A DNA stretch of 64,000 bases from Gordius albopunctatus (GCA_964276515.1 OZ193909.1:7874001-7938000); one strand, 5' to 3'. Shown: positions 1-64,000, counted from the first letter of the stretch. Notes: a model not told the origin generated them from the letters alone. Program-made: numbers and translations.

Positions 1-753
1 ATCTAAGTAGCGGCACTGGTATATCGGGTGCCTCTTAATTGCTATGCAATATATGGGTCTTGTTTAAACCTTATCAAATGTTTAAAAATCCGAGAATAAC
101 TAGATAATTGTAAAATTTAAATTAAAGTGGCAAAAAAATATTTCTAAATTACAGTAGTTGAAATTTTAAGCTATCATAGTAGTTGTGGTTTTTTTCTTAT
201 TCATTTTAAAAACTTTCCACCAAAGTATGCATATGAAATTCATAATTTTTCTTATATTTTTACAAAAGTTACATTTTAATTGCTATGCAATTTATGGGCT
301 CGCTTTTCGTTGTCGCGTCGTGAGTATGCAATTACCATTTATAAACAAAATAAGCGTCATTGTATGGAGATTTAAAATGAAACATAACAAAGGTAGAAAA
401 TTGGGAAGACTAATCATTCCCTCAAATTTTGATTTATTCAAATAATAGCAACAATATCAAACTACATAATTTTTGACATATTTATTTTATACATATTTAT
501 TTTTACCCAGAGGTGTAACGATGTAATATTAGATTTTATGCTTATATAATTGTGTAATCTAAAGAATATATGCTTAACAATAGATAGAGAACATAATTTT
601 TTTTGCAGCAAAGTTAAAATTAAAATGATATTCAATTATATAAAGCGTAATAGGTGATAAAACTGAATAAAAATTTGAAGAGATCCTAAATGTGGTAAAT
701 ACTTCAGTGGATATTGCCAATAAGTATGATTTAAAAATAGCATAAAAGCGATT

Positions 754-3700
754 CTAAAGTGATATGAAAATTTTCTTTTTGTACAGAACGAAAGCTACAC
801 CGAGCCACAACATACACGCCCACAAATCCTGCATGTATAAGTATGTATGACTGTTCGCGTATTTATGGCTGAGATGGAGGTTGAATGGGAAAAAGTCCCT
901 GAAAACTTCGTGACCGATGTAGATCAACAAAGGATTCATACCTAAATTAATTTAAACCATCATATAAAAAAGAGAGACAATCATGTAGGTAGTAAGGCAA
1001 TACTCTTCCACTATTTGATAATTAACAAAAAAATAGAAATGAACGGTAGTTGTTGTTACCAACAAATTTGAATGGAACTCCGTCCCACACTTTAATAACG
1101 TCGATTAGGAGGAAGCAAACCATGAGAGCTAGATGGGATAAAGCCCCGGTTGCTAGAGTATAAGATGGCGACCTTCAGATATAATTAAAAGGATAAAATT
1201 AAAATGAGCAATTTTTTCCTAAAGTCTCATACAAAGTTACAATATGTGTAGTACCATAAATTTTTGTTAATGGGCACAAATCCACCTTCACTTCTAAATC
1301 CACACAACGCACCGGCCAGACCACCCTTTAATAATTCCAATAAATTGCATGACATAGAAATTATAGGTTTTGAGTAGCAAATCGCATATATTAAACAAAA
1401 GTTTAAATTCTTTTATTTATATACCAAAATAACGAAGGAAACTGTGTCGAATACGATGATTCTGATGTAGTTTTTGTTGCTAAAGTTTGCCATGTAAGTT
1501 TTGGCTGCCTACAATTAACATAACGAAACTTAAAAGTTATATAAAATAATTGTATGAATTAATATAAGAGATAAATGTGATTTTAAAAATTAAAGATCTG
1601 ACTGAAACTTTTGGTAAAATATAAAATTTTGTAATAGTAAACTCTGGTACCCTTGTTCCCAAATAAGCTAGCAAAGTGGCTGAAAATGTTCCTAGTATTC
1701 CTTCGGGATCGAAAGGCACAGTTGTTTGATAAACTTTCTAAGACGCAAACAAGGTACATTTTTTAATTGAAAACGACAAAAAATATGACAAATACTTAAG
1801 TGGGTATATGAAATTTTAAAACAAAAGATTGATGGTAATAGAAAAAATAATAATGTAAAAGATGATAACGAGCTTAAAAATGGTACTTCAAACAAAATAC
1901 TTGTCTTAAAAATGTAAAAGTACCTTACAAGTAGGGTTTTGATACATATGATTAGATCCCAGGATGATTCTGTCGACGTAACCAGAAAACCCGCCCGTAC
2001 AGTGAGGATGTGAAGAATTCATGTACATTCCCCCTGGTCCGTTGTAGCCTCTTTGTTTATTATATAGATACATTTTCAATAGATAAATTTTAAAAGGCCC
2101 GTTTTATCGTAAAAGCAAATGTCATTAGTGTGAGCCTTAAAACATTTAAAAAATCAAAAAAAGCTGTTACACAGCTTTTAAACATTGGTGACACATAAGG
2201 CTTCCTTACTAGTTATTTTAATAACACATGGACCAACTTAAAACAATAAATTTACCTTGGGCAGTCGGGTGCTTTACCGAAGAGGTAGAGAAACTGGGTC
2301 GAGATCAAAATACCAACTATTCCCATTTCCACCAAATTAAACGATTTCCAAGTGAACCGTTGTCGCACCTAAATAAGGTTCAACAATAATTTAGTTTCAA
2401 TTTCGTTTTTAATGTATAATAGTAACTGACGTATAAAAATAATTTAAACTATAGAACGCATAAAATAGATTCCTACTTGTGGTAGAGTGGATATGATGAA
2501 TATAGAAGCCAAAATTAGGTAAACCAGAGCAAGTCTTTGAAGTACACCCATTATTCGAAAGTTGGCGAGCTTGGCGTTAGCTGAGAATATTCATATTATT
2601 TACATTCAAAAAGCAGAAGATTATTCATCCAGACATAATAGTACTAAATAAGACGTATTAAAGTAAGTAATTGGTTGGAGGAAAATAAATAAATCTCATA
2701 ACAAGTGGCTCATCCATTTCTAGGTAGATTTTAAAACTAAAAACAAACTAGATAAAATACTTAAAAGGCGCTCTATATATCGTTTAATAACAATGTAGGC
2801 CACTTTAATAAGATCTGTATATTGTCATCTCGTAAATAACTGAAAATAACTTTAATAGACTCACAGTCCATGTTGGAAAGAATGAAGCCTAGGAGGAAAA
2901 GTATTGCGGATCGCTTCAAAACGTTAAATATCATAGACTTTCGACCGACGCCTTGTTGTGTTCTTTTACCAAACGAAAGCATGAAAGAAAACCCCATGAC
3001 GAATACGAAACTGTGGCCGAGCAAATATAACGTAAAATTAGTTGAAATGGTTAATGCTGCCCTTACTCCTTTTACTAGTTTAAGTTAATTCGCATGCTAA
3101 TTTTAATTTAGTTATGGCTAAAATTTCAGAAAATTATCGTTTTGCCCCCCCCCCCTCTAAATCCAAGCCTGGCTACGCCCAGAGTGGGGTGAACTTTCCG
3201 AATGTAAAACGGTGGTTTCAAATATTTTAACTACCGCCTCCTTAGTAATAGCCCTACCGCCTCCCTTCTCAAATACAATTGATAAAGGTAAGAATTTTAA
3301 GTCAACTTATGAATTTCTTTTATGATCATGCACACACAAAAAATATAGCAGAAACTAAGTTACCACAACCACAAAGATAAGGAAAATGCTACGGCATTAG
3401 GGAGATGGATAAGTCTGATAAATAAAAGCAAGTTTTTGCTTGTCACGCTCAATATTAAAGGCTTTAGCCTAAAGTCGCCGCCCCACACACGATACGATAT
3501 CCACTACATTCCTGCCATTGGTTTCCAACTGCGCTGAAATCTACTAAACTAAACTAGTTATGAAGGAGGAAACTATAAAATAAGGTTTGATAAACGCGCC
3601 CACAAACGTCCTACATTTGTGTAGTCAAAGTAGCGATCTCATAATAAACTTTTGATGTCTTTATTTGTTTTTACACCATAAATTCTTTCGCACAGGTATT

Positions 3701-6700
3701 TTAATAGTAAGTCCTGGCTGGATAGATGCAAGGCATTAATCACAATATGTTATTGCAGGCGCGTATCACCAATATTTGCAATTTTTTTATTAATAATTAT
3801 ATTAAATGGGTTAGAATATTATAGTTTAGTTGCATAAAAGATTTTGAGACACTTAGGAAACATAATATATACATTTAATTTTTCGAGTTTAATTTTCAAC
3901 TAAATGCATTGTAAAATTTCCGAATATGATTGTGAAAATTGCTATTAAAAAGATTGGTTGAACATTTTTTTCACGTAAAAACATTAGACCGCCCCATTGC
4001 TAGGAAGTGACTAATTAAGCGATTATGTTTAATATAGTAATTAATTTCTTATACATTTCACTTGTTAAAAATATTATGGTTTGTGTTTTAAGTTATTACT
4101 TGTTGTGCGTATATAGATAAAACATATGCATATCCAAACCTAATTAAGCATTGACTATCAAATTGAATATCATTTGTGGTGATATATCCTATCCTATATA
4201 TTTATATAATTTTAATCCATAGATTAATAATTTCTAAATGATACCCTGTAGTTGTTCAAAATGTAGATGAAAACGTCTCACCTATATATAAACAATGATG
4301 TAGTTTTGAGTGGCGTAGCCAAACCCCCCCCCCCCCCCTCTAGCAAAAATGTAAAAAAATTTATATAAATAAAATATTAGATAAATTAAATTTCAGCAAA
4401 AAGCGTTAAACATATTTTTTTGTCTTCTTAACACCTCATCCATCAATAAGGTTTTTCTATACTCAAAAGATTAAAAGTTTATTCAAAAAATAGGATCACA
4501 CCGATGTAATGAATTGGCAATATTAACTTATCATAGGTAATGTTCAGGTGAAATCACTAAATCAATCGCTGGGCAAATCAAAAAATCAAATGACTATTTA
4601 TTATAATGTTATTCATTCTATACATAGAAATAGAATTCATACCTTTATCATATTTGTCTAAAATTTTCTGCTAACCCATCACGGGTCGATAAAATGACAG
4701 AAAAATAGTAACTATATAAAAATCATTGTTATGGTGCCCGACCAGGCCTCGAGAATCTTATTTACGACGGTTGCCTGCCCGGCCCTTGGCCGAGTGGTCC
4801 TGGCTTTTTGGTTAATATTTATCTTAAGTAACAAATAAAATTTTTAAAGAAAAATTTTGGGCAGCGGCTACGCGCCTGTGTTATTGATTATATTATTAAT
4901 CTTTTAACAATCATTTTCATAATTTATCATTCAGTAATGGAAGATTTGCAAACAATTTTCTCTTTTAGGCTGAGCACTTTATTAGACAAATGGTTTATTC
5001 ACTAGTTTAAAAACTTAATTAAAACATGTTTTTCAATAATATAAGCTTCTTGTAGATGTATTCATTTATTACCTAAAAAAACTTTTTCTAACCCCAAAAA
5101 AGTTTAAATACTTCATTAAAATTTACACGATACCGGCATTGCCTTATCACCCCCCTCTTCGCTCCCTTCCCTCTAAAGCACGCTTAAAATATTTACATCG
5201 CCCATGTTGAAAATCAAACAATTTATTTAACTCCCTCCGCATACAAATTAAACTTCAATATGCTGGAACTAGAGGTGTGCACGGATCAATCCGATCCGTC
5301 CGAACTCGGATCGGATTAACATTTTAATTTTGGAAGTCGGATCGGATCGGATCCAATAATAATTAAATTAATAATTTTTAGTATACCTTTTCGTAATTAT
5401 CTTTGCATTCTTTTTTTACGTTACCATTTTTGATGCCCAATACCACCTCCTTACCCCTTACTTACCCTAATATATTTATCAGAATTTCCCTAGCGTTTTT
5501 CCCTAGCTAGACGTAGACACGCATCTCTTTCTATTTCATTTCAACTCAACTGAACTCCGAAAATCATCAATCACTCCTCTCCCCTTTCCTTAAAGCACAC
5601 GCGTAGCTCCTTTCCCTCTTGATTTCGGGTAATCATGAATGATGTAGCTGCTTGCCTTCTTAGGGCTTGTCTTAATATCGGATCATTACTTAAAGTTGTT
5701 CCTTGTTTCAATAAAATTGAATGTTCTTATTGTTTGCGTTTTAAATTAGGCATCCTTTATCAATAATATGTGTAGTGTATTAACGTTGCACAATTTTATA
5801 CATTAATTATACAAGGTTTAATAATAAGCTTAATGGCGCACGAGAGATTTCAACCTAGGATTTTAAATTAAAAAGAGTTCAATAATAAAAATTCCAAGCT
5901 TTCAACAAAAAATATCATATTTATAAGGCTATAATCAGTTGATTGGTGGCAATATTTTATGCAAGCAAATGCATGCATGTAGTAGCATGCTAAACCTTAA
6001 CTTACAAATGTCCAAAGAGAGGCTATCCCACAATTTTTACCAGCATAACGCCTAAATTAAATAAAATTTTGATTAAATCTGAAATTACAATGCGTTATAC
6101 TTACCTAAAATTCCACAGAAACAAAAGAGTAAGTGTCAACAAAGAGAACCATAAAATGGGAAGATTGGAGTTGATGGGGTCCTTGGTGACACTTATATTG
6201 CAAGTAGAATTATTTTGAGATTGATAGAGATTCACAACACTTTCGAGGCCATTAACATCCCATACATCTAACAAATAGTTTCCATGATCTCCAAATTTGT
6301 AGATTTTCCTTCAAGAATAATAAAAGCAAGATTTTAATCAAAAATTGATAGTGACAAAAATGATGTGTAAATTTAAGGATGTTTTACAATTCAGTGATAA
6401 TTTATTTTTAAAAATTATACTTAGTCTTTTTTAAAAAATTTATCCCAAATAATTTCTTGCATCACCCTAACAAAATTAAAAATAATTGTTTAACCTGTCC
6501 CCTAAACTTTATTAGATATAGGTATTATCAATAAAACTATCCTAATTGTCACCATCACAAGATAAAATAACATTAATAAAAATGATCTATTAAGTCTGAT
6601 GGTTGCGCTTGCAAAACTTTCATGGCTAAAAGGCAAGGCTTACAAAAGTCATTAAATAAGAAATAGTTAATTTTGGAAATCATATTTTCAAAAATTTATC

Positions 6701-7352
6701 ACATAGAAAATATTGTAAAAATTTAGATCATTTGGTAAATTGTTAATCAATAGTAATAAATAATGCATAATTTTCCATAAATTTAAATAAAAGTATTAGT
6801 GCATAAATAAATAAAAACTTTAAAATGAAATTTATGATAATATACTAGTCTAAAAAAGCCAATATCTAGATTTATAGTAAAAATCATAATCTTGCGTTTT
6901 TAAATATTAACCCCAAATTATTCCACAGATAAAACTTAGATTATATGCCCCTGACAAGGCCAATGATCTTTATTAATAAAAAAATTTAAGCTTGATTAAC
7001 ATGAAAATAAGAAGCCATAAAAGAGTATAATATATAAATTCAAAAGTGGACAATAAGATATGTTGTTTTAAATAAAAGCAAAAAATTATTTATTACCGGC
7101 AATTGTTATAAATATTTTCAACTTTTGGATATTCTACTTGAATTAAAGTTTCATGGGTAGTATTAACATGAATGGTTGAATTACCATATTTTGCTATAGT
7201 AGCTACATGGTAGGGTTCACACTATAATATAATAAATAAAACAAAGGCTCAATTACCTGAAAGCACCATAATGATTGAGTTTTTAGAGATATATCATAAC
7301 TACATTTGTTAATTATTTGCAATGTGGCTAAATCTATGGTATTTTTGCCCAT
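754..7352 (-). CDS. HGSNAT: Heparan-alpha-glucosaminide N-acetyltransferase, multi-exon; 5' end and catalytic TM2-3 exons not located
   Basis: GT-AG exons read manually: 7257-~7352 (IDLATLQIINK..LWCFQ), 7097-7221, 6105-6308 (YKFGDHGNY..KDPINSNLPI), 6006-6051, [gap], 2865-3010 (FVFVMGFS..KRSAILFLLG), 2477-2580 (FRIMGVLQRLA), 2256-2368 (PDCPR), 1924-2050 (GYNGPGG..CTGGFSGYVDRIILGSNHMY), 1651-1737 (PFDPEGILGT), 1425-1508, 1255-1325 (PINKNLW), 1060-1172 (SPSYTL..WDGVPF), 754-941 (GMNPLLIYIGHE..LYKKKIFISL*). These are hallmark HGSNAT motifs in the expected order. Confidence 0.93.
5270..5615 (+). mobile_element. Truncated copy (left end) of the hAT-type MITE family seen intact at 30654-33423
   Basis: Begins TAGAGGTGTGCACGGATCAATCCGATCC with ATCGG subrepeats and aligns by eye to 30654-31100; no right TIR seen. 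Confidence 0.8.
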
Positions 7353-7429
7353 CTCAACAATTTGAATTTTAATTCGCAGACAAAAGATCAAAAATCAGCG
7401 GGTGTAAGAATTATAGTTTTAAAAACTCC

Positions 7430-8205
7430 TTTCCATACTTGAGACGTAAGAGCAAAATGACGGGAAAGAGCATTGAGATGGCACAAATGCTATATAGAAA
7501 GTACACATCGCCTGCCTACAAGAGATTATGTAAAACGGAACCAAAGCTCGGAATTTAGGAGAGATATTTAAACTATTCTACAGACGGTCATTAAATCGTA
7601 GAAACGGGTTTATCATTCAAAGCGAATCGTTCAAGGACAAGGTGGTGGAAATGAAGCGTTGTTCAGACAGGTAAATGTGGGTTAATATTGAATATCAAGG
7701 AGGCCTCTTAACCGTTATGTGCGTTTTTCTCCACGAATTGGGTGAATGGAATCTGAGAGAGACATATCCTTCAATTAATTGTAGAAGGAAATACAAGGAG
7801 TAGGAAAAAAGGATGGGTCAGATTTAAACACTCACTTCGCCTCGGGTATGGACGAAATTATGGACTCTTTGGGCATGGCTTGAAGGAAGGAGGGAAACTT
7901 CTAGACTACGACATGGCAATCTTTAACACCGATAATCAAAAACATGAAAACATATTGTTACATATATAAGTGGGAAGCATTTCAGTCAAATTGACTATTA
8001 GCTCATACGGCGAAAGGATTTATTGAGGGTTAAAAATTGCAAAGTAATACCGGGAGAGGAAACCGCCAGGCAATATCGTCCACTTGTTATAGACCTTGAA
8101 AGAAAAGTGTTTCCGGTTAGAAGAAAGGTTTATGAACCTCGAATCAGATACGAAATGCTAAGGCCAGGGTCATATAAGGTAGAAATAAGCAAAGGCCAGC
8201 ATTAA
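7430..8205 (+). pseudogene. Degenerate RTE-clade LINE fragment (APE endonuclease region)
   Basis: Fragments such as HIACLQE, FSQIDY and VKNCKVIPGEETARQYRPLVIDL are homologous to the RTE at 62200-63030; many stops and frameshifts. Confidence 0.85.
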
Positions 8206-8732
8206 TTTGCAAGGAATCCTGAAGCAACAACATTGGCAAGTTGCCAAAATATATTTATTAATAAAGGTAATTAGTCGGGCACATTGCCAACCACAACCAG
8301 CGATCATTATTATTTATTTTCAACAAAAAAATTAATTTATAATAAATTTGAGGCTAAGGTACCATAAATGCCAAAACCTGTGGGTACAAAAATAAAAATA
8401 AATTTTAGCATTTGGCCGGGCCAGATAAAGTTTAAGGCTGCGGTCATCATTAATTTGCTGGGAATTATTTAGCCAGTTTTTCTCATCCGTTATAAAGCAA
8501 CGACCTATACAAATTATTTTATTAAAAATTTCAAAAAATGTTCATTTTGTCCCTCGGCCCTCCCTAAATCATTTTTTCCACCCTCTAATTCAAATGCTGG
8601 CTACACGCATGTTGAACTATCTAAATCAACCAGCTTTACAAAATTTAAATAGCCACCACCAACTGTTTTCTATAGCGCAATTAAGGGCGTATTTATTTAT
8701 ACCCCCTCTGAACCCTTTCAATATTCAATTAG

Positions 8733-10661
8733 CCCTCGAGTGTATACTATACTTATGAAAATCTCAATCCTGGGCAGATTTATGGGACATATTAAACCCC
8801 ATTCTTAAAATTTAACACCAATTAAGAAACACTTTCCAAATTTTAAATATATGTTTATCAAAGCCTTTTATAAGTTCTTGGGGGAAAATATTTTGATTAT
8901 AAATAGTAGTGCTGTAAGTGAACGCGTTCATGAACGGCGTTCTTTTATTTTTTGGTGAACTTTGAACGTGAACGCGTTTCTTTTTTGATGAACGCGTTCG
9001 AATTTAACGTTCGTTCAATTTTAAAAACCCTTTTTTGTTTTTATTTATTTGAAAATTAATGTCAATCCGAATTTTTAACAAAAAAGTATTATATTTTTTA
9101 ATCAGCTGTTTTTCCTGTTTCCTATTACCAATTCCGAAATACTTTTAACATACTATAACGTGCAAAAGAAGATAAGATTAAAGTTAATTAGTTTGATATT
9201 ATTAATTATAGTTTAATTTATAGGTTAATATGGACAATAATAATATTATATCGTCGTCATCTTCAGATTCTGAATATTCAAAATCAGCAGATGAATTGAA
9301 ATTGCCATGGCCAAAATATAAAAAATATTTTTCACTCGTTTCATATAAAAGATCAAATTCAATAATTAAAATGAACCTTTAAAGAATAAACTTTTAGTGT
9401 TATTGAAAAAAGGGATTGAAACGCCTAGAATTGATAATGAAAGAGCTGTCAATTCCGAGATATCATTTTTTGGCGAGGAAGTTGAGGGCGCATTGGAGGA
9501 TGATATCTTGTCGCAATTTTTTGAACCGAGGGACAAAACATAAAAAGTTTTAAATAAATTTCCTCCTTTAAAAAATTTGTTTATTAGGTATAATACTCCA
9601 ATCCCCTCATCTGCCCCTGTGGAGCAGGTTTTTAGTATGGCTAATGCTGTATTAACTGCCAAGCGTTCCTGCTTATCAGAAGACAATTTTGAAAAACAAT
9701 TATTATTAAAAATAAATAAGAAAATAGATTATATTGATTTATAATTATATTGTCGAAATAAAACTATTATTTTTTATCATGGCTATTTACTTGTATTAAA
9801 AAATATAAGACATTTATTTATATTAAATTAAACTTTAAAAAAATGTATCATAAAATTTTTCATGAACGTGAACGCGTTCCTTTTCTTTTTAGACGAACGT
9901 GAACGTGAACGCGTTCGATTTTTTTACAAATGTTTACAGCACTAATAAATAGTAATTTAAAAATTATATACAATTTACTAGCCCACAAAAATATTTATAA
10001 GAATCAAAATGCTATGTTTTATTTTTGTCAGAGGCACCATACAGCTAATAAAAATTTTAAAAGCTAAATGTCTTTTAAAGTTTAAAAATTGTAAAAAGCA
10101 TTTATTTACAATAAAATGATCATACAGAAAAATAGAAATATTTGAAAAATAGTCATTTTTTAGGCCTGTTTTTAACTTTAAAAGGACCCTCTTTCTGAAA
10201 GCCTGCACATAATTCTAAATTATTATATGTATAAAAAGATTTTGCAACCCCAAGAGAATAAATTTTGAGGCCATATTTGTTAGGCTTGTTTGAATTATAT
10301 TGCCTATAGGTTTGATTGAAACAATTAACAGCTTATTACAAAAATTACTAAAAATAGCCCCACAAAAGTTTAAATAATTATTTAAAAAAATATAGTGACA
10401 ATAATTAATTAATATGTCTTATACCTGCTTAATAATAATAAATAAATTTTAAAATGATAAAAAAAACTTTCTTAGTTATATGGAACCTTAAACGCTTATA
10501 TCTCCGAAATTATTGGGGCAAAACACATAAAATTTTAGGAAATAAAGCTTTCTAAATAATTAATATACTGAAAAAACCAAAGTTCTAAATCTAAAACTAT
10601 TTAAGTCATATTAAATTTAAACTTTCGCGGGTTTCTCACACCCCAAGAGAACTCTCGAGGG
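8733..10661. mobile_element. Old piggyBac-like non-autonomous element, interrupted by the hAT element at 8907-9944
   Basis: Ends CCCTCGAGTG ... CTCTCGAGGG flanked by TTAG/TTGA (TTAA-like). Internal sequence is a diverged reverse-complement of 16802-17589. Confidence 0.6.
8907..9944 (+). mobile_element. Internally deleted hAT transposon
   Basis: TIR TAGTGCTGTAA / TTACAGCACTA, perfect 8-bp TSD ATAAATAG, subterminal GAACGCGTTC repeats. Retains a transposase N-terminal stub (MDNN..LPWPKYKKYFSLV, ~9230) and the hAT dimerization motif FPPLKNLFIRYNTPIPSSAPVEQVFSMA..KRSCLSEDNFEKQLLLK (~9545-9720). Confidence 0.93.
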
Positions 10662-11309
10662 TTGAGAAGATAAATCTAGCTAAATTATTTTTGTAAGGCT
10701 GTTGGATTTAAAATTTTATACTGGTTATTTCTAAAAGTTTGGGTTATATTTTATATTTGAATTGGGCTGGATTGAGGATGAGATTTTATGATAATAATTG
10801 AAGTAGGTTAAAAAGAATTATGAAATTGGATTCGTTGGGTTTGGGTTTCAAATATTTAGATTGGACTGGACAGGTTCCCGATTGACATAAATCGACTTTG
10901 CAGAACTCTACAGAAGATTTTGGCCAAGGCTTGGACAAAAATAAATTTAATTAGAGCCTCTTGATGACCGTGAGAAATAAACCCAAGCCAACAAAACATT
11001 TGACGAAATTTTTTTAGATTAACCCAACTTCTAAAATAATATAACATGCTACATCGTTCCTTGTTTATATTATTTAAATTCAAATTTATTTTTTCCCTCA
11101 TTTTTAAAACGAACACACACACATACCCATATATATAAAGCGATTAAAACTTAAAAAATAAAGTAAGAAAACAAGTCAAAAAGCTTCTTATAAAAAAATC
11201 CGTAATTTTAAAAGTAGGATTATATATGAAAAAATTAATTGATTGTAGCAGTAAAATTAAATTAGTTAATATTTTTATCATAATTATTCTTATTTTTAAG
11301 GACTTGCTC

Positions 11310-12140
11310 ATCTTCTTCTTCTTCTTTATCAGTTATTTCGTCCCACATTCGTGGGGTTTGTTTTGTTTGATATAGTACTATATCATCGGCATATAGCATG
11401 CATGCAATGCAATGCACCATGGTGATGGTTTTTGAATGTTCCTCGTTATCGTGTCTATAATTATAAAGGGACTTAAAGCATAGCCTTGATGTAATCCAAT
11501 ATCAACCCGAAAAGGTTTAGAGTCTTCAACTGTCGTAGCAATCAGTTTTATTATATTAGAGTCTTCTTCTTCTTTATCAGCTATTTGGTCCCACATTGGT
11601 GGGGTTTGTTTTGATGAGTCTCTTCCATCTTGACCGGGTGAGTGCCGCCATGTCTTGACTAATCTCTTTAGTTTCCATAACTTTATCGACTTGCCTTTTC
11701 CACGTGACACGGGGTCGTCCTCTTCCTCTCTTCCCCGGTATTTTCATGTCTAGCACTTTTCGATTTACGTCATCCGGGTCCCTTCTTAGTATATGCCCAT
11801 ACCACCTTAGCCGATTTTCGTTAATCATGTCCGCCATAGGTTGAATACCCATTTTTGTCATGAGAAAGTCATTCGTCATATGGTCGAGCTTAGTATACCC
11901 CAAGCTCCACCGTATCATTCTCATCTCCGTGGCTTGTAATAGCTTTCCTTCCGTGGTGTTTAATGCCCATGTTTCACTTCCATAGAGTAACACCGGTCTT
12001 ACGGATATACTTCGCCATTTAGGGCATTGATTTCAGTTGCGCAACCTCCCTCTTGATGTAGCATAGAGCCGAGGTAAGTAAACCTGTCTACTTTTGGGTC
12101 CTTTAGGTGGTCATCCAGCGATGGGGTGCTTGTACCGTTC
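11310..12140 (-). mobile_element. Two juxtaposed truncated/deleted RTE LINE 3' fragments, each with a (GAA)n tail
   Basis: LLYGSETWA..EMRMIRW..RLRWYGHILRR..GKRGRGRP (11577-11993); GLHQG.ALSPF and CMLYADDI (~11370-11545); TCTTCTTCT tails at ~11310 and ~11562. Confidence 0.9.
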
Positions 12141-15100
12141 ATTTCCATGTTAGAGTAATAAATTTTATACAACAAATTTACCTAATTACAAAATAGAATA
12201 ATTATTATTAATTTCACTTAAATTATACAAATTTAAAACCGCTCGCCTCTATTTCTTCTCTGCCTATGGCAAACGATAGAGTTGTTATAGAACGTTCATA
12301 TTTTTATATTTCAAACTTATTTTTTAAAATTATAAACCTTGACAAAGCTAATATAAATTTTGTAGAATTTTATTAACACGGCCATAGCAAAGCGGGACAG
12401 GGATGGGTGGCTGCCCCCTTTTAAATCTAAAAATTTGTTGAAATTTATTAAAATTAGGGCTAAATTTAAAAAATGTTCATTTTGCCCCTCCCTAAATCAT
12501 TGTTGACCCCCCTCTAATTCCATTGCTGGCTGCGCCCGGGGAGAAGGAACAAAAGTCACTTTAAATTTTTTACGTATTTTTGCATTGTTCCATAATCCCG
12601 TGAGCCTAACAACCCAACCCCAATAGAATAAAAAAATGTAATCAGCCGTTTCTTGTCTCCTCAATAGATAAAAATGCATGTCAATCATCAGAGATTCTGT
12701 CAAACATACATGATTTACATTATCTTCTCTGCGGGTTATCTTTTAAAGGTGGGGTGAATTGCAAAAAATTATTTCCCCCTCCCTTTTGATTGATTAGAGA
12801 TCGGATTCCCACTATCTGGCCCAATTTTATCATTAAATTGCCGGTGCCCCGTTTAAACCCTCTTGCGCCCGAGGCAATTAATTCGGACAAATAAAACACA
12901 CCACGTTAATGACATATTGATCGAAACAAAACTGCCAGCATTTGAATTAAAAGGGGCAATAATGATATAGAGAGGGGCAAAATGATGAGTTTTGATATTT
13001 TAGCCATAATTTTAATATAATCCAAAAAAAATTGGATATAGAAGGGGGGGGGGGAAGAGCTACGCACACGCCTTAATATTTTCATATTTTTTTAATGTAG
13101 AAATAGTAAGTAAAACCAAAAACCATAATTTACTTTAAAAAAACCCTCGCCCACTCGGCTTTATACTCCGCCCGACTTGAAAACAAATCCAATTTATTGA
13201 CATGCATAAAATATAAATAGCGATCCTCAACGGGTCGTTAATAAGTGGTTGTGGCCACCCATGGGCGTTGCCAGCAGGCTGAGCCCTCTAAATCCAACAA
13301 TTTGTTGAAATTTATTCAAATTGTGGCTAAAATTTGGAAAAATGATCATTTTGCCCCTACGTAAATCATTATTAACCCCTCTATCCCAATGCTAGCCCAT
13401 GTGGCCACCTCGTACTTGGTTTGAAAAACTTTCAGCCCCGCCTGTACCTATTTGCAAAACTCTCTCTAAGGATCCTTTCTAAGCTCGGCTGGTCAGGCCC
13501 GGCTACAAAAATTTAAATTTAGGTAACAGTTATTGTCATTTTACTAAAAAAATTAAGGTTTTTCGCTCCACACCTCGCCGTAAAATATTTTAATTTTTAC
13601 TCGTGTAATTTGTTCAGCGTCACAATATTATTATTATGCCCAGATTAGTTTGTACATTAATGGGACTAAAAAAACACTTTTCCGACATGTATCAGAGATC
13701 GATCCACATGTCCATAGTTGCGTCCATAGTCCTTTTGCAATGATTATTTCTAAATACTGGTAAATTACATTGCTATTGTAAAGAATCCCTACAATAAATT
13801 TGACTGGTTGCATTTTATGCAAAAAATTATGAATTTAAAACACCTTTAATTAATATTAAAGTTTGACACTATATATCTTTTAATATGATTTTAAAAACCA
13901 ATTAGACCTAAATGCTCATTTATCGCCGGTTAAAAATCAATATAAATTCCAGGACCGTGTTCAAAATAATAGGCTCGTCGTAGTCCGTTATTAAATTGTT
14001 TTGCCCGCTCGAGGGCGCCACATTTATTCATACCCGTCCATACCACGTGGATCGGACCTGTCTGTTTAGATCTCTAATTCAAACATTAATTTTACCCCTT
14101 TTCCCTTATCTTTAAATATCACTCAAAGCTAATTTATGGAAGATACTCTCATGGGCGTAGTGGCGGCTGCCCCCTTAAAATCCAAAAATTTGTTGCAATT
14201 GATGAAAATTCTAACTAAATTTTCAAAAAAATTTCATTTTGCCCCTACGTAAATTATTTTTGCCCCCCCCCCTAATTCCAATGCTGCATTTAAATTTTAG
14301 TTGTACTAAAAAGTGTTATTGTTCTCTCATTTAACTCCTCCATATCGGTACTGATTTTAAATGTCACAACGTCAAGAAAGGCTTATAAGCATAGGCCTTG
14401 GTAGATTTTGATTTTAGTGTGAAACGGCAAAATAAAAAGATAATTTTAACTTTCCTCTTGTCAAATACATATAAATGACTCTCCTATCCCAACCAAAAAT
14501 TGATGGAGATGCGTTCGTGTAACGCCTGCACTAAAGTCTACCCCACGATCATTTTATAAGCTGTTTAAAATTAAGAATTTTGTTTATTTAAACATAAATG
14601 AAATTAATTTCTAGCGTAATTTAAATTAGCTGGCCTTAGAGACAAGTGACAATTTAATAAAGGGTGGGTGAAACCACAAATATTTATATTGGCTGATCAT
14701 TTTATTTCTCCCTTATTGTGAAAACATCACAAAAACAATCAAAAATTGAAGCATCTTTTACAATTAACGCAAAACGATTCCTGACTTCGGGTATATGTTA
14801 AATATATTTAATGGATCAACTATGCAATAAAAATATGGAATCCTGTTAAAAGACATAAAATTTAATCGCTGACACATTTAATAAATTTAATTGCTGCACG
14901 ATTAATTTGATTTCTACAGACAAATTTAAAACAAGGAGATGTATCCGCCTACGCAGCGTTTGTGTTTCGATGACTCTTGGATAAAAATGCGGCGCGCTAG
15001 CTACCTTTCAAAGAACATTTCAAATTATTGAAGTTTGTAGCATATAGATTGCAAATTAACATCTGTAAAATAAATAAATTTTATTGCTTTATGAGGAAAT

Positions 15101-15715
15101 TTTATATCAAAATGATGTCAAACTTCGTAAATTAATTTGTTTAAAATTTCTCCATTCCCTTCAAATAAGGTATCCATGACTTAATTCGAGACTTTATTTA
15201 GAAGTTCATTAGCATTGACAAATATATTTGGACTTATAATTGCTTGAAATTAGTAAAAAGGCCTTACTAATTTTCCCAAATATCAGTAAACTATCTATTA
15301 ACGCCTAAAAATAAACTTAAATTAATTTACGCAGCAAAATTAAAATTTGCTAGAAATATACATTTCTTTCTTCTACAAAAAAACGACTCCAATCAATATT
15401 GTGACGCTTGCATAAAAAATGGCATGTTTTAAGCCAGGATGCATTACAAACAGAAAAGTGGAAGGGGGAAGGAAACAATGGAATTATGTATAATGAATGA
15501 TACGTTTAACTAACTACTGGTAGAGAGAGACTACCCCAAAATGTTATAAATCATTTGGGCAGTCAAAATTTTTCCTTCAATATACACTTCTTTTTGATGG
15601 ATGTTATAAGGGCCTAACGTTTTATTCTTACGAACTATTATTTTTTGAGATAATAATTTATTGGTTTTTCAAGATTTTCGCTTTAGTATAGTAGAGGATT
15701 TTAAAAACTTATGGC

Positions 15716-16314
15716 TAGAGCCCAGCCGGGCTCGGGCAGAATTTAATAAAACGATCGGGCTCGGATCGGGCCTGATCCCGATATGACTAAAGCAAACTAA
15801 TTTTTTATAAAATATGATTTGAACAAACTCAACTCGATATTAAATAATTATCGTACACCCACCGTACACAATATAGTATAGCTTCCAAGCTTAAGCCTTT
15901 TCCCCTTGTCTATAATATTTTGACCTAAATTGCAAATCTTATTATAGTATTTAAATAAATTCATAGTAGCTATTACTTTAGAAATTAAATAAGGAAATTT
16001 TTTTTAACGTTTTTATTTGGAACTGTTAGATAAAAAATATTTTATAAATTTAGATTTCCAATTTTAAATTATTGGCTGAATAAATTGTAGCGAATTAAAA
16101 TGAAAATTTTATTTCAAACTTATCCTAGTTGTAAATTACGATTAATAACAATTTAATGCATTATGTATTTATATATGGTAAAATAATTTTCAAAAATTTT
16201 AAAATAAATTATTGCAAATTTTCTATTTGAAAAATCGGGTTGGGCCAAAAATAAAAAAGTCGTTCGGGCTCGGGACGGGCTCGGGCAGAAAAAAATATAT
16301 TTTGCAGGGCTCTG
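15716..16314 (-). mobile_element. hAT-type MITE (same family as 25723-26443, opposite orientation)
   Basis: Ends TAGAGCCC ... GGGCTCTG; TSD CTTATGGC / CTTAAGGC (7/8); CGGGCT subterminal repeats. Confidence 0.8.
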
Positions 16315-16425
16315 CTTAAGGCTCAATTTTTTGTCAATCCTTATTAACCTGCCTGTTCACTTGCCCATGTAATGCCTAGGTCAGATATAAAATACCAACA
16401 AATCGGGTTTTGCATCACTTTGATC

Positions 16426-16703
16426 CAGGCGCCTAGCCAGGATTTTCTCATGGGGGAAGAAAGATTCAAATTTTTTTGACACTTTTATTTATAATGTAAT
16501 AAAAGTAAACATCGCGTACAATATATGCGAAACTTTAAGGCGCGCTATATAACCAGCTTTAGAAAAATCTCTTCTATTCATTAATCAGAGCATTTACTAT
16601 CGATTTTATATCTTAAAAAAGGACATGGACCTTCAAAAAAAATTCAAATTTTGGTCAAGGGGGTAAAAAATTCCAGCTTTCTGTCCCCTTGGCTACGCCC
16701 CTG
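16426..16703 (+). mobile_element. hAT-type MITE (~280 bp)
   Basis: TIR CAGGCGCCTAGCCA / TGGCTACGCCCCTG, perfect 8-bp TSD CTTTGATC; near-identical copy at 49755-50034. Confidence 0.9.
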
Positions 16704-16801
16704 CTTTGATCAATTTTTGGTAATTATTAATTTTAATTACGGTGAGCGATGACAAAGTTAAAAAAGTCGTAAAAAATGCTAAAATTACCTTCTTCCTTTA
16801 G

Positions 16802-17589
16802 CCCTCCAATGTTCTTATGGGGTCTCAGAAACCCCACGAAAGTTATAATATAACACCACTTAAAAAGTTTTAGTTTAGATTTAGAGATTTGTTTTTTTTA
16901 GAGTTTTCATAATTATGCAAAAGCTACATTTACTGAAAATTTCATAGGATTTGCCTCAATACTTTTGGAGATACAGGCGTTTGGGGTCCTATAAACCCCA
17001 TAAGGTTAATTAAGAAAGTTTTTTTTATATTTTTGATCAACATTTTTTTTATTTTTAACTTAAAAATAGTAATTTAAGCATGTGTATAACATTTGGGTCA
17101 ATATCGCTAATTATATTTGTTTATAGAAAACAAGATTTTCGTGCAATAGGTGTCAAAACCCTGTTTGTGTTGATCACACTATAATATTTTGCGAAAATGA
17201 CCATTTTTTAGAGTCTTCTATTTTTTTACTTTATAATCATTTTATCATGAATGCATGTTTTTTATATTATTCAAACCTTAAATAAAAAAACATTTGCTTT
17301 TTGTATTTCTACTAACTCTTTGGTCTCCATTACAAAAATAAAACATGACATTTTGATTTTTATTCATTTTATTTGTGTTTGGTAAATTGCATATAATTTT
17401 AGAATTACTATTTATAATTAAATTATTTTTTTTACAAACCTATAAGAGGCTTTAATAAATTTATATTTAAAATTTGAGAAGTGTTAGTGTAATGCTTTTA
17501 AAATTATGACCATTTCAAGAATGGGGTCCTACAAACCCCATAAGTCACTTCAGGGTTGGGATTTCTATAAGTACATCATTGGAGGAGGG
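16802..17589. mobile_element. piggyBac-like MITE
   Basis: CCCTCCAATG ... CATTGGAGGAGGG termini flanked by TTAG on both sides; internal repeated TGGGGTC..AAACCCCA motif. Confidence 0.65.
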
Positions 17590-17859
17590 TTAGTAAGCAC
17601 TTTTAAATGGTAGGGAGGGAGCTTGCTGGGGTAAAGATGAAAAAGTGAGATAGGCAAAGTTATAAATCCCGCCTATTTTCCCATTATGATTTATTAGCCA
17701 CCCTCCTCATTCTCCTCCCCTTCTCAATATTTCATCCATACCTCCATAATAAAAAATATCCACAAGTCAGCACACTGGCGCCAGCTAATTTTATTTCGGC
17801 ATCAAAATCATTTAGGCCAAATATCTTTTCATTTCCAAATCATTTTTTCCTCATTTTTA

Positions 17860-20800
17860 ATGTCTATCATCTTAAATATTGACATCGATTTCAAGATCCA
17901 TTCATCATTGATCGGAAAACGTGGAAATCAAATTCAGGAGCTTATGAACAGCACCAAAACTTTAATACACTTCCCTGATATAAATAAAACATCCCACCTC
18001 AAATCTAATACGGTAATGACAGTTTCCATGAAAATTAATATGCTAGGATTTTAGCTAAAGGTTTGTTAAACTATTTTAAGGAAAAATGATAATTATTTTA
18101 AGAATGAGTCTAAATTTCATATATATTTAAATGCCCCGTTTCCCACTAGCGTTTTTTTGGGAATTGTTTATGAATTTATTTTTTACATTTGTTCATACTT
18201 TTTAAAGAAGTTTTTGTTAGGTAAACATTAAAGGACCAGTTGCAAGTATATCCAACGTGGTCGATGAAATTCGCTCAAATCAACCTTTTGTCTTGTTCAT
18301 GCACGTGGTTTTCAGTCAAAAAAGCGATTTCCACAAAATGGAGGCGATTCGACTATATTTTGCCGTGGTAATAAAATAATAGTTTAATATATAGTGACAC
18401 ATTTAATTTTTATAAGACGGTCTATTTGTTTTGTTATTTAAGGTTTCTTTTGAGCGATTTCGCCCATGGGAAGTGTTAACACTGTATTGCATGAACTATG
18501 TTAGAATAATATTTTTTTGGCAAACTAGATTTTTTATTTGTCTCGATACTATTGATAATCTCATCGCTCACTTTTTTAAAATATCTTAGAAGATGAACGG
18601 TATGTGTATTCAAATCAGAGGTCAGATTTGTTAGGAATTTTATGCCCGAACCCGGCCCGGTTCAATTTTTTAACTTTGCCTGCCCGAACCTTCTAGGTGC
18701 CCGCCCGGGTCCGCCCAAACATTAAAGCTGCCCGGCCCGAAATATTAAATTTGTCTGTTAGGCCCGAAATTTTGCAATCTCAAATTCCTTCAACCACAAT
18801 TAAAAAATAAGCATTAAATTAATGGCATATTTAATAAAACTAGTCCATGAAAATATTTATGTAGCAATTTTTTAATTAAGTTTAAAGTTTACATATTTAA
18901 TAAATAATATTACAATAAACAAAACTATACTCCCCTCTAACCATAAATAAACTTCTTAATGAATAAAATTTGTCAATCTGTGCTCTGTTAAAACTTACTT
19001 TTTTGATAAAAATACAATAATTTATCTATAGAATTTAAATAAAATTTATGGATAATTCTTTTAACTTAAAGCAAAAAAGAAAGGTATAGAAATGTTTTAC
19101 CATGAAAATAAGTAGTAACTTAGCGAAAGCGACGAACGATAAGGGAATAATAAAGGTTAATTGGAGAAACTTTGTGATGGCGAAATCAAGTTTCTTAACT
19201 TTTTAGCATTTTAATATGCAATAAAATAAAAAGTAATAAAATAATACACTATTTAAAAAATCTTATTAAGTCCGAATTGCCCGAATCCTATCTTCGTGCC
19301 GCCCGCCCGGGCCCGCCCGAAAATAAAAATTTGCCCGGGCCGGGCAATCTGGTCTCTGATTCAAATCCACATTATGCAATTAAGGTTACAAATTTCAATT
19401 TTTCCACAATAATTTTTATTATACTCTAAACTATAAATATATATAACTTTATTATGAATTGAATTACAACAAATATTTAATGTTTCAACATTTTAATTTT
19501 CATGAAAATCTATAAATCAATTATTTGTGGGCGTAAAACATCAATATACACCAAATTTTGCATCCTGGCAGTTTACATCTACCCTTTTTATCATTATGTT
19601 TGGGCCAGTGAGCTGTGAGGTCTTTCCTAACCTCCTTTTTTACATTTTTCCCGATAACCACTCTCAACTGATTTTCGTTTTGGAATATTGTTTGTAGTGC
19701 ATTTGCCATATTTGCAAAGGACTTCCGCCACCGAAATTTTGATATTGTACAAACTTATTCGATCCTTGCCTGCTATTGCTATACTATTATATTTGTATAG
19801 CAACCAAGAATTTATAAGTAACATGTCGAATACATGAAATAAAATTCGATGCTACCATTTTCTTGATTTGGTATGAATTCTATGTAATGAAAGTAAAGAA
19901 TCCAAAGATCTAATCTACACCTCCCATGGATTTATTATAAACTTAACAATGTTTGGACATTTCATCATTATTTTATCCTTTTTCTTCTATCATATCTTTC
20001 GCAATCCATATGAGGATGTGCACCTACAAAAGTGCTCAATGAGGTCACAGCACGATTGTCGTGCCACTTCACTCAATTTAACTCACCTCTCCGTTTATTA
20101 CTGTTTTTTTAGACAAAAAATCCTTGCCCTTTTCTTCAAACTCCTTATCTGTTGGGAGGTTGATATCGATTACCTCTGACCGTGGCCGCGCTAAATATCC
20201 CTCGCCGCGAGTACGACTTGCGAATTTGGTGAACAAAACCAGTTATCAAAAAATAATTTATAATTAATTTGCTGCGGTATATAAGAAACTAAACGTAGCA
20301 CAGCATTGCTTCGAAAAATCGGGTCGGACCTAAATAAAAAAATGTCTTTCGGGCTCGGGCAAAATAAAAATCGAGAAGTCGAGCCGGACTCGGACAGAAT
20401 AAATTTCATTTTGTAGGGCTCTAGGTATGGTACACGATTCATTTTCATAATTCTAAAAATATGAAACTCAAATAAAACACCTTATGTGCATAATGTGTCT
20501 TTAAAGCAACATATGATTATTACAAAATATAAGTATCAAAAATAATGAATATTTATAAAATACTTTCATAAACATTAATTTTTACCTTTTATTTATGTAT
20601 TTTAATGTTTTGAAATTTGTCAAATTTATTATTTATCCTTTTAGGATGTGTAGAAAATTGAGAAAAAAATCTTATAAAAAATTGCCATTTTTAAAAATAA
20701 GGTTTCATAAATTGCGAAATTAAAAATATATAATAGATCACTTGGGCCATATTAACATTCGAATCGAAGATATGGATTGTGGCTTCAAATACACACCATG

Positions 20801-22452
20801 CAATTGATTTAAAATTTATTTATAAAATATTGATCATATAATTTGTGGTATGTGTATTGAGAAACACAGTATGCAATACAGGAAATTGTTGTTTTTTATT
20901 TTAAATGTGTGATATAGGATTTTTAAATTCTTTTAAAAAACCCTGTATGTCGCAAAATGTTAATATTGTTGACTATAGTAAATATTAAAGATCTTCCATT
21001 ATATTGGGGTGCGTTTTTAGGAGTTCAGAAAAGTGGATTGCAATTTTCGCTGGTTATTCTTGGAAGCAAATCGTGGGCTGGCCGTCATAAAATTCAAGGA
21101 GATGATATCGCGCCACATATATGACACTTTGAAAATGGTGGTCGCAAAGAGTCCGCAGGTAATTTTTTTATTGCGTTCGATAGTAGAACAAAAAATTACT
21201 TGTTTTTTATTTTTAGGTCCACTTTCTTTTTCAAGTTTCGACGACAGTTAGCACCAGTACGAATTTGGAATGCTTTAAAAACTCTAAGCTGCACGTTGAT
21301 GTTGAAAAAGTTGGCATTAATGATCAAAGTCTTGGTGCCCCTACTAAAGTGGTAACCCTTTCTGGTTTCTCTCTTACGGAAATCATAGAAGCTTGCATCG
21401 AATTGAGAGTAATACAATTAATTTTAATAATAATAATAAACTAAGTGTATGAGGGGAGGGGCGTCATTTTAAAATTTTTATTAAAAATTTCCATCTTATC
21501 TTTGTAAGAAACGCTGGTCTTTAGTTGGGTTGCCAATCTAAAGTGATATCTTAGTTGAAAATTAATTTCTATAATAGACATGCCCCCCCCCCCCTAAATG
21601 GCGTAAAAAATTATTTTTCAATGCAAAAACCCTTAAAAATTTACGTTTTGGCCCCCCCCCTAGAGGCTTGCAAATTCACTTTTTTTCAACCCGAACCCGA
21701 CCCGACCCGAAAGCGTTTTTAAATCTTCAACCCGAACCCGACCCGAAAGCGTTTTTTTAAATATAAATTTTGCAAATAAAATAAGTATGAAATTTTAGAT
21801 CCACATAATAATAAATAAAACTTACCATTTTGTTGATTCATGAATATTTAATTATATCTTTATGTAGTTAAATTTATTATTTACTCTATAGACTATAAAC
21901 AATAATAAATACTCATTTGTTAATATTTTACCTTTCGTGATTCAACTTTAAATTTAACTACATAAAGATATAATTAAATCGTTTACTTACATACTCCATA
22001 TAATTTAAGAAAAGCTTTTTAACCTAATAAAACTTTTGTGCTTCGATAATAATTTAGCGTCAATTACCACTGGAAGCGATTTTTGAAATAGACGCAAGCA
22101 ATGTGCCCTTTCTCGAAATAGCTTTATTGCCCATCGCGCGACAAATGGGGTTTAAAATAAACTGTAAAGTCCTAGAGAACAAGGTAAGTAATTCTTAAGT
22201 ACTTGTCTAAAGCCAATTGATTGGTCTTATTAATTTTGGGGGTAAAAATTTACCCCTTGTATTTGTATTGTTTTATTGTGGATTTAGGCTCAAATCACCA
22301 TCAAAACCATTGAACAACATGTGGAGGACGTTTTAGTTGTTTGCCAATTATCTACAAGTTATTTCGGGTCAGCATTATCAAAGAGGTAATTTTGATTAAA
22401 TTCCACTTTACTCATTTGGCCCATCCTTAGAAAGTGCCCGCGATCCGTCTGA
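17860..22452 (+). CDS. Divergent Bicaudal-C/GLD-3-like multi-KH RNA-binding protein with no SAM domain; middle disrupted, possibly a pseudogene
   Basis: Exons 17860-18012 (IHSSLIGKRGNQIQELM..IHFPD..KSNT, KH GxxG), 18221-18367 (VNIKGP..EIRSNQPFVLFM), 18443-?, 21021-21158, 21217-21408 (VVTLSG..ACIELR), 22058-22183 (RQLPLEAIFEI), 22288-22385 (ITIKTIEQHV), 22431-22452 (stop). These parallel the BicC KH/KH-like repeats (IHFPDSN..KSNQVSIAG, LPLVLMF, VIVKSVERN). Confidence 0.7.
18616..19358 (+). mobile_element. hAT-type MITE in an intron of the KH gene
   Basis: Imperfect TIR CAGAGGTCAGATT / AATCTGGTCTCTG, perfect TSD ATTCAAAT, GCCC(G) subrepeats; relatives at 41633-42019 and 53799-~54710. Confidence 0.9.
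19521..20320 (-). pseudogene. piggyBac transposase remnant (PGBD3-like C-terminal half)
   Basis: VLRLV..NYKLFFDNWF.SP, CPNIVKVYNKSMGGVD, LLINSWLLYK, EVRKDLTAHWP..KGRCKLPGCK; frameshifts and stops; capped by a MITE fragment at ~20320-20423. Confidence 0.9.
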
Positions 22453-23387
22453 ATCATGGGAGTAATCTAACATGAAAATCAATAGGACTTCATCTACATT
22501 TAACATTCATTATAGATTAGCCAAAAATTTATTTTGTCTCTTTGACACCCTCCTGACACACCAACCCACATCATATTATCTATATACTTGATCTCAACTA
22601 TTACATACATTATATATATTGGTATATGATTGAAATTTAATGTGTAATAATAACATTAGATTTAATAAATTATTATAAAATGCTTTGTTTATTGTGGACC
22701 CCAAACAATTTTATAATGCCAATAAAATTGATTATAGATGACATTTTAATTATAACGGTAAAGACGGCCAAAGTCATAGGTACAAGTTCAAGCGAATTTT
22801 AAAGGAGAAATTACATAATGTAAGAGATAACGGACAATTTTCAGAAATGTCTTAATCGCTAATTTATTTTATATGCTTTGGATATCCTTAAACCCTGATA
22901 AAATATGTATAATATGTTTTGTGATGCTGGGAGGTTCATTAATAGAATATTTTATTAAGACATTTAAAATCTAATCGTCCTTTCAAAAACTGCTACCGAA
23001 CGCGTATATAATAAACTTTTTTAATTTAAACAAAAAATTATAAAGCGAGGAGGTAGACTTTCAGAAGCGAAAAAACTAGTAGTCTAAATTGGACATTTTT
23101 ATTTTGAGTTTGTCAAATAATTAATTTAGAATCGGGAAAATGTTTTAAACTGCATATGTCTCATGATAAATTGATGATTTTTGTAACAAGATTTGTATCA
23201 GCAGTTAATTTTCGCTATCTATAAAACTTTAAATTTTAAAAAATTGCATTTTGACGTAGCTTAACACCCTAAACTAAATGACAGGTTTATGGGCGTGGCC
23301 AGATGGTAGGAAGGTCCAACTTCTTCCCGTTTATATTTCGGGAAGCTCAAACATTCAGAAAATCATCATACCCCTTTGAACCTCTTA

Positions 23388-25299
23388 TTTTATTAATTGC
23401 TATGCAATTTATGGGCTCGTTTTTGGTTGTCCGTCCGTCCGTCCGTCCACCAAGTTATTTACACCAGCTTCCCGACCTGGAGGTTGCGGGTTCGAGACCC
23501 GGAGAGGACAAAATTTTTTTTTTTTTTTTTAAATTAAATTAATATTTTTTTCTTGTTAATACCATTGATAATATGACTTTTTGACCGTCCGCAGGCTACT
23601 GACCAATGAAAAAATGACCACTGGCCAGATAAATCGAAATTTTTAATTTTTCGTTTTTGAATAGTTTAACATTGATAATTACCCTATGCCCTCCCCTACA
23701 AGGGCCTATGGCTCTATTTATATGGTTCCCTGTTCCCCTCCAAAGGCTTATGCCTCTATTTAATGTGGGTTTGAATCCCGGCGAACGTTCTAAATTGATG
23801 GTTCGAGACCCGGAGAGGACAAAAATTTTTATTTTTTTTTAAATTAAATTAATATATTGTTCTTGTTAATACCATTGATAATATGAATTTTTTACCGTCC
23901 GCAGGCTACTGACCAATGAAAAAATGACCACTTGCCAGATAAATCGAAATTTTTAATTTTTTGTTTTTGAATAGTTTAACATTGATAATTACCCTATGCC
24001 CTCCCCTACAAGGGCCTATGGCTCTATTTATATGGTTCCCTGTTCCCCTCCAAAGGCTTATGCCTCTATTTAATGTGGGTTCGAATCCCGGAGAGGGCAA
24101 AATTTTTATTTTTTTAATTAATTTAATATTTTGTTCTTGTTAATACCATTGATAATATGACTTTTTGACCGTCCGCTGGCTACTGACCAATGAAAAAATG
24201 AACATTGGCCAAATAAATCCTAATTTTTCGTTTTTCCTTTTTGAATAAGTTAACATTGATAATTGAAAAAAATTACCATTGGCCAAATAAATCAAAATTT
24301 TTTGTTCGTTTTTGAATAGGTTAACATTGATAATTACCCTATACTTTTTAATAATTGCTATGCAATTTATCTAGTTTTTGGGTTAGAATCCCGGAGTTTT
24401 TTTTGACTCTTATGATTGTTCTTGTTACTATCAATGATAATAAGACTTTTTGGCCGTCCGCTGGCTGCTGACCAATGAAAAAAATGACCATTGGCCAAAA
24501 TATGTATCCGAGTTTATTTTTTCGTTTTTTTTGAATATTATGATTGTTCCTGTTCCTACCATTGCTATTATGACTTTTTGGCCGTCCGCTGGCTGCTGAC
24601 CAATGGAATAAAATGACCATTGGCCAAAATGTGATTCGAAAATTTTTTTTTCGTTTATTTTTGACTGTTATGAATTTATATCCACTTTTACCGTGTCCTG
24701 GCTGCTGACCAATGGAAAAAATGACCATTGGCCAAAATGTGAATCGAAATTATTTTTTCCGTTTTTTTTGACTATTATGATTGTTCCTGTTCCTACCATT
24801 GCTATTATGACTTTTTGGCCGTCCGCTGGCTGCTGACCAATGGAATAAAATAACCATTGGCCAAAATGTGATTCGAAAACTTTTTTTTCGTTTTTTTTGA
24901 CTATTATGAATTTATATCCACTTTTACCGTGTCCTGGCTGCTGACCAATGGAAAAAAATGACCTTTGGCCAAAATGTGATTCGAAAATTTTTTTTTCGTT
25001 TTTTTTGACTATTATGATTTTTCCTGTTCCTACCATTGCTATTATGACTTTTTGGTAATACAACTCCCGTAGAATTTAACTAACCATAAAGCTTCCCCTT
25101 CGCTCCCTCTCTCCCCCTTTATGATATTTGGCATATACACTTATTTAGTGCTTCCAACCTTCGTTTTGCAATATTCACGTAAGTATTTCCATAAATTGCA
25201 TAGCAAATATGATACATTTATACGGAGTGTAGATGAGTTCCCCCTTCCTTCCCCTCCTCCCCTTCCCCCTTCCCACGAGGGCCGAAGGCCCGAGTTTTT
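23388..25299 (+). mobile_element. Helentron-associated / DINE-1-like non-autonomous element (HINE)
   Basis: T-rich 5' end; subTIR TTGCTATGCAATTTATGG (23397-23414) with perfect inverted copy CCATAAATTGCATAGCAA (25189-25206); (GTCC)5 microsatellite; central ~120-bp tandem repeats; 3' hairpin GGGCC-GAA-GGCCC followed by a T-run. Confidence 0.8.
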
Positions 25300-25722
25300 A
25301 TTTGGTTGGATTGAAATTGTACAGCACGGTTTTATAGACTAAACTAAAACCATTCATTTTGACTTGCTAATTAAGGTTATATATTAACTAAACAATTTGT
25401 ACAATTAGATTGTTTCGGAGACAAAATATACATGCCCCTCCGCTAGTCATGTGGGCCCTATAAAAAAGGCGGAGAAAATTTTGGAGGTCTTTAATAATGA
25501 ACGAAATTGATATAGCATATTGTGCTCTAAAGTTATTAAATAGAGTATTAAGAACTGATTCATTGTTTACACAATTCTTTGAACTGTAAACTTTTTAATA
25601 ATTAAACTATCAACTTGAATAGAAGTCCCTTTTTTGAACTAATTAGCTTTTTAAATTATTAAATTCAGCGATATTACAAATATAGTAAAACCGGTTTATA
25701 AGTCAAGTTAATACATTGTACA

Positions 25723-26443
25723 TAGAGCCCTGCAAAATGAAATTTCTTCGCCCCGAGCCCGACTTCTCAAATTTTATTTTGCCCGAGCCCGACCCGATTT
25801 TTTTATTTTTGGCCCGAGCCCGACGCAAAATTGTTGAGAAATATATTTTTATTTCACCATCTTAATATAAAATGCATTAGATTGTTATTACAGGCATGGG
25901 CGTAGCCAGGTTTTGAATTAGGGGGGGGGGCAGAGTAAAAAAAATTTCCTTACCAAAAATTTTCGGCGAGCAAAAAAAAATTTTTTTTTTGAAATTAGGG
26001 GGGGTGGCTACGCCCATGATTACACGTATTTACAACTAGGATAAGTTTGAGATAAAAAAATTTTCACTCGTTATAATTTATTCGGTTAATCATTTAAAGC
26101 TAAAAATTTAACTTTATAATATATATTTTTAAAAGTTCAAAAAAAACCTTTTGAAATATTTACTTATCTTATTTCTAAAGCTGTAACAGCTACTATAAAT
26201 CTATTTAAATACTAGAATAAGATTTGCAATTCAGGTCAGTTATGTTATAATAGACAAGGGAAAAGGCTAAAGTTTGGAAGCTATATAATGTACGCTGTGC
26301 GAAAAAAAAATTATTTAATATCGAAATTTATTTAAATCCTATTTTATAAGAGATTAATTTGTTTTAGTTCAATTCGGGTCGGGCTCGGACCGATTATATT
26401 ATAAAATTTTGGCCTGGCTTCGGGCGGCCCGTGCAGGGCTCTA
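25723..26443 (+). mobile_element. hAT-type MITE containing a nested smaller MITE (25895-26018)
   Basis: TIR TAGAGCCCTGCA / TGCAGGGCTCTA, perfect TSD ATTGTACA; nested CATGGGCGTAGCCA..TGGCTACGCCCATG with TSD ATTACAGG/ATTACACG. Confidence 0.92.
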
Positions 26444-26457
26444 ATTGTACATGAGAA

Positions 26458-26586
26458 CATGGGCTTAGCCAGCATTGGAATTAGAGGGGGCCAATAATGA
26501 TTTAGGGAAGGGCAAAATAAACAATTTTTGAAATTTTAACAAAAATCTATAGAGGGTAGCCGCCCCCCCTTTTGGCTACGCCCATG
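26458..26586. mobile_element. Short MITE of the abundant CATGGGCGTAGCC family
   Basis: TIR CATGGGC(G/T)TAGCCA..TGGCTACGCCCATG. Further full or partial copies near 3110, 8530, 12380, 13260, 14150, 34901, 38158, 38435, 51447 and 54204. Confidence 0.85.
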
Positions 26587-26948
26587 CATTCCTATCATTA
26601 AAAACAACTTTCTAAGGGCTTGTCTTAATATGGGATTTTGATGCGCAGCAAAAATCGTCGTACGGGTTATAACATAGCCGTGTTTAACTTCGAATTCACA
26701 GCAGATTTACATTTCAGACGCATAACATAACAACGATTTTGTAAGATGCAAAATTTTTCGTAAGCTTAAATGTTGTATGCTTTTAGATTTTCAGGTGTCA
26801 GCAAAGTTTGGATTTAATCTCAAAAGTTGAAATAAACAAAAAAACATTTTTAACTATCAAAAAATAAAATAGACCTATGAAATTGAATAGGATATTTAGA
26901 CAAAGATAAATTCGCGCGATCTTAATCGGAATCCGATGTTGTTCGGAC

Positions 26949-27682
26949 TAGTGATGATCAAAACCTAGGTTTTGATCAGGCAACCTGAGGGTTAAGGTTC
27001 GGGTGTTCAAAAACCTTTTACCAGGTTTTTGAACACCCGAACCTTAACCTGAGGTTGATCCCGAAAATCAACCTGAAAAACCTTCAGGTCAATTTTATCC
27101 CCAACCTGAAACCCAGGTTGACCTCAGGTTAACCTGATAAAAATCTCTTGTTTTATGCGATAAATTTAAGAATAAATTTTTATTTTACTTTAACTATTTT
27201 CCTTTTTCAAGATGCGTCAAACTTTTTAAATATTTACAATTTTAAATGAATTTATCAAAATTTATAAACATATAGATGGCGTTATCGAGTAATATACATG
27301 TTTAACAATTAATTAAATTTTTATATAAAATCTTATTTTTTTTTATAATAATAACCAAAAACTATTTTTTCTTCATTTAAAATTGTAAATATTTAAAAAG
27401 TTTGACGCATCTTGAAAAAGGAAAATAGTTAAAGTAAAATAAAAATTTATTCTTAAATTTATCGCATAAAACAAGAGATTTTTATCAGGTTAACCTGAGG
27501 TCAACCTGGGTTTCAGGTTGGGGATAAAATTGACCTGAAGGTTTTTCAGGTTGATTTTCGGGATCAACCTCAGGTTAAGTTTCGGGTGTTCAAAAACCTG
27601 GTAAGGTTTTCGAACACCCGAACCTAAAACCGACCTGAGGTTGGACCTCGGGAAAACCTGACCTAGGTTTTGATCATCACTA
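26949..27682. mobile_element. Fold-back (long-TIR) MITE with 8-bp TSD
   Basis: Ends TAGTGATGATCAAAACCTAGG / CCTAGGTTTTGATCATCACTA; perfect TSD GTTCGGAC; ~300-bp inverted arms (26949-~27250 vs ~27372-27682) around a ~120-bp spacer. Confidence 0.93.
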
Positions 27683-30653
27683 GTTCGGACATATAATGTA
27701 CTATATAAATTATATGCTGAAAGTTTTTTGCATGAGCATATTTTTCTAATAATTTAAGGACAATGTCCATATAAACTCCTTTTGCTGGAAAATGACACTT
27801 GCTGAAATTCGTCCAGCAATTATTGAAGCTTATGGCATGCTCATTTAAATAAAACGACATGATGTGAGAATAATTTTAAAAGTGTTGACTTAGTTGAGAA
27901 AGAAGCACACTCAAGCAGAGTTGTGAAATTGGTCGCCGCTGAGCACCCCTCAGGCCCTCACTATCTTCTTTGCCCGAGCACGCACACTGAGCTGTTTAAT
28001 ATGCTCGTTAGCACAATGAGTTCTCGCTGTTCGCTCCACTAGGCAAAACATTAACATAAAAATGCTGGAGAGGCGAGCAGCAAAATTTGTTCAAGCATTG
28101 AGCAGATTGCCCGAGCACTAAACTCGAGCAGATTTAATTGCTATTTGCTACAATTTAGTAAAACTTTAAATATTTGCTCATATTATATATCATCATAAAT
28201 GAATTATGACAAAATAGCTGAGTCAATACAGATAGAAATTGAAACACCCACTCTTCCTACCATGAAGGGCTTAAACATTACAGCGATTTGTTCTAAATAT
28301 GCATACGATCAAAAAGGTTTTATTTCTTTTTCTTTCCTCAGTTCAAAAAACACCAAACTATTCCTAGGTCAAATGCAAGGGTGGCGAAAACTTATACAAA
28401 GTAAGGGAAGGACGAAGGAGTAAGTTGCTAAGAGGGAAAGAACGATTCCATTCAAAAGTTAAGATTGATCACTCTTTTTATATCCCACTAATGAATCCGA
28501 GGAAAATCTCGATCTTGTCTCGCCTAAGGCAGTACTTATATATGCCAATGTTAACTAAGGTTCCCAGCTAGTTCAAATATGTAAATGACATGTTTATAAA
28601 TGTTTATTTGTAAAATAATAATTCGTAATATTAATTTTTGTTATAAATTTTTTTGTACAATAATTCGAATTGGGGGAAAAATTTAGATAGTATTAATTTT
28701 TAAGTCAAAAATCTCATGGAGATTTTTCTAGATCGAGAGGCGATTCTCATAATGGCACTTGAGACGAGATCGAACGAAACACTATCTCCCACTAATGTGG
28801 GCGAAAGTGTAGAGGTGCAAAAGTAAGAAAAACCCTGTTACAAAGCATTTATACTATAAAAACTATATGTCCCAAAATAGCTGACTAGAAAATTTATTTT
28901 TTGTTTATATGGCTACATCATTTATTGTTTATAGGTTGGGTCCGGGCCTTTTTAGAAGGTTGGCCCGCCCGTACCCGTTTTAAAAACTTCAAGGCCCGTC
29001 CGTAATTTTTTTGGGCCCGTCCGAGCCCGTTCGTAAATTTTTCAGGCCCGTTCGTACCCGTTTATAAAAATGTCAGGCCCGCTTTTTAATTACGACCCTT
29101 TCGCTACAGCAGAAGGGCGTAAAACTACAAAGTATTCTGCCCTTTTGGCATCCAATATTTTTATCCCTGTCGTTGCCTCGTGCTCCGGTTCCTTTGGCAA
29201 ACAGGCAATGCGGTTTTTTAAAGAAATCTGAAAATGCACCCCAAAATCTAAAATTTCTGCGTCCTTCTTACTCAGGCAACAACTAAGGATTCTTGTTGCA
29301 CGATAAAACTTTAAATCCTTTGCCGACTCATGGCCCATTTTAGAAGATAATGATATAGATTTTTGTATTTAACCAATATGTCTTTATTTATTTTTGTATT
29401 TCGCTTATTTATGTAACTTTGTTTCGTGAAAATAAACTTTTTAACCACAAAAAAAATTTAAAGTAGAGGAGACCGCGTAATTATTTTTTAAAATAATAAT
29501 GATATATAATTAAAATTTAAACCATATGTGTATTTTTTCATAAGGTATTAGTATAAAAATTTTTGTTAATAAAAAATAAAATTTTAATTTTTATAGAGGG
29601 AAAACGATTTTTCGGGGCTATTAGTAGCCTTGATAAAATTTTGTATTTAAGTTCTGTCTTATAAAGAAATATTTTTTACATAAAAACCATCTAATGATTA
29701 AAATTTTATTTGCAATATAACATGGTAAATTATTAATTTTTTATAAAAAGATGGCTCGGGGCTAGTCGGAGAGGGGCTAGTCCTATACATTTTTCATTGT
29801 CTAGACAAATGTCAAGATTTAAAAAAATAACTTTGTTTAATAATAATTTATCTTAGTGTAATTTGGAATATTAATAGGGTATTTAAACATTTTTTCCATT
29901 GCAGAATTTGTATATCGGGGGGTACCTAAATCAGATTATCATCTTGACCCTTTTTTATTGTATTTTATAAAATATAACCATATTACATTTGCATTCTCTA
30001 TGTTTTTTTATAGTAAAACAATCTTTTTATTGATTTGAGTTAGCATACACCAATAGGAAGTGAAATAGTAAGGAATAATCAATCCCTCGAAAGGGGCTAT
30101 GACTTGCCCCGGGCATTTTTTAAATTTTCAGGATTTTTTTTTAAAATTTAATTTGTGAGAAAATCATTAATTTTTTCAATCCGAATTTTTTTCCTATAGT
30201 GAAAATAGACCTTAAAATTATGTTCCAACAAAAAAATTGAAAAAATAATTTTTAGTTTTTTTAAAACGCGATTCAATTTTTTATGGCTATTTTAGTTCCC
30301 GCCTCCACCCCCTGCCCCATCAAAAATTCCACAAAATTTTATTTTATTTGTTGACATATTCATACAAAAACATCAATAATTATCAGGTAAAAATAAGAAA
30401 TCATCAATTATTTTGGCATATAATACACCTAAAAAATTTCAATAAAATACTACCATTAAATAACTTTACATGAGAATATTCCACTTTCAACAAATTACTT
30501 TTATTTGATTAATTCGATTAATTTAAGTTAATAAACCTAAGAAGTTAAAATTCAGTATTACCATTAAATTAAAATACTTTAATAAAAATACATGAGAATA
30601 TTCAACTTTCAATAAGCAGCTTACATTAATTTGATTAATTTATATAACTAAAT

Positions 30654-33423
30654 TAGAGGTGTGCACGGATCAATCCGATCCGATCCGTATGAACTCGGAT
30701 CGGATCAACATTTTAATTTTGGAAGTCGGATAGGATCGGATCAACATTTTATTTTAGTCGGATCGGATTTTCAAATTTAAAATAAAAATAATAAGTTCTA
30801 ATTAATTAAATTAATAATTTTTAGTATACCTTTTCATAATTATCTTTGCATTCTTTTTTTACTATACCATTTTTGATGCCCAATACCACCTCTCACCTTA
30901 CTTACTCCAACATATTTACCAGTATTTCCCTAGCGTTTTTCCCTAGCTAGACTTTCTTGTTTGGCGAGAAAGGAGCTAGTGTCAATGATAAATCAGCATC
31001 TCCCGTTTCCTTTTTAGAATCTTTTTCTATCTCAACTCAACTCATCTCCGAAAATCATCAATCACTATCTCCCCTTTTCTTAAAGCACGCGCGTAGCTCC
31101 TTTCTATTGTTTATCATATTAAAAACCGTTATGGAAGAAATAATAAAAAAATTTAAAAGAAATATGCTTCAACAAGTTAAAAAACTCGGGCCTTCGGCCC
31201 TCGTGGTAAGGGGAAGGGGGCAATGGGAGTAGGGGAAGGGAAGGGGGAACTCTTCTATACTCTGTATAAAAGTAGCATATTTGCTATGCAATTTATTGGC
31301 GAGAAAGGTGGGAAGGGGCGAGAATCTCTATAGGGGGGTATTAAATGCAAAGGTTATTTTGCATTAATATAGTGAATTAATATCATTTCTCAAATCTATA
31401 ATGCAAAATATAATATTAATCAAATGTAACGTTTAAATGCATATATCGCTCGCACCCAGCAAATAAGCTTGGTTTGGCGCAAATATTACTTGTATATTTA
31501 TTAAACCCTAATCATGCTTTCAAGCATGTAATGGCTGCAACCCCCTCGACAGATAATTTAACAAATATAAATTATTATGACAAAAATGGGGGGCCGCAAA
31601 AAAATTATAAAATATTTGGGGGGGGCGCGTGTATAAAAAGGTTAAGAACCACTGATTTAAAACACTTCAGCAATAGGCGTTTTTTGATCACCAAATATTC
31701 AAGAATTTGGTTCCGTATTTTATAATGATTTTGGGATAAGCATTTTGAAATTTGAGCCTTTACTTAAAAACAATATGGCCTCATTTTTTTATTGGTCAGT
31801 ATCAAGAGACGGTCTATAAATACATACGAGTTTAAAAAAACGACAAAGAAATTTCGATCACAATTTGGCCAATGGTCATTTTTTTCATTGGTAAGTAGCC
31901 AGCGGAAGGTCAAAAAGTCATCGTATCAATGGTATTAAGAAGAACAATAAATATTAAAATTTAATTTACAAAAAGTCATATTATCAATGGTATTAACAAG
32001 AACAAAATATTAATTTAATTTAAAAAAATAGAGGCATAGGCCCTTGTAGGGGAGGGCATAGGGTAATTATCAATGTTAACCTATTCAAAAACGAAAAATA
32101 AAAAATTTGGATTTATTTGGCCAATGGTCATTTTTTCATTGGTCAGTAGCCTGCGGACGGTCAAAAAGTTATATTATCCATGGTATTAACAAGAACATAA
32201 TATTAATTTAATTTTAAAAAAAAATAAAAAATTTTTGTCCTCTCCGGGTCTCCATCGCCAACCTGCAAGTCAGTAAGCTGTTCGCTATAACCACTCATAC
32301 CATGCTGGTATTAAAATTGTAGAAATTTTTATGTTATTTATATAGATAATGAAATAATAAAGTTGTGTTTTATGTTTATTATATAATAAAATGAAACAAT
32401 AATAGAAAATCAATATATTACAGATAATTTAACAAAAATTGAGGGATTCAGTTTGTGCAGCATAATACTTCTCTAAATCTTAAACGAATTTTGGGTGAAC
32501 CGCACATTTTTGGTCTAAAAACATTTTGGTGACCCAAGCAATTGTAGTAGATGCTTCGTAATCTTTCAAATCCTTAAAATCTTGATGCATCTCTGAGGGG
32601 GGGGGGAATGTCGACGTTTCAGATCATTTAGCCAATGGTCATTTTTTTCCATTGGTCAGTACGCAGAGATGGTCTATAAATACATACGAGTCAAAAAAAA
32701 AACAAAAAAATTTCGATTCACATTTTGGCCAATGGTCATTTTTTTCCATTGGTCAGTACCAACAGATACTCTATAAGTCAATGATAGCCAAAAAAAACGG
32801 AAAAAAAAATTTTGATGCTCACTTTGGCCAATGGTCATTTTTTCTATTGGTCAGCAGCCAGCGGACGGCCAAAAAGTCATATTATCAATGGCATTAACAG
32901 GAACAATCATAAGAGTAAAAAAAAAGGAAAAAAAAATTCGATTCACAATTTGGCCAATGGTCATTTTTACCATCGGTCAGGAGCCAGCGGACGGCCAAAA
33001 AGTCATATTATCAATAGTATTAACAAGAACAAAATATTAATTTAATTTAAAAAAAAATAAAAATTTTTGTCCTCTCCGGGTTTTGAACCATCAATTTAGA
33101 ACGTTCGCCGGGATTCAAACCCACATTAAATAGAGGCATAAGCCTTTGGAGGGGAACAGGGAACCATATAAATAGAGCCATAGGCCCTGTAGGGGAGGGC
33201 ATAGGGTAATTATCAATGTTAAACTATTCAAAAACGAAAAATTAAAAATTTCGATTTATTCGGCCAGTGGTCATTTTTTCATTGGTCAGTAGCCTGCCAA
33301 ATTTAGATTTTAAAAAACTCGGATCGGATTTAGATTTTAAGATACTCGGATCGGATGGATATAAAATTTTTCAAAAACCCTCGGATCGGATCGGATAAAA
33401 AAATTGATCCGTGCACACCTCTA
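30654..33423 (+). mobile_element. hAT-type element carrying an inverted HINE copy
   Basis: TIR TAGAGGTGTGCACGGATCAAT / ATTGATCCGTGCACACCTCTA, perfect TSD AACTAAAT. Confidence 0.92.
31180..33297 (-). mobile_element. Second HINE copy (reverse orientation, 5'-truncated or rearranged)
   Basis: Reverse 3' end AAAAACTCGGGCCTTCGGCCCTCGTGG..TTGCTATGCAATTTAT at 31180-31296; central repeats 31790-33297 are near-identical to the reverse complement of parts of 23500-24900. Confidence 0.8.
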
Positions 33424-35667
33424 AACTAAATACACCTAAGTTTTAGATTATAACAAAAATATTTATTAAGTTATATTTACCTATTAATAATTATACCAAT
33501 AAAACTTATGATAAAAACACAAAACATTTGGTGCATTATATTTTTTTAGTCGTGAATGTAATTTTTTGTATACCATTTAATAAAGGATATAATTTAAATT
33601 GTAACTAAGTAATTGAACTTACTTATAAAAGAATATACGCAGCTATAATCTTAATTTATGTGGTGGCATTAAGCCAATTTTTTAATAATTTTATTACTTC
33701 ACCCTAAAATTACCCTTGGATTAATTTTATTACTTCACCCATAAAATTTGGATTTTATGATCTCGTTTGGCTGTTCAAGGCCACGCGTTTATTAATAGAT
33801 TGTAGAATCACGTTGATTGTTTATTTCGTTGTTAATTTCGCTATTTGTTAGTTTATTGTTATCTTCGCTATTTATCATTATTGTTACCACTTCGCTGTTT
33901 ATTATTATTTGTGCGTTATCGTTATTTACGCCTAATCTGATTACCTCATCCATCATTATTATTCTTACTTTAAAAAGAAGTGTTAGTGTAAATTTGGATA
34001 GATAATAAATTTTGAAGTTGAACAAATTTATGCGAAAGATGTAGTAGTACGAAAAATAAAACTAATATATTCGCGGTAGTTCTAGAAAATAAATAGATTT
34101 AGCTAGAAATTAAATAAATATTTTAAAGCGTATTTTTATAAATACGAAATTATGTAAACGAAAATCAAATAAAAATGTTTTAAAGTGAAATTTAGCGCTT
34201 GAAAAAGGAAAATTAGGGATTAAAAAAATAGAGCAATTAATAATCTTTATATTTAATATAAATCCTCTATTTATATAATTTGACTTTTAAGGACCTTTGT
34301 AATTCCATGGCCATTTATATAATCAATGGCCCGTTCAAGCGCGTTAAAAAAATCTCAGGCCCGTCCGGGCCCGTTGAAATTTTTATAATAAAAAGCCCGT
34401 CCGTACCCATCCGCGGGCCGGGCCTGCTCGTGCAGATCTCTAGTATAGAGGTCGCGAACTTAATTTGTAGAACTCTAATGCCCATGCATCCCTGTCCTTA
34501 TTTGATGCGAGCTTACCTTATGCCGCTTTATTAAAAATGTAGTACATAGGGTAAAATATATACATACATTTATAAAAATTATTATTAAAATTTTAATAAA
34601 CGTCCTGACTGGTGTAGCATGATAGAGGCCAGCCGCCTTAAAATTTAGTTTTTATATATAAAAATGAAAAAACAATTCGTTTGGGTAAGACATTCGCCCC
34701 CCCCCTCAAAAATAAACTTTAATAAAATCAGACTCAAATCGATTAAGTTTAAATTATTCTTTTGTATATAATATTTGAAATTTTAATAACTTTTAATGGT
34801 GAAAAATTATTTAATTTAGGTGGGACACACCTTTTGTGGTAGTTAATTTTAGTTTAATGGACGAATAAGGATTTATTGCTTAATTAAAAACAATATCTCA
34901 CATGGGCGTAGCCGGGGGGTGGCGGCCTAAACGACGAAAAATTTAATTTTTCAATGAAAAAACCCTTGAAAATTTTTAGCTTTCGCTCCCCCCCCCTTAA
35001 TTCAAAACCTGGCTACGCCCATGTCTCACTAATAACACGATCACCATTCTACTTTTTGATATAGAAAAGCGAGTGTAAGTAAGGTAAGCACACGAAGCTT
35101 ACAACATTTTTAATTTAAAAAACCAATTCCTATATTTGAAAGTAAACTTCCAAATTCAATGCTTTAGGTCAGAATTTGATTTATTCTATATATATATATA
35201 CATACGACAAACACAAAATATATTGGATGTAAATAGGGTAGTAAGAATCAGCATAATATTCCTCTAATAAAGCTTGGCCTAGAAAGTAAAATATGCTCTA
35301 ATATTAACTTTTCTTATCTCTCTGGTTACAAAAAAGGATGAAGGTTTTTGGTCATTCGGTGAGCAAAAAAGTCCGAAGAAATTTTACCGGCATCCTTCGA
35401 TATATACATGCATAACAATAAATACAATTAGCGTTGGATCTGGGTCTCGGTTTGGCCAGCACACCAAAAACAATCAGTCGCTTTACAGCAAAGAGGCAGC
35501 ATTAAATTCTTAGTCGATATATTATTTTAAAATTATCGAACGATTTTGGGGGGTTACAATAAATTAAAAATAAACGCGTATACACATCGATAAAGTGTAG
35601 GGAGTATAAAAATATAATCATAGTGGGAAAAAATAAAAAATATTAGGGGGTGGGGAGCAAAAGATTC

Positions 35668-38600
35668 TCAGGTTCTGGCACATTTTTCGGCTTCTAACAA
35701 GCATTCTCGCACCAGGATACGGGAATGGATGATGCCCCGTTTGAGACGTTCGGCCGCGACCTTACTTCCCGCGTAAGCTGGCCTTATATCCCGACCCATA
35801 TCTTCGATAACGGCCAACAATTGGGCATACTTGCTCTGTTGAGGCACGGCGGAGTGCAACAAATTTTGGTGCTGCTGCTGCTGATTATTACTATGCTGTG
35901 GTGTCCCAGTTGACGAGGGCGTGATGGAGGATTTGTTGGTCGCTTGATTTATGCTGTTGACCGTGGCCGGCGTTGACTTGCTTCCACCGCTCGCGACTTC
36001 ACTTTTAACCGTTATCGCCGGCGTGGTCGCGGTATGAGATTTGGCTTTAGCACTACCTTCTGGATGAGTTGAAGGTTTAAATGCAATAAATCATACTATT
36101 TAAACTTTATTAATGTGTTGACCAAAAGCTCATCAAATATGATAGTTATGTATAAAGATGATGTTTGGCTCGATAGACTAATGAATCCCTACTAATGAAT
36201 GTGTTTTGCAATAATGTTAAAATGTCTATTAACGGGACAACATAATGTATTATTAATGCAAAAACGTAAATACTCTTGGTATGGAGAATATGAGGTGCAA
36301 CGATTATGATGATGAGTGTGGATGCATTACACAATTTCTCAAATTTTAAAATCTCACCCAATCAAAATCGCAACAGCTCAATAATGATATTAAACAAAAT
36401 AAGCTAGCTTAGCCGGATATTGCCATTTTGAAACATACCATCATCGAGCTTAGGTATTTTGCTAGGGACCGTTTCGGTGTCCAAATCGAGTTCCCGCTTC
36501 AGATTCGGCATAGGTTCGGAATTAAGTTTTTTATCGTCGTTGTTAGATTCCATAAAGTTGACACGATCTAACACGTTTCAATTACATAATAAACGAGTAA
36601 AATTGTTAAAAATTCATTATTAATATCATGAAACAGTAGCGTATTCAAGGGGAAAGGGTTTGGGTTAGACACCCCCGCCCACCCCCTTCCTCAATGGTAA
36701 AAAATGAAAAAATAAGTGGAAAATAGGGTCCTACTAAATAAATTAAACCCAACCGGCTAATTAAATTAGAAATGGTTACAATTGGAGATCTGCAACGGCC
36801 CATTCTTCATAGAAGGTCGGCCCATCCGTACCCCTTTATTTTCTATAAAAATCTATGTGGTTATTTAAAAGTTTATCCCACGTATAAATAATAATTTACT
36901 TCTTACCTAAATAAAAGTCACTACTATCCCCGCAACAGGCAGAGTCGAACGGGGGACTGCTCTCTATCGGGAGGTGGTCTTCACGCCCGTCTTTGATGAC
37001 CACTATTTCGGGATTTTTAATGGGCAAGGGGTGATTGTGTTGAGTGTTGGCGCTAGTGATATAGAGCTTTTGGATGGACGTCTTAAAGCTCAGAGACAAG
37101 TAGGCTTTGCAATCGCAAGAAGCACCCCTAATAAAATTTCACATTTCAAACATCTTTATTACATTCTAAAAATAAATTCATTATTTTTCCAAAAATATAT
37201 AGTAATTAGAGTTTAAACCTTAAAAAAGGATGATTTTGATACTCCTTCATATCAGGAAATTTAGCCAAAAAATGACAAATTTCGACAATCATGCCCACCC
37301 TAATTAAAATCATCGACACGCATATTAGCAAAAATTTGACAGTAAATTCATTACTTACTAGAGATTGAAAAAGTGAAGGTAAAAATAACTGTTTATGAAA
37401 ATTTTGTATTATTTATTTGTATTCAAAATGTTTTCGTTTTCAAGGATTAATATCACAACCCATTTCTCCCTGTTAGTGTAACTTTGTACCAGAAAGACGA
37501 TTCAAAAAAGGGTAAAGTAAAGACTAATTTTGGATCTTTAAAATAGGGTTAATTCATAGACTTTATTCAAAATGATGAATCAAATCTTTATTTCATTTAC
37601 CGATTGTGACGACAAACCTAAGCTGACTTAGCCATGTGAATAAGCCAAAATGATAAATCGGTTGAAAAACCAGATATGAACCAAGAGTTGCAATAAAATA
37701 CAATATCTGGCTGGGTGCGTGCTATGCGACAGGCGTTGGATGATTAAACAGCAATGAAATAGGAAAAGTTATTGAAAATTATCATCACAGGATAAAGTTT
37801 AACACGTTGTAATCCCGCCTTAAATAATCTGGTTCTGGGTCATGATTCGTCGCAAACGTTTTTGTAAAATATAAATTTAAACTTTTCTCATCAAAAAAAG
37901 GGAGAAAAATTTAGGGTTTAAACATAAAACGACACAACGATCATTTAAAGAAGCTTTAGGTCAAAAAGGGTGGCTCTGGGCAGGTGGTCAAATAGTCGGA
38001 TTGCTTACATTAATTGAATTACTCCTCCTTAAGTTCATTATTTAGCAGCCACCTAGGAAAAAAGGGGTTTTAAATATTGGGGTAAATTTGTTGACTTATA
38101 TATTTTAAAGATAATGTTAATAATATAAAGGGGTAAAATATAATGAGTCTTATCATGCATGGACGTAGCCAGCATTGCGATTGGGGGGGGCAATAATGAT
38201 TTAGGAAGGGGCAAATTGATCATTTTTTGAAATGTTAGCCATAATTTTTCATAAATTTCAACAAATTTTTGGATTAAGAGGGGGGCAGCAGCCCCTCCCT
38301 GCTTTCCCCTCCTTGGCTACGTTCATGAGTCTTGATTTGAGTGTTTTAGTTAAACGCTGCACAAAACCCAATATTTATTCATCATAAAGGGGCAAAACTT
38401 TATTTTTCTAGGGGGTTTTCTTATGGGGCACAAGCATGGGCCTAGCCTCTAAATCCTAAAATTCTTTAAAAGCTTTATGGCTAAAATTCCAAAATATATT
38501 CTGTTTGGCCCACCTTAGATTATTATTGCCCTTTCTGATTTCAATCCTGGCTAAGCGCCCATGGGCATGAAATAGCACCAGCTGTAAAAGGAGTGATAAA

Positions 38601-39745
38601 ATACGAATATCAGAGATAAATCACACTTCAATCATATAATAATTAGAATCGATTAGTTTGCACATTCTGATAATATAAAATTACGGTTGCATCATTGAAT
38701 CAACTATTTTAAGGATGTAGTATAGCCACAGATAATACTTTCCCCAATGAACTTTGACGTCGTTCAATTACCTTACCAAATAAAATTTTGAAATATCATG
38801 ACTAATCCTTATGTTGGTAATATCAATTGTGTGACAATGTAATTGTTCGGTGTTTATATTGCCCGCAATATCATATAAAATAAATTTATTGCTTAAAATT
38901 TTATTTATACTATCAACTGTGGGGCGGGGCGGATTGCGCTAATTTGAAAGACATTTCAGGCTAGGGTTGTGTTCAGAGGGCTCAAACTTTAACTAATTTT
39001 GGACAAAAGGTGGTGATGGCTTAAAAGGTTTGTAGTAGACTTTGAATATTAGAAATTTATAAAAACATGAGTAGCCAAAAGGGCCTAAAAGTTTTCACAA
39101 CGGGTACGGAGGGGCCGACCTTCTAAATATGGCCCCCGTTGCAGATCTCTAATAAGGATATTCAAAGCCAAAGCATATAAACATTTTTCCGAATAAAATT
39201 CGATAACGCAATATGCAAAAATCCAATGATCCCAAAGATTTGAAGCCAAATTTAATGTGTATAGCCTTTTATCAATACTGGCCCATAATTTAAAAATAAA
39301 ATAGTTATTAAAAAAACTGAAGAGGGGGTGGGGTAGATGGGTATGGGGAAGGGGTGGGGCGGGAGGAGTGGAGTTACTTGACTTTGTTGGTTCCGTGTCG
39401 GACGCATATATAAGTGACGCCGGCGTATTTAAACCTCTCCGGTATCATATTTTTCGGAGTCCTTTTCTTATTTTCGGCCCCGACGCCAACGCTACTCTTC
39501 ACCCGAAACACGGCCCCCGTTTGGCGCTGGAAGGCGGCGAATGCCGACTCGAAAGCGCCAAAATCTTCGAATGTTTGCGTCGTAGGGGCATCGCCGAAAG
39601 CTGCCGCGAAGATGCGCCTCGTATCGTAGTATATAACGGGTAATGATGATATGTTATGATGTAGGGGGGAGGGCGGGGTGGCCTTATTACTCGATGGCGA
39701 TTCATTTTGGTAACGGGAATGGGGCAGGGGGCGAATGGCGGCCAT
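35668..39745 (-). CDS. CDK2AP1: CDK2-associated protein 1 (DOC-1) homolog with a predicted N-terminal ZSWIM3-N/FAR1-like zinc DNA-binding domain; 4 exons, 369 aa
   Basis: Exons 39378-39745 (368 nt), 36907-37127 (221), 36439-36567 (129), 35668-36059 (392): all GT-AG, phases 2/1/1 consistent, total 1110 nt with no internal stop. C-terminus [55 protein letters not shown] is the CDK2AP domain. Confidence 0.85.
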
Positions 39746-40439
39746 ATTGAATTGTAAGGGAGGTCAAACGATTAAGGGTGAAAGAGAGTAAGGGGTTTTA
39801 AGATTTATTTTTTGAATTCTCTCGTCCAACTAATGCCGATGCCAGCAGTTTGGTTGAATTCGAAACCAAAATTAAGATACGTACACTTTGTGAGGGAAGA
39901 AAGGAAGGGGTGGTGAGTTGGGTAGAGAATGGTCCTAACTTACACTGGGAAAAAGAAGTGGTAATTCGCCATTTTTGCAGAATGTTGGAAGAAGGGCGTA
40001 GGAGGAGGTAGAAAGGCGGCGCGCCTGCCTTATTTTCATCCCAGTGCGCGATTTATATTGCGTACATCCAAAAAATTACGCTAGACATTGGCTACCCGCC
40101 CTTTACCCCCCCCCCCTCCTCCCCGTAGCGGAGAGATAGCTAGCTACTACTCTATTATCCCCACCCGTACGATACTATACAATACATGATGTATCTTCAT
40201 ATTTTTGGCTAGCCCTACCCACCCTACTCCACTCAACTACTTACTGGCGGCACTCTCATTTGCGAGTGAGCAAGCAGTCCCCCTCCCCCCTCCTGGTTTC
40301 ATCGCACACTGCTGACTTCGCTCGCGCATTAACAGCAACCGGGGCCATGCCAACAAATATGGAGGAAGGCAAGCGGGGTGGGGGGGAGGAACGAGGGAAG
40401 GCGATTGCCAAGAATAAATTAGGAGGGGAGAGAGCATTT

Positions 40440-40976
40440 TTTTCAACCCGAACCCGACCCGAAAGCCCTAAAATTTTCCACCCAAACCCGGCCCGACCAA
40501 TTTCGGTAAAATAGTGGTGTGTAAAATTTAATAGACAACCTAAAGTGCGATTTATAAAATAAAAATGAACTAAAACTTCACGGTATTTGAATACAATTAA
40601 AAAATATTAAGTGTTATATATGCGAAAGAGGGGGAGCCCTAAACTGACATGGAAGCATAAAATTGATATGGACTTGAGAAGGTACTAGCTAAAATATTAC
40701 CAATAATGTACCTGATAGCTTTGCAAATGAACCATTTATGAATTTAAACTTACTTTTATGTTGGTTTATAACTTAAATCTATTTAAATACAATTAAAAAA
40801 TAATGTACCGGGTATTTTGCAATGTAAGATTCAAAACGTTTGACCCAACTCTTTAAATCCAACTAACCCGACTCGAAAGCATTTTAAAATTGTCAACCAA
40901 AACCCAGAGATATTTCAAAATTTTTAACCCAAACCCGATGTCGGGTCCAGTATCGAATCACCCTTGCAAGTCTCTA
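40440..40976. mobile_element. hAT-type MITE remnant (AACCCGAACCCGACCCG family)
   Basis: Right end TTGCAAGTCTCTA matches the left end TAGAGGCTTGCAA seen at 21661; shared CCCGA subrepeats. Confidence 0.6.
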
Positions 40977-41632
40977 ATATAGGACAACAACTAAAATGGT
41001 TTTTGGGATGAAATATATAGACAACGGGAGACGACAGGCTTAACTGCTAAGACTTAGTTGTAAGAGAGGGGGGGGGGAGGGTGGCATCAAGCACGAACCA
41101 CACATTATGTATAGCTCAAGTGTTGTACGACAATTCGGTTGATTAGAGGCAACCCATTTCCCAAATAACAATCGCAAGTGAAATGTGACCACGAATTTCA
41201 AAAATTAACGAAATACAAATGTATGAGCAGTATTAGCATTATAGGGCCATCAGTCCATATGGGTATCCCATAAATAAGCGACTTTATTATAATATACTTT
41301 CTAATTATAAAATCTTTGACCCTAGTAGAGATACCTCCTCAAGAATCTATTTCTCGGCAAAGGGTTTAGCCTATTATTATTTTCTATTTCGGAATTCGCT
41401 CGATAGCTTACGAAAATAAACTTAATTGAGCCTAATTTTTGTATCAAGAATGCTGCAAGATAGGTTTTCACCGGTCCGAGTCGGGCCCTGCAATTTAATC
41501 AACTGATTTTTTGTTAAATATTAATCGAACTTAATACTATAATTTCGTAATTAACAGTTTATAATGACAAAATATGCTCTTTAAAGAATATAATATTTTC
41601 GGAGTTCTTCCAATACCTATAATAATATATAT

Positions 41633-42019
41633 CAGAGGTCAGATTTGTTAGAATTTTTCTGCCGAAACCGGCCCGATTTTATAATTAATCTGCCCGCCCG
41701 AACCCTTCTATGTGTCCGCCCGGCAATGCCAGAATTATCAGAACTGCCCGGCCCGAAATGGTGTTTTAAAATTAGCACTAATATCGTTATATTTTTTAAA
41801 AATTTTATCTTAATTTTTGACTTTTTTTTAAAATGAGAACTAGGATTAACAAACATTATGAAATTAATTTTAAAAAGTGGCAAAATATACACAAAAGCAA
41901 TATAATACATTATTTTAAAAACAAAATTGAGCCCTAATCTTGTTATGGTGCCTGTCCGGGCACGCCCGAAAGTTAAAATTTACGACAGTTGCCCGGCCTT
42001 CGGGGAAATCTGGTCTCTG
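41633..42019 (+). mobile_element. hAT-type MITE of the 18616-19358 family
   Basis: CAGAGGTCAGATT ... AATCTGGTCTCTG ends; TSD not preserved. Confidence 0.75.
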
Positions 42020-43156
42020 CCGCCTATACTCAATAAAAAATCGTCATGCCCAAATTGACACAACCAATAGGTTTTTTTACCTATTAGGATTAAAATTAAA
42101 GCTCAAAAGTTTCATTTGAAAAAATCATTCGACTTTTAAATAATATAGAAAATTAGATTTTGTCAAGGATAATAAAATATTTCTATATTTGTTTTATCAA
42201 ATTTGCCATTAATTTAACGCTTATTTTTTTAATAGTGGTTGAAAGAATTTGAGCGCAAAATTTCGGGCCTAACAGGCAAATTAAATATTTCGGGCCGGGC
42301 ATTTTGGGCAACTCTAATGTTTCGGGCGGGCTCGGGTGGGATCGAACCAGCAAGTCAGAAAGTTGGACGGACGGACAACAAAAAGCGAGTCCATAAATTG
42401 CATAGCAATTAAAAAACATCTGGGTTTTTACCAACTCAACTTTGGCTTACAATATTTATATATATAATCATAGCAAAAATAAAATCTGTAGAAAATGATA
42501 TATACAAATAAAAGTTATACTAAATTAAAGTATTCTTCTTTTACGTATTTACATATACGACACCCTTCCCCCCTCAATTTTTTGTTTAAAATATCTTTAA
42601 AATTTAAATTTTGAAAAGTGTAATATCGTTGATAAGTTCATGAGATGGTATGTAAACATATAAGATATATTCATAAAATATTTTGTGTTTGGGACTCAAA
42701 GGCGTAGCCAGCAGGATTGCCTCAAGGGGGGGGGGGGGTTCAAAAAAATTTGTTACATATTTAACGGGCCTAGGAGATGGGGGTCTGGGGCCAAAGGTGG
42801 TATGTAGGGTGAAGACCCCAGCTACTCCCTAAGGGCGTACATTTTTTCAGTATATATGATTGGTTTTTGGTAAAAAACCAGCGACGCAAATTGCAAATAG
42901 CCCCTTCCAATTTTTGTTTAAACTAAACACTGGGTCTTTTAGGCATACTTTGCCCACTAGAACCAAAAATTGTCCCGCCTCTGGACTGTTAAAATGAAAT
43001 TATGAACCCGAGTTGGCCCCTCTGATACTTTGCAAAGCGGCACAGCCTACACACTCCCCCCCCACAAAAAAAATACAATATATTCTGTGACTTTTTAAAC
43101 ATTTTATTTCAATACTAAATCAATCATTTATTTATATATTAAAAATGTTCAATAAA

Positions 43157-43832
43157 TCATGTTAAATTTAACAGTCCCAAACAGGCTTTTGTTTCTTCCA
43201 ACAAGTAACGCGCCGTTAAATTGTCACTAGTAGTATTTGGAGCTGCATAAAACCATTTATGAGAATTAAAACTCTATGCAAGGTTAATTTTATATAACTA
43301 AACATACCCATTTTTGTTCATTTTTTACGATCCTCTTATTAAATTAAAAAAATCTAGGAATCTGCTTATTTAAAAATCACAAGTTATATGAATAATGAAC
43401 GAACAAATATTAATATGGATTTAATTATATTGAAAATTTTAATAATAATAATAAAATTTGATAAACATCATAAATAAACACCATTTTTTATATATTAAAA
43501 CAAAAAGGTTTTGTCCCTATCAATAGCTAGGCCCGTCCCATCGTTTTATTACCATAACGCTCGTCCAAACCCCCGGCCCGCACTTTTCAACAAAAAGCTC
43601 ATCCATGCCCGGCTGCGGTGCCAGCTGTATTTGCTTTGATAAAGTTGACTAAATCATGATCAGTAAAAAGTAAACCTTAAAAAATGAATTTACTAAACCA
43701 TGAAGAATATTAATTTTTAGTTGAATTTTCACATCAATCTCTACTGCAGAATTAGCACGCACAATTTCTAAAGAAATTAGATTTTGAAGTATGCTTAAAA
43801 ATGAAGCATGCGTGAATGAAATGTTCCAAACG
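43157..43832 (-). CDS. Putative last two exons of an unidentified gene
   Basis: Exons 43699-43832 (VWNISFTHASFLSILQNLISLEIVRANS..NILH) and 43157-43242 (APNTTSDNLTARYLLEETKACLGLLNLT*) are phase-compatible with AG/GT borders and downstream AATAAA; no family recognised. Confidence 0.33.
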
Positions 43833-44537
43833 CTGCAATTTCATTTAAATTGAGTATTAATTAATTGTATTTTATTTTATTATTGTACTCTCGTCTGGTA
43901 GTATATCCGCAATCTCTATAAACAAGAAACTAATGTATAAATACCCGTGTTAAATACTTAGAAAAATAAAATTATTAATTAACTTTATTAAAATTTGGCT
44001 TGTATTAGCATCTTCCTCGTTTATTTTAGAGGTTGAGATAGTTTTGTAAAGAAATATTAAGAATTTAACTTCTTTCTATTAGAAAACATGCATTCGGGAC
44101 AGAAAATTTTTGTATAGATATAGATAGTAGAATTAGTAGAGATTTCATCCAAAATTATATATCAAATTAATTAAGATTATTAATTATTTTTTATATGCCT
44201 ACCTACACTAACAAGGTTCTTATTAATATCATTGAATTTTTCCGTATAATTTAAAAAAAATTAAATTTTTCTGTCCCAGGCCTTCCCTATGCTACCGTTG
44301 GGACTAAATAAATAATGTCATTTTTTTAAACAAAATTTACTATTTTCATGCAAAATTATTGTTTTAAGAATAGATTTTTTTCATATTCTCAGTTAAAAGT
44401 TTTTTCTACATTGCATGCTTAAGTCGACGCATCACTTGTTGAAAATAACTCGAAATACATTATAAAAAATGTCATAATGAGTTGCCAAAATTCTTGTTTA
44501 TAGATATTAAAATTTGAGGGGGGGGCATATATATTTG

Positions 44538-46072
44538 GGCCATTCCATGTCGATTCGTCAAAAAAAGATGATTTTCGACCGACCATCTCAGATCAGGATA
44601 ATTTTTGGTGAGGGTGTAGGGCTCATTTATTAGATTAATTTCTGAAAGTTTTAGCCATTTTGGGCCAATACTTTTTAAGTTATGGACGTTTAAAGGGCCA
44701 AAATAACGTTCGGGACCGTTTTATGGATTTCTCTATTTTTGAAAGTAATGGCGCTATTCAATCAAATTTTGGTGCATTTTGTTCCTAAAAAAATTCTCTA
44801 TCGAAATAATTTAACCAAAAACCTCAAACTTTTGCGGTTAATTTTTTGTGGTAAAATTAGTGAAAAATCATAAAACATATTTCTCAGGTATATGAAATCA
44901 CCAATTTCACAATGTGCACTTCTTTATGACCCATTATCATATTTCAATCATAAAAAGTTTGGGAGCGGCTACGAGATGGTAAAAAATTCGAAAAATATCA
45001 TTTCCAACAAAAATATTTATAGATGGCGGTATAACCAATTATCACAAGAACATATTATGGTATTTGTTTTTTATCAAATTGCAAATTTGTAAAAAATATA
45101 TTGTAAATAAAAAATATTGGATTAAAAATCAACTTAAATTTTGAACTTTATCTACGCGATGGGCAAGTAATCGAGTTTGAAAATAACTTTAGGTTTAAAA
45201 TAAAAAATGGTCAAAACTAGCGAGAAATTTTTTTAAAAATACCTTTCATCCTGCATAAATTTTTTAATTGCTATGCAATTTTATTTTTAGCATGAATTAT
45301 CAGTACAAAAATAAAAATATACGAGCAATTTTGCCATCATATTAGTATTTATTTATTTTTCAACCTCATATTAATTTTAGCATACCCCTGTATCATTTAA
45401 GCTAAAATTCTAGATCTAATTTTCAAACTCGGATAATTGTTAATTGCGCAGAAAAAAATATCAAATTTAAGTTTATTTTTATTCCAATGTTATTCATTTA
45501 CCATATATTCTTTATCAAATTTGCAATTTGATAAAAAACAAACACCATAATATGTTCTTGTGATAAAAATTGGTTATACCGCCATCTATAAATATTTTTG
45601 TTGGAAATGCTATTTTTCGAATTTTTGACCATCTCGTAGCCGCTCCCAAACTTTTTATGATTGAAATATGATAATGGGTCATAAAGGAGTTCACATTGTG
45701 AAATTGGTGATTTCGTATACAGGAGAAATATGTTTTTATGATTTTTCACTAATTTTACCACAAAAAATTAACCGCAAAAGATTGAGGTTTTTGGTTAAAT
45801 TATTTCGATAGAGAATTTTTTAGGAACAAAATGCACCAAAATTTGAGAGAATAACGCAATTACTTTCAAAAATATGAAGAAAATAGTGAAATCCATAAAA
45901 CGCTCCCGAACGTGATTTTGGCCCTTTAAACGTCCATAACTTAAAAAGTATTGGCCCAAAATGGCTAAAACTTTCAGAAATTAATCTAATAAATGACACC
46001 TACACCCTCACCAAAAAATATCCTGATATGAAATGGTCGATCGAAAACGTTTCGATTTGTCATGGAATGGCC
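44538..46072. mobile_element. Long-TIR (fold-back) non-autonomous DNA transposon
   Basis: Ends GGCCATTCCATG / CATGGAATGGCC; ~600-bp high-identity inverted arms (the mirrored ORFs 44892+ and 45498- reflect this); ATAT near both ends; superfamily uncertain. Confidence 0.85.
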
Positions 46073-47399
46073 GCCCATATATCTTTGAAAGAGACGGCAT
46101 CGATTGCATAGCAATTTTAAAAAAATGAGAAATCTTTTTTGCAATTTTGAATGTACGCTGCTGGAACTTAAAAAGCCATATTAAGTACACTATTCTAACG
46201 TTCAATTTATTTAAAATTAGCCAGGTAAATTAAAATAAGATTTTTTATGATATTAGAGATAAATAATAAGTGTCCTAGATATTTTATTAGCTTCGGGTCA
46301 AATTAAAATTACTAAACCAAGATTAAGAAACATTTTTTGCCTCGTTACGGCTTTAAATGTTGTAAATGTAGACACTTTTAGACTCCACAAACAAAAACTC
46401 TAAACTTGCAAAATTGCCGCAAATGGATAATGAAATTTATTGAATTTTATATAAAATATAAAAATAATAAAAATTTAGTAATAAACAACGTCCATACTCA
46501 TATACACCGTTATTAATTCATTAAAGGGTACTTCAAGTAAAATCTTTAATAAAAATTTGAGCTATGTCCACTTATGGTAAAAGAAGGTGAAACATTATAT
46601 ATGTTGTTTTTGTGTCATATATATAATTTACTACTAAAATAACTTGAGGGGGGTGGTTAATGTTTTTGATTACATTTTTATTAAAAATAAAGTTACTTTT
46701 TATCTAAGCCCAATATTGCTTGCTTATAATTTTACCAAACCCAACCCTATCCTAAATTTCTTTTGATCAAGCTTTATGGTAAATTTGAAATTTAGATTTA
46801 AACAAGGATAATGATAAGTAATTAATGTTTTTACAATGTAATAATCTCAAAAAAAATTAAAATGCAATATTCTAATTATACTATTTAATGGTTAAAAATA
46901 AATAATCATTTTAAAATATTAAATAATGTTTAAATTTTTTATTTGCTATATCTATAAATGTATAATTGAAAATATATATAACAAATTCTAACAAGATAGG
47001 ATAATAGACAGGATGGAGAACTGGGGTCTAAAATGCTTCTTAAATACCACAAATAAGCTCTAAAATCCGTAAATATTGTTGGGTTAATTTTTGGAAATTA
47101 ATTAATAGTTATTTACTGGTTAGGCATTACTTCAGGTTGGGCTTGGGAATAATGTCCTACGCGATAAACTTTAATAAAAGGCTTAAACCTTCATTAATAA
47201 AAATCACATGTTAAAATATTACACATTAATATTATGCTGCAAAATACAAAGCTATGGACAGATGATATAAAATTATAAATTGCAACTCCTAATAAATTAG
47301 AGATCATGGCAAAAATTGATGCATATTGCATATTAACCCCGTTCTAAAAATGAAGTTTGCCAAGGGAAGGTTAATTAAGTTGGCATGTATTAGTTCTAA

Positions 47400-48000
47400 T
47401 TGGAAGTCAATTAATGTATAACAAGCTTATCAATTATATTTGTTGATTCATTGTCATATAAAATCCTCTTCTGTAGATTAAAAACTTTTTAGTAAAAAAA
47501 AGCATTTTAAAGGTTAATTCAAAAACATTTACAATCAACACTTGGTAAATTTGTTAAATACCTGGCTATTGTAAAATTAAAAAGTATTATTTCATCATGT
47601 TTTTGGAAACTTGGTAGAGAAGTTTATATAAGTGTATAAAGGGTAAGAAAGTTGGTATTATTAATGGTATAATCAGATTGATAAAGATAGGGTTCTATAA
47701 ATGGTAAAGATTTTTAAATAAAATAAACTTATTAAACATGTTGAGAATGGAATTCTTATTTAGTCAATATTTTGCTTTAAAAGACTAAATGCAGTTGTTT
47801 TAGAAAAAAATTGGAAACATTTCTGCAATACCATTTATTATGGATAATTAAATTTTATTACACACATCAAGCAGAAACAATAACGGGTTAGGGACATAAA
47901 AAATCACAAAAAAACAACTTTTAAGATTTTTTAAAACCTATACACAATATTAAAATACCTATATGTTAATTCTCTTCCAATAATAATTTTAAAAAGTAAT
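47400..48000 (-). pseudogene. Possible highly decayed LINE reverse-transcriptase fossil
   Basis: Minus-strand VPNPLLFLLDV..SIINGIAEMF (~47820-47895) resembles the VLGPLLFLIY..LFADD segment; the rest is too degraded to confirm. Confidence 0.25.
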
Positions 48001-48659
48001 GTCATTATAGATGTTTTAATAAATATTAACATATTTTCAAAGCTAACCTGTTTACAATAATAAATTTAATGCAGCTCTAAATCATATCTAGCTAGGATTA
48101 TAGCCATATTCTTTTATACAAGTGTATTTTTAGGGATATCTACAATGTTATTTTAATTAACTTTGTCTATAAAAAGCTTAATACATATATATCTATACTA
48201 ATTTAGCTAACATCTTTTCCTATTAGTATTTCATGACAAATCAATAAAAAAAATATATATTAAGAGTGCTATTTAATTTATATCAATTTACTTAATGAGT
48301 ATAGCAAAAAATAATTTAAAGCTTAAATATTATGGGTAATTGAACTCTAAATGCATAATTAAACTTTATAAGAGATACAATTAACACAATCATAAAAGCT
48401 AATTTAGTCGTATCTAAATAATTTGCTAATTTAAATTAATACACAACCTCTTGAGTTCTTATTTTAAAAAATATTTTGGGATCCAAAATCATTATATTTC
48501 ATTTTGCTTATTTTAAAGGTTGTTAAACAATCTCAAATGCTTACCGTTATTGTAGGAATGTGCGACAGCGCTAAGATACATTTTATTCTATTTTTTTTTT
48601 ATTTATTATTAATGCTTTTATTTGGTAAAATTGATACATAAAATATGCAATAAACGATC

Positions 48660-49130
48660 ATAAAATAATTTTATAAATTAAAAATTCATCAGATTCGTCA
48701 ATGGCCAACACGGGCCATGTGTCAGATAAAGATTTGTATTTATATTTAGCTATCAAAATGCCGATTTTTTGGCGTAAAATAAAGCTGGGTGAGTATTTAG
48801 CTTTGTGGGATCTGTTTACAATCGATTTAAAAAATGCTAATCCTTTCTTGCCAAAAGTAGCGGAACAGGAATATTGGAATAAAAATTTTAGATTGAGCAA
48901 ATTTGAGTGTTTTAAGGTCTTCCGCACAAGAAAGTGGGTTAAAATTATTATTAGTTGGCGCGAAGATATCAATGCAGGTAAAGTCCCAATCTAAGAACTT
49001 ACCATCGTCCCGGGGGATCATAGAAGCTCCGTCGGGGCGCATTCTACCTTCTAAAGAAGGATCGGATGGTTCGAGGATGGAAGGAGTGCCGGCCTTTTTA
49101 AAAGCCGATTGAATCTGTAAATGTTGACTT
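48660..49130 (-). pseudogene. 3' fragment of a CRE-like non-LTR retrotransposon (restriction-like endonuclease domain)
   Basis: AGTPSILEP..GRMRPDGASMIP..GKFLDWDFTCID..AP..AEDLK, then ILRQKIGILI, matches the RLE consensus AGIPSxLEP..KRPDG.T..PW..GK.L.WD.T..D..A / FLRQRLSIAIQ. Confidence 0.8.
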
Positions 49131-49754
49131 AGGGCTTTTCCTAACATCTAATTCATTCAAAATGCGCGCATTCTTTCGTCCATATATCAGATTCAGGCTC
49201 ATGGTTCAAACTCAGATATTATTATTAATTTTACTAAGCCATTTATTAAAAACAAGTAGCATTATTTATCGAAGACAACGTATATTTGGAGAATATAATG
49301 ACATTTTTAATGATATTAGTGTTATATATTTGAATATTGTAGTTTAATATTTATTCAAAACGTGACGATCGATTCGTTTGTAATTTAGATTTAATCTTTG
49401 TTCTATTCTAATATTGTTCATGTGTTGTCTCCCGCTTTTATGAATACTTAGTAAACTCCATTTTATTAATTAGTCGTAAGCTGCACTTTTTTAAATACAC
49501 TAGAATTTAACCTTCAACATTCTATTTAAGTAAAACTGTTAAAGATATAGAGCATCATAATCCAAAGTTATCCAGCATTAAGACTTATGTTAGCCTTAAG
49601 GCAAGGACATTTATAAATTTGAAAAATTATAAAATATCTAAGGTATCTAATCAGGGAGGAAAATTTTAGAAAATTAGTTTATAGTTTTAGAATTTCAAGG
49701 AGTATGTGGTGTCCTTGCACCCTAGAATTTATATATTCATTCATCCCTCCCCAC

Positions 49755-50034
49755 CAGGCGCGTAGCCAGGATTTTCTCAAGGGGGAAGAAAAATGCAAAA
49801 AAATTTTCGACACTTTTATTTATAATGTAACAAAAGTAAACTTCGCTTACAATATATGCGAAACTTCAAGGCGCGCTATATAACCAGCTTTGGAAAAATC
49901 TTCTCTCTTCATTAATCAGAGCATTTACTATCGATTTTATACCTTATAAAAGGACATGGTCCTTCAAAAAAAATTAAAATTTTGGTCAAGGGGGCAGAAA
50001 ATTCACGCTTTCTGCCCCCTTGGCTACGCGCCTG
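49755..50034 (+). mobile_element. hAT-type MITE (copy of 16426-16703)
   Basis: TIR CAGGCGCGTAGCCA / TGGCTACGCGCCTG; TSD CTCCCCAC / CCCCCCAC. Confidence 0.9.
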
Positions 50035-50591
50035 CCCCCCACAGATGCTACGATTTTTATTATATGCATATTTATTGTGTTCACCCTACGCTACGATTTT
50101 TATTAGCCATCTTTATCGTTTTTAATTATAATGATTTAGCGATTATTAATATTATATACCTCGCGATCACTCGTTAAAATTAATTATTTATTTTGTGTAG
50201 AACATATTAAATGTAACGTATTATTAAAACCAAGAAATTTCGCGGACCCATTTTATCGCGTATTTTTCCGTCGCGTCGTTATAAACTTAAATAAATAAAT
50301 CCTATTATTAATATACATGGAGGATATATTAGAGTGCAATAAGATTCATCCAATAGTCCAAGCTAGGAAATTAGAAATTTATATTCAAAGTTTTTTAATT
50401 ATCATAATGTGTGCCTTAGATATGATAATTTATGTGTCGACTAATAATTTTAAATACTATGCAACATATTAAATAAGACCTGAGAAATTTTAAACCTTTA
50501 TTGACCATATTAGCTAATAATCTATACCGATAAAACATAAGTAAAGCATTAAAATGTGAATGAAACATAATTTTTATAATAAAACACAATT

Positions 50592-51102
50592 TACATAATA
50601 CATTCCTTGCATTGGTGTTTTCCCTTTATATAAAGAGATAAAAAATCTGGCAAAAGAGGTTTAAATAAAAATAAATCTGCATCTTCTTTTTTTTTATTAA
50701 AGATTTGCCTCTTTTATATTAATTAATATGTTTGATTGATCAGCAAATAGAGTTATAGAGTTATTTTTTTACTGGGTTTATTTTCTTTATCAAGATCATT
50801 TAAGGTGCTTGTGGTGGGAATTTCATCCATCAAAAACCCTTTCCATAAACATCATGTCATTGTAAAAGGTTCATTTTGAAAGTTTCCCCTGCAATACCTG
50901 ATTTTAGAGTTTTCTAATTTGATTTGCAACTTATAAACAGCTTTATATAATTTAATGTTTAAATACCCTGCATATTAAAATCTTTGGCTACATCATCCCA
51001 ACATTATTTTTTCTCAATCATATTTGAATGATCTTCCTCTTGATCATTCCGTATAATTTTATTCTTTTTAACGCTTTTAATCAAAAATAAAATTTGCTGA
51101 TA
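50592..51102 (-). pseudogene. MADF-BESS protein relic (Harbinger accessory-ORF type)
   Basis: LIKSVKKNKII..HSNMIEKK*CWDDVAKDFN / KLQIKLENSKIRYCR / K*TFYNDMMFM (MADF-like) and EDADLFLFKPLLPDFLSL..K.QCKECIM (BESS-like); in-frame stops. Confidence 0.55.
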
Positions 51103-52744
51103 CCTAAAAACTTAAAATTCCTACAACATATTTCATTATAAAATCGCTGTTATTTTATGCGTCTAAAATGGAAATCTGCTGTAAATCGGATATTAAGACG
51201 CGGCAATCTAAAAACCAATATGGCGATTTAAGACACCCGTTTAGAAGTTATAAAATTAGATACTGTCAATACGTTGTAATAATAGTATTGTTAAAAAGCT
51301 TTAGACGGAAATGGCGCCTGATTTGTCATCCGATTTGTCCTTTGATCTCTATATTTTATTTCATCAAGATAAGCGTAATCCTCCCTCCCATTTTATCAAT
51401 CCAACCTCACCGCCTTTAAACAACGAATATTAAATTTTAGAAAAACAGCATTGGTATTAGAAGGGGGCAATAACGATTTAGGGAGGGGCGAACTGATCCT
51501 TTTTTGAAATTTTAGTTATAATTTTTATAAATTTCAACAAGATTTTGGATTTAGAGGGGGGTAGCCGCCCCTCCCTGCCTCCATTGGCTACGCCCATGTA
51601 TAAGTAAGTGGATTTTATTATAATCTCATTGGGTCGATAAAGATATTGGGAGAAAAGAGGTCCTAATTGTTTCGGATACGCGAATTCGACTACCAAATTG
51701 CAAGAAGCTTAGTAATATAAATAGTTGAATATTCTATAACAGTGAGTTGGACATAGAGATGTAACGATCGCAAGAAGACAGGTGGTATTCACGATTCTGG
51801 AATATCATGCTATTCTTCATAAACCCAAGATCCTCAGCATTAATATAAAATTGCATAGCAATCAATAACATAAACATCTAGAGTTAAAATCAGTTTTAAT
51901 GATGGGGTAAAAGCATCTTCAAAATTAACAGCAATTACATAACCCTTACTGAAGTCATAGTATTCCAAATATATAGATTTTATTAATCTTTCGGGATATT
52001 TTTATTATTTATCCAAATACAAGAGCAAGTGTCTTTTGAGAAAAATAAGTGCGTTTATATAATCGCGCATTAATTGAATAAACAATTAAATTTAGTGTTG
52101 AGTCCTCGAGGTGTTTGTGATTGGTCAATTAACGTCGCGAGGTAATGGACGCAACGCTACAAATAGTCTCCTTCGTAGACGTGGAGCGTTACTTAAAATT
52201 GAAAAATTTTTTTTTGGTTGATGTAAAGTATGTGTAAAGGATGTTCGTACTACCAGCCAGTTTTGTCTCCGCCTACCGTGGTTGTTAGTGAGGTGACCGA
52301 GGTGTGAGTTGCGTGTATGTTGTTGTGATGCTATCCAATATATTAATAAGATCCATGCCGCGGGCAGAGGTATCTATAGTGGAATTGCAATCGGTCATCA
52401 ACTAAACCGGTAAGCGGTGGTGAGAACGTTGGTAGTAGGTGTCATTGTTTTGCCGAACGTAGTCTTTGCTCGTTTCAAGAGGCCATGTAGTGTTGATGTT
52501 GAGATGGGTTTTGTGATTAGGGCCATGCGCAGCAGTGGACGGGCGTTCGGCAGGCGTTGTTGTTGTCTATGTAGAGGTGTAGTAGAACATCATGTTTTTC
52601 TTCGTAGAAACACACAGGTAGGTAGGCAACTTGTCACAGCAGTCGGACACGTATTGCTAGAGGTGTTAAGAGGTTGAAGTTTTGTTGCAGCTCGATCGTG
52701 GATGCTGGATTGCCAAAAATAGTGCCTAATATTTAAGGGCGTAT

Positions 52745-55700
52745 TCAGGGGGAGTTTTTAAAAAAAATATATGGCTCCCCCGAAAAGGTCACCAATTTTG
52801 GGATATCAACCTTAGGCTCGAGGAAAGCTGGCTTTAATCGATCGATTGAGACAGTGTCTTTCCTGCCCTTGTGGTCTATGATAAAAAATTTAGTATGTTT
52901 TTCAATCACTTTGAAAGGTCCTTCATAGGGGGAAACCAAGGCTTTGCGTAGACGATCAGTCCTTATAAAAACATGAGTTGTAGTGTTTCGATCTCGTCTC
53001 GGTCTCGAAAACAAAATCTCGTCTCGGGAGCGATTATGAAAATCTCAATATCGTCTCGACGAGAATTCTCGTCTCGTCCCGACTTTTTAAAAACAAATAT
53101 ATACTGAATAAAGATTTCTCCTGTTTTATTAAAAATATTAAAAAAGTGTTAGAAAATCCAAATGGCAAATTTTTATATTTTTTAAAAAACTTTTCAAAGA
53201 TTTAGCGGGACACGACATCTCATTGACAATATAAAGATATGAATTAATTCATAAAGATAACATTTTATATGGAAAGTGCAGACTAAAAGAATATAATAGA
53301 AAATTAAATGTGATGGTTCTAGCAAATTATAACATTTTTATCAAATTCACTGTTTTTGTCAACTATAAATAGACTTAATAATACGTTCGCTTATAGTTGA
53401 CTTATTTGCATAATTGAACAAATTGAGACCCTTTATTAACCCTGGCTAAAGCTTCTTAATAGACTAAGTCTATTGTTATAATCATCAATTATATGCCATA
53501 GTGTTTATCTTTATTGCATGTTTACGATAGCGTTTTAAACCAAAAAGTGCGAGTGACTTTTAATGATAATATTATTGTTTACAGAATTGATAACTAGATG
53601 CACATATCAAAACGTTGTAAAAACAACAATAAAAGTAGCATTATTATAGGATTAAGAAGATAAGGGTTTAAACTTTAAATTGCACGTATTTAAATTTATG
53701 ATAGAAACCATTATAATCAAATTTATATTCCAGATAATTATTCCAATTCCAACTAACTTTGGCATTAAATAATTATTTATCGAATACAGTATAGGTACCA
53801 GAGGTCAGATTTGTTGCGAATTTTCTTCCCGAACCCGGCCAGACTAAATTTTTTACCTTCATTGCCAGCCTGGGCCCGCCCGAACCCAATTAACTTTAAT
53901 GTGACTTGTTTGCTTTATTTTTCCACCGTGTTTTTTTAGTTGTTAAGAAATTAAATGAATTACAATTATGCGCATTGTTAGAAAATGTCATGAGCCTTTG
54001 TTTTAAGTCTAGACGGCACACATGTGTAGTGTATTGCGAACAATGAAATGGCTTTGGCTACTACATAAATATAAATAATCCAATACTTTCCATAATGGAG
54101 TAGGGCAAAGATTTAACTGAACGCGATAAAAATGTAATAAAATAATTTACTACCAGAGAATAAAATGGTTTCTTTCATAGTATTAGATTAGAGTAGTAGT
54201 TTACAAGGGCGTAGCCAGCATTAAAATTAGAGGGGGGCAATAATGATTTAGGGAGGGGCAAAATGATCATATTTTGAAAATTTAGCCATAATTTTAATAC
54301 ATTTTAACAAATTATTGAGTTTAGAGGGGGCAGCTGCCCCTTCCTGCCCCCCCCCCTTGTCTACGCCCATGGCAGTTTAAATCGTTATGATTTTATTCTT
54401 TTATAATCTAATCTGAAAATTAAAAATTTTTGATCTTGAGACAAACCAGTTAAACTAATTTATTCGAAATAAAATTTAATTTTGAAGAAATTGAAATTAG
54501 GACATTATATAAACGTACAATGAAGATTTAAGCGATGAAAAAAAATCTAGTCAAATTTATTATAGCCTAAAATTGTTTATAAGCGAATTTTTCTTTTTTA
54601 AAGGAAAATTAATTTGATAAAATTTTGGGCATGCCCGAATTGCCCGAATCTTATCAGCGCACCCGCCCGGGCCCGCCTGAAAATTAAAATTTAAGGCAGT
54701 TGCCCGGCCCGTCTCGACTCCAATTTTCAAAATCTCATCTCGGTTTTTCGAGACGAGACCGAGATTTTTCTCGGTTTTTCCGCATCACTAATGAGTTGAT
54801 GTAAATAAATTTTCGGACATTTGTTGTTTGATGTTCGATGGTCTGGAAGGTGTAAATCGTACATCATCGAATTGCTGTCTAAGCCGTTGGATGTTATCGC
54901 CGGCGTTTATGTCGCAATCCGACGGTTGTAAAAAATCTCCTGGGAGTCGTAAAGAAGTACCGTATACCAACTCCGCGCTTGAACAGGCGAGGTCTTCCCT
55001 GACGGTGTTGCGAATCCCTAGGAGTACAAGGGGAATAAGTTCGGACCAACGGGTAACGTCACCTTTTGTCATGATTGAACTTTTGAGCTGTCGGTGAAAT
55101 CGCTCTACCATCCCATTGGCTTGTGGATGGTAAGCTGTCGTAGTGATATGATGATACCCTAATAAAATAGATAATTGTTTAAAAAGGGCAGATTGGAATT
55201 GCGGTCCCCGGTCCGTGGTTAATGTCGCCGGAACACCAAAGTTGGCTATCCAGTATGTCAAAAATGTGCGTGCAACGGTTTCGGCTGTTGCGTCAAAAAT
55301 GGGAATTGCAATCGGCCATCGGGTGAAACGATCAACGGCAGTAAAAATATATATGTGGCCGTTAGAAGGTGGTAAGGGTCCGACGAGATCTACATGTACG
55401 TGGCTAAACCTTGCGTCTGGTTCAGCGAACGTGCCTGGGGTTGATATTACGTGTCTATTTACTTTGCATTTTTGACACGCAATGCATTGCTTTGTCCAAT
55501 CGCGTACATCTTTGTTCATTCCCGGCCAGACGAAACGTTAGGCAATTAGTCTAAGTGTTGGGCGTAAGGCTGGGTGAGAAAGACCATGTAGTTGATTAAA
55601 AACTATGCGTCGTAGCGTCCTAGGTACTAAAGGTCTCGAAGTCGATGCAGATGTATCGCACGTAATAGTTAAATTTGTACCTGGAATTACGCGTTGTTCT

Positions 55701-57662
55701 AGTTTAAGACTTTCGAGCTCTTCTAGTTGATATTGCTCTTGTTTTTGTGTCATAGCAATTCTTTCTGTGAGGGATGTGTTCGGCTCTTGGGTGGAGTTTG
55801 GTTGTTGTATGGAATCGATATCGATTCGGGACAAAGTGTCATCTACTATATTCGCTTTACCTTTAATAAACTGTATATTTGAAGTAAATTGGGAGATATA
55901 GTCTAATTGTCGTATTTCGCGCGGCGAGTATTTATCGGGTTTAGAAGTGAGAGCGTAAGTTAACGGTTTGTGATCAGTAAAAACTGTAAATTCGCGACCT
56001 TCTAAAATATGTCGGTACTGTTTAATTGAAAGATAAATTGCTAGCAGTTCTCTCCCGAATGTACTGTATCGAGTTTGTGTTTTGCTCAATTTCAGGGAGA
56101 AAAAGGATAAAGGACTGATTTCCCCTTTTACGGTCTGATGTAGTACGGCTCCAATGGCAGAGTTTGACGCGTCGGTTGTAATAGAGATGTTGGCACCATC
56201 CACTAAATGATTAAGGGTCGAAATTTCATCGAGCATTATTTTAATCTCGTGGAATGCGTCGTGTGCGGTCTGCGTCATGTCCAAAGGTTCTTTTGCGTCG
56301 TTAAGGAGATCCTTCAGTGGTTGTAGATGTCGTGCACAGTTGGGTATAAAACGCCTGTAAAAATTTACCATTCCCACGAAACGACGTAGTTGTGTCATAG
56401 TGGTCGGGGTGGCGAAATTCTTGATGGCTGAGATCTTCTCCGGTATTGGCGTTAAACCTTGTGGGGAAACTTGATGTCCTAGGAAATCCAGAGAAGAACG
56501 TCCCCATTGACACTTGTCCAGGTTGATCTTTATATCAAAATCTCTTAATCGAGTAAAAACTTGACGTAAGTGGTCTAAATGTTCACTAGTTGATGTACTT
56601 GCGATCAAAATATCGTCCAAATATGCGAAGGCGAAATTGAGACCACGGAGAGCTTGATCAATGAAGCGTTGGAATGTTTGAGCAGCATTTCGTAAACCGA
56701 AAGGCATTCGCAAAAATTCATAAAGACCGAAAGATGTGGTTATTGCTGTCTTTGCGATGTCCTCCAAGGCTACGGGTATTTGATGGTAAGCTCTGACTAG
56801 ATCTATTTTTGTATAGATGGTTGTGCCGGCTAGGTTGAGTGAGAAATCGTGCAGGTGTGGCAAGGGGTAACGGTCTGGTATCGTTATAACGTTAAGGACT
56901 CGGTAATCTCCACATGGTCGCCAATCTCCACGAGTTTTTATTTGGAACCATGTGCAATGGAGAACTCCAGGAGCTTTCTGAGGGTTGAATTATGCCGAGT
57001 TCGAGCATATGAGTAAACTCCTGTTTGGCAATTTTTAGCTTGATAGGGTCTAAGCGTCTAGGTCTGGCATAAACGGGGGGTCCTAGTGTACGTATGTGGT
57101 GGACTACTTCGTGGCTTACGCGTGACCTGTAATTTGGAGGGGTATAAAGCTCGGGAAAATCTTTTAAAACATTTTTAAAATTTGGTGAATCGATCTTTAT
57201 TGCGAGTTGTAAATTGTACAAGCTCGAATCAATATATCGCCCATAAGACTTTAAAGTAGTCTTAGGGTCTAATAAACATTTGCGGCGTATATCAACGAGG
57301 AGGTTATAATGATTTAATAAATCAGCCCCGATGATCGGTGTCTTAACGTCGGCGATGGTAAACACCCATTGAAAACTTCTCCGTAAGCTAAGGTCCAGTT
57401 CCATTGATTTCTGGCCATAGGTCAGTATGGAACTATTGTTTGCAGCTTGGAGGCGGATGTGTGAGGGGGTGAGATGGTGGTTACGTGGGGGTGGTATGAC
57501 ACTTAGTTCCGCGCCAGTGTCTATTAAAAAACGACTTTTCGTTAATTTATCAAAAATAAAAAATAAGCGACTGATGTTATGGCCTGAACCGGGTGTCGCG
57601 GATTCTGGCAGGCCTATAGGTTTGACGAGGAAATCGGGATATAATTGCAAGGTTGTCGGCAT
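52745..57662 (-). pseudogene. Gypsy pol (protease, RT, RNase H, integrase), disrupted
   Basis: [59 protein letters not shown]. Frameshift near 56940, stop at 55538-55540, and a 1.8-kb insertion at 52981-54790. Confidence 0.95.
52981..54790. mobile_element. hAT-type non-autonomous element inserted in the Gypsy integrase; contains further nested MITEs
   Basis: Ends TAGTG..CACTA, perfect TSD ATGAGTTG (52973-52980, 54791-54798), TCTCGTCTCG subrepeats. Confidence 0.9.
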
Positions 57663-58432
57663 TTCGTGGCTTTTTCCTTATATCTTTGGTGATACCAACA
57701 CCAATCCTGGGGAACGTCTGCGTTGGGTTGAAACGGGGATCGAAATCGCCTTGATGTAGACCTACTTCTCGACCGAAAACGATTTTTTTGACTGACCTCT
57801 TGCCGTAATGTCTCAATGCTCACGCTCAGTCTATTGACCATGTCTCTGAGCGTCTCAATATCGTTGCGGGATCTCTGTGTGGCAGGGATGACGTTGGATA
57901 TTTGCGGCGTATGGTACGTTTCCGCGATTTTATCAGCTGTTTCAGCTAGCTTGACTAACGTCTGGTCACTTGCACAGATCGCCAAGATGCTGGCCATGTT
58001 GTTGTCCAGTTTTTCCAACCACAGCTGTTTTAAAATGATGTCGTCCATTTTGGCGGTACCCAGGAGGCTTTTCATGTGTCTATAGAGTTGTGAGGGTGTA
58101 CGATCGGCCAATTCCACGTTGAACAGTAGGTCGTGGAATCGTGCTGAGTCCGATTTTTTTGTGCGGTCGATGATAGCTGACCGGATGGTAGTGTACGGGG
58201 CCTCAGCCGGTAGATTCTCCAAGTAATCTTGGATCTCTATTGTGACTTCTTGTGGGAGGCATTCAATCACGTATCCAAGTTTGCTAGACTCAGATGTTAT
58301 TCGTCGAATCGTGAAAAGGGCCTCTATCTGGACAAACCATAAGCGGGGATTTATACGATTGAAGGGGGGCAATTTGAAAAACATAGCGTTTTCCGATTTA
58401 ATTTGGACGTCATAAACTTGGTTGGTATCCAT
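57614..58432 (-). CDS. Gypsy gag
   Basis: KLPPF..PRLWFVQIEALF, LADRTPSQLYRHM, CWYH..AxKCxxPC knuckle; intact 272-aa ORF. Confidence 0.92.
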   Translation of the reverse strand: MDTNQVYDVQIKSENAMFFKLPPFNRINPRLWFVQIEALFTIRRITSESSKLGYVIECLPQEVTIEIQDYLENLPAEAPYTTIRSAIIDRTKKSDSARFHDLLFNVELADRTPSQLYRHMKSLLGTAKMDDIILKQLWLEKLDNNMASILAICASDQTLVKLAETADKIAETYHTPQISNVIPATQRSRNDIETLRDMVNRLSVSIETLRQEVSQKNRFRSRSRSTSRRFRSPFQPNADVPQDWCWYHQRYKEKATKCRQPCNYIPISSSNL

Positions 58433-59099
58433 TTACAAGGTTGCGTATAACCAGGGTTGGGTAAGGGTAGGGTAGAAGGAGGCGTATAACAAGGGTGGGT
58501 CACCACTTTCGAGAAGTAATATTATGTAGGATAAAGTAATAATTACTTTATTGTATAATATAAATTAAATCGTTGGAAAAAAGTAAGTTAACGGTTTGTG
58601 ATCAGTAAGAACTGTAAATTCGCGACCTTCTAAAATATGTCGGTACTGTTTAATTGAACGCTACAAATCAAAATAATTACCCAAAATAGGCCTCAATTGA
58701 TAAACCTATTTTAAACATCCAGCGATCTCTGTGGCCGCCGAACGATTATATTTGATAGAATTCTTCATTTTTAAAAATAACCTTAATAAATTAAATAAAT
58801 TTAGTCAGGATTTGTTATGCTTGAATTAATGCTACACCTCTATAACTCTAAAACTAAAAAATTCCATTACGACACTTGTTTTGCTATCTACATTACGTTT
58901 CACAGTATAAAGGTGGGGTTAGTGGATGCTTTTTAATACCTGCTGTAACATGTCAGCAAACGTTTTATTAGCAAATAAATATATTATGGCTAAATTAACA
59001 AAAAATAAATCAAGTTTCACAAAAAATTAAGAATTGAATAAGACCCGGAAAAGGAAAATAATGGTTTATCTATGGCCTAGGAATGGTCATCATTTATTT

Positions 59100-59560
59100 T
59101 CAGCAATAAAAAAATTGTTTGCAGGGAAAATGTTTATTTTAAGGTAAGATACAATAAATGCCAAAACACACAGGAAAATTAAAAACGGGTTTTAGCCTTT
59201 GGCCGGGGTCAGATAAAGCAGAAGTAAGCAACGGTCAATATTAATTTGTAGGGAATTATTTAGCCAGTTTAGCAAATACCCGTATAAAGCAACAGTCTAG
59301 ATAAGTTGAGAAAAGAAATGGATAAACGGAAATAAGGGGCAAAAATTAACCCCAATTAACAATGATTTTGACCTGGGCCAGGGTCATACAAAATAGAAGT
59401 AAGTAACGATCATCATTACTTTGAAAGGCATTATTTAGCCAGTTTCGCAATTAACCGTTATAAAGTACCAACCTAGACAAGTTGCCAAAAGAAACTAAGA
59501 ATAAAATTAGGGCGGGGGCGAGGTCAAAAAACTTAAGCCAACCAGGTGTCATTAGCCAGT
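59100..59560. repeat. Diverged ~180-bp tandem units, with another copy at ~8300-8520
   Basis: Recurrent ATTATTTAGCCAGTTT..CGT(T)ATAAAG..AAC motif at ~8465, ~59256 and ~59431. Confidence 0.55.
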
Positions 59561-60392
59561 TTATATGCAAAATAAAAAGTATTTTACATAAGTTTCCATA
59601 TAAATTATGAAAAAATTACAAGTTGGAGAGCACTGACGTACAGGACAATCAAAAACAAACCCACAAATTGCATAACATTTAAAGGTTCTTGCCAGGTACA
59701 TAGTTCAATAAACATAGAAATGTTTAATCCATTGTATAAGAAAGTTTTTTTATTGATGGTCCCGTTAGATTGGTAAAGAAAGGAGGATGCAGGGGTTCCA
59801 AAAGTTAGGGCCACATGTGCCATTATTAAAATTTATAATTATTCGCTACTGGTTTGCAATCAATTTTTTCAACTATTTACTATCGCTCCATTTAATTAAT
59901 CATAATTATTCGCTTCAATAACTTTGTAAAATTTGTATTTAGGTCTCTTCACTAATTTGGCTATAAAAAGTCTGGGTTGAAATTTGTATTGGAGTAGGGT
60001 TGGACTTTGGTCGAGAGACGAGTCGTTCGGGTTAGTATTAAATTATGAGTGGAATTTTGGTTAAAAATTCAAATAAGACTTTGAATCAGTTGGGTTTTTA
60101 GGGGTAAGGATGAAATTAACTAATTTCGTCGGAGATTCGGGTTTGTGCTGAAAATGGACTGTTGCGCTGGACCCTCTGCTGCAATTGAAATTAGTAAAAT
60201 AAGTAATATTGCCGTTCTTCATAAATTTATAAATTATGTGATTGATAGTCAATGTGGTAATACAGTTATCATTAACTTGAAACGGGACCCATTTTTTACA
60301 ACGTTGAGTATGTTTTCAAATAAGGCACTAAAGATGAATAGGCTATAAAATTTTAGTCAATTAATTTAAAATTGGTATTTAGCTCTTCCCAT

Positions 60393-63060
60393 CTCCTCCT
60401 TCTTCTTCTTTATAAGTTAGTTGGTCCCACATTCGTGGTGTTTGTATTTATAAGTTTCTTCCATCTTGACCGGATGAGTGCCATGTCTTGAATAATACCT
60501 TTAGTCTCCATAACTTTATCGACTTGCCCGTTCCACGTGACATGGGGTCGTCTTCTTCCTCTATTCACAGCTACCTCCATGTCCAGTACTTTTCGATTTA
60601 CGTCATCCGTGTCCCATCTTAGTATATGACCATACCACCTTAGCCGATTTTCGTTAATCATGTCGCCATATGTTGAATACCCATTTTTGTCATGAGAAAG
60701 TTATTCGTCATATGGTCGAGCTTAGTATACCCCAAGCTTCACCGTATCATTCTCATTTCTGTGGCTTGTAATAGCTTTCCTTCCGTGGTGTTTAATGCCA
60801 ATGTTTCACTTCCATAGAGTAACACCGGTCTTACGATGGATTTGTAAGCTTTGCTCTTCAACCTTATTAGCATTTTCGCACATTACACCGGATATGCTTC
60901 GCCATTTAAGCCATCCTTTTTGTATCCAGGAATTGACTTCCGTTGCGCAACCTCCCTCTTGATGTAGCATTGAGCCGAGGTCCGTAAACCTGTCTACATT
61001 TGGGTACTTTAGATGGTCATCCAGCAAGGGACTTAAAGCAGAGCCTTGATGTAATCCAATATTAACCCGAAAAGGTTTAGAGTCTCCAACTGTCGTCCTA
61101 ACGCAAGAGTTTGAGGCTTCATAAATATTTTTCATAAGTCGTATATATGCGTCAGGGATATTTTGTTTCCTCAGGCACCACCATATTAAATTGCGGGGGT
61201 CGGTGTCATAACCTTTCTCCAAGTAGATAAAAACCATATGTAGGTCTTTCCTCTTTTCACCATACTTATCCATCATTTGTCTTAGTGCGAAGATTGGGTC
61301 GATTGTGGATTTTCCGACCACGAATCCGAATTGATTAGCCGATATATCCACCTCGTTTTTCAGCCTTGTTACTAAGATCCTTTACATAAGCTTCAAAAAG
61401 TGGCAAGTTAGCTTGATAACTCTGTAATTGACACAGTCCTGATCTTGAGGGTCTCCTTTGCCTTTAAATAAGGGTATAATCGTGCTTGCTCTCCATTGAT
61501 TAGGAATTCGCTCTTCTAATATCTTGTTAGGTTCGTCATGGAGTTACTCCTTCTTCACGACATCCGAGCAATGCTTCCATAGGTATTCCATCTGGGCCAT
61601 TTTCTTTTCCTTTTTGCATCTTGTTCATTTGTGTCCTAACTTCATCCTCCTGAAAGAGTTCGACCATACTTATATTTTGCTCAATTTTGGGAAGAGAATC
61701 CTTGTCATTTGCAATATTAATAAGTTTCTTAGAATATCTTTTCCACCTTTCCATCACTTTTTTCGGCTTGAATATGGTTTCACCCTTCTCGTTTTTGACA
61801 ATTTTAAGAACTCAGACATCGCGACTTTTCCTCTCCCTTATCTTGGCCAATTTGTACATAAGCCTATCGCCCTCTTTATGATCCAGTTTGTTTGCCATCT
61901 CGATGTACGCGGCATTCTTCGCTTTTGCAACGGCCTTTTTTGCGGCTCTCTTTGCGTCCTTGTACTCTGGATAATCTTCCGACTTTTTTCATTTATGCCA
62001 CCGTCTATATAGATTTTTCTTTCTTTCGATGTTATCTTTAACCGATTGATGCCGCCACCATAGTTCCCTATTCATAGCTTTGCCTCCTTTGGTCTGTCCT
62101 ACAACACGAATCGCTGTTTCCTTAATGTCTTTAGATAGCGTCTCTCAATCTTCGTCTACGTCTTTTTGCAACTTTTTTGTACCCAAGAGTGAGCAGGCTT
62201 TTTGATGGTATTCTTTGTTCGTCTACGTATTCTTTAGCCTTTCGTATCGAATTCGAGGTTCAAAGAACTTTCTTCTTTTGGGAAATACTCTTCTGTCAAG
62301 ATCCATAACAAGGGGACGATGTTGCCTGGCGATTTCTTCTCCCGGTATCACTTTGCAATCCTTGATACTCCATAAGTCCTTTCGCCGTATAAGCAAATAG
62401 TCGATTTGACTAAAATGCTTCCCACTTCTATAGGTCACAATATGATCTTCGCGCTTTTGAAAATAGGTGTTAACGATCGCCATGTCATATGCTTGGGATA
62501 CTTGGAGAAGTTTTCCCCCTTCTTTGTTCTTCAGACCATGCCCATAACCCGAGGCGATCTTTTAGCCTTTCTTCCTGTCGGATTCCTTGTATTTCTTCTC
62601 CCAATGAATCGAAGAATATGTGTTTATCTGATACCAAACACCCGATTCGGAGAGCATACGGGTACATAACGGTTAGGAGGCCCCTTTGATCTACAATCTT
62701 CACCCCCATTAGCCTGGCAGAACAACACTTGACTTCCACCACCTTTTTTTTGAATGATTAGCTTATAAACCGACTCCGTTTCTACCATTTGATGACCCAC
62801 TGTAGAATAGAGCCTTCTCATAAATCCCGGGCTTTGGTTCCGTTCCACCTAGTCTCTTGTCGGCAGGCAATGTGTACCTTTCTTCTTTTTAGCATTTGTG
62901 CAACCTCGATGCTCTTCCCCGTCAACGTTCCCACATTCCAGCACGTTATTCGCATTCTTTCCACAACTAGTTTCCCTAACCGCCTTCGTTGTGAGTTGGA
63001 CAGTAACACAAGTGTATTTCTCACATTGCACGGGTGGGGTAGGACGCCCTACTCTTTTCT
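60393..63060 (-). mobile_element. Near-full-length but inactive RTE-clade LINE
   Basis: APE domain MRITCWNVGTLTGKSIE..ACRQETRW, SQIDYLL; RT QFGF..GKSTID, GLHQGSALSP; C-terminal RLRWYGHILR; (GAA)n 3' tail; many stops and frameshifts; the YADD segment is deleted at ~61025. Confidence 0.93.
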
Positions 63061-63361
63061 TGTAAAATCTTGTTTGAAACTATCATAATTTTGCAGTTGG
63101 TTGTTATACCCAGGAATTATCTCTTTTGCAATTCTAAAAGATAATTCCTTTAAATGCAAAGCGATTTAAAAATATTTTATGAATTAAGTAATTTTATAGT
63201 TTTTCTCTTCATAAAAAATATAAGTTATTTTAAATGTCTACATTTAATTTCTTTATTATATTTTTAATAAATAAAGAAATTAAAAGAAATAAATTAAAAT
63301 CGTATAAAACGGTACTTGATTGTCATTATTAACAGTCGGCCATTTTTTTTGACGCCTAATT

Positions 63362-64000
63362 ATGTCATCCAATCCAAACGGTAAAGATAAGAGGGAAAGA
63401 TCTTACTCCAGAAGTCGCTCCTTTTCTGGATCTAGAAGCCGATCAGGATCTTATAGATCTTATTCAAGATCAAGGTTGATATATTTAATGTTATAATTTA
63501 TTTATCTTGTAGATCCCCTTCATATGATGATCGTCGAAATTCACGTCATTCAAATTCCCGAAGGGATCGTGGGGCTTTCAGAGATAGGCCTGGATATTCT
63601 CGACCAACTTATGAAGAGCCATCACCTTGTAACTGCTTGGGTGTTTTTGGGTTAAGTTTGTACACCCAGGAACGAGATTTAAGAGACATATTTTCTAAAT
63701 ATGGAAATATTGAAAATGTGGTCATCATCTATGACCATAATGTAATTTTTATTTATAAAATTTTTAAAACTTTTAAAGACTAGAAAATCTAGAGGATTTG
63801 GATTTGTCAGCTTTGAAACAGTTGAAGAAGCCACATATGTAACATAATATAACTGGATTACTAAAATTAATTTAGGCTAAAGAAAAATGTGCTGGTTTGG
63901 AAATTGATGGTCGACGTATTAGAGTGGATTTTTCTGTTACACAAAGAGCTCACACACCAACACCTGGTGTTTATATGGGGAAACCATCATTGTACCTTTA
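63362..64000 (+). CDS. tra2: Transformer-2 (TRA2) SR-like splicing factor, runs off the window end
   Basis: Exons 63362-63474 (RS domain), 63513-63741 ([24 protein letters not shown]), 63779-63838 (SRGFGFVSF), 63876-63991 ([31 protein letters not shown]), the diagnostic Tra2 RRM plus linker. Confidence 0.97.

What the first reader, a model, noticed from the sequence alone, without database searches (positions are those of the whole stretch)
35668..39745. Chimeric gene: transposase-type zinc DNA-binding domain (ZSWIM3-N/FAR1-like) spliced in frame to the NuRD subunit CDK2AP1
Seen in sequence: four GT-AG exons join without stops (AA|G, G|AT, G|AA junctions; 1110 nt, 369 aa). Exons 1-2 give [70 protein letters not shown], with a C..C..HxH ligand set. 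Known: this matches my recollection of the ZSWIM3 N-terminal domain (F.TYEDF..F.AY....F..........Y..V.F.C.R..CPAYL.L.....L.I...NTQH), a WRKY/GCM1/FAR1-fold domain found at the N-terminus of Mutator (MULE) transposases. CDK2AP1 proteins I know are small, lack a DNA-binding domain, and are NuRD subunits. Inference: a domesticated transposon DNA-binding module captured by CDK2AP1 could tether NuRD to specific DNA, perhaps to silence the abundant MITEs, analogous to KRAB-transposase fusions. The linker is low-complexity and has two psi-K-x-E SUMO consensus sites (LKRE, VKSE).
Basis: partly seen in the sequence, partly recalled or inferred. Interest (0 to 1): 0.9.

Follow-up and report, generated by a model that had tools for sequence, protein, structure and literature searches.

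The report
DNA-binding NuRD subunit in horsehair worms
This gene, probably from a horsehair worm, is predicted to splice a transposon-type zinc DNA-binding domain onto CDK2AP1, a small core part of the NuRD chromatin-remodelling machine, and likely lets that machine be steered to chosen DNA sites by one of its own subunits.

Summary
Four GT-AG exons join into 369 codons without a stop. Exons 1-2 carry consecutive halves of ZSWIM3_N; exon 4 carries CDK2AP.

The same architecture is annotated in the horsehair worm Gordionus montsenyensis by both RefSeq and the submitters' set (P0061). Both domains are conserved (56/79, 30/39 and 52/55 identical) across a barely alignable linker, and inferred intron phases match.

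The fusion looks rare: 1 of 60 long CDK2AP homologues and 0 of 56 other ZSWIM3_N homologues have it. Three literature searches found no description.

Not shown: any RNA junction in this organism, DNA binding, or CHD4 binding. The exon 1/2 join may lack a micro-exon. The SUMO sites are not conserved. The commonest MITE looks hAT-type rather than Mutator, which weakens the MITE-silencing idea. The immediate donor, a transposase or an already domesticated gene, is unresolved.

Best reading: a lineage-specific NuRD-targeting factor, probably with a short plain CDK2AP1 isoform beside it.

The parts
39378..39745 (-). Exon 1 (coding part): 37-aa extension, then the first two thirds of the ZSWIM3_N zinc domain
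   Evidence: Pfam ZSWIM3_N 4-68, E 3e-8; 56/79 identical to Gordionus P0061; ATG with A at -3 and G at +4. Two possible donors: after 39378 (phase 2) or after 39383 (phase 0).
39251..40500 (-). GC-rich stretch over and upstream of exon 1; likely promoter and 5' region (inferred)
   Evidence: GC 0.44-0.53 against about 0.32 for the window; no such non-coding stretch before exon 3.
38158..38327 (.). High-copy MITE in intron 1; not part of the protein
   Evidence: Terminal inverted repeats; summed depth over 1000-fold that of its neighbours.
37483..37523 (-). Candidate 41-nt micro-exon, unproven
   Evidence: Best of 85 frame-keeping candidates, but not above chance: 27 of 150 shuffles and 10 of 52 real stretches score as well; weak donor.
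36907..37127 (-). Exon 2: last Cys, strands and HxH of the zinc domain, then start of the linker
   Evidence: Pfam ZSWIM3_N 75-102, E 8e-4; 30/39 identical to P0061 in the domain part, 9/35 after it. Read-through of the donor stops at 36896.
36439..36567 (-). Exon 3: linker, with an in-frame Met at residue 202 that would start a 168-aa plain CDK2AP1
   Evidence: Gordionus has a Met at the matching place, where its annotated 192-aa form P0062 starts.
35668..36059 (-). Exon 4: low-complexity linker and the C-terminal CDK2AP helical hairpin (residues 315-369)
   Evidence: Pfam CDK2AP E 1e-17; 52/55 identical to P0061; matches 2KW6 and 2M1L, E about 4e-21 and 5e-21; two long helices predicted.

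Best explanation
The locus likely encodes one spliced protein in which a WRKY/GCM1-fold zinc domain, predicted to bind DNA, is tethered through a disordered linker to the CDK2AP1 helical hairpin, which would dock on CHD4/Mi-2 and so bring NuRD to that domain's sites. Shown: the open four-exon frame, both domain matches, and conservation of both domains in a Gordionus orthologue. Inferred: splicing in this species, the horsehair-worm origin of the window, and origin by splicing of an upstream two-exon zinc-domain gene into the exon that holds the old CDK2AP1 start. Taken from human work: the hairpin binds CHD4 as a monomer through the surface it uses to homodimerise, so the fusion would switch between a free DNA-binding dimer and a NuRD-bound monomer. 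A short isoform from the exon-3 Met would supply untargeted NuRD. The targets are unknown; host genes seem more likely than the hAT-type MITEs.
For: Frame and domains. Orthologue P0061 = XP_065317982.1 = CAK9300274.1, with ZSWIM3_N E 2.5e-17 and CDK2AP E 4.7e-20; the two annotation sets give the identical sequence. The submitters' pipeline used RNA-seq and protein evidence (passages). RefSeq isoform X2 (P0001) also joins the exon-2 part to CDK2AP. Identity is 56/79, 30/39 and 52/55 in the domains against 9/35, 12/43 and 15/59 in the linker. Three Gordionus copies of the exon-2 part begin and end at the same residues, and their flanking residues fit a phase-2 start and a phase-1 end, as in the window (inference). 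Window and Gordionus domains form a clade, 99/96. The zinc domain is basic (18 K/R, 8 D/E) and folds with high confidence. Its best structural match is the DNA-bound yeast factor Aft2 (Foldseek probability 0.96, E 0.07; Z 6.7, rmsd 2.6, 75 aligned). The hairpin is 39/56 identical to the CDK2AP1 chain 2KW6 (counted by eye). CHD4 binding mode: 10.64898/2026.06.03.728223 (passages). One GC-rich promoter-like stretch, at exon 1.
Against: No junction read was seen in either species; the Gordionus models are predictions whose read support I could not view. Only two species show the fusion. Fold matches are below firm thresholds (E > 0.001; Z < 8, tied with unrelated helical hits to the other domain). 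The human N-terminal CDK2AP1 segment needed for maximal CHD4 binding was not tested; the Pfam match covers only positions 136-207 of 209. 2 of 60 CDK2AP homologues are joined to an unrelated WD40 protein (P0056, P0060), so merged gene models of CDK2AP may occur. An AATAAA lies at 36840, just after the exon-2 read-through stop, although the hexamer occurs 2.8 times per kb.
Confidence: 0.6

Rival explanations
1. Two neighbouring genes, a small solo zinc-domain gene ending at 36896 and an ordinary CDK2AP1 starting in exon 3, are merged by gene predictors or only rarely spliced together.
For: Exon 2 read-through stops after a few codons with an AATAAA about 55 nt downstream. A domain-less 192-aa form is annotated in Gordionus, and both species have a Met early in exon 3. 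Other CDK2AP records are joined to unrelated neighbours (2 of 60).
Against: Two annotation sets give the identical fused protein and a second RefSeq isoform keeps the junction. The junction phase is inferred to be the same in two species whose exon-2 parts differ in length (73 against 62 aa) and whose linkers barely align. No promoter-like stretch precedes exon 3. AATAAA is common here.
Confidence: 0.12
2. The fusion is real but works mainly outside NuRD, as a homodimeric transcription factor that uses the CDK2AP hairpin only to dimerise; or the zinc domain binds protein rather than DNA.
For: Human CDK2AP1 is a stable homodimer, and dimerisation and CHD4 binding use the same surface. Retention of the N-terminal CHD4 contact is untested. 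The helical extension that follows the domain in many homologues is absent.
Against: The hairpin is 52/55 identical between the two species and about 78-80% identical to the next-best homologues, which fits a kept partner surface. The domain's solved look-alikes bind DNA.
Confidence: 0.18
3. One reading: the captured domain still recognises the ends of its parent transposon family and recruits NuRD to silence such elements.
For: Precedent in KRAB-transposase fusions (10.1101/2020.05.07.082677, passages). The window is rich in high-copy inverted-repeat elements, and DNA transposons lead the repeats of Gordionus.
Against: The commonest MITE family shows 8-bp duplications. The domain is 1.6 or more substitutions per site from every other homologue found, transposases included, so the parent element is probably ancient. 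No transposase catalytic remnant was found in the window.
Confidence: 0.1

Closest known systems
Gordionus montsenyensis LOC135926167 isoform X1 (XP_065317982.1 / CAK9300274.1)
   Same: Same ZSWIM3_N-linker-CDK2AP order, same clade, inferred same intron phases, Met at the matching place in exon 3.
   Different: Named only 'uncharacterized'; lacks the 37-aa extension; has 13 more residues in the Cys-Cys insert; linker barely alignable.
CDK2AP1/CDK2AP2 (DOC-1; PF09806; PDB 2KW6, 2M1L), core of the NuRD remodelling module
   Same: C-terminal helical hairpin, 39/56 identical to 2KW6.
   Different: None of the other 59 long homologues scanned carries a ZSWIM3_N or FAR1 match; here an N-terminal zinc domain is added.
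Host-transposase fusion transcription factors (KRABINER and other KRAB-transposase fusions; Cosby et al., 10.1101/2020.05.07.082677)
   Same: Transposase-type DNA-binding domain on its own exons, spliced to a chromatin-regulatory host domain; a parental short form may coexist.
   Different: The host part is a structural subunit of the repressor complex, not a recruiting tag. The domain is Mutator-type and N-terminal. The cognate transposon is not identified. That survey covered tetrapods, and its main text has no hit for NuRD, Mutator or MULE.
Solo WRKY-GCM1 factors derived from MULE transposases (Aft2/Rcs1, Rbf1, FAR1/FHY3; animal ZSWIM3_N proteins)
   Same: Same fold class and Cys2-His2 ligand pattern; Aft2 is the best structural match.
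   Different: None of the 56 other homologues has CDK2AP; their partners include BTB (2) and HIUase/transthyretin (2 above cut-off, 1 weak).

Membership tests
ZSWIM3_N (PF21599) | Score above the curated cut-off | tested here: met
   Exon 1 alone 34.6 bits against 27.8; orthologue 63.7 bits over positions 4-102.
ZSWIM3_N (PF21599) | Cys, Cys, His-x-His metal ligand set | tested here: met
   C114, C129, H153, H155; the same set in P0061. Metal binding itself not tested.
WRKY-GCM1 superfamily | Four-stranded core fold with N-terminal helix | tested here: inconclusive
   Confident model of P0061 with strands 39-47, 65-73, 103-109, 114-121 and helix 22-36. Aft2 and WRKY lead the lists but with E 0.07-0.3 and Z 6.7.
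Insert-containing WRKY-GCM1 family (PMC1702500) | Trp in the fourth strand (described there as typical) | tested here: not met
   No Trp in the domain of the window or of P0061. Not filed under this family; it resembles it.
WRKY-GCM1 superfamily | Sequence-specific DNA binding | not testable with these tools
   Only basic charge and fold likeness.
MULE/Mutator transposase | RNase H-like DDE catalytic domain after the DNA-binding domain | tested here: not met
   No Pfam MULE match in the exons or in P0061. tblastn of 10 homologues, 3 with catalytic-type domains, hits only exons 1-2. It is not a transposase.
CDK2AP1/2 (PF09806) | Conserved C-terminal helical hairpin above cut-off | tested here: met
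   65.5 bits against 26.2; PDB 2KW6 E 3.8e-21; helices 23-44 and 48-77 of the 78-aa piece.
CDK2AP1/2 (PF09806) | Binds the CHD4 C-terminal region within NuRD | not tested
Host-transposase fusion gene | Transposase-type domain on exons distinct from the host domain | tested here: met
   Exons 1-2 against exon 4.
Host-transposase fusion gene | Fusion transcript shown by RNA | tested here: inconclusive
   No RNA holder listed for the window; indirect support from Gordionus annotations.
Host-transposase fusion gene | Direct descent from an identifiable transposon | tested here: inconclusive
   Backbone of the tree open; the weak sister group (83/82) is a set of non-transposase proteins.

The most novel reading that the evidence does not exclude
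In horsehair worms a core NuRD subunit has itself become a sequence-specific DNA-binding factor. One gene yields a targeted long isoform and an untargeted short one, and the dimer-to-monomer switch of the CDK2AP hairpin decides whether the protein sits on DNA as a free dimer or pulls CHD4 onto its sites. NuRD would then have hard-wired targeting without an outside transcription factor.
Probability: 0.35. Interest if true: 0.85.

Novelty: new variant of a known kind. Interest (0 to 1): 0.66.

Why it matters
NuRD is normally steered by separate transcription factors or methyl-CpG readers (my own knowledge). A DNA-binding domain on CDK2AP1 would be a natural case of built-in targeting of the remodelling module. 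It extends transposase-domain capture from recruiting tags such as KRAB in tetrapods to a structural subunit of a repressor complex in a little-studied parasitic phylum. It also offers a direct test of whether CDK2AP1 alone can recruit CHD4 to DNA, and of the proposed dimer/monomer switch. The architecture already sits unnamed in RefSeq, and I found no description of it in the searched library.

Tried and rejected
Whole genome: none held, so gene copy number, other CDK2AP paralogues and MULE families in this organism were not examined.

RNA: no RNA holder listed; this says nothing about expression. The two runs laid have contigs that run through the introns, and no splice joint at these junctions was among those shown.

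Further orthologues: searches with P0061 1-140 (lengths 193-615), with window exon 1 (lengths 47-151) and by HMMER over 50% representatives found no fusion outside Gordionus. These have length and word limits, and short CDK2AP proteins were not searched.

Micro-exon: the best candidate is not above chance; left open.

SUMO sites: rejected as a conserved feature. MITE as target: weakened; no target-site duplication could be assigned to the two long-arm foldback elements. Transposase remnants near the gene: none found. dN/dS: not possible without Gordionus DNA.

ESM Atlas hits were under the tool's bar (best 0.79); leads only. The wide fold search was dominated by helical matches to the hairpin. 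No complex prediction was run: no CHD4 was at hand and the homodimer would pass by likeness to 2KW6.

Literature: CDK2AP1+ZSWIM3 gave 2 unrelated papers; CDK2AP1+fusion+transposase gave 19 papers, 17 listed, none on this by title or abstract start; CDK2AP1+Nematomorpha 0; host-transposase fusion+Mutator+DNA-binding domain 0; Nematomorpha+trans-splicing 0. PMC12062965 held none of six terms. Earlier scan findings: nothing.

Full report
Observation. All three introns are GT-AG, and the join gives 1110 nt, 369 residues and no internal stop. Scanned separately, exon 1 matches Pfam ZSWIM3_N positions 4-68 above the curated cut-off, exon 2 matches positions 75-102 weakly, exon 3 matches nothing and exon 4 matches CDK2AP. 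DNA contigs of two coded runs from one study cover the gene at even, low depth apart from a repeat in intron 1; one contig spans 34994-38210 without differences, so exons 2-4 are adjacent in that data, which may be the window's own source. No RNA holder was listed.

An orthologue exists. A search with the CDK2AP part among proteins of 138 residues or more returned 60 hits. The best, at 95% identity, was a Gordionus sp. m RMFG-2023 protein; the others were at most 81%. Its cluster has three members. P0061 (351 aa; RefSeq XP_065317982.1 and CAK9300274.1, the same sequence) carries ZSWIM3_N (E 2.5e-17) and CDK2AP (E 4.7e-20). P0001 (isoform X2) starts at the exon-2 part. P0062 (192 aa) has only linker and CDK2AP. 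The genome paper names the species G. montsenyensis and describes BRAKER annotation with RNA-seq and protein evidence (10.1101/2023.06.26.546503; passages). I could not see read support for this gene, and the supplements were not seen. I infer that the window comes from a horsehair worm of another species.

Pattern of conservation. Window against P0061: 56/79 identical in the exon-1 domain part, 30/39 in the exon-2 domain part, 9/35, 12/43 and 15/59 through the linker, 52/55 in the hairpin. Both domains are held while the linker drifts. Three other Gordionus records (P0068, P0071, P0122) share only the exon-2 part and diverge at the same residues on both sides. Their flanking residues fit a phase-2 start and a phase-1 end, the phases in the window; this is an inference from protein, not DNA. 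The exon-2 parts differ in length (73 against 62 aa) yet stay in frame with exon 3. In both species a Met lies 3-5 residues into the exon-3 part, and P0062 starts there. Among the 15 homologues under 130 aa, at least 8 stop or diverge right after a Gln-Arg that lies six residues before the second ligand Cys (read by eye). That is the position of the window's intron 1 acceptor, so the domain probably arrived as an already intron-bearing gene piece.

Corrections to the model. P0061 has 13 more residues at the exon 1/2 join, and its match to exon 1 ends at the alternative donor 39383. A micro-exon may be missing. The best of 85 candidates (37523-37483) would give 26, but 27 of 150 shuffles and 10 of 52 real stretches score as well. 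The phase-2 donor at 39378 fits the homologues' pattern, so the direct join stays possible; the frame holds either way. The two SUMO consensus sites are not conserved.

How common. Of 60 long CDK2AP homologues only the Gordionus one has a ZSWIM3_N or FAR1 match (for proteins with more than five families only the best five were shown). A HMMER search of 1.84 billion representatives with the Gordionus domain gave 57 hits. One is P0001; none of the other 56 has CDK2AP, 3 carry MULE or RNase H-like domains, 2 BTB, and 2 HIUase/transthyretin above cut-off. In a tree of 63 domain rows (six short proteins left out: P0068, P0071, P0075, P0092, P0093, P0114), window and Gordionus form a clade at 99/96, 1.6 or more substitutions per site from the rest. 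The weak sister group (83/82) is of non-transposase proteins, and the backbone is open. No test of one clade was run and the tree has no true root, so no donor is claimed. The domain family is of Mutator-transposase origin (PMC1702500; passages and section 10), but direct capture from a transposon is not shown. No catalytic remnant was found in the window.

Structure. The model of P0061 has a confident N-terminal domain, a disordered linker and a C-terminal hairpin. For the N-terminal domain the best match is Aft2 bound to DNA (Foldseek probability 0.96, E 0.07; Z 6.7, rmsd 2.6, 75 aligned), with WRKY domains below it. These agree with Pfam but are below firm thresholds. The window's hairpin matches CDK2AP1 (2KW6) and CDK2AP2 (2M1L) and folds into two long helices.

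Mechanism. A 2026 preprint reports that the CDK2AP1 hairpin packs on the CHD4 C-terminal hairpin as a monomer, through its homodimer surface, and that an N-terminal segment adds a second contact needed for maximal binding (10.64898/2026.06.03.728223; passages). I infer that the long isoform binds DNA through the zinc domain and recruits or stabilises CHD4-containing NuRD there, alternating with a free dimer, while a short isoform from the exon-3 Met acts as ordinary CDK2AP1. The only GC-rich non-coding stretch near the gene is at exon 1, which fits one promoter for the whole unit. DNA binding, CHD4 binding and the second contact are untested. Confidence: about 0.88 that the fusion is a real transcript, 0.6 for NuRD targeting.

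Against. No junction read was seen, and only two species show the fusion. Exon 2 read-through stops at 36896 with an AATAAA at 36840, though that hexamer occurs 2.8 times per kb. Two of 60 CDK2AP records are joined to a WD40 protein, so merged models may occur. The MITE-silencing idea is weak: 3 of 10 elements examined, all of the commonest family, have a one-mismatch 8-bp duplication at their exact ends. By my own knowledge that is the hAT pattern, whereas Mutator typically gives 9 bp. The copy in intron 1 showed no clear duplication.

Comparison and verdict. It works like a host-transposase fusion factor (10.1101/2020.05.07.082677; passages; supplements not seen) but differs in that the host part is a core subunit of the complex and the parent element is unidentified. 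It is not a transposase. PMC10236294 (passages) added nothing on this domain. Searches found no description of the fusion; the library lacks most subscription journals. Verdict: a real feature and a new variant of a known kind, sitting unnamed in RefSeq; interest 0.66.

Noticed in passing
P0068, P0071, P0122 (Gordionus records): Only the exon-2 part of this gene recurs, about 80% identical, at three other places in the Gordionus assembly (two on 22-kb scaffolds); possibly an exon carried by a mobile element.
   Followed up: partly
P0070, P0089, P0103, P0104, P0112: ZSWIM3_N is also joined to BTB (2 proteins) and to HIUase/transthyretin (2 clear, 1 weak) in other animals; the domain seems to be shuffled repeatedly.
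   Followed up: no
P0056, P0060: CDK2AP joined to a WD40 diphthine methylhydrolase in a nematode and a bug record; merged models or a recurring neighbour.
   Followed up: no
P0052, P0057: CDK2AP proteins of 329-387 aa (one from the wasp Cotesia) with a long repetitive Met/Lys/Glu-rich N-terminal extension.
   Followed up: no
window 25895-26018, 34901-35023, 38158-38327, 49755-50034, 54204-54371: High-copy MITE family with shared terminal inverted repeats; three copies have near-perfect 8-bp duplications.
   Followed up: partly
window 26940-27691 and 44529-46082: Two foldback elements with very long inverted arms (85-89% identical); no target-site duplication assigned.
   Followed up: partly
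window 23465-25055 and 31781-33297: Two related blocks of imperfect tandem repeats in opposite orientation, at very high depth where laid.
   Followed up: no
window 54791-58432 (minus): LTR-retrotransposon-type reading frames with RT, RNase H and integrase, split over several frames.
   Followed up: no
window 60413-62757 and 11381-12032 (minus): Two related LINE-type fragments, 91% alike over 441 nt; an RT match at 60809-61381.
   Followed up: no
window 2776-3084 (-), 17698-18051 (+), 63457-63780 (+): Exon fragments of neighbouring genes: HGSNAT-like (weak), a KH domain and an RRM domain.
   Followed up: no
window 34501-41500: CpG observed/expected is mostly 0.7-1.4 in 300-nt windows, so there is little CpG depletion; this would fit low DNA methylation, which could matter for how NuRD is targeted.
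   Followed up: no
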